DNA of 64,000 nucleotides from Tubulanus polymorphus (GCF_964204645.1 NC_134026.1:14728150-14792149), one strand, 5' to 3'. Positions 1 through 64,000 are shown, counted from the stretch's first letter. Numbers and translations: made by a program. Notes: generated from the letters alone by a model not told the origin.

Positions 1-3000
1 TCTTTTGTTTCTTCTCTTTTGAATTTTATATATTCATCTAAATTGCAACCATACGCGACTGTGTGGATTCCATCATCTAAAATATATCTTTTATCATCAA
101 ATGGGTTTAGACTTATCTTTTCAATTTCTTCAATATACATTTCATGATCTTCAGATCTTAAACATTTCATTTTATGTTTTCTAACTTCTTCATTAAATAT
201 ACAATTGATGTAATCTTTAAAATGAATATTCTTTTCAACAACGCTTTTGGTTATTCCTTTTAACTTTTTAGCTTCATGTTCTTTAGTTTTATATGAATAC
301 ATTTTAGATCTAATACCTATGAACTCTATCATTTCTTCACCACCTAATTCATCTTTAAACTTCCCGGGAACTTTTTTATTATCATTGCTAAACAATTCAT
401 GATCTTTAGGATAGTTACTGAAATCAAAATGATGATTTAATATTTTTAAATCATCAGTTATGTTATCACTTTTTATCTTTAATATGTAAGAATCTGTATC
501 TAGATATAAGATTTCTATATTTTTTTCCCCAAAATGGGGTTGCAATACATTATAATAGAATTCATACATCAATAGCTTTGATAACTCTAAAACTGCAGCT
601 CCAACATAAATAGGTTTATTGAACTTCATAGAAGTTCTTTTTAATTTAACTGCTGCTAAATTTTCATCAAATATTCTATTACCTATGAATTTCGGATACG
701 ATTGCAAATGTCTAATTCTTTTACCATTACTAACTAACTCAATATCATTTCTATTTCTTATGTTTTCACATGTTTTTCCATAGAACGCATTATTCATTAG
801 TTTAAAGTAATCTTTTTCAAAATCAGTTTTAGCTTCAGTTCTCTGTGTAGTATTAAAATCTATATATTTTTCTAACCACTTAGATTGATTAAATGAAATA
901 TATCTATGTACTTTTTTTAATATCATTCCTTGTCTCAAATAAAACTTCAACATTCTATAATGTACTACATAATTATATTTATCTTCTTGAGTTACCATTA
1001 ACTTTTCAGTATGAATATGATTATCGGGTTTAATTCTTTTTTGATAATTTGATAATTCTTCATGTTTAACAGTTTTATGTTCGGGACAATATTCTAGATT
1101 TCTAGATTTGAATTTAATATTTTCAGGGTATTCTAAGTCTACAACGAAGAAGTAACCAATATCTGAATCATCTGCAATATCTAGGATTCTTTTCTTCCAA
1201 TCAAATTTATCAATTTGTAAAACTTCAGTTATTTCAAACATCCCATAAGGTTGTGGTTCCATCATTGCCCAACCATAAAGATTATTTGCATCTATGTATA
1301 ATAATTTATATCCAGGATTATCATTTACATTGAAATATCTATCACCTAATACACCTGAAACACCTCCTCTTATAGATTTTTCAAATAATAGTAATTGATC
1401 TATATTTGTTAACAAATCCATTTTTATATCTGTAAATTTTAAACCACAATCCCAAGTTAATCCTGGGCTAGAATAACAATGACAAGGATCAATATTGAAA
1501 TATTTTAGGTTTACATCTCTAAACCTTTCGAATATATCGGTTAATAATAATACATCTGATTTTAAATATAAATCTACTAATTGTCCATGATTTTTAATTT
1601 CAAAATGATTCCAAATATTCAATGTTCTATTATATACTTCATCTTTAACATATTCATTTTTTAATTCATCATAGAATTGTTCTTTCAATAATTCAGTTAT
1701 TTTAAAATCATTATGATTTTTATAGAAAGAATATGGAATTGCGCCTTTATATCTCATTAATTTAAAATCATCATAATTTGGGTAATATTCTTTTAATATC
1801 TTTAATTCATCATCAACTAATGATTTTGATAAGTTATCTAATGAACTATTTAAAAATCTATATGAATCTATAAATCTTAGACAACCAAATTGGAATGATA
1901 TATAATTCTCAGATGTTTTAGCTAACATTCTAAATTTATAAGTTGGTATTTTATCTTTTGATCTATTTGAATTTAATATTTCTATTTCATTATTGATTTC
2001 TTCTATTTTATGACACAGTTGCTTAATGAATAAATGCGCGTCATACCCCGATAAATTGTGAAATATAATGGGGACAAAATTTACTTTTTTAGCTTGTAAA
2101 TTGCAAGCCTCATGCGCTGCACCTCTAAATTTACCATTCAAATGATCATGGTCTCTTACTTTTTTATCTTTATAATTAAATAGTTTTTCACAATAATAAC
2201 ATTTATCTGCAAACTCAAATACTTCTTTATCTTCTTCTGTCATAATTATTTCTTTATTTGTATTCAATAATTTACTAAATCTTATTTCATATTCAATTAA
2301 TAAGTCACAAAAATGATTGATAACATTTTCATTTCTATACTGATAATATTCACTTTCAATTAGTTCTGGATAATCAGATTTAATGTATAACCCGAAAGCT
2401 GCAGCTGATTGATGAATCTTTTTAATTGTATTTGTTATTGGTGGTTCTTCTGAATAATCACTTTCATTAGAATTTAATTTCTTTCTTTTATAATATATAT
2501 CTTTTCTATCTTTATCTGTTAATTCTTTATTAAATGATTCAAAATCTCCATATATTACAAATGGTACTTTATTTTTGTAATCATATTTTTTGAATTCTAA
2601 TATTTTATCTTTTTCACTTGGTAAAACTAATTTACAATAATCATGATTATCACATAGTTGTTTATGATTTAATAATGTACTTTCATTACTGAATTTATGT
2701 AAACATTTTCTACAAAGATATATTTTATGGTGATCATTTTCTGATTTGAAAAATAAATCGATTTGTTTAATCCACATATAATGATTCTCATAATATAGTA
2801 TATCTATAACATCATTTGAATCATAATCTTTTGATAGATATAAAGGTTCTAATGTATAATGTTTTATGTTGTTACCTTTTGTATTTGGTAATTTAATTAA
2901 ATCAAATACATTTATTTTAAGATTATTATCTCTTTCTATTTTTGGAATATTTTTAATTCTAACAGGATACTTATCTATCTTATAATTATTTTCAAATTGT

Positions 3001-3998
3001 TTATAATGAGTTAATCTATAAGTATGTTTATTATAATCTTCAACTGGGTGTAAACAACTTATTATAGCCCATAGAAAACATTTATCATCTTCATTTTGTA
3101 CATTTATTACACCATTAGTTTTAAATGGTAGTTTAATATAACTTGTTCCATTTATACTATCATCTTTATAATATGATAAATTATTTTCATCAATTGGTTT
3201 TGATTTAGTTAACTTATTATATTTTGTGTTATAAACATGTAAAGTTATAAATATTATCTCATCAAATATTAAACCAGATCCTTCAAAATATTTCTCTTCT
3301 ATTTTAGTTTTTATTTCATTATAACATTTATTTAATTTATCATCTATATGTTGTTTAGATATAATATGTTGTGAATGAGAATTTATATTATATATTGGTT
3401 TATCTTCAGATTTTATAAACTTTACTTTAACTGATATACTAATTTTAGGATATTCAACATCTGTAATTATTTTTATTATTTCTTTCATATTTTCTAAATG
3501 TTTTTTATTTTCTTCTAATGTTTTACCTTTATGAAATTTAAACTCGATAGCTGCTGGACCAATATCACTTTTAAATGCTTCGGTTATCTCTATATCTTTT
3601 TTATTATCTAATGAATTAATATAATTTCTTACATCTTCCATGTATGGTCTTTTATTGTTTAATTTATTTTTTATTCTTTTAATTGTCTTCTGTTTCTTAT
3701 CGTTATCATTATCAAAATAATCTTCGCCTAAAATATCATTATTCTTATTTCTAATATGACTTATAGATTTTAAATGTTCTTTATAATATCTTTTATCACT
3801 GAATGATTGATTACATGTATCACATTTGTATGTTTCTTTTTCATTCTTTAATTCTTCTAATTTAGTTTCTAATATATCATCTTTATATTCTAGTTTCAAT
3901 TTATTCTCTAAATGTGTTCTAGTTTTATTGTGTCTTGCTTTTTGGGATTTATCTATATCGATATTACATGTTGGGCAGTAGTACTTATTTGCTTCCAT
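1..3998 (-). CDS. Protein-primed family B DNA polymerase (pPolB) of a Polinton/adintovirus-like element; 3' end lies outside the window
   Basis: ATG at 3998 (MEANKYYCPTCNIDIDKSQKARHNKTRTH...). Frame checked by hand at 3071, 2105, 1265 and 500. Motifs read: exonuclease VIYGDFES and FHNLSGYD, endonuclease VII/HNH-like insert CYYC..VRDHDHLNGKFRGAAHEACN, polymerase YIDANNLYGWAM, KLMNNAFYGK, YLDTDS; N-terminal zinc fingers and DDKCFLWAI...NHYMWI (vOTU-like). The track lists no ORF here, as expected for one open frame running off the edge. Confidence 0.95.
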   Translation of the reverse strand, partial: MEANKYYCPTCNIDIDKSQKARHNKTRTHLENKLKLEYKDDILETKLEELKNEKETYKCDTCNQSFSDKRYYKEHLKSISHIRNKNNDILGEDYFDNDNDKKQKTIKRIKNKLNNKRPYMEDVRNYINSLDNKKDIEITEAFKSDIGPAAIEFKFHKGKTLEENKKHLENMKEIIKIITDVEYPKISISVKVKFIKSEDKPIYNINSHSQHIISKQHIDDKLNKCYNEIKTKIEEKYFEGSGLIFDEIIFITLHVYNTKYNKLTKSKPIDENNLSYYKDDSINGTSYIKLPFKTNGVINVQNEDDKCFLWAIISCLHPVEDYNKHTYRLTHYKQFENNYKIDKYPVRIKNIPKIERDNNLKINVFDLIKLPNTKGNNIKHYTLEPLYLSKDYDSNDVIDILYYENHYMWIKQIDLFFKSENDHHKIYLCRKCLHKFSNESTLLNHKQLCDNHDYCKLVLPSEKDKILEFKKYDYKNKVPFVIYGDFESFNKELTDKDRKDIYYKRKKLNSNESDYSEEPPITNTIKKIHQSAAAFGLYIKSDYPELIESEYYQYRNENVINHFCDLLIEYEIRFSKLLNTNKEIIMTEEDKEVFEFADKCYYCEKLFNYKDKKVRDHDHLNGKFRGAAHEACNLQAKKVNFVPIIFHNLSGYDAHLFIKQLCHKIEEINNEIEILNSNRSKDKIPTYKFRMLAKTSENYISFQFGCLRFIDSYRFLNSSLDNLSKSLVDDELKILKEYYPNYDDFKLMRYKGAIPYSFYKNHNDFKITELLKEQFYDELKNEYVKDEVYNRTLNIWNHFEIKNHGQLVDLYLKSDVLLLTDIFERFRDVNLKYFNIDPCHCYSSPGLTWDCGLKFTDIKMDLLTNIDQLLLFEKSIRGGVSGVLGDRYFNVNDNPGYKLLYIDANNLYGWAMMEPQPYGMFEITEVLQIDKFDWKKRILDIADDSDIGYFFVVDLEYPENIKFKSRNLEYCPEHKTVKHEELSNYQKRIKPDNHIHTEKLMVTQEDKYNYVVHYRMLKFYLRQGMILKKVHRYISFNQSKWLEKYIDFNTTQRTEAKTDFEKDYFKLMNNAFYGKTCENIRNRNDIELVSNGKRIRHLQSYPKFIGNRIFDENLAAVKLKRTSMKFNKPIYVGAAVLELSKLLMYEFYYNVLQPHFGEKNIEILYLDTDSYILKIKSDNITDDLKILNHHFDFSNYPKDHELFSNDNKKVPGKFKDELGGEEMIEFIGIRSKMYSYKTKEHEAKKLKGITKSVVEKNIHFKDYINCIFNEEVRKHKMKCLRSEDHEMYIEEIEKISLNPFDDKRYILDDGIHTVAYGCNLDEYIKFKREETK

Positions 3999-4080
3999 TT
4001 TAATACTATATTTTTTATTAAAATTGATTTTAGAAGTTCAATGATTTAAATGTTATTCATATATATATGAATATTTTAAG

Positions 4081-4488
4081 AGTAATAGGGGTAATGGGCT
4101 TTCAAGCTAAAGGTTTAATGATCGAGCCCATTAAAAAACAAAATATTAAAAGTAATTAAAAAACTATAATATATTTTCATAACCGTGTGCATTTCAGTTG
4201 AATAATAGAATAATTATTATCATTTGAATATATTTGATTATTTGAATTTGTGTATTGTAATTAAATCAATTGGTCGCGGAGCGGAGCGGTGGCGAAGCGG
4301 AGCGACCAATTGATTTAATACAATATGCTTTTTATATTATTGATATCTTAGAATAAATATTTAGTTTTGATATAAAATACACGTGGTTATGAAAATATAT
4401 TATAGTTTTTTAATTACTTTTAATATTTTGTTTTTTAATGGGCTCGACCGTTCGACCTTTGGCCTGAAAGCCCATTACCCCTATTACT
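4081..4488. repeat. 408-bp fold-back terminal palindrome of element 1
   Basis: 4081-4185 (AGTAATAGGGGTAATGGGCTTTCA...TTTTCATAACC) is the reverse complement of about 4385-4488; central perfect 17-bp stem 4261-4277/4302-4318 around a GGAGC-rich loop. Confidence 0.95.
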
Positions 4489-4558
4489 GATATCATTGAA
4501 AATATAAAAGGAAATCTAATTTTGAAATATATATGAAACTGATTTTAAAATTTTACAG

Positions 4559-5058
4559 GGTTCGTGTAGCAGCACTACACTTCAAGGAAAATGGTAGCAG
4601 AAAACAAGCTAAGATTAAGTTTGGTAAACCCTGCTACACTTTATCTTTTAAGTAGGCATTTTACAAGTAGCATCATTCCAATTTAACATAGTCTAACATA
4701 AAATCTAATGGGTAGTGGGTAGTCATTATGTATTTTATTCAAAGCTTTCTACCGGAAGATACAGAAAACTGAACTTTTCTATAAATAAAATTCGTGGATT
4801 TTATTGATTTTCAATATTCCTGTATTCATATTTTATACAGATGACGTACTTCGGGAAGTATTCGAGACGGCTAAGAGGGTTCCTAGTACGTTGGAGGCCG
4901 ATGATCTATATGTGCCACCATCATTGAGTGCGGGTCGAGATAGAATCTCCAAAGAAGATGCCATTAGGCAGCATTCAAGCCGATTCAAAAGTACTGAAAA
5001 AGTTGCATGCCGTCCCAGAAGCTCTCCCTTCAAATTCAAACAAAACTTGTCGAAATAA
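4559..5058 (+). pseudogene. Kolobok transposase, last exons (degenerate)
   Basis: After acceptor ttttacag: RVRVAALHFKENGSRKQAK (cf. RLxLAALHFNEN); after ttttatacag: DVLREVFE...VPPSLSAGRDRISKEDAIRQHSSRF, a typical C-terminus for this family. Confidence 0.7.
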
Positions 5059-5841
5059 GAGAAAGAAGATATACTGATTGATGTACATGTAAAACTTGAT
5101 ACAATGATTTATTAGCCCACTTGATATATTTTGTATTTGTACTTTATTACCATTACCAGACTGTAAGAGTGTATACATGATAGTGTGATTGACCGCATGA
5201 GTGTTTGATGAAGGCGTATGGCTGTATTTGTATATAGATGTGTTTGTGTGAATCAGTGTGTGCTGGAGGATTAGAAACCTTTATTAGTCTTTTTTGGCTT
5301 CATTTTAATGAATATTTCATATTTCGTATATCTCTGTTACGTTGTAATTTATTGTTGAAATTAAAAACCAGAGCCTCGCTACAGTTATTACTTTGGACAA
5401 CCTCACTAAGAAACCTTGTAGGCTAAAAAGAAATAATACCTTGTTTCTGATAAGCCTGGGTCCAGTTTCACAAAAGACTTTTAAGCCTAAAACGGTTAAC
5501 TTTGAATTGTTGTCCTCTTTGAAAACATGATGTAACCAATGGCAATTACACAAAAAATTTGAGTTTAACTTTTTTGTGAAACCGAGCCCTGGTAATTGTT
5601 GATATATTATTTGATATTTGATCCTTTCCACAGTACAAACTGCTAGGTCTGTTATTGTTAGCATGATCATGATTTGAAGAAGTATTTTTCAGGGTTGATA
5701 GAAATAGAAATGATAAACAAGGTATCAAATTTTTAAGCCTTACCATTGACTGAGTGTTGAGTAACAAAGAGTCAAAAGTCCAAATTCTCATTCTTATAGG
5801 CAGTAGAATAGTATTTTATTGATATAATGACATCGTTTCAA

Positions 5842-6857
5842 TTAGTCCAAAATAGGGAGACGAAACCCTCTGTAGTTGGAGTTCTCCTCATCTGCCTCCG
5901 GAAAGTGAGCGCGAATACAAGATACAACACACGATGGAATGATGACACGGTTATTTTTTCCACAGAAAGCCCAACACCATCGAACGAACTGTCTATACGA
6001 AATATGGCGATATTTTGCATGAAGCGGCCTATCGAATGATTTGTTATTGTCAGAATTTCTTGCATTTATATCCGTACTTCGTTCTCTTCATGACAACATA
6101 CACATTCTGCTTCAGTGTGGAGAATCTGACAGTGTTTACATTGGCTCCTGGAAAATAAGAGAATAGGAGCCTGTTCTAACTTGGCTTCTTACTAGACATA
6201 AAAGACATGTCAAAAGATTTGACAGCACTAGCAGTAAACAATTGACAACAGATTCAATTTAGATCGATGGATGGCACTAGCTCAGCTGAAATTCAAATGT
6301 CAAGCCGACACACAGGACACATCCCGATTATAATCCCTAAATTTCAAGACATAAACATTGCCATCGAAGCTTCTAAAAGCAATCAAAATATTAAAAATTG
6401 ATTTATAGAACTTTTTATCGATGTGAGAACATTGAAAAAAAATACGAACGTTGAGAAATTCAGATGATGAATATTTCTATGCCGCGGCCTACCACGTGGC
6501 GCCGGTGTAGGTAAAATTGTATTATTTAAGCGAATTCCATAGCTGACGATTCTTTGATCAAAAATTATAAATTTTAGAAAGCGTAGCAATGAGTTGGACA
6601 TAAAATCTTACCACTTGTCTACATTGTCTAATTCTAAACGCCAAAATGCGATCTGGACGAACCTCTGGTCTTTCGCTTTCATCACTTTCGTCATCGTCAG
6701 GTTCGTATAAATGCGGTGGCATTTGACCAGCAATAGCTCCAATCGGTATTTCTTCGTCTTCTCCGTCTTCTAGCTCGAAAGCACCGGTGAAATCCTCCCA
6801 GGAATCAGTATTTTCCGAGTCGGAGTGTGTACTACGGCGTTCTTCATTATCCGCCTT
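5842..6857 (-). pseudogene. P2X7 C-terminal (ballast)/nanor-like Cys-rich protein, Kolobok accessory gene; two exons (6857-6612, 6147-5842)
   Basis: Acidic exon 1 ending DKW at a gtaag donor; exon 2 QCKHCQILHTEAECVCCHE then, after stop/frameshift, YRHISYRQFVRWCWAFCGKNNRVIIPSCVVSCIRAHFPEA..YRGF. Confidence 0.8.
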
Positions 6858-7734
6858 TGTTTTAGAAACAGTTCACGACGTGAGGTCACATCAGGTGATA
6901 ACCAACAACACCGCGTGGCTGATCAAAGCAAACTTCGTATTATTTTTAAACTGCCCTGAATCACAACAATTTGTACTAAAAGTTATTTTTAGCGTTTGGA
7001 TATGAAATATAGGTTTACGGTTTATATTGTTATGATAAAACATATAAATTACAAATTCTATCAAACAGAAAACACAGCGCTCATCTTCTGCTGCGACGAT
7101 TATTCAGCCTGTTATCATTATTACCAAACGTGAACGCGCCAAGCAGCGTTACAGCATCACCATATAGTAGTCTGTATGAGCGCATGTGTTTGTGTGTGCA
7201 ACAGTCTAATGTATGTTTAGCACTCCCGCGCACGTGGAGGCCGTGTGTAGTGAACGTTCGCTTCAAGCTCAATCAACACAATCACCGGGTATTAAAATGA
7301 AACAATACCTAAATGGCGATATGTGTAATAATCATATTCTCACCAGCAATGAGCATTTAAAATTCGCATATATAAGGCACCTAGTCCAATGAAACGTTCG
7401 CCATTAATGGCTTTCCCATAATTTTTTAAGTAGCGCCGGAATTCCCCGTATATCCCCATCACATTCGCTTGTAGAGACGATGCCCCCCCCCCCCCAATCG
7501 AGGTCATTGCAATTTTATACGCGAGAGCCAAGAATTTCCCCGCCAAAAACAGTTTTTCTTCGAATTTAATCTAAGTTGACCATGTCATCGACGGAGGTTC
7601 GCCATGTCTTCAATCGCATCGATTATACGTCGTTTAACCCGAGAACCAATGAAAAAATGCTCACATCAAAAACGTACCGCGATTTTACATGAATTGGCAA
7701 AATGCCCACCTCATACCGCTGACAAAGGTAAACC

Positions 7735-7894
7735 AAAAAACATACACGATTAACAGAAACTAAAACTAAGAATATAAGATTAAATAATGATTCTAAAATA
7801 AATACATCAGAAAACATTAAAACTGATAATATTCAACATGATATAATTGAAAGTAATAATAATATATCACATGAAAATGCTAAATTAGCTATAA

Positions 7895-7980
<86 letters not shown>

Positions 7981-9100
7981 TTTAGATTTTAATTTTTATA
8001 TGATATAAATGGAAGGAGAAGGTATGGAAGGCGTAGAAGATTTTTGGAATGGATACTTACGACGAACCTGGTATGACTAATGAACAACCACCTGATTTTA
8101 CTGACACAAGTTTTAGCAACGTTAATGAAACAGCATATAATTCTAATTTAGAAGGCCCGGATTCTTATAATCTAGAGGGTTTTAAAAGAAACAATAAATC
8201 AAGAATCGATCCTGAAAATGATAATCTAGATTTAGTAAAAAAAAGACTAAGAACATAATGAATCAATTCATCATTTTAAACCTATATTTGAAAGATCAGG
8301 ATATAATATAAATGATATAGGTACTTATTGCCACATTTGAAATCTTTAGATGGCGAATATTATTATCATTTGAAAGATGATTACTAAATTAATATTTCTT
8401 ACAAAAATCAAAATAAAATATTAGTAGCAGCAACTTGAGTAATTTAGAACCATCTAGAATTAAAGGAATAATTGGTAATGATGTTATTACTGATGTTACA
8501 AAACATAAATAAAAGAGTATTTAAACAAAGAATTTGTGAATTATTTGAAATGGTTAATAATAATTTAGATAGAACCAGTATCAACTTCTTAATGGAATAT
8601 AACTTCTAAAACTAATAAACCTGAATCAAATAACGTTCCAATTGAAAAACTTTTACCAAATGGATTACTTGATGCGCCCGATCAAGAAATAGAAGCTTTA
8701 AATAAACAATTTTCTGATAAAACAATTAGAGAAGTTAAAGGTATAAGAAATGAAGCTGATACAATTGCCACAATAAAATGATTGGCGATTATGAAATTAA
8801 AACTTTAGAAGATGAATTATCAAAAAATGAAGAATTAAAACATTTAAAGTTAGATAAATGTAGATAGAGATAATAAAGTTATTGAAGAAATTGAATTAAA
8901 GAAAAAGAAATGTGAGTTTGGGAAAAGAAATTGATGATTTAAATTAATTTCTAGAAGTGCAGAAAGAAGAAAAATATATACTATTAAAATCAGAAGCTAA
9001 TAATTTTAAATGATTAAAATTTATTATTAAAGATTCATTAATAAAACCAAATTCTTAATTATCATTAAAAGATGGAATAAAATTAGTATTTAAGTTATAA
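7735..9100 (+). mobile_element. Fragment of the same Polinton-like family (end of one gene plus a decayed acidic/coiled-coil gene starting near 8009)
   Basis: 7735-7900 is a close reverse-complement match to 49968-50145 (AACAGAAACTAAAACTAAGAATAT...CATGAAAATGCTAAATTAGCTATAACTTAT); next gene begins at a TATAAATG. Right boundary approximate. Confidence 0.8.
7897..7974. repeat. (TA)n microsatellite
   Basis: Direct reading. Confidence 0.99.
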
Positions 9101-9927
9101 GATGATCTCGCTTTACAAGTTCCCACAAGTCAGAAGCCCTTTGCAGCATCTAAGTAGGCTATAGACAAAACATTGTATCCATTGCATATGCCTGTGGATG
9201 ACAGTAGCTAGTGAGTCATTGGGAAAACCCATTTCCACGTATTGATCTACTGCTGCTCATAATAGTTCGTGGCTCCTCTTCGCGGAATACTTTATCTCTT
9301 CATATGTGGTTTTTAAATTACCTAGATAAACTTTTCTTTTTTGGAAAATATTTTGAAAGGCAGGTCGATTTTCCTGGAAAAAATTATTCCTGAAATTGGT
9401 CCGGTCTGGTGTATGAACCAATTAAGTTGTTTGACAAGCGCAGCTTCGCCCCTCGAAATGTCGATGACGACGTCAGATATAAACAATGACATTACCAAGA
9501 GCGCAATGCAAATAGACAAATAAGAAACAAGAAAATTAATTTTAATGAATTATAAATTGCTAATCGGGATCGTTCTCATGAAACCGGCATACCCGGCCCT
9601 AATATTTTCTAAAACATTTGAATACTGAAATTATATGTTTACACATTTCTACAATGATCGCTTGTGGCCACCGAAAATTTTTAAGCCAGGCCCTACACAG
9701 ATTTTAGATAGTTTCGTCATTCCACCAGCATCCATATGACAGGGCCTTACTTTTATATCAGACTTCCGCATCGTGTATGCATCCGCCATTTAACCGAATA
9801 ATCCGATTTAGTTATCATTTCTATTTGTGCCTGCCGCTTCTGATGTCATACAACCATTACTATTACAATGCGTCTTCTCATGATATTCAATGCAATATGA
9901 TATTTTGACGTTCATTATATACTATAA

Positions 9928-10244
<317 letters not shown>

Positions 10245-10459
10245 GTTAACCATTCAGCGTCATTTTACAAATCACAACCGTAAATCGCTATGCAAAACGT
10301 CACAGGGTTATGTGTACACATAAAAACTATTTGGCAAAACATTATTGACGAAGATGTAGAATGTCTTCCTGCATCCGACGATGAATAAATTTCTTCGGAG
10401 GTATATTTGGTGTATATCAGATGTGAACTATTTCTTATATTTTTTTCATAATTTTTGAA

Positions 10460-12722
10460 GTGGAGACCGGTGTCGGCAACCACGCACGTACCTACCAGTA
10501 CTGCAGACCTAACAGACCATAGCAGTCAATCACAACGACTGAATGACAGCAAGCGATTAACACGCATACTCGCGCGCTCTCCAAAACCTCACAGAAAAAA
10601 AAAAAATCAAAATTGCGTGTATCCTACCGAGAAGAGGCCGCCAGTATAAACCAGCGACTAGAATCTTTTACTAAATCGAACAATTATCAATTTTACAGAC
10701 ATCGTGTAACCAAGGATGAACTATACGACAACAAACACGTAAAAAAGACTGTATCTACAAAGTAGCGTTAACTGGGAAAGCAGCACTGAATCCACCCTCT
10801 TCTAGGAGATTCTCAACTACTCGACGTATGGACAACGCTGGATCTACCCATAAACTAAAATCGCTGTTGCTACAATTACTTGGATAAATCATCTCTCGGA
10901 CTAATCAACGAACTTTTGGATTTTAATTTCTGAACTGTGATACTACTTCAACTGGACTGATACTACTTCAACTGGACTGTGTTTTCTGTGCATACTTTGG
11001 TTTGATATCTACTCTTTTCACTTGCGTATATATGTACATACTATCTTCATTCTATCCTATATACAATCTCTCTATTCAATATTTCACTTTTATTCTTTAC
11101 TCTATTTACTTTATAAACTCTACTCACCATTCATCTCAAACAATTGATTCCTAATTAAACCACTTATCACTAATTACCCATTCACCTGCCACATACCTAA
11201 TTTGCCTTCTCATTTATTTGACACCTCCTCACTCTGTGAGTCGAGAGTCGGTGAAATAATCATAATTAAACCTAGTGTTTATTATTAGTGCGTGTTAATT
11301 AATTATCGTCTGCACCTTTGTTATGGTCTCCGCTCAAAACAAACTCAACCACCTTAGAGCTCGAATTTTAAACAATCACCAATATAACAATACAGACTTA
11401 AACCTAACTTCACTTCTCAACGATCAGGATCCAAATCTATCTCTAAATCTAAATAGTTCACCTTACTACGACCTTTAACCTTTGAATCTATCCTATTAAT
11501 GATTCCAACTTCAATATCCTTAACTGGAACTGTAATGGTATTCTAGGCAAACTAAACGAACTTCAAAATCTCCTAAATATACTTAAAACCAAAAAAGAAA
11601 TACTTTTCGATGCAATAGCCATACAAGAGACTAAACTAAACTCCACAACCGAATCACTAATAAATCTTCAAAACTACAACTTCATATCAGATTGCACAGA
11701 TTCCCATGGAGGTGGTATAGGACTATTCCTTTCAAAAAACTTTCAGGATAAAGAATGCACACTCATTAACAAACCGACAACAGACCAAAATACACACATT
11801 CAATGGAAATTCATCAAAATATGGAAACAAAATGAAAAACACAAACAAAAAATAATAGGAATTGTCTACAAACCCCCAGCATCAAATACACTTAACTTTC
11901 TTCAGGCTTTTGAAAATGAAATTGCTAAATTAAAATCCGAACTCAGAAGTACTTATTTGTGGTGACTTTAACATCGATATTATCAAATCAACTCAAAATC
12001 CACAAAGTTCCCGATTTTTTGAAATTATGACCACAAACTCATTGACTCATCTTACCACTTTACCAACTAGGGTAACTCATCGAAGTGCCACTCTAATAGA
12101 CAATATATTCACCAATTCACACAACAACTATCACTCGGGTATCTTAACTACACCACTCTCGGATCATTTTCTCACATTCGCTTGCAGTCTCTCCAAAAAA
12201 CAAACAAATAATAGCAAGACTTTCAACACAAAACAAATAATCAACGAACAAGGAATGAAAAACATTTGTGAAAAACTAAGAACAACTAATTTCCAAGCAC
12301 TCCTTCACGATGATGACACCCCAATTAACGATGCCTTTGAATCGTTCTCTTCGACTATTAATCATATTATTGGATCTGAAACAATAACCAAGAAATTCAA
12401 ACACAATAAATATAAGACACCCAAAAAACCTTGGATTACGAAAGGTATAATTCAATCAATATACAACAAAGACAAAAAATATAAACATTTACTCTCGATA
12501 AAAAACCCTACTCTTCAAATAGTTGAATAGAATAACTATAAAATCTATAAAAATAAACTTAACTCTATTATCAGAGCAGCAAAAAACAGCACTATCAAAA
12601 ATCTTTCGAATCTGCAAATGGTAACATCAAAAACACATGGAAAATCTTACAAGAAATAATCAACAAAACAAACAACAAGCAAGACATCACGCACTGATTC
12701 AAAATCAATAACACTGATACAG
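10460..12722 (+). mobile_element. CR1/L2-group LINE, 5' part with decayed AP-endonuclease domain
   Basis: FNILNWNCNG, AIAIQETKL, GGGIGLF, CGDFNIDI, LPTRVTHRSATLIDNIF, LSDHF, KKPWIT; frameshifts and stops. 5' boundary approximate. Confidence 0.85.
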
Positions 12723-12937
12723 ACTCATCGTTTTTACCCGTCAAAATCATCGTTTTTACTCGTCAAAATCATCGTTTTTACCCGTCAAACATATTGTTTT
12801 TACCCGTCAAACACGTCGATTTTACCCGTCAAAATCATCGTTTTTACCCGTCAAACACGTCGATTTTACCCGTCAAAATCATCGTTTTTACCCGTCAAAT
12901 TACGCATCAAACCACGTATTTGGATGAGTATTTGGAC
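12723..12937 (+). repeat. Left TIR remnant: about 8 x 22-bp units (AAATCATCGTTTTTACCCGTCA) plus unique inner segment
   Basis: Reverse complement of about 22714-22830. Confidence 0.92.
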
Positions 12938-13038
12938 CAGGTTTTGCACGGTGGCGCATAATTAGACAGGCAACCAGTCTATTGTTTTAGCATACGGCGC
13001 GCTTTTTATGTTCGGACCGCTCCAGCCGACCAGCCGAC

Positions 13039-16000
13039 ATGGACGTAATATTAGAGGAAATCGGGTTGAAACATTTAGTTCCCAAGTTCACTATTGAAAA
13101 AGTAAGGATGCTGCACACTTGAAATTTGCAATACGGGATACCAAATCCGTAATTAGTTGAAGCCGCAGCTTAAGAGATCACGTAACCGCTCACACAAATG
13201 CAAATTCAAATTAAATTTTATGGCGCAAATGTATGGGGTTTTGAATTTGGTGGTTTAAATTTAATGATAATGATGAAATCAAAATGATTTCAAAGATGAT
13301 CTATAAACAATAACTACTTTAATTAATCTAATTAAAGAAAGTTTGCATATAGGCCTAGGCCTAGTTCTAATTAGCATTTGTTGGTGGTTATACTTAGTTA
13401 TCAGAATATACTTATAATAGAGTCTAGAGAGAGTGGTTTGGCCTCCCCAAATCAGTTTTTCATTCTATCAAATTTACTCTCGATTTCACCATTTTGGGTT
13501 ATTTCTAGTTTCAAACGGAACCCTATCTTGGAATGTCATATGATATATTACCTCTTATCATATGTTTTATACTTCAAATGGTATTTACTATATTGCTATT
13601 GACATTGTACTTCTGGAGGATGATATCCTCCAAAAGCTGTGAATTAAAATACCGTCGCGCAAAAGGTAAGTAGTAAGGTTAATTTGCATAAATTTAGGAA
13701 AGTAGAATAGATTATCTCGTGATTTGTCATGTAGGCCTATATGGTTATTTAAGTTTTCACCTTTTTTCACTGTAGCAGGTACGGATGTGACGTCTGAACG
13801 TAAACGGTTATTTTCATCGAGTACTACTCAGAACCAAAGAAAAGGGAAAAAGGAAGAAGTGATTCTGCATGTGTTCTGTTTCGCTGAAAAAGATACGGTG
13901 TTGAATTTGTTGCACATTAAAAGAATCGAGCCAAGGGTAAATCAATCCTTTGGGGAATAAGGAACAGATAGTAATATCGCAGGCACTTGAACTGGCTTTG
14001 ACCTTGTTGGTGTAAATGAAATTTTTCTGTAATCTATGACAATAAATCCACCAGTTATGCCATAATTTACCCAATTTACCCATGATGAAACCGTTTTAGC
14101 CATGATCCAATGCGTGCCCCTAGTTACCCATATTATAGGCCTATAACATATTTGCTAGTGAATCATTAGATTTCTCCATTATCAAAGCCCATATTCAAGT
14201 GCCCGTGGTAAGGTAAAATGGATTGAATTGAATGAATTAGGCCAAAGTAATAAGTCAGTCGAATTTAATCGTTCGTACCATATTACTTCAGCCAAGTGAA
14301 CTTCACTGTTTGTGGATATTGTTTTCCTGCTACAGTCTACACTCTGTATCAAATATCTTGATAAACACTCATCTATCGGAAAACGTTATTCAGGGACACA
14401 AAATGATAGGATAATTTGCTTTAATTTTCAATCAAACATAAACCTCATTATTCATTTCAGGAATCATGGGTTGGCCATAAATCGGCCACAATTGATTTGA
14501 TATCAATGGGCTTAGGTAAAAAGGTGTTACCTTTTTCCAAAACCGATACTATGCCCATGATTCGGCAGCAAATTATTGCTGAATATCAAGGACTCGATGA
14601 ATGTGGAGGTTTCGAGTTTGCAACCCTAGACCAATCAACAAAAATGCTCGAAATCTTAACTGTACCCTCGACCATGACGGCTGGTCAATTGAAGATTGTA
14701 TCGGGACGTAGTCGTTTGTACGTTCGACCAATCCAGAAGGATATTTCTCGGAAGGTAAAATTATGGTATCTACTGTGTCAATATTGCAGTCTAAATGATT
14801 TGGATTAGCTTTAAACTGCCATGGGTGCAATCTATGTGTTTTATCATCAGCAAATACAGTTAACAAAATGAAAAACCAGCCTTGGGTCTTGAAATTACAT
14901 CGGTGTATTGCAGTTTGACCACATTACAGAAAAAGTATTCGCACAAAACTTCTGGCTTCTATCTCTCCAACCAGCGTTTAGGGGTGGTGATCTGGTTTGC
15001 TAGCCTCGTAGTTATATTGGTCCGATACTATCGTATATATATATATATATAACACTTCTACATACTAATGAACAGCTTTTTAATATGCATTTTGTAGCAT
15101 AACTCGAAAGGTGAAGAAGATGAGTACAGTAGTTGTATCGTTTGTGGTCGTTCTATCAAGATGTCAGGAACTCAGGAAACATTCAATGAATTGTTCATCA
15201 GGGTACGTATTGTGTGCCGGTGTCTAAGAAATACGAAAAACGCCACCTACTCACGCCTATATATCATTGCGGGAGGTTGTTGGGTCCAAATTTTTTTAAT
15301 ACACACGTGTTTCCTTTTGAAAGATTACTGGCATGATATGTGGTGACTTGATTTCACTGACAGCTCCTAAGTCAATGGTTGATAATCAATTTTGTATGTG
15401 AACTATTTTATATTTGACAGGTTGGATGATGACTTTTCAGACGATGGTGATTTCCTTCCCCCCAGAAAAAGGTGTGTTAGCAATCTCATGTTTCGTTAAA
15501 TTGTATGAACTAGTGGAAAACCCGTGGAAACCACAAAGTGGTTTTTAGCCCACTTAGGACTTAAATCCCAGCGGGCTATTACATCCACTTTTCGTTTGTC
15601 CGTAGACGTAATCCAGTTATTTTGTGAAGTTTTGAAGATGCTTCAATGGATTGTCTTGATAATTGGTTTATACATGTATCTACCCTAGATACATCTTCTG
15701 CCCAAATATTGGCCCGATCAGACTCAAGATGGCCGACTTGCAGCCATTGTTGTGTGCCAAAATCAGCACTTATTACACATTTTTGAAGTTTTTAAGGCAA
15801 ATTTTGAAGATTTTGACAAATTATTTTGATATCAAATATATATTAATGTAGTCCCTCAAAATGGCCCCAATTGCAGTTTCATAATCAACACCAGGGGGTG
15901 TTGCATTTAGAAATTATTGATATCCATTAGTCAAAAATCTCTGCCTATGCGTGGTGTCCCTGAACCACTAGTTTGCTTTCTTAAACTTCATAAATAATTT

Positions 16001-18925
16001 TTGCAGGTAAACATTACCATTAACAACAAAACCAAATGAAACTGAGGCATGTAATATCCAGCCTTCTACGAGCACTGCTTCCGCTGGGGGAGAAATATTC
16101 GTAACAAGGTATTTGGTTAATAACATGCCAATGCTTTTGCTTTATATAATAATTAAACGATCAACCTGAATGATGTCAATTTCAGTGGCCATTGCCCAGT
16201 ATGTGATTTGTCAATGCCTCTGACAGAATTACCTTTGCATGCTGCAAGCTGTGGAGATATCGAGACAGGTGTCACTACTGAGAAGTATATTTTGCATTTT
16301 ATCCTGCTTGCATTCACTCTGCGTTCCCCTGTCGGTAGAATTAATCTGGTTGTGTTGAAATGTTTTGAAGATCTTTCGATTGATTGTCCCCAGGTTCGGT
16401 ATGTTTGATCAATCAGTCAGTAGATGGAATCAACTTATTTTGGGAAGTTCTGAAGATGCTGTATTGGATTGTCTTGATATTTGGTTTATACTTGTAACTA
16501 CCCAAGTCAGAGAACTGGGCTGGTCAGTATCAAGATGGCCAACTGGGGGCCATTGTTCACTGAACTTGGTACTTTTACACATTTTAAGCCCACTTGGGAC
16601 TTAAGTCCCAGCAGGCGATTGCTTTCAATCTTCGTACATCGTGCGTCAACAGGTTTTATGTTTATTTATTTGGGTATTTCGCACTGTATAAGTGGAATAT
16701 GTTTATGTCTAAGTAATTCATATTTCAGAAGTTTCATGGATGCACTCTCAGAGAAATGGAATGCAATTGAAAAACCCTGTTTTCGTGTAAATGTTGTGCG
16801 GAGTGCGTTTATCAAAACTGCTATGGAAGAACTTGCTTTTGCAAGTGAGGATGATTGGAACGGACGTATCAATGTAATGTTTATGGGTGAAGATGGTGTT
16901 GATAACGGCGGACTCACTCGTGAATTTTTCTCACTGCTGTTTAGGGAAACTCCATTGATAAACAGAGAGCATGGTACTTTCGTACACAACGCACATTTTT
17001 TGCAATCGATGGATTTTAAGGTGCTTGGGAGATATGTAGCACTTGCTTTAATCAGTGGACATCCACGGTGTTTCAGTTCATGGATTGTAGATTATATGCT
17101 TCTGGAGAAATACCCTGCAAACTTTACCAAGTTACCAATTGCTGCAGACGCTTCATCTGCCATTAATGAGGTTTGTAACATTAAGACCCTAGGAATGCTG
17201 TCATCCTTTTTAATGCCACTACTCACTTAACGCCAACATTTTTGAGAGAACAAATTCCCTCAATTTAACTCCAATGCAATGAAAATTCCATTCTTCATTA
17301 ACGCCAAAATTTTAACGCCATATTTTTCATCGATCCCAATAGTGGTATTATGAAGGACTTACGACTGTGGTTTCAAAGTGACAGTTATGATTTTCCATTC
17401 ATTAGAAATAAGTGCATGATACTAGCTAAAACAAAGGTAAGTTATCTACAGTTATTTCGGGTTCTATAGTACACTCCCAGCTATCGTACAATTCATGGAA
17501 GGTAAGAATACTGGATTTGCTCATCATTCATACATTACTCTTGTCCCCAATAAAGAAAAAAACAGACCCGAGTATGAGCTTCTCGCCAAATCAGATCAAT
17601 TTCTAGTCCATTCCAAATCAGACCAACTTAGTTCTATAGCCAATGTAGCAACTTAAGACCAGTCATGAGATTTATGACCACTTTTAGGACTTAAACCATG
17701 ACTGTGCAACCAGCCCCTGGTCGTTAAATTGTAAAATTAATGATTTTATACAACAATGTGAACTAAAAACTGTTCAAACGCCTGCAGTTATATTAACTTT
17801 TCACGCTATATTCGAAGAATTCTTTATTTGAATGTAGGTTTGGAACTGAGAGGAATTAAAAACTTGATGTTTAAATTCGCTGATGAGGCGCGAGCAGTCC
17901 TAGAAAAAGGCCAAGTTAACGAGGTGGAAATTATTGACTTTTACCAACCGTTATACTCAAGCAAAAGGGATGAGAAAGAACGTGAAATTCTAGTTGTCTA
18001 CAATTTTTCCCGCTTCATGAAAAACGTTGGAAGTGAGTATATGAATATATTGAGTATATATTTATATTGTTAGGCCCAGCTACTGCACATCCGTTTTTCC
18101 TGTGTGTCCATGAGTAGTTAAGTTTCAGCCATTGGTTAGAACGATATACAAGTCTGATGTCACTATTGGGACAACTGAAATCATGGCATTTGATAAGGGA
18201 CCATGCTAAGGAGGGGCTCAATGAAAATGCATACAAATGCGTACAGGGGAGGTATGGGTACAACGCTCTGCATACAGTATGCACCAAATGATAATTTTTC
18301 ACTCTATTGACCTTTAATTGTTTCTATTTGGTGTATATGGTCGATGTTTTTGTTGAAATAATTTTTGTATTCATTCTGCATTCAAATAAATGAAGTGTGA
18401 TTTAAGGATTTGATATTCTTAATCACATTGAGATGTTACAACTCGCACACCTTTGTCCTAAAATTCATTCTTGACAAATTGATGTCCCCAATATATGAGG
18501 CAGTTGGAAAAGGTCCAAAAAATCTGAACTTATAATGTTCTAGTTCGCCACAGGTTGGCAGCACCAGCAGTTTTTGTTGAACTGCGTACATTGGCCAATG
18601 ACAATAGACAATGGTTTAGGTTGATTAATATGCATTGAGAAAAATATATGTATCTTTTCAGGAGGAAACGTAAATGTTTGCGAAGAGTTAATTGACTTGG
18701 AGAAGGTTCTACAGTGCTTGGTTGCTAGTCCACAGTTACCATTGAATGTTAAAAGTGGCACTTTAATTTTTGACCTGTAGCTAATAGCTGTACCTGTAGC
18801 TTGTAGCTAATACATGTGGACCGAGTCTCACCTTCTCAAAAATATCAGAAATAACAGACTACGCAGTTTTTGAGAAGGATATGCTACGATTGGTTGTAGA
18901 TGCTACTTCCTTTGGAATTGAGTAG
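13039..18925 (+). pseudogene. Multi-exon transposon cargo gene: SAM-like N-terminus, ubiquitin-like segment, UBZ-type zinc finger, HECT (G2E3-like) domain; partly decayed
   Basis: Exon 1 MDVILEEIGLKHLVPKFTIEK|gtaag; about 14460-14753 GLGKK...GGFEF...LYVRPIQKDI; about 16186 HCPVCDLSMPLTELPLHAASC; 16729-17170 FMGEDGVDNGGLTREFFSLLF; last exon VANTCGPSLTF...SFGIE* with the presumptive catalytic Cys. Full exon chain not resolved. Confidence 0.78.
15542..15973 (+). mobile_element. Non-autonomous Helentron/DINE-like repeat copy
   Basis: Starts TTTTTAGCCCACTT(G)GGACTTAA.TCCCAGCGGGCTATT, has GTCC-type repeats, ends GTCCCTG.ACC.CTAGTT; related pieces near 16300-16640, 19040-19577 and 33240-33422. Confidence 0.65.
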
Positions 18926-20147
18926 ATACGTTAATCTATTTTTAGCCAACTTCGTCTCAGCAGGCTACAGTGGCGTTGAAAGTGCAGAGACTGCAGCGGT
19001 CAAAGCCGCGGTAATAATTTACTGAATGACGTTTTTTTTCTTTGAATACGTTTTTTGAAAAAAGTCTTGTAGCTCCCTACTAGTTCGCTATTTTTCATTG
19101 CGATGGGTATTCTATGAAAAGGGCACTTTGATACGTGAGACAGGAACTTTTGATCAGCCATTCATCACGCAATTGGCGACCATCGCAGTGCCATCAGTAC
19201 TCATCATTGATAGGTGGAAAATGTTTTTTGAGGAAAATATCAACAGGTTTTAACTTTAAGTCTGTTATCAGCACTGTCGTGGGATACACTTCCTAAAAAA
19301 TCGTTACCTGTACTGACATAATAGCCATTGAGTTTTGCCTATGGTCACCAAGGGGCGTTGAATAGTAGAACAACTTAGTACATATATTTCCATATTATAT
19401 TGGTACATAGTCATGTTTAAAAGTAGTAGCTCCTGACACATTCTATGATTGTGGTGAGTTTTGATGTCATTGATTTTTGTATATGGTCAACAGGGGGTGT
19501 TGAATATTGAAATTGTTAGATTGTTGAGCATTTGAAACCATTTTCCAAGTGGGCATGGCGTCCCTGGACCCCTAGTTTCGAGTTTCATTGTTTAACCTAC
19601 AACAGTTCAAAGATTTCTCAAACAGGAATCTATAGAACTACATGCATTGTTGTAGAATATATTTTGGATATCATTTATTGATTTTATATGGATTAAGAGG
19701 AGTTGACAAGTAGAATATATTTTAAGAATCTATAGAACTACATGCATTGTAAAAGAATATATTTTGTATCGATTTTAGCAGTTCTTCAACACAAATCTAA
19801 GTAACTACATGTAATGCATTACCGCGGAACCTTGTTACTATGAACTTCACGGGATCAGAAAATATGTTTGTTTAAAATTGTCTCACATCCTTATATACAA
19901 TCTTTAGAACTGCATGTTCAACAGTTCAAAGAGTTTATTCGATTTAGAATGGATTGGTTGCAGCTGTTTTCATGTATAATTAGTCATCTGGAGATATACT
20001 GATTAACTTGTCTATTTTTTGTCAGAGATCAGAACATTTGTCTTTGACCTAGTCAAAATTAACCCTCTGATGTTCAGTCATACCCTATCACTGATCTGTC
20101 CATGTAAAACTATCCTTTACTGTCATAGTTGTATATTTAGTGCAATT

Positions 20148-20272
20148 GGGCCAGTTGCTCAAAAAAAGGTTAAAGATAACCGGCCGTTAAATATCATAGT
20201 AACAATGAAATTTCAATTGTCACCATATCAACTATCCACTGGTTAACTCTCCAACTTTTGAGCAACCGGCCC
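20148..20272. mobile_element. 125-bp MITE
   Basis: TIRs GGGCCAGTTGCTCAAAA / TTTTGAGCAACCGGCCC. Confidence 0.75.
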
Positions 20273-20446
20273 GTGGTTTTTAGACTGACTGTCAATTCGG
20301 TTTCTATCATGAACTCCACATATTAGCCCCATTTGTTGAGTTCCAGTTCAATCAGAAAGCAGTTGGAACACTAAAGCATTTAGAACACTGATTTTAGATA
20401 AATCTTTGTATTTACTACGCGTTACTGTTTATGAATAATATTAATG

Positions 20447-22660
20447 TTAATTTGAATAAACCACAATTGAATTTCTAATTTCATGATAAATTTCTTTTTT
20501 ACTTAATGCCTTTTCAGAAGAAGCCGTCTCCTTAAGAATTGATATTTCATCATCGTCAACAATCGTCTCAATAGGATGGACTCGTACTTGATTTTCAGTT
20601 TCAAAATCAACATCCAACTGCTCCATAACTTCTCTCTAAAATGGAAAATTTGGAGGCTTGTATACCAATATAACATACATGCATTTTAATGTAATAGATA
20701 ATTTTTGGTTTTGCTTTTTACATAAAAAATCCCAGTTAATTTGGACATTTTTGAACATTTGAGTTTAAAATTACAGCCAAACCTCGTTATAATGCCACCA
20801 TCGGGACATGGCTAATTTCGGCGTTATAACGAGAATGGTGGTAAAAGGGATCATTTTTTGATTACGTACGCATGAAATTTGACTTTCCACTGTATGCCAC
20901 TTACCAAATCATCTTGCAGTGGTGGAGTTCCAAAATTTGTACCTCTCAGCCAGAGTTGTGTGGGAGATTGGTTACCAGCAGTACGAATCCTATGATGGAC
21001 CCACGCTTCTTTGAATCTATCCAAGGAATGGTTGATATCCTGATATACAATATGTAGCGCCAAAAGATCAAGTTCTGAATCTGGGTCAAGAAGACCGGCC
21101 TCTTCCAATTCGAAAAATTCTTTTTTGTATGTATCTAGAACACTAGTATATACATCTCTCCATAATCTTTCTATTCGTTGGTTATGGACGCTTCTGTCTG
21201 CAATGAAATGTCCTGGGCCTCTCTCTGAATGAGCAATCATAAGATTTTCACCTCCTTTGTCCGTCCTGACAACTCTTGGTAGCCCATATTGATCGACAGC
21301 TTCAGTGAAACATCGTAAAACTGTTTCGGCAGTATTGTTATCATTGCATTTTAAAAACACTGGTATTCTGCTATAGCCATCGATGGCTCCATGTATAACG
21401 AAACGCCACCTGCAATAGGCATTGACAAGAAATGTTTAAAATGAGTAAATTCTTCAAAAAAATATCGAATATCAAGTAAATTAAACGATACTATTTACCG
21501 TACGGTATCAGTTTGTGGTTGCCATCCATATGCCATAGGTAGTTCGGTCCTGGGACATTATATTCTCGTCTCCTAAAACTTTGCGTTTTTCTAGCATTAA
21601 CCCCGGCATTATCCACTCTGTGCAGTGAGAGCTGGACGCGCTTTTCACTTATGTGAAACCCTATCGAGCATAAATGTCCTAAATGCATGCGAAGTCCCCA
21701 GTTAGGGTGGTGTATGACAGCATCTTCGACAAGGATGTCTAAATTAAATAAATACCATTTCACACATATAACAAATGAAAGTGTTTTAATGTGATAATAT
21801 GTGGATGATTAGTTTGAAAATAACTGTAGGAAGTGGATATTTTGCCAATGCAGCATTATTTTCAACGCTATTTTGTCAGTGGCTATATACTAAGATACAT
21901 TGATAAAATATAACAATAAAATCATTATGTTTGGTTTGGACTTAGGGTCCAGGGGGTTAAGGTGAGGTTTAGGGCCCGGTGATCTTGTGGAAAGATGTTA
22001 GACTAGCAATACGCTGGTCCGGTTTCGAATCCGCTCTATGCTGCTATTTTCTCTAAAACTCTGTGTGTTCTCCACACTATCCTCCAATTTTCTTCATGCG
22101 TGGTGTAAATTAGCCAATCAGAACGTGCCATTGGCAAAATAGCGTTAACAGGAATAATACCGCATTGGCAAAATATCACTTGCCATAACCATTATATATA
22201 TACCAGTGACATGATCAGATATATCTTTTAGCCGCAAGCCATTTTCACTTAATCTTCGCGCTACGGTATTCTCTGAAATCTGATAAAATCACAACATATA
22301 GAGAAGATCTGTGTTCAAGTGTCAGAATGCTGGGAAATTGAACATTGTTATCCTCAACCAAATTGTGTGGCCTGCTGTAGAAAATAGGCATCGACATAGG
22401 TCTTAAAAGAGCGAACAGTTATTTGGAAGGACTGCAGTTCCAGGCGTCCTTAGTCTTATGTACTTAAAACAATTCCAGTCGTAAAACTACAAGGCCTAAA
22501 ACTAAACACTAACAACAATGGGCAGTAAAGTAAACAACATAATAAACAGACTCACGTCGAACATTCCTCCGATTTCTTTGTACGAAAAGCCTTGAAGAAT
22601 CATACTTTCAAGAGTATTTTGCTCAATTTCGAGCTTATGACGTCTACCGGCAGCAGCCAT
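20447..22660 (-). CDS. Spliced DDE (rve/integrase-like) transposase, 5 exons
   Basis: Exons about 22660-22556 ([26 protein letters not shown]), 22279-22204, 21738-21504 ([14 protein letters not shown]), 21408-20964 ([36 protein letters not shown]), 20636-20447; GT-AG boundaries. Intactness not certain. Confidence 0.88.
21829..22184. mobile_element. MITE in a transposase intron
   Basis: Imperfect TIRs GATATTTTGCCAATGCAGCATTATT / AATAATACCGCATTGGCAAAATATC; internal TTAGGG-like tract. Confidence 0.7.
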
Positions 22661-22713
22661 TTTACAAGGGGATAAATCATTACATTACAGCTGTTATAAA
22701 ACAATCTAGTGAA

Positions 22714-23336
22714 GTCCAAATACTCATCCAAATACGTGGTTTGATGCGTAATTTGACGGGTAAAAACGATGTGTTTGACGGGTAAAAACGATGATTTTGA
22801 CGAGTAAAAACGATGAGTTTGACGGGTAATTCGAAAATACGAAGTTTGAATTTTGACAGTATATCTACGATAGGGATTTTGACGCGTCAAACGATCATTT
22901 AATTTTGACAGAATATCTACGATAGGGATTTTGACGCGTCAAATGATAACTAGTTTTGACAGTATATCTACGATAGTAACTAGGTAATGCGAGATCATAT
23001 TTGACGCGTCAAATACGATGTTTTGACGAGCATTTTATGTTGAATTGTCGGCAGCGGACACCGGCCCGGAAAGAATTTCAAAACGTGTATTGTCGGTACC
23101 TAGCACGATTTCAGCGTTTTTCGGGAATTCCCTGAAATTTCGGCGTTTTTCGGAAATTCCCTGAAATTTCAGCGTTTTTATTTCAGCGTTTCAGCTTTTC
23201 AGTGTTTCAGCTTTTTCAGCGAAGTTCAGGAACCGGTAAAAAATGAAAGTTTGACGGGTAGAATATGAAAGTTTGACGGGTAAAATATGAAAGTTTGACG
23301 GGTAAATTTGATGTTTAATTTTGACAGGATATCATA
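22714..23336 (-). repeat. Right TIR (about 620 bp) with TTTGACGGGTAAAA and TTTCAGCGTTTT subrepeats
   Basis: Direct reading; inner part mirrors the left arm. Confidence 0.88.
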
Positions 23337-24726
23337 AGTAATCGCTAACTCTTTCAACAATCACTTCAACGAAATTGGCGAAACCTTGGCTAACAATTCA
23401 CCTAAGCCCCAGTTTTCATCAGACTTTTACCTAAATAAAGTCCCCAAATCTAATTCAAATTTCTTGCTCTCACCAGTTTGTGAACAAGATGTCATAGAAG
23501 TTGTAAGGAATCTTAAACAAAAACACTCAGCAGGCCAAGATAACATTTCAACGCATTAAAACAAATTATCAACTATATCTCTTGTTCTCTCACACACCTT
23601 ATCAATCAATCTCTCAAAACAGGGGTTTTTCCAAATCATCTTTAAACAGTCATACAAAAACTAAATACATTATATTTCATAACTACCAAAGAAAACCGTT
23701 CTTGTATCACAATTTCCACATCAAATTAGGCGATACCGTTATAGAACGAGTAAAGCAAACAGACTTCCTAGGTCTAAGGATACACGAAAATCTCAATTGG
23801 AAACCACGCATCGAAAAAATACACAAAAAAATCTTTCGGATCACTGGAATAATAAACAAAACCAAGAACATAATTGACTATCAACACCTTGTTACACTTT
23901 ACTATACCCTCATATATCCTCACCTAACCTACGGGTTACTAGCATTGGGAACCTCGCAACACAACAACAAATGCCTACTCGTCCAGAAGAAAATTGTCAG
24001 AATCATAACCAAATCAAATTATACCGCCCACTCTGATCCTCTCTTCAAAAAGTTAAACATTCTCAAAATAAACGACATCCTCATACAAAAAACCACCATA
24101 TTCATCCATCATACTTTACTATCGTCACCACATCATTTCAAAAACATCTTTACCATTGAAAACCTTTATCCCACTATCAACACCTACAAAACATTCAACA
24201 TGATCACACATATTGTCTACCTCTAAATCAACCAAATACAAGTACTAAATCTTTCTCAAAAATGTTCTCAATTTGGGAAACCTTCCCTTCTCAATACAAA
24301 TGCTGCACATGAATAAACATACACTTAAACACCATCTAAAATCACATCTCACCTCCAAATACAATATGAACATAATCTGCAACAACCCAACCTGTTACAA
24401 TTGCTCCAAATTTGCCAATACATCAACTTAATGTCTCATTATTATAACAATACAAGTATTCCCTAAACCATTCTACTGTTCTTATAAATTCTCTCAAGCA
24501 CGAGCTCATCTGTTTCTTATCTTATCTCTTTCTTTTTCTTTATTCTCTCTCTTTCATTGGGTGCCTGCGTTAGCGGCCTTTAAGGCTTTGCAAGAAGGCC
24601 CACATGGATAAGCGCTATAATATTTGTAAATTTGTTTTATTTTCTCGTTCTCTTTTAAATTTGTTTAGCTTTCTTATGATTTTATTGTTCTGCTTTTCCG
24701 TGAAATAAATATTGAATTGAATTGAA
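23337..24726 (+). mobile_element. Same LINE, 3' part; RT core deleted near 23650; ends in an (ATTGA)n tail
   Basis: Resumes IANSFNNHFNEIG in register with KINNTDT before the insertion; jumps from TGVFP to KTKYIIF...FLGLRIHENLNWK...LYYTLIYPHLTYG; AATAAA followed by ATTGAATTGAATTGAAT. Confidence 0.88.
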
Positions 24727-25177
24727 TGTAATGAACGTCTATTCACATACTTTCGAGGCCTTCCGTGCATTCATGAGGAATAACCTATACACACCAATCC
24801 CTGACACTCGCTGTAGACTTCACAGGGATACGATAAAGACGAGTAATCCACGACACAACCAACGATCGATGCAGTTAAACATGGCACGACTTACTTGTCA
24901 ATCACTTACTATTCCAAATGTTTGGAATTTAAGATACGATTGAAAGTAAGAAACTTCTTTTGTACATTTATATAACAGAATATGATTTTAACCGGTATCA
25001 CCGATGTATATGGCTGATGTATAACTATTTGACCATTCTGATGTAGAACTATTTGACCAAATCACGACTTCATGCTTTGTTTTCTCCGATGCCATTTTTC
25101 GACGAAATTCTTTCGTCGGTACGATAACTAAGGTTAGAAGTTGTTACAACTTCGAACCAAAAACTGAATCTATTTCA

Positions 25178-25522
25178 AATAAACCTTATAAGGAAAGTGT
25201 AAGAAATTATATTGATTCACTAGAAACAAAAGATACAATTAAAAATTTAGAAACATTACGTTGTAAAATTGGTCCTGCCGCTATCATATTTAGATTTTAT
25301 AAAGGAATAACAATTGAAGATTATAGCAAGTATATTGAAATAATTGAAAAAAATAATGGATTTTGTAACAGATGAATATTCAAAAAAATTCTTTTTCATG
25401 GAAAGTAAGTTTTATAAAATCAGAAGAAAAGATGGATCAAAACACATTCTAAAGAAATTATTTCGAAAACACAAATTAAAGAGAAATTAGAAAAAGTTAT
25501 TAATGAATTTAACCGTCATATT
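25178..25522 (+). pseudogene. Frameshifted fragment of a diverged pPolB N-terminal region
   Basis: NKPYKESVRNYIDSL..KIGPAAIIFRFYKG..SFIKSEEK..HSKEIISKTQIKEKLEK aligns with NKRPYMEDVRNYINSL..DIGPAAIEFKFHKG..KFIKSEDK..HSQHIISKQHIDDKLNK of the 1-3998 pPolB. Confidence 0.85.
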
Positions 25523-26574
25523 GTTATAGGTACATAGGACATTCGGGCGTTCCGGATTTTAAAGGTTGTTGGTGATAAGTAAGGCTGGTGGTGTAACAAG
25601 ACATGACTTTATTACAATTTCGTGTTCCCTTAAATGTACGAGATACACCCATTCACTCGCAGATGGCGAAACATGTCGTTCCACATAACAAGTTCATACA
25701 ACTGTCCCCAAAAGATCTCAATCTTTATTTTACTCTTTTCAACCAAACATGGTACCGGTATATCGGTACCATATTTCGTACTACGCGTAAGCCCACACAA
25801 CCATATATTCATAGGCTACATATGATCTCACCAACCACGCGTATTTCATGAAACTCAAACCCATTTTTGTTCTCCAATCTCAAAATTATTCCATTGATTT
25901 CCGAACTATGATTCGGAATATCAGCCAACAAAAGATATAGTAACAAATAATCCTGAACGATTAATCGAACCTACTTACCATGGCAAATCCCGAAAGATGT
26001 GAAGATATGTGGCAAATAGCTTTCAAACGTGCCTGGTCCCTGTGGAGTTTACACCATAATAATGAATCACCTCCAGTTTTTACGTACCCCAACTCCACGT
26101 CCATGTTCACGTCGGAATATTGTTAGATACAAAAGTTTTATGTTATCTCTAAAAGGTCGACGTTCAAGTTTCTTATACCTTCGATAATGATCTAGGCCAG
26201 AACGATAAAGCCTGCTACAAAGTCCGAAAATGAAAAAAAGCCTGAAGTCTTGACTTATGATACAGCAATGATGTTGATCGCATTTGGTTGTATATACCTA
26301 CGTAGCATAATTGGGTTCTGTATTTGTTTCGTTCCGAACGCATCCGATATTCGACCACGTCGGGTACACGTTTCGGAATTTGGCTACCAAACACCGACAC
26401 GCGTTTCGACTCCCACATATGGACGCAATGGAAATCCGAAGGTTCTTTATACGCTTAGTGCAGCTGCCAACGTGCTGTCCGTACCCATACCCTCAGACGA
26501 TCGACGTTGACGTCGTCAGTGTCTTATTGACGACCAGTCTTTGTGACGATTGCGAAAGGCTGTCGATACCATAT

Positions 26575-28482
26575 CTGCCCTAATGGGGCAAAACGCTGTA
26601 TGACTGAAAAATTCAAAAAATGACTTTTTTATGGATTCTGGGTAAACTTAACCCGCTCTTTTCAATGGCGGAAACCTAAAATCAATATCTCCTATAGTTT
26701 TTGAGATATAAATTGGCAAAGCGCAGTATGTTACCTAAGCAATTGGTATTAAAGTTGACAAACTGAAGTATGTATCCATAATTTGACAAAATGAAGTATG
26801 TTTGTGACTTACTGCGTTTTGTCAATTTTTTTCTGACAACATACTTCATTTTGTAAAAGTAAAGTAGGGTTTTTTTTATAAAATCAAACAGCTTTAATTG
26901 TTGCAATTAAAGGATTTTTTGGCCTGAGGTCTAGCATTTTAGAACAGGCAAGATTTTTTAGGCTTTCATTTACAAGAGCAATACATTTCAAGGTAAAATC
27001 TGTGTTTCAAAAACCAAAATAAAATGACAGCCGTTATACACTGATAATTTGACACTAAAGTGTACTAAATCGGCTTATTTATGTAGGGCTTTTTATATAG
27101 GTTTCACTCTTATTTTACAGGACTTGGAAGATGGCTCAGCTGTCATTCTCAATGATTTTCAGTGCTTTAAGAGAGGAAGGCGTGATAGATGCCCCAAAAC
27201 CTGCGCCTTTAAAACCAACAATTGTCAATTATTCGCCACCAGGAAACAATACATACCAGGAGTTACAGAAAAAACCATGGACAGAAAATACCAAAAGGCC
27301 TTCTGAACAGATAGGCAATTCCAACCAAGCTGGTGAGCCCGAAATCCAAGTTTCCTTTTCCGAGCCAGAAAACCGAGTTGATTATAATGAGCCTGCTGGA
27401 GATTTGCAAGTGCAACGTGTCGCTGTTGCCGGTGAGTCTAATGAAGTTCAACCCCCAGCAGCTGCTACTGGTGAACCTGACAATGAATCTCCGACAGCCA
27501 AAACTGTTGGTTCCAAAAAGCGAAAACGCCTCAGCAAAAGAGATCAATTTCTTAAATTAAAGGCGGAACACCCACTTTTGAAAACGTGCAAATGCACCCG
27601 TGAAAAGTGTAATGAAAAATTTACTGAAGCAAGAAGAGCTGTTATCCATGAATTGTTTTGGGATATGGAGGAAGATGATAGGAGGAGAGCATGGGTTTTC
27701 AACCATGTTAAAATATACCCAACAAAACGACTAGGCGGCAAGAAAACACAATACAGAAAATTCCACATGCCTGATGTGAATAATACATCCCAAACGGTTT
27801 GCCAGAATTTTTTCCTGAAGACCCTGGGATACACATCAGATCGCATTCTGACAAGTGTTCTTAGTGAGGTATCTTCAGGTATGGAATCATTCTCACCACC
27901 ACCCGATAAAAGAGGCAGGCATACGCCTAAACATGCAATGTCAGATGAAAAAAGGCAATTGATTAAGAATCACATAGAATCCTTCAATCCCCATTGCTCA
28001 CACTACAGGCGGGAACATGCCCCTCACACGAGATACCTTACAAACGAAATAAACATTACTGAGATGCACAAGGATTACATTATAAAAAATGCTGACAATC
28101 AAGTATCATACGACACTTATAGGCGTATCGTGGCAGATATGAAGATTAGTTTTGCTGTTTTGGGCGAAGAAGAATGTGAAATCTGTTTGGCCCATGAAAA
28201 GCATGTTTGTGCCTCACCAAATGATTGTAGCTTGTGTAGTGAATGGAACATACAGAAAATGCTCGAAAGGTCCGTGAAATGTATAGAAATGATTCAGAAG
28301 TACCCTTCAATGGGGACACTCTAGTATGTTCAGTAGATCTTGAAAAAGTAATCATGTTACCCAGACTACCAGGGGTAAAAACTGCAATATTTACTCGGCG
28401 GTTAGTAGTTTTTAATGAAACCTTTGCACCTCTAGGGAAAAATTATTCAAAGATTAAGCCCATTGGCATTATCTGGCATGAG
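26575..28482 (+). mobile_element. Sola1-type DNA transposon, 3'-truncated
   Basis: Putative left end atat|CTGCCCTAATGGGGCAAAACG followed by a transposase; cut off at the BEL junction. Confidence 0.7.
27131..28482 (+). pseudogene. Sola1-like transposase, N-terminal two thirds (one frameshift near 28245)
   Basis: VCQNFFLKTLG, DKRGRH, HIESF..SHYRR, EECEIC, SVDLEKVIMLP, FTRRLVVFNETF, WHE. Confidence 0.8.
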
Positions 28483-31400
28483 TAGATTTAGAACCTCCAG
28501 TCTACAGTTTAAATTCGTTGCGTCGTTTTTATGATAATTTAGAGCTGCATATCCGAAGTCTTGAATCTTTGAAGGTCGCGGCCGAGTCCTATGGTACACT
28601 TCTCGTTCCTATTATCATGAATAAATTGCCCGCTGTGGTAAAGCGGAACATTGCGCGTGCGAATGGGAGTTGCGAATTTGAATTGTCTGTGTTACGTTCT
28701 GCGATATTAGATGAAATAAATATTCTCGAGTTCTGCGATACGTCATCAGCCGGAACAATGACGTTACTTCTCGTCGACAATAATACCGCAAATTATGTCC
28801 ATGATTATAATCGTGTGAAGTTTAAATGTCGTTTTTGTCAGTCGAATGACCATTACCCTACGGCTTGTGGGCGTTGAACCGCAGGCTAGGCTGAATTTTG
28901 TTTTACGAAACAAGTTATGTTTCAATTGTCTTGGGGCTCATAGAATGAATAAATGTTCGTCAAAGGGTTCATGTAGAGTTTGTAACAAACGACATCATAC
29001 TAGTATTCATAGGGCGGAATTTCCAGGGCAGTTGAAAGTTCAAGTTCATTCTATTAATTCGAAATCTGGGCCCTCACGTCCACCGGTAGCTAAAACTCCA
29101 CGTGAATTACAACATGGTAAAACGTCTAATAACGTTTCTAATTCAGATTCAGGGTCTTCAGACTGGCATTGATGATTTACCGCCGTCAGTTTCTGAATGT
29201 AATCATCTTTCCATGGTTGAGGGTGGTGTTTCCTCTACTATATATTTGAAGACAGCTGTAGCACCGGTGGGGAGTGAAGGTACTCGTCTTAATGCTCACA
29301 TACTATTAGATGATGGATCACATCGTACTTTTGTTACGTCGGCATTAGTTCGCCAGCTAGGTGTTAAACCTCATAGATTTGAATCCGTTGATTTGAGTGG
29401 GTTCGGTGCTGTCGGTACTGGGTCTAGAGTAGTTGATGTCGTGTGGATCAGTATTATTGCGTGTACTGTTGATAAATCAGTTGTTTCTGTAGAAGCTATC
29501 GTTGTATCGGAGATAACCAGACCACTCAAGAGTTTAAAACGGTTCGGTTAATTGCATACCTGAATTTAAAGGTTTGAATTTTGCCCATCCGCCGGGGTAC
29601 AGTTCTAGTTCCTTTGATATCTCATTACTCATTGGATCTGATAATTACTACCTTTTTGTTCTTGGTAATCAGTTCATTAAATCTGCAAGTGGTCCGGTTG
29701 CTGTTCCGTCGAAATTGGGTCATTTAATTGCGGGTCGGTATAACGGTGATGACTTAACCAATTCTGTTCAATTGTCTATAATTGCTGAACCTGACACTTT
29801 CGATCTCAGACGTTTCTGGTCTCTAGAAATGTTGGGTATAGAGTCACCTACTGACCGAGATACATATTTTCTGGATGAGTTCTGTAGTAAGTCTATCATG
29901 TTAGTAGACGGGAGATACAGGGTTAATTTGCCTTGGAAAGATAATCATACTACCCACAAATTATAATGTTTCCAAATGTTTCCGCATCGCTAAAACCGAA
30001 GGTTTGTTGGAGAAGTATAGTGCTATAATTACTGATCAATTGTCACGTGGGTTTATTGAGAAATTCCCTCCGTTTCTAGCACTCGTGAGCATTATATTCT
30101 TAATCACCCGGTTTTCAGGCAGTCATCTACTACTCCGATTCGTATTGTTTTCGATTGCAGCTGTCGACAGTCGAAGTCTTCCGTATCTCTTAATAACTGC
30201 CTGGAAGCTGGGCCACCGTTGCTGAACGATATTACTCTAGCGATTCTAGAGTGACTCTAGCGATCCGGAGAGCGAGTTTACTATATATAGATTCAAGCGT
30301 ATCTTGTTCGGGGCAACATGTTCACCCTTTTTATTGAATAGTTGCATTATATACCATTTGCGAAATCATGAGAGTAAACTTTCTCTACAACTTCTGAGAG
30401 ACATATATGTTGATAACATTGTAATTAGTGTTCCTACTGAGTCGGATGCTTTGCGTTTTTTCCACGGTTCTAGATAATGTTTCTCGGAAGTCAATTTCAA
30501 TTTACGTTGTTGGTCTTCCAACTCGAAAGAGCTCCAAAAGTCTGCTACTGATCAGGGGGTTATAGAAAGCTCTACTGTCGTGAATATTTTTGGTATCAGT
30601 TGGGATGTTGAAAAGGAGTTGTGAGTTGTCTTATTTTCCCAAAGTTTTATCATCTGTTTATCCATGCACAAAACGCCTTGTCCTACAGAGAGCTGCAACA
30701 GTTTATGATCCACTAGGTCTCCTAGCTCCAGTTACGATTCGAACTAAAATGCTATAGCAGGATATTTGGAAGCAAAACTTTGACTGGGATGAACCCTTGT
30801 CAGTAGAGTTTCGAACTGAATGGCAAACTATACTTGTTGATATTCGTGAGAGTTTAGAGTTGAGTTTCCCTCGTATTGTAAATCGTCATTTACTGGACGG
30901 TACATATTCACCCGTTGAGTTACATGTCTTTTGTGACAGCAGTACATCCGCTTATGGAGCCGTTGTTTATATTCAGTGTAGAAATGGATCAAGTATTTTG
31001 ATTGCTAAAGCTAGGGCCGCACCTGTCAAGGAACTCACGGTCCCTGCGTTAATTGGTTTGCGATTGATTAAACATGCTTATGATTCTATATCTATTGTTA
31101 TTGATTTACCTGATGGACTCTTTGCGTGGTCCGACAGTCAAATTGTACTTGGCTGGCTTCGTTCGAACAAGAAGTTGTCTGCTTTTGTTTCTAACCGTGT
31201 AAAAGAGATTCAGTCTCTCGTATCAGCTGAAAACTGGCATTATTGTCCTACAGCTTTCAACTCGGCTGATTTGTTAACAAGAGGTGGTTCAGTTCAAAAT
31301 TTGAAGTCCGATTTGTGGCTCCATGGTCCAGATTGGTTGGTCAATGATTTATGCCGACCCGCTCTTGTTGACACGTCAGCGGTGTTACATTTGATGTAAT

Positions 31401-32778
31401 TAATGATGATTCGATCCATACGAATCATATCATAGATGTTCCTGGTTCTATTGATCAAGTGATCAACATTGATGATTACTCGTCTTTGATTGTATTGTTG
31501 AGAGTTACGGCTTATGTCCTTCGTTTTATATTTAACCTGAAATGTCGTGGTGATGGACGCGTCACGCATCCACTTCATGCTTCTGAAATCGACGAAGCGG
31601 AATGTTTGTGGATTAAACGGCTGCAAGATGTATCGTATCATGACGTGAAAACTAACCTCCTTAATGGTTCGAAGAAACGTTGTTCATTAATCGGTCAACT
31701 CCAGTTGTTCCTTGATGAAAGGGGCATAATTCGTTGTAAGGGACGCATTCAAAATTCTTCATTACCATCTGATATGAAATGTCCTATTCTTATTCCAAAA
31801 CATTCTCGCTTAGCCGATTTGATAGCACATGACGCACATTTGAGAGTATTCCACCTGGTTGTTCCTGCCGGTCGCTAAGATTAGAGAAATGTATTGGATA
31901 ATTCAAATTCGTCAGTTCATTAAGTCTCATGTGCGACGTTGCGTGACATTCCGAAGGTAACAATCTTTGCCATATCGACGGCCTGATTCTCCTGCGTTAC
32001 CAGAATTCAGGGTGTCTGAACTACCAGCATTTAGTTATACGGGACTGGATTACTGTGGTCCTTTTATTGTTAAGGGCAATGTGAAATGTTGGGTTTGTTT
32101 ATTCACATGCGCGGTTTCGCGCGCTGTGCACATTGAACTTGTTTATAGTAATTCTACCAAAGATTTTCTTCTCTCTTTCAGACGTTTCGCAGCAAGACGC
32201 TCCATACCAAGGCTTCTAATTTCTGACAATCAAACTGCTTATATTGGAGCGAACGCTGAACTACGGCGAATTTATCGCGACACCAAAGTACACAATTTTC
32301 TCTCTCGGAGAAACGTCGATTGGAAGTTCATAGTGAAACGCGGACCTTGGTATGGAGGCTTCTGGGAACGGCTTTGATGAAGGTACTCGGTAGAACGTCT
32401 GTTACTGGTGTCGAGTTGTACACGGTATTGTGTGAGATAGAAGCTTGGTTTACAGGGGACAATCGTGAGATTGCTAAACCTGGCTCTGTTGTCATCATAC
32501 ATGATGAAAATATCCCTCGACTAAGGTGGAAATTAGGAATAATTCAGAAATTGCACAGGGGTAGTGATGGTTTAGTAAGATCCGCCACTGTCAAAACCGC
32601 TACTGGTGTAACTAGTAGGCCCATCTCAAGGTTATATCCACTTGAGATTGATACCACTATTGAAGAGAACAAAGCTTGTTCAGATCCTGTTGACACAGAT
32701 CAAGTAGCTTCTAAACCTGTCCGTAGAGCTGCAGAGTTAGCTAAACTTAAGATCAATCAGTATTTTGCTGATAATTGA
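28483..32778 (+). pseudogene. BEL/Pao gag-pol polyprotein remnants
   Basis: Three zinc knuckles (CRFC..H..C, CFNC..H..C, CRVC..HH..H), LLDDGS protease, FGATCSPF/YVDN RT, LHVFCDSS..AYGAVVY RNase H, GLDYCGP and PWYGGFWERL integrase, RWKLG..G.DGLVRSA tail. Confidence 0.93.
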
Positions 32779-32913
32779 TAACTAGAGACTATTTTGTATT
32801 TGTATGTATTGGTTTGATCATGTTTATATAATAAGTATTTGTATGTATTTGTTTGATCATGTTTATATAATGCTCAATTGTTAGTCTATTTCTAGATTTC
32901 TTTGCTGGCGGAG

Positions 32914-33103
32914 TGTCGTGACTCGCACGATAGTGTTTAAGCCCCGTCAACACACATTGAGTTCTCAGTCACAAATCTCAATCTCTGTCACATATCGTTG
33001 AATTTCTATAGATAAAGTTGTATATATCAAGTCATATGTTATGAATAAAACTCAGATCGTGTCTGTATTCCAAGCAGTACTGTGTTTCTCTCTATCTCTC
33101 TCA
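32914..33103 (+). repeat. 3' LTR of the BEL/Pao element
   Basis: TGT start after the polypurine tract, AATAAA near 33044, CA end (right boundary approximate). Confidence 0.65.
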
Positions 33104-33109
33104 TGTGGT

Positions 33110-33224
33110 GTCGGCGATCTCATACTGGCATGTGTTTCACCACAATGGCCACGAGGTGGCAATGGGGTCTCGGCGATCTCATACTGGCATGTGTTTCACC
33201 ACAATGGCCACCAGGTGGCAATGG
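33110..33224 (+). repeat. Tandem duplication of a unit of about 60 bp
   Basis: TCGGCGATCTCATACTGGCATGTGTTTCACCACAATGGCCAC(G/C)AGGTGGCAATGG twice. Confidence 0.9.
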
Positions 33225-34293
33225 ATAGCCGAATAACTTGGTATTTTCAGATAATATTGGTATCTAGGCATATTTTGTAATGCAAAATTATAGCTAGTGA
33301 CATGTTCTATGATTGTGATGAGTTCTAAGGTCATTCCTGTCTTAATATGTTCACCAGGGGGCATTGAATATTGACATTTCCTGTTTGTTGAGCATGGGAA
33401 GTGGGTCCCTGGACTCCTAGTTGTCTGACTGTCAGTTAGTTAAATTCGGTTAAAAAGACACTTTGTACCACACATACGTATTTTTTCAAAGAAACGTCCG
33501 CCTGAGGCATCCGTGGCATCCGTCTACTATATTGTCAGGTACTGATTGGTTTTGTTTTGCAAAATCATATCACTTAGAGCAAATAATACAAGTAGACATA
33601 GTTACATAGTTATAAGAGGACATTCGTGATTGAAGTGTGTATGTAGACAGGACAGTCAATTGAATCAATTTAACACGGACTGACTTTGATTGACAGACGA
33701 AAAATGCCCTGTTCGGCGTGATAGTAGAAAAAAAGATATATATTTAATGAGAAAATTGAATTTCTTTTCACTGATATCTCGTATCCACCTCACTACTAGT
33801 CAATTTTAAACTCTGTCTTACACCATATGCAGACCTGTCAACTGTTCCTGATTTTCAGTAATTGTTACTATTTTATAATGAGAAATACTGATCATATTTG
33901 ATTTGTTCGATGAATACAGAAATATGAAAGGTGTTACTGAGGGTCTTACTGTTGAATGAAATGTTACTGAAAAAAATTAAAATTGGTCCTCTTGTCTTTT
34001 ATAGGTAAAATCAATTTTCCTGCCCATGCTTTATAAAAATATCTGTAGAAATATGTTTTCAAAATGCAAGGAAATTCAAATAGTATTGGGTTGTGTCTAT
34101 TCAATGCCCATCCAGTGCTATAGGCTGAGAGCTGGATCAGATACTGTAAACAGATGAAGTTAAAACAGATTTATCACATATCTGATGTTTTTTAATATGC
34201 CTGAATTCATTTTCAAATTATTTGGAATAAAAGTTTACATCAACTTTATTTACATTATGAAATATTTGTAATGAGCTATTTCGATTTTCTTAG

Positions 34294-37200
34294 GTCCGGA
34301 AGGAAAAAGAAAAATGCCATTAAACGCTCGTTAAGAAGTTTACTGTTTTATAAGCTTTTGATTATGTGCTAGTTAGTTTCAAGGTCATTGGTATCTTTAC
34401 TTGTTCACCAGGGGCGTCGAATATTGGAACCGTCCAAAATTTCACCTAGCACCCTAGTTTTGTTGTAATATTAGAGAACATCTTTAATAAAGTGTTTCAT
34501 ACGTTTGCAATTATTTCACACATGTATCACTTTGTAACTAAGGCTTTTTAAAATCTTTTAAGGGCCAGAAAGAAAAAGAAAAGCCCAATTAGACGTTCGT
34601 CATGAAGGTAACTTCAGTGAACTCCTCTTAATCCGGATCCCATTAATCCGGATTTGCTTATTATTGTGGTTTGTTCAGTCCGTTTTTTCTTCAAATCCTT
34701 AATGAATAATTCAGTTCATCCGTACGTATATCCGTTCATTCAGTTAAGTAGAAATCCGTATTTCCACTTTAACTGTACAAACATTTTGGTCCATTCATGC
34801 ATAATCGATGGTTTCCATGTCACTTATTCCCGTATCGCTAAAGGTTGAATGGGTCATGCTACTATGAGGCCTAGTTCATACGTCAAACATCATTGATTAC
34901 TTTTCTATCCTTTGGGAATTCCCCATTTTAGCCCACTTGGGACTTTAGTCCCAGCGGGCTATTGCGTTCACTTTTTGTCCGTCGTCCGTTAGACGAAATC
35001 CTGTTATTTTGGAAAGTTTTGAAGACGCTTCAAGGGATTGTTATGACATTTGGTTTACATATGTTTCTTACCTAGATACATCTTCAGCCCAAAAACTGGT
35101 CCGGCCAGAATCAAGATGGTCGACTGGCAGCCATTGTCGTTTACTGAAATCAGCACTTCACACAGCTTTGAAGTTTTCGAGGGAAACTTTGAACCACTCT
35201 AATCAATTAACTTGATCATTCATGTATATTTGTATCCCCCAAAGGCCCATCACCTTTTGGAAAATTGGGTCGATCAGACTCAAGATGGCTGTCCTGTGAC
35301 CTTTTTTTGTGTCGAAAAATGTCAATTCTGACCCAAATTCTTGAGTCCTGTAGCTTCCTATTGGTTTGCTATTTTTCATTGAAATTCGTGATGGATATTC
35401 TATGAAAAGGGACATTGATACATGAGACAGGAATGATCAGCCAATTACCACGCAATTGGCGGCCATCATAGTGTCGTCAATACTCATTCTGTGGTGGAAA
35501 AAAGTTTTTTTGAGGAAAATATCAACAGGTTTTAACTTATAGTGTTGATATTTGAAAGTTGTAGCTCATGACTATGATTGTGGTGAGTTTCAGGGTCATT
35601 GGTTTTTTAACCCACTTGGGACTTAACCCCAGGGGGCAATTGCGTTCACTTTTCGTCCGTCCGACCATTCGTCCGTAGACGGATTCCAGTTATTTTGGGA
35701 AGTTTTGAAGACACTTCATGGGATTGTCTTGATATTGGGTTTATTATTGTATATGGGTTTAGACATGTATCTACCCTAGACCCATCTTCAGCCCGATCAG
35801 AATCTAAATGGCTGACTGGTGTCCATTGTCATTCGCCGAGCCCGAAACCTGCACTTTTTACACATTTTTGAAGTTTTGAAGGGACATTTTGAAGACACTT
35901 TCATTAATTATCTTGATCTTTCAAATATATATATTTGTATAGCCCTATCAGTGTTAGAAAAATTGGGTTAATCGAACTCAAGATTGCCGTCCTGTGACCT
36001 TTTTTGTGCCAAAAATAGCCAATATTGGCCTGAATTCTGAGACCTGTAACTTCCCACTAGTTCAGCATATTCCATTGAAATTTGTGATGGGCATTCAATG
36101 GAAAAGGATCTTTAATAAACCAGCCCGGTATTATCGATCAGTCAATTATCACGCAATTGGCGGCCAAATTGGCGGCCATCATAGTGTCATCAGTACTCAT
36201 TCGTAGGTGGAAAAAGGTTTTTTGAGTAAAATATCAACAGGTTTTAAGTTATTGTCTTGAATTTGTTTATTATTAGCACTGTCATAGGATGCATCTCCTC
36301 ACTTGGAATTGACACGATTGAATTTAATGGATAAACCATGTTTCGAACAGTATCCAGGTTGCATTTTGTTTTCTCTACTTATACTAATTGGTGCAAATGC
36401 ATGCACGTATAAGTAGTAGATGACCCGCATCGGGAAACAGGTCATGCATCAATCCACGTACATATCAACCTATCATCCTTGATTTGTCAAAAGGTCTTTT
36501 ATAGTCACATAATTGTTGGTGTTGAGCTAAGGTCTATGACTTTTATTGGGAAAAATATCCTAAAAAAACGAGTCAGACGATGGACTTTGTCAGTAATTAG
36601 TTTTAACCTGACTGTTGTTTGGTTTCACTCAGATATTTTCAAAAAATTCCATCTGATTTATAAATGCTTACCACCTGCAATAAGGTAACTAACTTTTCAG
36701 CAACTGGCCTGGTTTAATTTGTAATGCCGTAAAATTTGAAATACTTAAGGGCTCCTGGTGTATGATATTTTGTTGATCGAGCTTCCATATTTTGAGCCTC
36801 AGGACTTTTCAAAGTGCTAACGTTTTGCATTGATACATCTGTACATTGTCTATATTCCCAACTCATTGTCTAATCCAGTTGAACTTCGTTTGGACCCAAC
36901 TTGCAAAAATGTTTGATAAGCATTGTAACACTGTACAGTGTGTACCAACCAAGCTAACTCGTCTTCACCCAGAGTTTGAGTTTTGATTTCTCTTTCGTCC
37001 TATTAGAAAGTATCTTTCTAGTTTTACGCATGTATAACTTTAAAACTCACACTTTTTACTATCTTTTAAGGGCCGGAACGTAAAAGAAAAGCTGCATTAG
37101 ACACTGTTTGCGAAGGTAACTGGTTTAGTGGCCTTTGATTATGCGCAAGTTTGCACTACAATTTTAGTGTCCAGCAACAAATGGTGCTTGTGTCCAAACA

Positions 37201-37468
37201 AAATACAATTCAATTTACAGAAGTTAACTGACATCCTGTTACAAGGTGTTAGTGGTCGAATCTGAGGGGAGAAACATTTATCTTTTTTTTTTATATTTGC
37301 TGTCTGGAAAGGGGAGACATAATAATCTATTAATGTGTATGAATGTGAATGTAATTGTTTAATCTTTTAGATGCAACAGATCGAAAGCTCTGAGAGCGGA
37401 AGAAAAAAATGGTTGTATTGGAGGATGACGAGTTATGCGATTCAGGACAAGAATGGACAATTGGAGGT
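34294..37468 (+). other. Remnant of an unidentified spliced gene with three paralogous 45-nt micro-exons (34294-34338, 34563-34607, 37071-37115) and further short exons
   Basis: Pyrimidine tract plus AG acceptors; GAAG|GTAACT donors in two copies; peptides PEGKRKMPLNAR*E, PERKRKAQLDVRHE, PERKRKAALDTVCE. Confidence 0.65.
34926..36290 (+). mobile_element. Two adjacent Helentron/DINE-like repeat copies (second starts near 35603)
   Basis: TTTTAGCCCACTTGGGACTTTAGTCCCAGCGGGCTATT and TTTTAACCCACTTGGGACTTAACCCCAGGGG heads with GTCC repeats; shared body with the other copies. Confidence 0.65.
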
Positions 37469-38235
37469 TAGAGAAAGTGATCGTTATTGATACCAATATT
37501 TAACTATGTTGTGTTAGAATTGGTGTTCAAGGTATAAATTTTTAGGCCAGCCTTAAGCTGAGTCTGTTACTATATAAATGGAGCGATTTCAAATGACATG
37601 GTTTCCAATAAAAGGCCTTTTGACCATGCGACTGAGCATATATTCTTACTAGTCATGCATTCAAGCGTTATCCATTCTCCAGGTAGCTGGATTTTTAAAA
37701 AGGGCCTCAGGAGGTGTACAGGAGGTATTTACTTCGAATACATTCCCTGGGAAAATACACTATAGCCATATTGCTTTTGGCTAGGCAGATAACGCCCGAA
37801 TCGACTTTTGGTAGGGGCCCCGTAACATAGCGCCATCTGGCGAGACGCCATCATCTTTTTGCTTGGCGCTTGTTCTCTAGAGAACGTGTTTCGGCAGTGC
37901 TCGTAAATCGGTTAAAATTCTTCGTGTTGGATCGGACATCCGTTCTAATTGGTATAAGAAACAGACATAAGAGTGATTGATCTCGGAATAGAAGTCGAAC
38001 TTCGGGTGAGATCGTTTTTAATCTATGCGCATTTCAACATTTTGCCACCGGTTTTCTTCTTCCGGTTTCGCGGGAGCGCCGTGCTGTTTTCGTAGCGGCT
38101 CCTCCCGCCTTATATATTTAATGATTATCATTCAACGTAATTGATTTCCGTCTCATCATTCACGAAAATTAATAATCTGTACTAAAAATCGTATCAATAA
38201 TTAACCCTTCATTTCAGCTTATTTTAGGGTTTAAC

Positions 38236-40050
38236 ATGTCGGATCACGACGTCTCCAGTTCCCCTAGGGGACCGAGATTTAAACGTTGGGGCAAGGTTGA
38301 TACACCTTCTCAGACCCCAGCGTCCTCATCGGGCAAGGTTGATACACCTGAATGCCCGGATACTCGGAAACAGGGCAATGATCCGGGACGATCCGTGTCT
38401 AGGTCCAGGTCCCGATCGAGATTTAGTCGGTCCGACTCTTCGTCTCCTACTAGACGTAGGCACCAGCGCTCTAATAAAAAACGACGTCGTTCACCGTCTG
38501 AACCCAGCTCTGGGTCAAGGTCTCGTTCTAGGTCCCGTTCTAGAGTAAGTCGAAGCTATTCTCCGTCACCTACCAGGCGTAGGCGCAAGCGTGCTCATAA
38601 GCAACAACGTCGTCGCTCACGTTCTAGATCACCGGCTGATAAGCCGTCTGACTCTAGTGACATCAAGAATATGCTAGCGATATTCTCGCAGGAGATCGCT
38701 TCACTTAAGGAACAACTAAAAAGTAAGGAACCCCCGGGCCCCAAGCCTCCATCAGTGCCAACAGGGCTGTCCTGCAACCCAACAGATGGGTTAGTGTTGG
38801 ATGATGTCAACGATTTTTCTGACGAGGAAAAATCTCGTGATCCAGAAGATCCTGGTCTATCCAGGGACGGAGACATGCACAGATCGTGCTCTCCGTCACC
38901 ATCCACAATGGAAGAGACGGGAGACATTCCATTCAAGGACTTAGTAAAAGAAGTTTTCTCCCGATACGGAGGTACCAAGGCCAAACCTAAACCAACCCAG
39001 CCTAGAGGGTCGGCCGCCAAAATCTTCAGTCCATCCGATGACACCGAAGAGTTAGTTTCAGCACCACATTCTGCATATAGAGAAGAATGGCGTGAGACTT
39101 TGGACACGACACTGTGGGGTGGTAAGCGTACAGACAATACTTGGTCTTATCCTCCATTAGAGGCAGGCATGAAGGATTCAAAATTTTTCTCTCCGTTGTA
39201 TCCGCCCATATCGGGGTACAAGACTTATTACTACGCCACACCAGGTGCTGATGATCCCGGATTCAAACCACACTCTGAGTTAGACTCCGATGGGTCAACC
39301 ACGATAGGACTACCCAAAAAACCACCGCCCACCTACACTTTACCAAAACAAGCAATGGGAGCGTTGAACCAATTAGCTCGTAGCATTTGTCAAATCGCGT
39401 CTTTCCAAGACATTTCACTGGTTGCTATGCACGGCGAGTTAGAAAAAGTAAAGTCTCAACTAGTCCAGGATAATCCGGATCCAGAGACAATGTCCGAACA
39501 CGTGGCGACCATAGAGATAATTCTACAGTCTATGGCCAAGGCGTTGTGTCACCAAGTACCTTTGGGTATAAGGATCCAGGCTAACCTAGCCTTGATCAAT
39601 AGATATAGCTTGTTGGCCGACTCCAAACTTCCAGAACCGGTGAAAGTAGCTCTATACAGAGCACCGCTGGGCAATTCCTCACGGGTTTTCTCTGGATGCT
39701 GCGCATCCGCCGATGCGGAGGCCACCAAGATCAGAGAATCTCAGGCTAAGGCCGGTAGGCAGTCATGGAAGACACCAAAAAAGCCTAGTTATTACGCCGG
39801 CAACTCTACTTACAGAAACTCACCGGCAAATCAGCCCGGATACAATCAATCTCAAGTCAACAGCAAATTAAGCTACAAAAAAGCGGGTTGGACAAGCTCC
39901 AAGGGAGCTCAAAGCGACAACAATAACAATTTGAACTATGCCAGTTATTCTCAAAGTTCTTACAGTGACAATCCCCAAAGGGGTAGGGCTAGATTACGTA
40001 GGGGCTTCAATCGACCCTTTCGTGGCCGCGCCAACACAGGTACCCGTTGA
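38236..40050 (+). CDS. DIRS ORF1 (gag-like) with an Arg/Ser-rich N-terminal region
   Basis: Uninterrupted 604-aa ORF in the ORF1 position; SRSRSRSR tracts. Confidence 0.85.
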   Translation: MSDHDVSSSPRGPRFKRWGKVDTPSQTPASSSGKVDTPECPDTRKQGNDPGRSVSRSRSRSRFSRSDSSSPTRRRHQRSNKKRRRSPSEPSSGSRSRSRSRSRVSRSYSPSPTRRRRKRAHKQQRRRSRSRSPADKPSDSSDIKNMLAIFSQEIASLKEQLKSKEPPGPKPPSVPTGLSCNPTDGLVLDDVNDFSDEEKSRDPEDPGLSRDGDMHRSCSPSPSTMEETGDIPFKDLVKEVFSRYGGTKAKPKPTQPRGSAAKIFSPSDDTEELVSAPHSAYREEWRETLDTTLWGGKRTDNTWSYPPLEAGMKDSKFFSPLYPPISGYKTYYYATPGADDPGFKPHSELDSDGSTTIGLPKKPPPTYTLPKQAMGALNQLARSICQIASFQDISLVAMHGELEKVKSQLVQDNPDPETMSEHVATIEIILQSMAKALCHQVPLGIRIQANLALINRYSLLADSKLPEPVKVALYRAPLGNSSRVFSGCCASADAEATKIRESQAKAGRQSWKTPKKPSYYAGNSTYRNSPANQPGYNQSQVNSKLSYKKAGWTSSKGAQSDNNNNLNYASYSQSSYSDNPQRGRARLRRGFNRPFRGRANTGTR

Positions 40051-41947
40051 AGATGTCAGGCCAGTGGGCTCTAGCCTTCAAGACGCCTCTTCCCACTGGC
40101 TAGAAAAATTTGGCGACACTTGGGCTACAAAGATCGTTTCCAAAGGATACCAACTGAAATTCGTTCACAAACCGCATCTATCTCATCAGCCGGTGGAAAT
40201 GAGGCCAAAGTGGGGCAGGAGTCCCACGTTATGCCAGCGATCAACGAGATGATTTTAAAAAGATCGCTGGAAGAAATCCCTCTAGGATCCCCGGGATGGT
40301 ATTCAAGAATTTTCACCGTCCCAAAATCATCTGGGGGCTTAAGGACGGTAATAGATCTGTCAGCTCTAAATCGTTATATCATAGTCCCAAAATTCAAGCT
40401 AACAACACCCAAGGAGGTGATTCAGGGGCTGGAGCCAGGCCAATGGGCAGCATCCATAGATCTGAAGGATGCATAGCTACAAGTACCAATACACAGGAAC
40501 TCAAGAAAGTATTTAAGAGTTCATTGGAGGGGAAGAACATACCAATTTCGGTCTCTGCCCTTCGGCCTGAGTTCAGCCCCTTGGGTCTACACCAAACTTG
40601 TCAAAAGGGTTCAGAAACACCTTCAGTCGAAGGGAGTTCACATTTACTGTTACCTGGACGATTGGCTGGTTGTGGCAAATTCGAAAGCAGAGTGCAAGGA
40701 AGCCTTAGACAAGACAATGGCCTTGATCCGTCAATTAGGTTTCATAGTGAATTTAGAGAAGTCCCAGTTGACCCCCTCTCAAAGGTTCACGTACCTAGGT
40801 ATGCACTTCGACCTGACGCAGGCCTTAGTCAGACCAGCACAGGCCAGAGTTCAGAAGCTGAGGGAGGCAGTTCTCGGTCTCCTGACGGGGGCGCCCAGAT
40901 CGGCTCGGTCCTGGTCCCAGGTTTTGGGCCAGATGAGTTCCGTTGCACTCGTAGTTCCGCTCGGTCGTTTACACAGCCGTTCTCTTCAAAGATTCTGGAA
41001 GCAAGCTTGGAGATCGGCAGGGGAAGAGTGGGATACCTTATTGCCGGTACCACCGGTGAACCTAATCCCCGAACTCGAGTGGTGGACTCTCGCGCAGAAC
41101 TTGACAAGAGGCACCTCCCTAGCACCATTGAAGGCCCCGATTCATCTATTCACGGTTCCAGCCATCAGGGTTGGGGAGCACATGTAGAAGGTTTTCAGAA
41201 AGCCGGGAACTGGTCTCGAGCAGAAGCTCATCTCCACATAAATCACCTGGAACTGTAAGCGGTTCAAAAGGCCTTCAAATACTTCAAAAGGAGGTTAGGG
41301 GGTCATCACGTGTGGCTGTCAACGGACAACTCCAAAGTAAAGGATTATTTGCTCAACCAGGGGGGGGGACCAGGTCCCCAACATTATCCAACTTAGCAGC
41401 TCAGATTCTGACCTGGGTCCAGGCTCAAGGGATGATTCTTTCGGTATCCCACCTGGCCGGCAGCCTGAATGTGGTGGCCGACGCTTTGTCTCGCCAAGAC
41501 AGGCCAGTAGTCACCGAGTGGACATTGACAGTCAGGGTAGCCAATCAAGTCCGGGCCCTGATGGGAAGTCCGAACGTGGACCTGTTTGCCACTCGCTTCA
41601 ACACGAGGTGTCCGGTGTTTGTGTCCCCATTTCAAGACGACTTGGCGTGGAGGGTGGACGCTCTATCTCTGAGTTGGGACAACCTGCTAGCTTATGCCTT
41701 TTCCCCCACTCACCTACTCAATCGAGTGTTGGAGAAGATAGAGGGGGCAGTCAACTGTCAAGTGGTCTTAGTGGCTCCCCGTTGGCCGACTCAGACATGG
41801 TTCGTCAGACTCCTTCATCTACTGGTGGACTTCCCTCGCACTCTGCCCAATTACCCCGGGTTACTGTCCCAGGGACGATTCAAGTTACACCCAAATCAAT
41901 TCCAATTGAATCTACACGCCTGGCCATTGTCAAGCGACAGCTTTTAA
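39938..41947 (+). pseudogene. DIRS reverse transcriptase/RNase H/DAM-methyltransferase-like ORF (frameshifts and stops)
   Basis: YSRIFTVPKSSGGLRTVIDL, SIDLKDA*, LPFGLSSAP, YLDDW, HINHLEL*, NVVADALSR, VDLFATRFN, VAPRWPTQTWF. Start approximate. Confidence 0.93.
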
Positions 41948-43038
41948 ACCAAGGAATTTCTTCGGGGGCAGCCAGATTTATCGTGGAATCCAAACGTCCC
42001 TCTACCGGAGCATTGTACGATTCCAAATGGGAATGTTACTCCGATTGGTGTAATAGGAGAGCGGTGGATTCTCTCCACCCCTCTGTGTCAGAGTTAATAG
42101 ATTTTTTCTATTTCCTGTTCGAAGAGAAGAATAGACAGGTTATAACCATTAAAGGCTACAGATCAGCAATAGGGCATACTTTTCGTTCAGCGGGCGTCCC
42201 TGTAGTGACGGAGGATGTGAAAATAGCTCAATTGATATCAGGTTTTGGGGTTAAGAGACCCAAACAGGTTTCAGATATCCCGCCATGGGACTTAACAGTG
42301 GTTCTTAGAGCACTTATGATCACTCCCTTCGAGCCTATCCGCAATACTACCCTGTCAGACTTATCTAAGAAAACGGTGTTCTTACTGTTCTTAGCGATGG
42401 CCGCGAGGCGTTCAGAGGTTCATGCTTTATCGATGCGTCCTGGTCATATTTCCTTTGGTCCACAAGATAGGTTTGTCATTTTAAGGCCTGGTCTTAGTTT
42501 CATTGCCAAGAATCAAAAGGCTTCCGTAGCAGCCAGATCTTGGAAGATCGAGGTTTTGACGCATAGGGTATCTCACGATCTTCCTGATACGTCGCTCTGT
42601 CCAGTAAGAGCTTTAAAGGAGTACCTAGAGAGGACACTTCCCCACAGACAAGATAGGGAGAGGCTCTTTATTCCTCTCCGACAAGGGGATAAGAGAGATA
42701 TCGCAAGGGACACAATCGCTTGATGGATTGTATCTTTAATTAAAGAAACTCTGCATTCTCAGGGGGCCCAGGCTCCGCTCGGGATACATTCTCATCAGGT
42801 GAGGGCATTAGCCACATCCTGGTCATTATTCACGGGGGCTTCCTTGGAACAGGTTTGTCGTTCAGCCTTCTGGACGTCTCCATCTACCTTCTCGTCATTT
42901 CATTTGAAGGACGTTTCTGGACAGTTAGGCTCACTGTCCACGTTGGGTCCAATTGTTACTGCACAACGAATAAGCGTACAAAAACCCAAAAAACATCGGG
43001 CCCAGTTAGACCTTTTTAAACCAGGTCCTGGGGATTAA
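41518..43038 (+). pseudogene. DIRS tyrosine recombinase (nonsense codon at 42721; catalytic Tyr position reads His)
   Basis: AMAARRSEV, LCPVRAL, then after TGA: HSHQVRALATS, AFW, TFSSFHLKD. Confidence 0.9.
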
Positions 43039-43542
43039 AGGGTTTCTTCTGTATTCAGCTATAAGAAAGTTGATGTATATAAGTTGTGGGCATCTTTTAC
43101 AGGGCCTAGGTTACCTTAAGACAGTTAGTGGTAAGGGTTCCTTTTTTGTTATAGGTATTAAGTTTAGACATGAATCATGATTTCATTTATATAGCCTGGG
43201 CAAGGCTGCGTCTAGAGTTTAAGTTTTTTGCCTACTGGTTTAGGTTAATATCGAGGTAATGGCATTCAGTGCCTTACTAAGGTATCCGGGAGTGAGTTGA
43301 CACCGGGTTGTTTGATTTCCTTTTTTCGACTCAAACGTAACGGGGTCATAATAGGCATGTTATTATCTACCAATACAGTTAGGAACTGAAAAGGAAGCGG
43401 CACGGTAGCTCCCTGATTTTTGGTTTTCCACTGGCTCACCTGGGGTTTGTTGCGGTTTTCTGCAGAGAGTTTTAGGGTGAGTGTAAGTGTAGAGAATTTA
43501 AATCGACTTTTGGTCGCCTCCCTCCTCCATTCTTTGGGATTC

Positions 43543-43642
43543 TGGCTATAGTGTATTTTCCCAGGGAATGTATTCGAAGTAAATATTACAATTTTGTTCA
43601 AAAATTGGTATTTACGAGGAATACTTACCTGGGAAAATACAC
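43543..43642. repeat. DIRS internal complementary region (ICR)
   Basis: First half complementary to the left end (TATTTACTTCGAATACATTCCCTGGG), second half complementary to the right end (CCCAGGTAAGTATTCCTCG...AAAATTGTAAT). Confidence 0.95.
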
Positions 43643-44655
43643 GGGTATTCCCACCCAGCCGTCCCCCAGGCGATTGAGGGATTATTGGCGCAAAAAGATG
43701 ATGGCGTCTCGCCAGATGGCGCTATGTTACGGCGCCCCTACCAAAAGTCGATTCGGGCGTTATCTGCCTAGCCAAAAGCAATATGGCTATAGTGTATTTT
43801 CCCAGGTAAGTATTCCTCGTAAATACCAATTTTTGAACAAAATTGTAATTTTTCGCAAAAAGCTGAAAGCAAAAATATCAGTTTTAAAAAGCCAATCTCC
43901 TCTATGATTGGATTAGCTGCAGAAATCAGCAGGTGTTCATGTGAACCCGCGGTATCGTTTTACTGTTTTACTTCCAGGTTTTATCTTAAGATTTAAAATT
44001 GTATTTCAAGATCGATTTCTGTGAAATCTATATTTGATTTTGTTTTCGGAGGAATCTTTATTTACACTACAAAAGAAATTCATCCTTGACGATTGCCCAA
44101 TGGTCAAGAAAATTATGTTTTTCTCATATCGGATGGATGACCTTGATATGCTAATTAGCCATGTGCTCAAATTGCAAATTCAATAGGCAATCAATATAGG
44201 ACTGATATTTAATGCATTTCCAGTAGGTCACCGAATACCTTTCTCTGTGTCCGCCGTGCGCTGGTCCCTTTACACCAGTAATTGGGAACGTAGGCTTTCA
44301 TACCAGAGGTCGAGCGGTCGAGACTCCACTCATCACCACAAGTAATAATTCAATTGAGTATGAGACACCACTCATCACAGCTAGGCTCTAGTGAGAACGG
44401 ACGATTGCTCTGTGGTACACATATACAGTGAGTGCGCGTAACAACAGCTGCGCGTGGATAGATCGATACAGTGAGTCTCTACTGAGAACGGTTATTAACG
44501 CGTGTGCTATTACTGTAGTACAGTGATTGCGTGTCAACTGTTCCCAGATAAATAGATGCTGTGAGGCTTGGGTGAGAACGGTTAATAGCGTGTTTGTTAT
44601 ATACAGGGGGAAGTAATCCCCACTCATCACCACAAGTAATTTGTTTTCCTTATTA

Positions 44656-44982
44656 ATGGGAGATAGAAAAGCATTCTTAGCAACAATAAATAACAGAATA
44701 AAACCAGCAAAAAAACAATTTGAAATAAAAAAGTTAGTTGATGTTACAAAAGAAATTGAACATAAAATATTGAAATTAGAAAAGATAAAAACTAAATATG
44801 GAGAGAAAGTATCAGCTAATTTAAGCTACTGTAATGTAAGTACATCGCGAGAATTTAAAGTATTTTTACCTGATAAATGGGCTTCATTGAGTACAGAGGA
44901 ATTAAAAGATTTAGAAGGATTTAAAATAATCTATCATGGAAAAAATGAAGATGGCCATCATGATTTAGAAATTGTTGATTAA
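44656..44982 (+). CDS. Small basic protein, paralogue of 53511-53864 (possible OB-fold ssDNA-binding protein)
   Basis: Shared KKL..KYG(E/D)K..F...LPD..LS.E.L..Y.GKNE.GHH pattern; function is inference. Confidence 0.7.
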   Translation: MGDRKAFLATINNRIKPAKKQFEIKKLVDVTKEIEHKILKLEKIKTKYGEKVSANLSYCNVSTSREFKVFLPDKWASLSTEELKDLEGFKIIYHGKNEDGHHDLEIVD

Positions 44983-45114
44983 ATTAAAAAAACAAGATAA
45001 ATTAATAAAAATAATGAATATCTAGAATCCGAAATGACTTATCTGGACAATTTAATTGCTCCGCATAGATAGACAAAAGTAGTGAGATATTCAATTATTT
45101 TTTTTGTTTTTTTT

Positions 45115-45492
45115 CTAAAATATTAATCCATTTTTTTTTATTATCAATTTTGGAATTTCAGAAGTATTTTCATTTTTGATAGCAGTTGTTTCAGAATTAT
45201 TAATATCATGAATTTTATTTGATTTCTTATACCAATTACACCCAATCAAAATGAATAAAATTACAAATCCAACTGTAGAATATAGACATTTATCAAATAT
45301 TCTATCATTAGAAGGAGTAGAAATAACAATATTTTCACTATTTTTATTAACATTTTTATTACTTATTTTTTCTTTTACATCTTTTTTATATTCTTGTGAT
45401 TTAATTCCTAATTGCTGAGACCATTCAATTTGTTTCTGTGATCTCGGTTTTTTCTTCACAGTTAATTCCTTCACTTCTTCCACCTTGTTCAT
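45115..45492 (-). CDS. Basic protein with one predicted transmembrane segment
   Basis: TAAATG start; KKKPRSQKQ; VGFVILFILIG. Confidence 0.7.
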   Translation of the reverse strand: MNKVEEVKELTVKKKPRSQKQIEWSQQLGIKSQEYKKDVKEKISNKNVNKNSENIVISTPSNDRIFDKCLYSTVGFVILFILIGCNWYKKSNKIHDINNSETTAIKNENTSEIPKLIIKKNGLIF

Positions 45493-46028
45493 TTATTATA
45501 GAAATATTTTTACTTTCAATATTTGAAAATGTTATAACTCCAGTTGATAATAATGTCATAAATCCACCTAATTGAAATGATAAATATCCAATCCATTTAT
45601 TTAATTCAGTCATAACTAAATAATCATTTTTTAAATCGGAATATAATCTATTTTCATTCAATTGGTAGTATATAATTACATAATTTACTATAACCTTTTA
45701 CTACATTTTCTGATATCGCGTCATTAATTCTAGCTGTTCTCGCGGCTTCATAAATCTTAAATAATCTAATAATTTCATCTGATTTCATTGTATCTAATTC
45801 ATTATAAGTTAAATTTTTACCGACAAAATTTTTACATTTTCCAGATGCTATTAATATTTCTAATTGATGTTTACAATAAAGATAATATTCATAATTATTA
45901 TTTGTTGTAACATTATTTAAAGCACCATCATCTGGAGTTAATTTTGTTTCTGTTATTCCTAAATCATCTAAAGTTTTTTCAATTGGAACATCACCATTTT
46001 TAGATTTTATTTTCTTTTCACCTACCAT
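45425..46028 (-). pseudogene. Polinton-associated hypothetical protein (frameshift near 45657)
   Basis: Two overlapping ORFs join into one protein (LEILIASGKCKNFVGKNLT...LPIE/NENRLYSDLKND); TAAATG start. Confidence 0.7.
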
Positions 46029-46057
46029 TTATATAACAAAAATATTATTTGTGATGT

Positions 46058-46332
46058 TGTAACTAGAATTCAACTAGAATGTAACTAGAATTCAACTAGA
46101 TTAACAAGCTAGTTGAAATATTGTTGTTTTTGTTTATTTCTTGTTAAATCTAGTTGATTTTTGTTCCAACTACTAACAACTAGAATTCAACTAGAATGTA
46201 ACTAGAATTAAACTTGATTAACAAGCTAGTTAAAATATTGTTAAATCTAGTTGATTTTTGTTCCAACTACCAATAACTAGAATTCAAATAGAATGTAACT
46301 AGAATTCAACTAGATTAACAAGCTAGTTGAAT
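46058..46332. repeat. Intergenic repeat array, three blocks of AACTAGAATTCAACTAGAATGTAACTAGAATTCAACTAGATTAACAAGCTAGTT
   Basis: Direct reading; blocks near 46060, 46177 and 46276. Confidence 0.92.
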
Positions 46333-46947
46333 TTAGATAAATTCATATTTAAATGGGTGTTGTAATCTAAATAGTAATTTTGATCTTTTAATATTTTTCA
46401 ACTTATCCATATATTCATTATGTAAATCATGTGGAATAATATCATTTTCCTCAAGTGCATTTTTCATCGATTTTCTATCTTTATTGTAGAATAAAACTAG
46501 AAATCTAATGTTTTCTCTAAAGTCTTCAACAATTGAATTATATTTTTGATTTAAAACCCAAGTTGTTATCCCAAAATGTCTGCCAGAAAAAGCTAAATAG
46601 CATAACTCACTTTCTCTAACTTTTGAATCATGTAAATTTGCGCAATCATCTATGATAAATAATGTATTTGATCCTTTATAAATATCAATTGCTATTTTTA
46701 TACAATTATCTTTATCTAAATTTTCTTTTACTGTTTTATGATCTAATATAATAAATTTATTATTTCTAGTAATATTTCTATCATAAGTTTGATTAAATTC
46801 ATATGTTGGACAAAATAATACTATATTATCAAAATAGTTTTCATAAACAGTTTCTAATAAATTTAATATAAAATAAGTTTTTCTACAATTTGTTACGCCA
46901 GAAATTAACATATTATGAGGCTCAAATATGAATAATTCCTTATTAAT
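46333..46947 (-). pseudogene. A32/FtsK-like genome-packaging ATPase (Walker A Gly to Arg; probable start ATG to ATT)
   Basis: ISGVTNCRKT, LFIIDDC, SGRHFGITTWVLNQKY..FREN; in-frame TAA-ATT at 46947 directly after the integrase stop. Confidence 0.88.
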
Positions 46948-48075
46948 TTATATATTTTTAATTTTACTTGATAATATCCATTCATTGAATTTATCTGGCC
47001 ATCCAACCCATTTTACTAAAGAATATTTTTTTCTTTTAATAGTTTTTGTTTTTAATACTTCTTCAGTTTTATATTCTTGTTCTAGATTTTCAGTAGTTAA
47101 ACTCAATTCTTCTTCGTAAAAGTAGCCATCAACTTCTTCACCATCTAAATCTTCTAATTTATAGACATATGGTTTTGTTGTTATTACCTTTTTTATTTTA
47201 TATATTTCTCTAGTAAAATTTCGATCGTATCCTTTATCAAATATCTTTTTATACTTAGAAATTCTAACATTTTGACCAACTTTAAATTTAGGTTCACCAA
47301 AATCATCTACAAGAAATGCTCCGTATAAATTATTCCAAACAATTTCAGCATTTTCAGGTTTTCTAGCATCAATAGGTTTCATTCCAATAGAAGAATGATA
47401 AGAATTATTATATCCTTCTATCAATTTTGGTAAAACATCAATCCATTTTAAAGTATTATTTGCTGTAAAATATTTCCACATTCTTGTTCTTAATGTTCTA
47501 TTAAATCGTTCAACAACTGCCGCTTTTTTATCCGATTTTGTTGAAAAATATTTTATATTATGATTATCTAAGAGTTCATGAACAAGTGAATTATCAAACT
47601 CTTTTCCATCATCAAATTGTATTATTTCTGGTTTTAGTTTATCATCCGAAAGAAATTTTCTTAAAACATTTGATGTTTGTACAGCATCTTTTCTATAAAG
47701 TGGGAAGCTCCATACATAACGACTAAAAATATCAATTATATTCAATATCTACCAATAATCATCATTATCTTTTTTAACATTTTTCATATCAATTAAATCT
47801 CCTTGCCACTGTTGATCTACATAACTTACCATAGTTTTACGAGTTTTATATTTTCTAACAATTTTTTTATGTGTTGTGTATGTTGGTTGTTCTAACATAA
47901 ATTCATTTATATCTTTATATTTAATTAAATTTTGTGGGATTATCTTATCTAATTTATCTTGTTTTACTTGACGCCATATTTTTTTGGCAGAAGAATAAGC
48001 AACCGAACTCTCAGGGTTGTAATATAAATTTCTTAAATATTGTTCTTTAGTATTAGGAGATTTTATACCACCCAT
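46948..48075 (-). pseudogene. Retroviral-like (rve) integrase with C-terminal chromodomain; single in-frame TAG at 47749
   Basis: WQGDLIDM, IDIFSRY, QFDDGKEF, VVERFNRT, YSLVKWVGWPDKFNEWI; both ORF pieces are in the same frame. Confidence 0.95.
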
Positions 48076-48105
48076 TTATATATCGTTAATTTTAACTTTA
48101 TATTT

Positions 48106-49353
48106 CTAATATTGAATACTATCTAATTGTGAATTTACAATATTTAGTTGTGCGTCAGATATAATATAAATGTGCATTTTGAAATTTAAGCTTCCTTTTT
48201 TCTTTTTCATGAATAATTGTATTCCATCTTTTGTATTTTGTAGTTTTTTCCCAGAACCATGTAATGAATTATCCTCTGTTGTTCTAAAATCTAACCATAA
48301 TGCGTATTTATTGCCGGTATAATAATCAATTTGATTAATATTACAATTTTCAAATGATTTTACTTTTTCATTCATAAAATGTTTTCTAATTTCTGGCCAC
48401 TGATCTATCATTCTCATTCCTTGACAAAATATTTTATTTGCTATTCCTTCGATAGTTATTTCTACTTTTGTTATTTCAGGATTATAATAATTATCTACCT
48501 TTATTGCACCATTAGAATATGTTGCAATGGTAAAAAATATTAATATACCTTTAATAGATCTTCTTGGGAAGTTAATATTCTCATTAATTATTTCATCATT
48601 TGCATTAATAGTTACAGTTTTAAATTTATCAATATAATCATATAATAATGAAAATCCTTGATTGTATTGAGTTTGAATTGTGCTAGCAATATTTTCATTA
48701 GTTACTGTGTTATATTCTAAACATATATTCGATAATTTATAACCCATATCTTTAACAACGCTAGATAATACAATTTCATTCACAGGAGCAAATGTTATCT
48801 CAAATATAATATCTTCTTGAATTGCGTATTTATATACAGGTGCATTATTATTTATCAATTCAAAGTCTAATGGAATTTTATATTTGCTTCCATAAATCTT
48901 TTTAATCAAATCATCTATGGCACGAGTTACTATTGCGTCATTAGCTCCCGATCTTAATTTATTATGGTTTTCCGATTGAATACCCTGAAATATCATATTA
49001 TTTCTATTTTCTTTAGTTAACCATAAATCTTTATAATGCATAAATAAATTATAATCATCTAATGAGAAAACTGTTTCTGGACCAATCTTTATTGTTAATT
49101 TTATAATCAAATATCTCCCAACATTATCAACAACATAATTATTATCATGACCAGTTACTTTTATATCAGCTGATAAATAAATACTATTTGGAACATAAAA
49201 AGTATTTTGTGTTAATCTAGGAATTCTAACATATAAAGTTTCATCGGGATTTATATTTGAAGGATTATGAGTAATTATATGATGTGATCTTTCTGCTTTA
49301 ATAGCATTAGATATTCTAGAAATCTTAGAAGGACTTATATAACTCCCACTCAT
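48106..49353 (-). CDS. Major capsid protein (double jelly-roll, hexon-like)
   Basis: Intact 415 aa; THNPSNINPDETLYVRIPRL, YKDLW, INENINFPRRSIKGIL, YNPEITKVEITIEG, KYALWLDFRT..LHGSG resemble invertebrate Polinton MCPs; size and context fit. Confidence 0.85.
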   Translation of the reverse strand: MSGSYISPSKISRISNAIKAERSHHIITHNPSNINPDETLYVRIPRLTQNTFYVPNSIYLSADIKVTGHDNNYVVDNVGRYLIIKLTIKIGPETVFSLDDYNLFMHYKDLWLTKENRNNMIFQGIQSENHNKLRSGANDAIVTRAIDDLIKKIYGSKYKIPLDFELINNNAPVYKYAIQEDIIFEITFAPVNEIVLSSVVKDMGYKLSNICLEYNTVTNENIASTIQTQYNQGFSLLYDYIDKFKTVTINANDEIINENINFPRRSIKGILIFFTIATYSNGAIKVDNYYNPEITKVEITIEGIANKIFCQGMRMIDQWPEIRKHFMNEKVKSFENCNINQIDYYTGNKYALWLDFRTTEDNSLHGSGKKLQNTKDGIQLFMKKKKGSLNFKMHIYIISDAQLNIVNSQLDSIQY

Positions 49354-49379
49354 TTATTTAATAAAAAAATTAATTATTT

Positions 49380-49967
49380 ATTTTTATTATTTTTTTCTTG
49401 ATATCTTTTTGATATCATATTCACTAACCCAAAAATAATAGCACTTACAACTGTAATTAAAAATAAAATAATATGTTCAGCAGCAAAGTTAATAATGTTT
49501 CCTGCATATTTGAATCATTATCAATTTGTTGAATATCTCTTCTCGATGTTTCGGGTGTTGAAGATCTTAATCAATCTAATCGATCTCCATATTCTTCCAT
49601 TTCTGGATCAAAATCAGTAGGGTTTAAATTTGGATTTTTTAATGGTGAATATTTGTCAATATCAATTTTAGGAATTGGTTCTTCTTCATTTATTCTATCG
49701 ATTGCATTCCATTTAATTCTGAGAAATTCTCTACCACCTTCTGAACGTTCAATTGAAGATCCTGCACGCATTTCAGGATGGAACAGATCTTCTTGTCCCA
49801 TTTTAGATAATTGAATTGATACAGTTTCGTTATTTAATTCAACTTAATAAAACCATGGATCATTTTTAAATTCTAAATTATTCATAAAATGTGGATCATC
49901 TTCTCTAATTTGTTCTGAAATATCTTCTGGTTCAATGTTATCTGTTATATTTTTTGGTAATAATATA
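49380..49967 (-). pseudogene. 3' remnant of a gene ending in a hydrophobic segment
   Basis: Short ORF 49571-49801 and a decayed hydrophobic tail near 49400-49500; 5' part missing. Confidence 0.45.
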
Positions 49968-51255
49968 ATAAGTTATAGCTAATTTAGCATTTTCATGGGA
50001 TTTATTATCATCATTAGTTTTAATTATAACATGTTGAATATTATCAGTTTTTTATATTTTCTGTAGTATTGTAATCTTTTATTTTAGAATCATTATTTAA
50101 TTTAATATTCTTAGTTTTAGTTTCTGTTGATTGAATATGTTTTTTATTTTTTTCACCTTCCATTAATTTTGGAGCAGTAATAATCTTTTTATTTATATCA
50201 TTTAATCCAAATGAATTATTTATTGTTGCAGTCTTAATTAGATTATTATAACCAATTATATTTCCCATATTTAATACTAAATCATTAGAAATAATTAATA
50301 GATTAGGGCCTATACAATAATTTAATCTATTATGTGATTTATCTAAATAATTTTGATATCTTACAATGTTTTCTGGAATCGATCTATTTTTATCATTATG
50401 AATAGAATCTTCAAATAATACTTTAAATTGTTTCTGCGCATCAAATGAAGTGTTATCATTTCCAACTATTGGTGATCTTGTTTCAACTTGCGCGCCTAAA
50501 ATACATATCAAATAAGTTCTAATAGATTGATTTATTCTTTGTATTCCAGCTTTAGTAAAACCTTCTCTATTTTCTAAAATAAAATTAATCCAACCATTAT
50601 TGTTTTGTTGTTGTATATTATAATAATATTTTGGTAATTCATTCCAATTTAGTGTTTTTATATCTGTATTTGTCATTATTTTTCCAAATTCTTTAGTATA
50701 TAATATTCCTAATCCACCCATTGTTCCAATTTTTGCTCTAAAATCATTATTTGAATTAATATTAAATTCATTACATATTTTATAAAACTAAGAAAAATTA
50801 ATATTATTTTTCAATTCTTTAAAATATTTTGAACCTGGTAAAGGACATTGTAATTCATCTAATATTAATTTCATTTGAAAATATGTATGAAATCTAAAAA
50901 GAGATAAGTTAACATCAATGGTAAACTTGGTTTATTTAAATGATCATTCCAACTTATACCACATCCTGTTGTTGCGCAATAAACAGCAAAATTTTATTGG
51001 TTCTGCCAATACTTCATATTAGATTTTAATAACCATTGTTTTGCCTCATTTAAATTTCTAAAATTAATTAAATATATATGAAATATATTTTATCTTTGCA
51101 TTAAAATTATTAGTTTCAGTAACATAAATTTCTAAATTAGTTAATGAATCTAAAACTTCATTTCTATATGAAATATCTTTATTAAAATTTATTGCTGGAA
51201 TATTATATTTAATTGATTCATTATATTGGAAAGCTTTTGGAAAACTATCTACCAT
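49968..51255 (-). pseudogene. Conserved Polinton-associated hypothetical protein (FAVYCATTGCGIS / FRFHTYF motifs), frameshifted
   Basis: ORF pieces 51064-51255 and 50044-50721 linked by a decayed region; GFTKAGIQRINQSIRTYLICILGAQVETRS motif. Confidence 0.75.
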
Positions 51256-51271
51256 TTATATAATTAAAAAA

Positions 51272-51706
51272 TTAATAATTAACTAATTCTTTTAATAATT
51301 TATTTTGTTCTTCAACTGTTATATGACCATTTAAACTTATTATATAATCTAGTGTATTCTTCAATTTATTAATTTCTTTTATATTAGTTTTAATTTTTTC
51401 TTTATTACTTTTTATATTTAATTTTGAACTTATACCAGTTAAAACACTTGATGATAATCCTAACACACCAATTGATATAGCTAAAGGTGTTAATGGACTG
51501 AATATTGCTAGAAATGTTATTACAGAACTAATTGTAACTGAACCACTGATAATAAAATAATATATAATTTTACTTTTTAAATATTTTTTCTTTTTTATCT
51601 TTAAGTCACTTTCAAATTCTAATATTTCTTTTTCTAAATATATTTTTAGTTTAGTTTTATTTATATCATGAGGAATAATATCAATATTATCAACTTTATC
51701 ATCTAT
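51272..51706 (-). pseudogene. Two-transmembrane coiled-coil protein (start appears mutated, ATG to ATA)
   Basis: TAAATAGATGAT start context; hydrophobic SVTISSVITFLAIFSPLTPLAISIGVLGLSS. Confidence 0.55.
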
Positions 51707-51725
51707 TTATTTAGCAAAAAAATTA

Positions 51726-52134
51726 CTAATTAGTAAATTTATATGCTACAAATATAACAATAACTGTTCCACCTAAAATCCAAATTATTTCATATTTCTG
51801 TTGTTCTTTACTTGGGGTATAATAATCTGATAAATTAGGTTTGTACAGATGTAATTTTTCTTTATTGGTTACCGCGTTATATAAACTCATTGCATCATCG
51901 ACTGATTGAAAATCTCTATGTGAAATCTTCTGATCATATAATTCTTTGTTAATATAATCCATATAGTTTTGTCTTCTTCTGCAGCTTTATTGTATTTTTC
52001 TAATGCTAAGTTATGTCTTTTTTGTTCTGATAATGAACCATTTTTATCAATATGCTTAAATAAATAACCACCACCAGTAAATGCTAAAGTGTAACAATTG
52101 CCGATCCTATAATAGTTATTATTGCAGAAGCCAT
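51726..52134 (-). pseudogene. Small Polinton membrane-associated protein (MASAII..LAFTGGGYLF..EQKRHNLA..), frameshifted
   Basis: TAAATG start; hydrophobic ends. Confidence 0.7.
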
Positions 52135-52150
52135 TTATTTAGCAAAAAAT

Positions 52151-52377
52151 TTATGCATTTGTATTCGAGGAATATTTTTTTTCTCCAAATAATCAATAGT
52201 TAGATTAGATAAAGTAACTGCTAATGTTAATTTTTAAATATCATTTATATCAAATCCATCAACATTAACAATTCCCATTTTAAAAACTTTTTTTAATACC
52301 ATTGAATAACCAACAGTTCCAACTGATAGTAAGGCTCCATTATATAATCCAGTTATTATTCACTTATTATCACTCAT
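52151..52377 (-). pseudogene. Small hydrophobic Polinton protein with stop and frameshift
   Basis: MSDNK*IITGLYNGALLSVGTVGYSMVLKK...TIDYLEKKNIP. Confidence 0.6.
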
Positions 52378-52721
52378 TTATTTATCAAAAAAAAATTACT
52401 ATCTTCAAAATATTTAGTTATCTTAGTTATAATTATTTCAACATTTATTTCATTACTACTTTTATGATTATCATATATTTTGGATAATATGTTTTTAATA
52501 TCATCAATAATTCCATCTTCATTTAATTCATAATATTCTAATGGCGTTTTAATTAAATCAATTACTTTTTCTATATTATAATTTTCTTTATTAATCATTG
52601 ATGCATTGTTAAATGATTTACTTTTTATATCAGTAATTACATCATTTAGTTTAATTCTCATTTCTTTACCATGTTTAAAATCAAACCCAAAACATATACT
52701 CGGTCGTACTGTTATATTCAT
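52374..52721 (-). CDS. Hypothetical protein
   Basis: 115-aa ORF in the co-oriented array, preceded by a T7 run. Confidence 0.55.
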   Translation of the reverse strand: MNITVRPSICFGFDFKHGKEMRIKLNDVITDIKSKSFNNASMINKENYNIEKVIDLIKTPLEYYELNEDGIIDDIKNILSKIYDNHKSSNEINVEIIITKITKYFEDSNFFLINK

Positions 52722-52821
52722 TTTTATAGTGAAAAAAATTACTCTCTACATCTTATAACTAATTCATATATCACAGGAAAGATATTCAAATCGATTAAAT
52801 ATCCATTATGATTTATAATTT

Positions 52822-53496
52822 CTAATCAAAATTATTAAATTGAGGAATGCATGGTTTGAAATCACATTCTGTTAAATTATAATTTATTTGCGTTTCAAAT
52901 TCTTTAACATTCTTCAATGGTAAAATGTTTAATAAACCAGAATTACAAGTTATATCTTTAGGTGCTTCGAATGTTTTTGTAGGATCGATTAAATTGCAAT
53001 AAATATAAAAGTGTGTAAAAGGTATTAAGTTTGGTGTAGCATCAGCATTGCGTATCCTTACATCTGGGGTTATTCCTAAAATTTTAGCTAAAGGTTTTTT
53101 AACTAGATATTGATGTTGATCTTCATTGCCTAATTTTATTCTTATTTTATCAGAGCTATCACTTTTAATCAGTCTTAATCCAAATCCAGCAGATGCACCC
53201 ATTTTCAACCGAGCTCTTCTATTAATTTCCTGCGCTAATGTATCTAAATTATATAATCCTGGTTTAAGATAAAGATGAAACCATTTACTTTTATTTCTAT
53301 CATGAATTAAAAAGACTCTATATTCAATAGTTTTATCCGATACATTGTCAAAAGAATTACATAAACTTATATTAACTAATTTTAAATCAACACAATTCTT
53401 AAATTCTCTATCTAATTGTACTAGTAAATTATGTGATTTATAATTTGTAAGTCTCCTAGAATCAACAAATATTCGGTATTCTTTTAATTCTACCAT
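52822..53496 (-). CDS. Minor capsid protein (penton, single jelly-roll), C-terminus probably truncated
   Basis: IFVDSRR N-terminal motif, LKPGLYNLDTL, FYIYCNLID, LLNILPL. Confidence 0.75.
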   Translation of the reverse strand: MVELKEYRIFVDSRRLTNYKSHNLLVQLDREFKNCVDLKLVNISLCNSFDNVSDKTIEYRVFLIHDRNKSKWFHLYLKPGLYNLDTLAQEINRRARLKMGASAGFGLRLIKSDSSDKIRIKLGNEDQHQYLVKKPLAKILGITPDVRIRNADATPNLIPFTHFYIYCNLIDPTKTFEAPKDITCNSGLLNILPLKNVKEFETQINYNLTECDFKPCIPQFNNFD

Positions 53497-53510
53497 TTAT
53501 TTTACATATT

Positions 53511-53864
53511 TTATTCGAAATCTATTTCATGGTGCCCTTTTTCATTTTTACCATTGTATATGAAGTAGAAATCTCCAGAACATAATTCTTCTAAATCTTC
53601 ACTTGATAATCTATCAAATCTATCTGGTAAACATGTTCTGAATTTATATTTATTTCCTTTTAATCCTTCATATTCTAAGGGTATAACTAATTTATCTCCA
53701 TATTTGTTAGTAACTGTAACAATATTTGTAATTAGATATTTCTTATGGATTGGTAATTCTTTTAACTTCTTAAATTTATAATCTACTGATTTGACATTTG
53801 AAGTATCTTTTATTCTATCTAGAAATAATTTGTTGTTCTCACTATGTGTTTGTTTACTCTCCAT
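53511..53864 (-). CDS. Small basic protein, paralogue of 44656-44982 (possible OB-fold ssDNA-binding protein)
   Basis: FKKLKELP..TNKYGDKLV..LPDRF..YNGKNEKGHH. Confidence 0.7.
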   Translation of the reverse strand: MESKQTHSENNKLFLDRIKDTSNVKSVDYKFKKLKELPIHKKYLITNIVTVTNKYGDKLVIPLEYEGLKGNKYKFRTCLPDRFDRLSSEDLEELCSGDFYFIYNGKNEKGHHEIDFE

Positions 53865-53882
53865 TTATAATCCATATTTTTA

Positions 53883-54524
53883 TTAAAATTTGATTAACAC
53901 GTTAGAATTCTTTTCATAATTGATATGTTTAACTGTTTGATAATGTTTTGATTTATGTGATCTTAAATATTTACCACCGCAATAACAATACACTTTTTCA
54001 TTAGGGTTGAATTTTCTAAATTCATCATCAAAGTTACATTGAACTGCAATATCTTTATAAGAATTATTATTAACTGATTCACATTGAATACCAATATTTG
54101 ATGAATTTTCATTATAGATAATTTGTTTATTATCAAAATTGAAATAATATAATTGGCTTTTTTCAATTCTTAAGTTAATCAAATCATTGTAATCTTTAGA
54201 AAGTATTATATCACTTTTTCTTTCATTGAAAGGAGTTTTAAGAATATTTATTATGTTTTCATCTAAAGTTCCTTTAAAATTAAAAACTGTATTGAACATT
54301 TTAGGATTTTTAACACCATTATCAAAAGTATCAATTAGTTTAGTAATTAAATATGTTTCATTTGATAATATTTGATTAATAACAGTAATATTTTCAATTT
54401 TATAATGTCTTGCGGACACTAAATTTGTTACTGAAATATAATTTTTAATGTTAAACTGTGAAAATTATTGATTGGTTTCATTGATTTCGATTTTAAAGTT
54501 GGGTTCTTCTTCTTCTTTCTTCAT
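53883..54524 (-). pseudogene. Hypothetical protein with C-terminal zinc finger (one in-frame stop)
   Basis: ATG at 54524 in frame; EKVYCYCGGKYLRSHKSKHYQTVKH. Confidence 0.65.
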
Positions 54525-54556
54525 TTTTATGACAAATTTTTTATTAAAACTCATTC

Positions 54557-55085
54557 AAATATAAATATTCAATGTTTTAAATATGAATTATTTCGCTCGT
54601 TAATTACTCGTTACTTTTTATATTAAAAATCAAGAATTTAACACATATAAATATAAATATACACTGTTTTAAATATGAATTATTTCCCTCGTTAATTACT
54701 CGTTACTTTTATATTGAAAATAAGAATTTAATACATATAAATATAAATATTCGCTGTTTTAAATATGAATTATTTCACTCACACTTTACTCACACTTTTT
54801 ATGTTAAAAAATAAGAATTTAACGCACATAAATATAAATATTCACAGTTTTAAATATGAATTATTTCACTCACACTTTACTCACACTTTTTATGTTTAAA
54901 AATCAAGAATTTAACACATATAAATATAAATATTCACTGTTTTGAATATGAACTATTTCACTCACACTTTACTAACACTTTTAATGTTTAAAAAACTAAC
55001 TCATACAAATATAAAAATTGAAATATGTTTAAAATATATCTATATATCTATCTATAAGAGCTCGTTAATTACTCGTTACTTTTAT
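54557..55085. repeat. Subterminal tandem repeat, about 5 units of 90-92 bp
   Basis: AAATATAAATAT..TGTTTTAAATATGAATTATTTC recurs near 54557, 54649, 54739, 54830 and 54922. Confidence 0.93.
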
Positions 55086-55360
55086 ATTGAATAATCTATC
55101 AATTTATATGTTATTCATATATATTTTATTCATGTATATGATTATTTTAAGAGTAATAGGGGTTTAGTTGTTCTAGATTAAAGGTTGAAAGGGCGGGTGA
55201 GTAAAAAATGAAAAATATGAAAATAATAAGAATTTCTACGTGAATAAGAAGTGAAACTCATAAAAAATGAAATATAAATTCGAGCGTGCGAGAATTATTT
55301 TTCATTTTTATGAGTTTTCCTAAAACCAATGATATAATTAATAGTCTCATCTCCGCATGC

Positions 55361-56062
55361 CGGTATATGGGAACCTATGTCAAGATCGGTCATGTTCTCA
55401 TAGTAGTATGTTCCCGTATGTTGTTGTATGTCAATAAAATCATATTTTTAAGAGATCTGGGTTTACAACGTAGTTAATCAATAGAACTCTTAGTTGTCTG
55501 CCTAAATATGCTCATTATATTAAGATAAACGTGAGTTCCCATATACCACGGTATATGGGAACCTATATCGAGGTCGGTCATGTTCCCATAGTAGATTGTT
55601 CCCGTAACCCGCGGCGTTTAGCAGAAAATATATAGTGAACTAAATCGATTACAGAGTTGATACCTAGCTAAATCGTCTTCTTCTACAATAATATCCGATC
55701 TAATATGGCGCCATTGGATCAAAAATATGACGGCGTTCCTATAACACTAAGTACCCGCATCCCTGTACTTGTATATGTCAATAAAACCATATTTTTAAGA
55801 GATCTGGGTTAACAACGTAGTAAACCAATAGAACTCTTAGTTGTCTGCCTAAATATACTCATTATATTAAGATAAACGCGAGTTCCCATATACCACGGTA
55901 TATGGGAACCTATATCGAGGTCGGTCATGTTCCCATAGTAGTATGTTCCCGTAACCCGCGGCGTTAAGCAGAAAATATATAGTGAACTAAATCGATTACA
56001 GAGTTGATACCTAGCTAAATCGTCTTCTACAATAATATCCGATTTAATATGGCGCCATTGGA
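55361..56062. repeat. Tandem duplication (period about 350 bp, plus a partial third copy) of an unidentified sequence
   Basis: TGTCAATAAAA(T/C)CATATTTTTAAGAGATCTGGGTT...ATGGCGCCATTGGAT occurs twice. Confidence 0.9.
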
Positions 56063-56762
56063 TATGTGATAATGTTTGTGTTGGATATAAGGGTAGGGGA
56101 TTTTGTTCGCACACCTTGGCTACATCTACGGATAACCTCGACTCTAAAGTATACGTTTCTTCATTATTGAACAGTCCTAATTCTAAAGGTCCTTTGACGT
56201 CGCTTGGAGATTTTGGTATGTCACGAGGGATGGGAAAGAAAAGGCCATCTAGAGTACGATCTGTTCAGTGCACTAGTCCTGTACCTCTTTTAGAGAGAGA
56301 TGACCGAGTGCAGACTCCAGATGAAGGTCATGTCAAAACATGTCATGTGGTTAGTGATAAAAAGAAACAACTTCAACCAAAGCCATCCATGCAAAATTCT
56401 GTTGAGCCATATATCTTGAGTGTTAAAATGGAATATTAAGATCTGTGCTGGGTGTCGAGAAAACTTCTGGAAAAGCAGGTTTTGTTGTTGACCAAAAGTT
56501 TGTTATTGCGCATAAGCAACGGGATTATTACCCTAAATCTACAAAAACTGACTGGAAACATGGGGCATTGCAATTCAAACATTACCATCTGAACAAAGAC
56601 TGCTTCACAAAAGGAGACGGTAGCTTTTCTGATTCAAAGTTAGTTGTCCCAGAAGATATTGGGATTACCAGTGAGCTGTGTGCTGTCTTTTTTGAAAGAT
56701 TTCAATTTATTTTGCCGCCACAAGTGATATTCACAGTTGTAATGATTGGCTACATTATATAG
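56063..56762 (+). pseudogene. C-terminal fragment of a SWIM zinc-finger transposon-type protein
   Basis: CDNVCVGYKGRGFCSHTLA (SWIM-like), later ICAGCRE..FVIAHKQRDYY..HYHLNKDC. Confidence 0.6.
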
Positions 56763-57011
56763 TGGTCTACATGTATTATCAATTAGGTTGTAATTAATTT
56801 TTGATGATTAAACTAACTATATGGCATGTTTCGACATAAGCTTCATCTCTGTAATTAATGGATCATATATGGATTCAGATATCAAAGACTCAGTAGCAGT
56901 CCCTTTAATGCGGTAATGACAATTTTTATTTTTGTGTTTTGATTAGCTGGTACATGTACCAGGGTTCATACAGATCAGGAAATCTCACTATTCATGGAAC
57001 AGTAAGGGAAC

Positions 57012-57197
57012 AATTTGAATTTTGGTGTCTTGTACTTGCTGGTGATGAGTGGCACAAGGAACCTCTGATAAGAAACAGCTTCCACTGAGGATATCTTACA
57101 ATCTAATCAAAGAATTTGAATTTTTGGTGTCTTGTTCTTGCTAAAGACGAGTGGCACAAGGAACCTCTTCATAAGAAAACGCCCCCACTGAGGATAT
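57012..57197 (+). repeat. Tandem duplication of about 100 bp
   Basis: AATTTGAATTTTGGTGTCTTGT..GAGTGGCACAAGGAACCTCT..CCACTGAGGATAT twice. Confidence 0.85.
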
Positions 57198-58555
57198 ATT
57201 ATTTCAGTAATTTAACCTGGGAACTTTTGGTCAAGGGTCAGTGAAATATCAGGGAATTTTGGATTCTGTGATCTGTAAGAAACTGATGTACATACCGTAT
57301 GTAGGCCTACCATGTATCGGCATTGTGGTAGCACAGTGGATAACACAGAACAGTGGATGTTTTTGTACCATGGAAAACGGAAGCCCTGAGACGACATCTT
57401 GAGTATGACTTCGAGGAGTTAATGAGATTTGAGCAAAATTTACTATGAATAAATTTGAATTTGAAATTACGCGGCTTTAAGACCTGGATGCTTTGCTGAT
57501 GGTTTTTATTTAAAGAAATTACGTGTAGGTCTATTTACATTTGTAATTATGACAACAGTAAACGACAAATAATATTTTCAAATCGATTCCAATAAATAGG
57601 CGTTCATTCTGCTTTGTCGTTATAACCCGAGCAGATGCCTTGGAAGTGGCCTCCTCACTTGCCGCGCAGAAAAACGGTAGCAGACCTGATAATTTTGGGA
57701 TTCGAACCCAAATATTTTGGCCACGCCATGGTTTGAATTCCCGGTTGAAGGCCAAGGTCATAATCTGTAGGCCGAAACAAACAAATAGAAGGGCCAAGCC
57801 AAGCCAAAGGGCCAGGCCAGGCCATGTTTTGCACTCATCCACGAAAAACCGATTACGAAATATATTTTTGCTTAATCCGTTCAATTCGGTCATAAGTAGC
57901 GAAATTACATGCTACTGAAATTGCGTTTGAGAGTGCTAAAAAGCTTTGAGCGTAGTGTACTAAGCATAGGAATGATTATCGATCGGCCAGACCGTTGACA
58001 TCGGCTCCAAAAATCAACCAGCATGAATCTGACTTGAAGATATCCAAAGCAACGTATGATAAATAAGAACAGCTTCAATGTCAATTGAAATGTAACTCCG
58101 AATTAATTGTAGAAGTCAAGCAAACTAATGCAATCTTGTTGAAAGAAAATTAAAAGTTAATCAGAAGAAAAAAAGGCATCTAGATGATATAAAATACCTT
58201 GAAGAAAGTCTGGAGACGAAATCTGATAGTATCGATAAATTATTGAATAAGTACCAGAATCTACTACTAGCCAATGGACTTTTTGTTAGATTTGAAGCAA
58301 AAAACCTGTTCATAGCCACATACCCTTGTACTGTATGTTCCTAATCCGTAAAAACAGCAAAGCACTTATGTCAAGGGGTAATATCCCACTCTACCAACCG
58401 AAGTAAACCGACATTTCGTGCGATTTCTAGATGTTCCATCTCAATTCATCTACTGGTTTCTTTTTTAGGACGTCGTGGTAGGAATCATGTAAGTCAGTTT
58501 GTTAAGACGTAGATAATTTCTCGGAAGTGACTGAAAGCTTGCCCTTATGAAAATG

Positions 58556-58842
58556 GTACACGTGTAATTGTAAATGAAAATACACGTGTATTTCAAGTAC
58601 ACGTGTAAAATTGGCCCAATTTTACACGTGTACTTTATCCCAATTACACGTGTACTTCATCCAAATTACACGTGTACTTCATCCTAATTACACGTGTACT
58701 TCATCCAAATTACACGTGTACTTCATCCTTATTACACGTGTTTTTCATCTTGTATTACACGTGTACTTTATCCTAATTACATGTGTATTTCATCCAATAT
58801 TACACGTGTCTTACACGTGTACTTCATGCTAAATACATGTGT
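58556..58842. repeat. Tandem array of about 21-bp units containing the palindrome TACACGTGTA
   Basis: About 12 ACACGTGT cores; probably the subterminal region of a DNA transposon. Confidence 0.9.
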
Positions 58843-59278
58843 CTTCAATTGCCATTTTTTGTTGAATTCAAATCAAACCACCATGTGAGGACCATCTCCT
58901 TAATCCATGTGCTGTTTAGAATGAACGTACTCAAGAGATTCACATTTTCCATACTAACTGATTTATTCATCTTCATAAATTTTATAAATCTTTGAGTAAT
59001 GGCATGTCCTATGGCCTCTTTCGTACCCTTCTCCTTTCGACATTGTTCTGAAATGATAACCATTTGAAAAAAATTAAGCAAAAGTATAAAATGATTTCTT
59101 TACCCGGATAAATAATTCAACTTCAGCTGCTTGGGATGATGATTGAATTCTGTAGCTTTTTCTAAAAGTCTTCTGCATAAAACAGTTACCAGTTTTTGCA
59201 CTCTTCAATGACTTGATTTTAAGCCATATGGTGAAATGCTTGACAATCTGGAAATTTCAATGTTCAACGTCACCATGA

Positions 59279-60051
59279 AAAACAAGGGGTCTAGGGGTTT
59301 CGAATGCTAACCAATCAACATAATAAAATAGAAACAGGACATTGAAACTCACCACTATCATAGAACATGTCACAAGCTACAATTTTATAATTGATCGATG
59401 TTATAAAGTATTCATAGGTACCAAAATAAATTAGACAAATTGTATATAATTCAATATTCAACTCCCCCTGGTGGTGAGAACAAAAACCTGGGTAACCCCA
59501 ATTCCACATGAGATGAATACTACAACAGTGGTAACAATTATCAAATATCAAGACTATAAGTCAAAACCTGTCGATATTTTCCTTCAAGAACCTTTTTCTA
59601 TCTACGAATAAGAACTGATGACACTAAGATGGCTGCCAAATGTGTCACGCTTGACTGATCGAAAAATCTGTCTCCTATGTTTTAGATTGTTAAGAATGTA
59701 CACCCATTACAAATTTCAAAGAAAAATTGCAAACCATTAAGCAGCTACAAGGCAAAAATGACCTTTTTGGGTACAAAAAAGGTCACATGATGTCCATCTT
59801 GTGTCAAAATTGAAGCATCTTCAAAATTTTCCAAAAATTGCATAAGTGATGATTTTGGGGAACGAAAATGGCCAATGCAGTTGGCCATCTTGATTCGGAC
59901 CAGTTTTGGGCTGGAGACATGGCTAGGATAGATACATGTATAACTTAAATATCAAGAGTATTAAAACTTCCCAAAATACTGGATTCCAGCAACAGACGAA
60001 CGAAGGGTGAATGCAATAGCCCGCTTGGACTAAAGTCTCAAATGGACTAAA
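59279..60051 (-). mobile_element. Helentron/DINE-like repeat copy, reverse orientation
   Basis: Reverse complement of the TTTAG.CCA.TTG.GACTTTAGTCC.AGCGGGCTATT head at 60015-60051 and shared body. Confidence 0.65.
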
Positions 60052-62170
60052 GCTGGGGACACATTAGGCAATTTCGTCGAGCAACGAAATCGTCGGTAAA
60101 ATCACCTAATTTGTCAGGGTCTGCGCCGACTGAATCGCCCGAATCCAACACGTCCTTCGACTGAATCACCCAACGCATCATGACACGGTGATTGTTCGCC
60201 TCGAGCGCCATATTAAACGTTAAACCCTCCCCTTTTCTGACCAAGTGCCCTTTTGAATCACAGGTGAAAAATTACACCCTATGATCGAAGTGCACAAACC
60301 CCATACTACCTGTTCACACCGTGAGACCTGTATTGACTAGTGCCCTTTTCATAAGAGCTGAACCCTCGTTCTTCCTGCTTGGATCCGCCCCTGTAAATCA
60401 ACAACAAATGAACGCTAGCCATTATATATTGAATTCATGTACTTACGTATTATTTAGCTGACCCGGTTTGGGTCCAACTTTTTTCCTCATGGAAGACTTT
60501 CATTGCGTCGCATCCAGTCCAATGCCTTGACAATTAGTTCTTCTTTTAAATGAGTGGACGACAGCATGCATGCACCCAACAGTATTAGGTTTTCCGACTA
60601 ATCAGCGTATGGCAGCAGCTGTTGTATCATCCAATAGTGAGTAGGCATCCTAAAATGAGAAGAATTTACAATGCTCACGCTGTAATCTATACTAAAACCA
60701 TTTCGACGCTCATCTAATCTATTATGTAAATACCTGATTTTCATCACACTGACATTGTTGAGAAATCAGTGGAGAATTGAAGGCTCTCTCGCGCTAACAT
60801 CGTTTTCCAACAATCCCCTGGTGGACACATTTTTAAGCTAAAAAATGGGAATTCCAATTTTATAGTTTCGGTCTGGATCAATTCTTATTGGTGTAGACCC
60901 TATAAAGTTTGAAAAAAATGGTCAAGAATTGATTGCACTAACGTCGTTTTTGCCGACAATCGAAACTCCGACAGCGACCTAATTTTATGTCCAGCATACA
61001 AATTTAATGGCGATGATGGGCGCACAACAAAATCAAAATGATCCTGCGGTTTTTAGATTGGATGAATAAACACCAAAGAAACTCCATTTTTATCCCTCAC
61101 AATTGGAATGATCACTCACAATTTTTTTCACTGGACATTCAATCATTTAAGGCCTACTTTATAATAACTATAACTAATTCAAATTCAATTCAATACTAAA
61201 AATAAAGATTCTAGGCCTACAATATTTACTTAGTCATGTTAGTTTTCATTCCAATAAGCATATTCTTTTAGTGACCTTGTGGTGGCCTGAAGTCCAACAC
61301 AATAAACGTTTACTTTACTACATGTACATAACAATTGATCCACAGCTAGATTTTCGTAGTATTTGAAAATGTTTCGTAGTATTTAGAAATGTTCTTAATG
61401 TTGTTTCCGTATGCGTGGGGGTTACGTTAAAGCCGTCAGACAAGAACGTACTAGTAGTAAGAATTACGAAAGTTCTTGTTTGATGCTTTCATCTACCAAC
61501 GCAAACCATAAATCAGTCTATAAACAACAATTCTTTCTCGGTTCTTCTGCTGTGAGATCTGGCAAACATTCAGAAAATCTTTATATAAAACTTTTAAATA
61601 GTTGGAACCATATTTGGTTGGGTCAGAACAATGGAGTGTATTTATAATGAGGCTCGTGAAGGGATCACGCTGATATTTGATGATATTCCCGGCTACTTTC
61701 CGTAAAAGGAAAAACCGGAAGTTTAGGAAGATGTGGTTGTTTTGCTTATCCTGTGTTAAAATAGAATTAGTTAAATTGTTGATAAAATAATTAGTATAAG
61801 TATTTCAAATATTTTAAGAATTGATAATTAATCACAATGTATTCCGAATCGTAGTTAATTATAATAATTAAAAAAGAAACAATGAATTTGTACTGTAATT
61901 AGAAAAGGAAACAAAGTTTTGAAAAGATATTTAATTTGAGTAATCTAGATGTTGTTTTAGATGTTGTTTAAGAACAAATTGTTAATAATCGCTAATGTTT
62001 TAGAAAAATTAATTTGTGTTAAATGTTAAAACTAGCTGTCTGAAGTTTCTGTTGTCTGTATGCGCTCGTTGGTAATTCACAGACAATAGCTGCTCTCTCA
62101 ACAACGACTAGCAAGGAGTGAGTAAATCAAAACGCGTCATGACAGGAGGGTTGGAAGAAAAGAGAGGGAG

Positions 62171-62603
62171 GAGGGAGAGGGAGAGGGAGAGGGAGAGGGA
62201 GAGGGAGAGGGAGAGGGAGAGGGAGAGGGAGAGGGAGAGGGAGAGGGAGAGGGAGAGGGAGAGGGAGAGGGAGAGGGAGAGGGAGAGGGAGAGGGAGAGG
62301 GAGAGGGAGAGGGAGAGGGAGAGGGAGAGGGAGAGGGAGAGGGAGAGGGAGAGGGAGAGGGAGAGGGAGAGGGAGAGGGAGAGGGAGAGGGAGAGGGAGA
62401 GGGAGAGGGAGAGGGAGAGGGAGAGGGAGAGGGAGAGGGAGAGGGAGAGGGAGAGGGAGAGGGAGAGGGAGAGGGAGAGGGAGAGGGAGAGGGAGAGGGA
62501 GAGGGAGAGGGAGAGGGAGAGGGAGAGGGAGAGGGAGAGGGAGAGGGAGAGGGAGAGGGAGAGGGAGAGGGAGAGGGAGAGGGAGAGGGAGAGGGAGAGG
62601 GAG
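62171..62603. repeat. (GGGAGA)n hexamer microsatellite, about 72 units
   Basis: Direct reading. Confidence 0.99.
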
Positions 62604-64000
62604 GAGAGAATCTGTACCCTAGTAAGACGAGTGTCGACAGCAGGATAGGGGAAGCTTCGGAACGATAGGGATTCATATACAATAGGGATTAGGAAAATCA
62701 TTCTTTGTTCAAAGTAAATAAAATATATTATCTTCAAGATTATCATCCGGTATTTCAATTTATTCATTCGGATTTGTGCACGGATACGTTCTCTCGCCAG
62801 GGCCTTACTCAAGTACTTTATAGATAACGATTAAAGAGAGGATTGTGACCGGTGTATCACAATAATCATACCTGAACAATCCACAACGCGTCCTTTAAAC
62901 GCGGGATAATAAATGGCCTTCGACTTTTTCTGTTCCACTTCCATTCGAATCCACTCTAATGAATCTAATCATTCAATGATCCACTATGTGTTTCACCTCA
63001 AACAAAGAAGCGGTGTCACTTTAGGTCCAGTTGTCAATGATCCCCTAATATACATTGTCATCCATTAATGCGTTTTGCAATCATTATGAGAATATAATAC
63101 TGAATAGATCGTGAAAGCCTGTGAAAACGGCGTGAAAACGTGTTGCTTAACAATGGCAATATGGCTGCCACCGCGCAGGGGTGCTTGGGAGTTTAATTGA
63201 AATAGATTATTTAATTATTAATAAGTTTTACATCTGCATTTTAGTTCTTTTAGAATTTAAGAATAATCGTGATTAGTGATATTTAATTAGTAAAAAAATT
63301 ACTTATACGAAGTTATTATGAAGCTAAGGCAAAATCAATTAAGTAAGTTGAAAATAACGATTCAGTGAAGAAATGACGATCATTTTAATATACGCTGTAT
63401 TATAAAAATAGACAAAAAGGTGCATGAATAAGGCCTGTTACTATTTAATTCAACATTTAGATGAGATTATTTTGTCTAGGTTGTTTTTCTGTTCATTGAA
63501 AACCATTTAATCGGAGCTCGTCAGTTCATCAGTGAGGTTTTCATTTTAGTAGTGTTCCAAAATGGAATACAAATAACATAAAGGGTGCGATTCAAGAATA
63601 GGGGACTATAGCAATATATATGTAGTGATAGTAATCAATTAAGTAATAATATTAGTAATTGATAATGATGATATATATTGATAGTAATGTATATAGTAAT
63701 TAATGATGATTAGGGAACTAAACGATAGCGTATCTACGCGCCAACTCTTGGAACATACTCTATAAAGATCCGGGTGTCAAGTTTCAAATTTCTCTAAAAC
63801 AGACAATTTATATTCGGATAACAATTCAAATGACATCGCTCAAAAGTATTAGTAGCTATATTCAAAAACCGCACTATAGGTTGTAGAAGTATAAGAAGTT
63901 TATAGGATAAATAATAGTCCACGGACATCAATCACTGTTTACAAGTCACTCATAATTAGTGACCGATCGGCCACCTGCGCCTCTTGACTAATTTATAATT

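Follow-up and report, generated by a model that had tools for sequence, protein, structure and literature searches.

The reading we favor, with moderate confidence, is that the 64,000-nucleotide stretch of DNA analyzed here (the window) carries an integrated but decayed member of a polinton-like virus (PLV) clade, that a co-infecting helper, probably of pox type, transcribes the genes of the clade with its post-replicative RNA polymerase, and that the element is a virophage-like satellite. The TAAATG motif at the starts of the clade's genes is a real cis-signal, specific to the clade, and neither compositional nor a matter of stop-start coupling. Sister branches have the same genes but do not share this start signal, which suggests that the element is a parasite transcribed by the polymerase of a helper virus, likely of pox type.

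The element and its genes

The element (Table 1) is broken and represents one of many divergent copies of a polinton-like virus. Its GC content is 0.20-0.25, against ~0.32-0.53 in the flanks, read depth over it is mostly 200-960 vs 6 in the bin 55616-56000, most of its reads are 90-99% alike, and it is collinear with locus L001. It combines a double jelly-roll capsid with an A32 ATPase, both of them features of polinton-like viruses (Polintoviricetes in the broad sense). As to the pPolB and rve integrase of Mavericks/Polintons in the strict sense (adintoviruses), the integrase lies in this copy and pPolB in another one at 1-3998; pPolB, protease and RNA polymerase genes were not found in the copy at 45115..55165. 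One terminus is probable, judging from the stretch common to the pPolB-bearing copy, and the two ends of the copy did not match each other in a terminal inverted repeat test. With regard to adenain, a protease-like domain of the unrelated polinton L094 matches 8 other pPolB-selected loci and has no counterpart in the window or in the 83 capsid-family loci, which are partial. The host is likely an animal and presumably an invertebrate.

The predicted structure of the capsid protein (pLDDT 88.6; 920 homologues) gave Foldseek matches to iridovirus and PBCV-1 capsids (E ~2e-16). The 117-aa protein is likely single-stranded DNA-binding, as its predicted structure (pLDDT 77.5) has PRD1 SSB P12 as top Foldseek match (E 4.9e-3) and OB folds with VIA Z up to 5.9, the Atlas lead for its L001 homologue being Phi29 SSB (0.87). 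The family of the probable minor capsid gene is also present in 22 far-sister and 8 other polinton loci; the window member had no Pfam match. The integrase matches PF00665 (E 7.5e-7) and PF00385 (E 0.004), and the 442-aa gene belongs to a family of 1321 homologues, nearly all without a name. Many of the 5492 homologues of pPolB match PF03175, which was not found in the window protein itself in the Pfam scan; identity within the clade is 52-82%.

Table 1. Features of the element and of further family copies in the window.
Feature	Position	Strand	Remarks
Decayed polinton-like virus copy	45115..55165	- (gene block)	GC, read depth, collinearity with L001
Probable element terminus	55117..55163	n/a	Common to pPolB-bearing copy at 4044-4092; blastn 86% / 49 nt
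Sub-terminal tandem repeat array, unit ~92 nt	54456..54993	n/a	Repeat family D2
Gene with C-terminal Cys/His motif, one in-frame stop	53883..54524	-	Start TAAAAATG, TAATAAAAAAT upstream
117-aa protein, predicted OB fold	53511..53867	-	TAAATG, A-run upstream, T at -12
Probable minor capsid gene, in two frames	52745..53499	-	TAAATG with A-run upstream
115-aa gene, function unassigned	52374..52721	-	Start TAAAAATG after T7 run
75-aa hydrophobic gene, broken	52162..52391	-	Promoter T9-N6-TAAATG at 52375-52391
139-aa membrane-type gene, broken	51729..52148	-	Promoter T6-N6-TAAATG at 52132-52148
144-aa hydrophobic gene	51272..51722	-	T7-N6-TAAAT, start codon absent in this copy
442-aa family gene, function unassigned, 7 stops, two frames	49971..51271	-	T6-N7-TAAATG
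Double jelly-roll major capsid gene, intact, 415 aa	48106..49367	-	Promoter T7-N6-TAAATG at 49351-49367
rve integrase + chromodomain, one in-frame stop	46948..48078	-	TAAATG with A-run upstream
A32-type packaging ATPase	46333..46950	-	PF04665 E 5.8e-12; TAAAT, start codon absent in this copy
206-aa family gene, in two frames	45428..46042	-	Promoter T5-N6-TAAATG at 46026-46042
125-aa gene with hydrophobic stretch	45115..45495	-	TAAATG, T at -12
Second SSB-like gene, convergent	44656..44982	+	74% to L001 homologue; start context other than TAAATG
Protein-primed DNA polymerase B (pPolB), another family copy	1..4025	-	Open 1332 aa to window edge
Remnants of 442-aa + 485-aa genes, further copy	7735..9097	+	T5-N7-TAAATG at 8009

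The start motif in the window

In agreement with the original prediction, TAA directly precedes nine minus-strand ATGs (45492, 46028, 48075, 49353, 51255, 52134, 52377, 53496 and 53864), and two degenerate sites read TAAATT (46947) and TAAATA (51706). The latter had been taken for mutated versions, and inside both of them the reads from other copies almost always depart from the window sequence, so that both look decayed in the window copy. The plus-strand site at 8009, between the gene remnants of a further copy, is also TAAATG as described. Homologue starts coincide with TAAATG sites or fall just inside them, including those at 52377 and 52134, where the frames of the window copy are only 5 and 16 aa long.

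TAAATG is found at 9/11 starts with an intact ATG vs 13/227 other minus-strand ATGs (p=3e-10) and at 0/16 starts of the host-side ORFs of the window; the starts at 52721 and 54524 have TAAAAATG instead. Against 300 local dinucleotide shuffles, the expected enrichment over AT-rich background was borne out: T5-N6-TAAATG occurs four times vs 0.09 expected, which no shuffle equaled (0/300), and all six matches to T5-N(5-7)-TAAAT (1.04 expected) lie at gene-start sites. The bare hexamer is mildly enriched (22 vs 13.7 expected; equaled by 4/300 shuffles), 13 of the 22 being internal. The stereotyped arrangement of a T-run and a 6-nt spacer holds for part of the genes and fails for others, since the spacer at 51255 is 7 nt and an A-run takes the place of the T-run at 53864, 53496, 48075, 46947 and 45492. 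T occupies -12 or -13 at each of the 11 window sites.

A marker of one clade

The relatives are metagenomic loci, partial and related to each other, and the following counts are therefore not independent: TAAATG marks the capsid-gene start in 13/14 clade members vs 0/52 elsewhere, and the starts of ORFs of at least 100 aa in 55/65 cases vs 4/343 in sisters. Removal of four near-copies leaves 46/54 clade starts, and among orthologue-matched starts the motif is present at 37/44 in the clade vs 0/22 and 0/239 in sister lineages (0/261 in total). One branch of the capsid tree (SH-aLRT 99) comprises all 14 TAAATG rows, one TGAATG row and 16 rows without DNA. Other sampled polintons have TAAATG at 11/213 starts, L094 excluded. 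The shared gene set consists of capsid, ATPase, integrase, pPolB and SSB-like genes.

The motif might also act in translation, through stop-start coupling or as an initiation context, or simply result from compact, AT-rich genomes, as the low GC content of the element, the several T-runs directly 3' of a stop codon and the integrase stop adjoining the ATPase start in the window and L001 would allow; in the window, the TAA of the ATPase TAAAT is that stop codon. The caveat to this effect in the original prediction turned out not to explain the motif. Sister loci matched for AT content (GC up to 0.32) have TAAATG at 1/25 starts, and those below 40% GC at 1/55 ORF starts (at least 100 aa), whereas clade loci of 30-44% GC retain it at 22/26. 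Only 1/61 clade starts adjoins an upstream stop, 17/61 are divergent (12 of these 19-30 nt apart), and a first-ATG-after-stop null gives 95/1537. Moreover, T stands at -12 in 54/60 clade starts vs 27/90 non-start TAAATG sites (p=8e-14), outside any translation signal, and at -13 in 43/60. Such a translational or compositional origin is largely refuted by the AT-matched sister counts, the single abutting start and the -12 T, and we consider it highly improbable.

Comparison with poxvirus promoters

Scored on published descriptions and not on poxvirus DNA, the spacing of the motif is, as proposed, that of vaccinia post-replicative promoters (PMC11980589). As in vaccinia late promoters, TAAAT overlaps the start codon and an upstream T is conserved; the vaccinia T is the 10th base upstream of TAAAT (PMC11980589), whereas the clade peak is at the 9th, one closer by literal count. 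Vaccinia intermediate promoters have TAAA and an A/T-rich upstream block (PMC11980589), and clade starts likewise join a TAAA initiator to an A-rich block, which in contrast lies nearer to the initiator than the described 15-19 nt. Slippage at TAAAT yields poly(A) leaders (PMC6211774), and an entomopoxvirus uses TAAATG and TTTTTnT. As a point against a pox-type helper, the described hosts of poxviruses are vertebrates and insects. The late initiator of ASFV is TATA, unlike the TAAATG of the clade.

The pPolB start had been thought to lack the motif, yet at 3998 it reads TAAAATG (TAAA+ATG), with T at -12 and an A-run and TAATAAAAAAT upstream, so that it resembles a vaccinia intermediate promoter in sequence; the probable pPolB start of L011 has the full TAAATG. 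Nor is the signal confined to structural genes, as had been supposed, since replication and packaging genes carry it as well. It stands at nearly every gene, no early-type promoter was noticed, and the T-run and A-run classes do not match gene function across the clade.

The poxvirus terminator-like word TTTTTNT is rare in clade coding strands (14 vs 36.1 expected), more so than other T-runs (39 vs 53.9; p=0.027 for the difference). Depletion of T-runs is graded with run length and extends to the near sister group (4 vs 9.6) and other polintons (52 vs 82.7); L094 does not show it, and in the two intact genes of the window it falls short of significance. Vaccinia obeys TTTTTNT in early transcription only, and a late-promoter model therefore does not predict its avoidance, which is weak evidence for a pox-type helper.

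Iridovirus-like and giant-virus starts

TAAATG is not private to poxviruses. It is found at 42/115 starts vs 226/8079 other ATGs in iridovirus-like loci (L232-L249, with MSV199, NIF phosphatase, XRN, D6/D11-type helicase and A22; two contigs of ~200 kb), and at 3/8 and 4/5 starts in two giant-virus MAG contigs, which were picked by motif searches. The helper of an element with the same satellite life style could thus be an iridovirus of invertebrates or some other large DNA virus with (AA)TAAATG late starts, although we judge this unlikely. Some of the iridovirus-like TAAATG starts resemble that of the window capsid gene in having T-runs and TAAATAAATG, AATAAA occurs within the pPolB upstream block, and 6/11 window sites have the AATAAAT form of the iridovirus-like loci; iridoviruses infect invertebrates and probably carry out late transcription in the cytoplasm (PMC5294985, section 6). 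The iridovirus-like signal is, however, a floating AATAAA at most 9 nt from the ATG (at -5 to -9 in 74/115 starts) without the -12 T, and the clade has a fixed TAAATG with it. AATAAATG is present at 19/46 clade vs 39/42 iridovirus-like sites (p=2.7e-7), 27/46 clade TAAATG sites having no leading AA, and T at -12 at 40/46 vs 18/42 (p=1.5e-5). Furthermore, TTTTTNT is not depleted in the iridovirus-like genes (90 vs 101.5 expected), which sample one virus group. Since TAAATG in these loci is part of a floating AATAAA without the -12 T, a pox-type helper fits better.

Proposed mode of transcription

If the helper is of pox type, then by extension from vaccinia, free copies of the element DNA in its cytoplasmic factory would be a naked template for its intermediate and late factors. 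The polymerase would initiate inside TAAAT, slip and add a 5' poly(A) leader, which would replace the poor -3 T ahead of the AUG. TAAA(A)TG starts with an A-run upstream, as in the pPolB and SSB-like genes, may be used earlier than the T-run starts of the capsid and membrane protein genes. The element would copy itself with its own pPolB, package with its own capsid and ATPase, and re-integrate with its own integrase. Back-to-back promoters of the clade measure ~25 nt. Helper dependence is suggested by analogy with Sputnik, mavirus and Gezel-14T; RNA polymerase genes were found neither in the window nor in 16 partial clade loci, and no helper virus sequence was found among the window and clade-locus ORFs scanned. 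The further proposals of the original prediction, that the element is helper-activated and possibly antiviral, gained no support here, the window copy being broken in at least five genes.

An autonomous nuclear element, in which host RNA polymerase II and an element or host factor use TAAATG as an unusual initiator, appears improbable. One candidate factor is a weak VLTF3-like protein of near-sister L035 (E 3.6e-5, 24 bits vs a cut-off of 25); VLTF3 has been published in polintons (PMC11131425), and several clade genes are without known function. That protein has, however, no homologue in the clade loci or the window, and clade ORFs matched no transcription-factor family. Divergent starts 19-30 nt apart leave no space for two Pol II promoters and 5' leaders, and T at -3 (56/65 clade starts) is a poor scanning context, shunned by sister lineages (purine in 245/343). 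The host-side ORFs do not have the motif either, and AATAAA use inside genes is similar between groups (0.90 vs 0.88).

In yeast, the polymerase encoded on linear plasmids initiates at TAAAN and slips there, and a resident pox-like polymerase, from an endogenous provirus or a cytoplasmic linear plasmid, might accordingly read the element; or, the window copy being decayed, its promoters might date from a helper that has since ceased to infect the host. Both variants together strike us as very doubtful: a scan of ORFs from the window and from 16 partial clade loci found no such genes, the small conserved candidate turned out to be the OB-fold SSB-like protein, and several clade loci have intact frames together with the motif.

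Building on the pox-type helper reading, it is conceivable, if speculative, that one animal PLV family with a constant gene set has had all its promoters rewired more than once to different helpers. TAAATG of the poxvirus type would then have been adopted by the clade and again by the unrelated L094, and the closest sisters would have taken on a TATA initiator of the asfarvirus type directly before the ATG. If so, the promoter codes of endogenous polintons would be a fossil record from which pox-like viruses still to be discovered in the hosts could be predicted, and the copies inserted in animal genomes might act as inherited, antiviral virophages.

Related systems

The CroV late motif precedes all mavirus genes and the mimivirus late motif 12 Sputnik genes (PMC6723459), and the PLV Gezel-14T (PgV) carries the early motif of its helper (bioRxiv 2022.07.28.501842). 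Like mavirus (CroV), Sputnik/Guarani (mimivirus) and Gezel-14T, the clade would consist of small integrating or satellite dsDNA viruses without RNA polymerase that bear the promoter of the helper on their genes, and it shares pPolB and rve integrase with mavirus. Mavirus, Sputnik and Gezel-14T differ in infecting protists and in having Imitervirales motifs, in contrast to the pox-type motif and likely animal host here. The capsid is nearer in fold to those of PBCV-1 and iridoviruses than to that of mavirus and, unlike in virophages, no protease was found in the window element or its capsid-family loci.

PLVs have been found in entomopoxvirus occlusion bodies, and AHEV_PLV1, AHEV_PLV2, CBEV_PLV1 and Ca_PLV1 were proposed to be hyperparasites of animal poxviruses, one PLV of that study being integrated in a beetle chromosome (Barth et al., 2024, PMC11296320). 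These PLVs differ from the present clade in having an adenovirus-type protease and an L2-mu-like protein (a gene without match in Pfam scans of the window and clade loci), no rve integrase, and capsids of 366-372 aa, which by eye do not have the conserved words of the window family. Their link to poxviruses is physical, whereas here it is a sequence signal; the main text of PMC11296320 has no promoter, TAAAT, motif or transcription content.

Mavericks/Polintons, described as adintoviruses (Starrett et al., 2021, PMC8502044) and coral polintoviruses (PMC11131425) in texts that mention neither promoter nor helper, differ in that no adenain protease was detected in the capsid family of the window. 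They share with it pPolB, rve integrase with chromodomain, A32 ATPase and jelly-roll capsids, and are likewise endogenous in animals. A deoxynucleoside kinase in 2 clade loci is in keeping with the pox-type helper reading.

The Start Motif in the Window and in the Capsid Clade

Most genes of the element had been predicted to start at TAAATG on the minus strand. All nine ATGs named in that prediction (9/9) are directly preceded by TAA, and the mutated versions TAAATT at 46947 and TAAATA at 51706, as well as the TAAATG at 8009 on the plus strand, are present as read. Proteins of relatives, aligned by tblastn, place gene starts at or near the motif sites, including those of frames that are broken in the window copy. 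The 11 intact start codons of the block comprise nine TAAATG and two TAAAAATG, and TAA precedes 13 of the 227 other minus-strand ATGs (p=3e-10 vs 9/11 starts); among the 16 host-side ORFs of the window, none has TAAATG. The claim that the motif exceeds its background held for the T-run form, as T5-N6-TAAATG was seen four times against a mean of 0.09 in 300 local dinucleotide shuffles, and held in part for the bare hexamer, for which the excess was mild (22 vs 13.7, with 4/300 shuffles reaching 22). Since the bare hexamer is mildly enriched and the gene-start sites strongly, the signal lies in the position of the motif, not in its count.

A capsid search of metagenomes, from which the best 80 of 169 relatives were kept, gave 66 loci with a readable start. 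Among these, the capsid start is TAAATG in 13 of the 14 loci at ≥50% identity and in none of the 52 below. In a quick maximum-likelihood capsid tree of 107 rows, rooted at the midpoint, with SH-aLRT as its sole support measure and with segments <300 aa left out, a single branch with a support of 99 unites every one of the 14 rows that have TAAATG, along with one TGAATG row and 16 rows that lack DNA. Over ORFs of at least 100 aa, TAAATG is found at 55/65 starts in the clade (46/54 minus four near-copies) and at 4/343 in the sisters. The core genes are common to both, and orthologue-matched starts have the motif in 37/44 cases in the clade, 0/22 in near sisters and 0/239 in far sisters. The contrast is close to all-or-none; p-values overstate independence, because the loci are partial and related. 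A deoxynucleoside kinase is encoded by two clade members (L001:10340-10981 and L007:2898-3377; E ~1e-31), and none was found in the sister loci scanned.

Across 22 other polinton-like loci, TAAATG is found at 18/220 starts, with a single locus, L094, supplying 7/7. This unrelated polinton (L094:1-9034) has back-to-back promoters, a pPolB at 29% to the clade query and an integrase fused with a protease-like domain; it is a possible second origin of the TAAATG signal.

Nature of the Signal

An effect of translation or of base composition is very improbable as the source of the motif, since an upstream stop abuts 1 of 61 clade TAAATG starts, and since sisters below 40% GC have TAAATG at 1/55 starts vs 22/26 in clade loci of 30-44% GC. 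The clade TAAATG appears to serve as a promoter rather than in translation. T is found at -12, counted from the ATG, in 54/60 clade starts vs 27/90 non-start TAAATG, and 17 of the 61 clade starts lie opposite a divergent gene, 12 of these being 19-30 nt apart (each pair counted twice). Position -3 is T in 56/65 clade starts and a purine in 245/343 sister starts. Slippage at TAAAT yields 5′ poly(A) leaders (PMC6211774), and such a leader would take away the poor -3 T.

In vaccinia late promoters, TAAAT(G) overlaps the start codon and a T is conserved ten bases upstream of it; intermediate promoters consist of TAAA preceded by an A/T-rich block (PMC11980589; also PMC5294985). The clade differs slightly from the late type, in that its T peak is at the ninth base upstream of TAAAT (-10 with the first A as +1) instead of the tenth. 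The pPolB start, which had been described as lacking the motif, turned out to be TAAAATG, preceded by TAATAAAAAAT and by a T at -12, a pattern resembling that of the starts at 54524, 53864 and 53496. No common read variant of this initiator appeared among the 40 of 51 rows listed, and in the metagenomic locus L011 the probable pPolB start is a full TAAATG. Judged by its sequence, the pPolB start appears to be an intermediate-like pox signal, not an absent one. A split between T-run promoters for structural genes and A-run promoters for replication genes is true in the window and fails across the clade; as the two types do not follow gene function clade-wide, two-class timing is put forward as a suggestion.

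Transcription of the element by host polymerase II is improbable. Neither avoidance of AATAAA nor avoidance of splice sites set the clade apart from its sisters.

The terminator gave a less uniform picture. TTTTTNT has been termed an early signal (PMC3061580). In clade coding strands it occurs 14 times vs 36.1 expected from synonymous shuffles, while other T-runs occur 39 times vs 53.9 (difference from TTTTTNT, p=0.027), and far AT-rich sisters have 20 vs 23.7 expected. Counts are likewise low in near sisters (4 vs 9.6) and other polintons (52 vs 82.7) and not low in L094; in the window's two intact genes alone, the depletion is not significant. Vaccinia uses TTTTTNT for early genes only, and this, together with the counts in near sisters, other polintons, L094 and the two intact genes, argues against a pox-specific reading. 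The depletion lends weak support to a pox-type reading and is in part unexplained.

Candidate Helpers

Motif scans found no helper, and the matches listed from them included no poxvirus, being mostly phages with some giant-virus and iridovirus-like contigs; deoxynucleoside kinase and VLTF3-like queries gave no helper link. The likeness being to published poxvirus descriptions, it is on these that the label 'pox-type' rests.

A helper from another group of large DNA viruses is rather unlikely but is the strongest rival reading; it arose when a motif scan picked up a viral contig of 206 kb with genes starting at TAAATG. Eighteen loci related to this contig (L232-L249), which we take to be iridovirus-like from their gene content and the general distribution of such genes among virus families, have TAAATG at 42/115 starts vs 226/8079 other ATGs. 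However, T at -12 is present in 18/42 of their starts vs 40/46 in the clade, AATAAATG in 39/42 vs 19/46, and TTTTTNT is not avoided in their genes. Their signal is a floating AATAAA, located at -5 to -9 in 74/115 gene starts, which section 6 of a review does not describe as an iridovirus motif (PMC5294985).

The near sisters (L014, L016, L035, L060-L062, L066) have TATA ≤20 nt from the ATG in 21/27 starts vs 7.8 when shuffled, a shorter distance than a Pol II TATA box would allow. This resembles the late initiator of ASFV, which is TATA, TA(+1)TA, with a median leader of 9 nt (PMC7163114); the TAAATG clade, in contrast, does not match the ASFV TATA. One of these TATA-type sisters encodes a weakly matched VLTF3-like late transcription factor (L035:5082-5576; E 3.6e-5, slightly short of the Pfam cut-off), without a homologue in the other loci searched. 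Egoviruses have been tied to gut protists, in a preprint whose accessible text does not mention a promoter.

Gene Content of the Element

The AT-rich block encodes an A32 ATPase, an rve-chromo integrase, an OB-fold SSB-like protein, several unnamed genes and a 415-aa double jelly-roll capsid protein, modeled with a pLDDT of 88.6 and similar in Foldseek to iridovirus and PBCV-1 capsids (E ~2e-16). The pPolB gene is in a different copy (1-3998), and a terminal stretch is common to both. At least five genes of the window copy are broken. Read depth over the block was mostly 200-960 in a DNA run with the same species label, and most reads were 90-99% alike, which together indicate a family with many divergent copies.

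Assignment of a 117-aa protein as a poxvirus polymerase subunit was abandoned in view of its SSB-like OB fold. No RNA polymerase subunit was found in the ORFs scanned, and it is hardly credible that a resident or relic polymerase reads the element. Neither the window nor any of 83 capsid-family loci yielded an adenain protease, the 442-aa protein had no Atlas match, and capsid and ATPase queries had no match in the viral contig collection. A genome contig scan returned three distant contigs, inside prokaryote MAGs. The host is likely an animal, since retrotransposon fragments lie in the flanks, capsid homologues include a bivalve, and the SSB-like gene has arthropod look-alikes. In the P0045 cluster, several Bartonella sp. 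genomes have a clade capsid among their annotated proteins; the contigs concerned are short, and the most likely source is animal DNA that was carried over.

Satellite Reading and Its Bearing

We favor, with some reserve, a satellite that is transcribed in the factory of a pox-type helper and has its own replication, packaging and integration proteins. Free element DNA would be transcribed in the factory by intermediate and late factors, after which the element's own proteins would replicate, package and integrate it. Taking pox-type and other large-DNA-virus helpers together, helper dependence of some kind is quite probable.

Helper-matched promoters are known from Sputnik, Guarani, mavirus and Gezel-14T (PMC6723459; bioRxiv 2022.07.28.501842). 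PLVs are also known from entomopoxvirus occlusion bodies, with gene content unlike that of the window element, in a paper whose available text has no promoter analysis (PMC11296320). In the accounts available, poxvirus-associated PLVs have been published solely as sequences co-purified with insect viruses, with no mechanism given. Pox-type promoters in polintons were not reported in the literature searched, mostly outside subscription journals. What is new here is the contrast of the clade with its sisters and the test against the iridovirus-like motif. Animal polintons may be autonomous viruses, or they may be satellites that depend on large DNA viruses; a promoter code found throughout one clade and missing in sisters with the same genes makes the choice testable. 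A further prediction of this code is that hosts of the clade harbor a pox-type virus, even where none may so far be on record.

Other Features of the Window

For the long ORFs of the GC-rich element, no Pfam match was obtained.

Additional features of the window, with their positions
Feature	Position	Remarks
Pair of 127-nt inverted arms (88%), separated by 154 nt	4081-4488	Upstream of pPolB; begin with terminal AGTAATAGGGG stretch
Host-side retrotransposon fragments	20851-21240 and 32377-32778	rva_4 integrase, DUF5641
GC-rich 6-kb element	37743-43809	120-nt inverted ends (98%); long ORFs of 604, 320 and 308 aa
Three AT-rich repeats, ~97 nt each	46015-46325	Between ATPase and 206-aa genes
Low-depth stretch (~87)	49515-49970	Stands in place of most of the 485-aa gene in the window copy

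The inverted arms upstream of pPolB are a candidate terminal hairpin or small derived element, and read depth climbs to ~4000 at the first of them.
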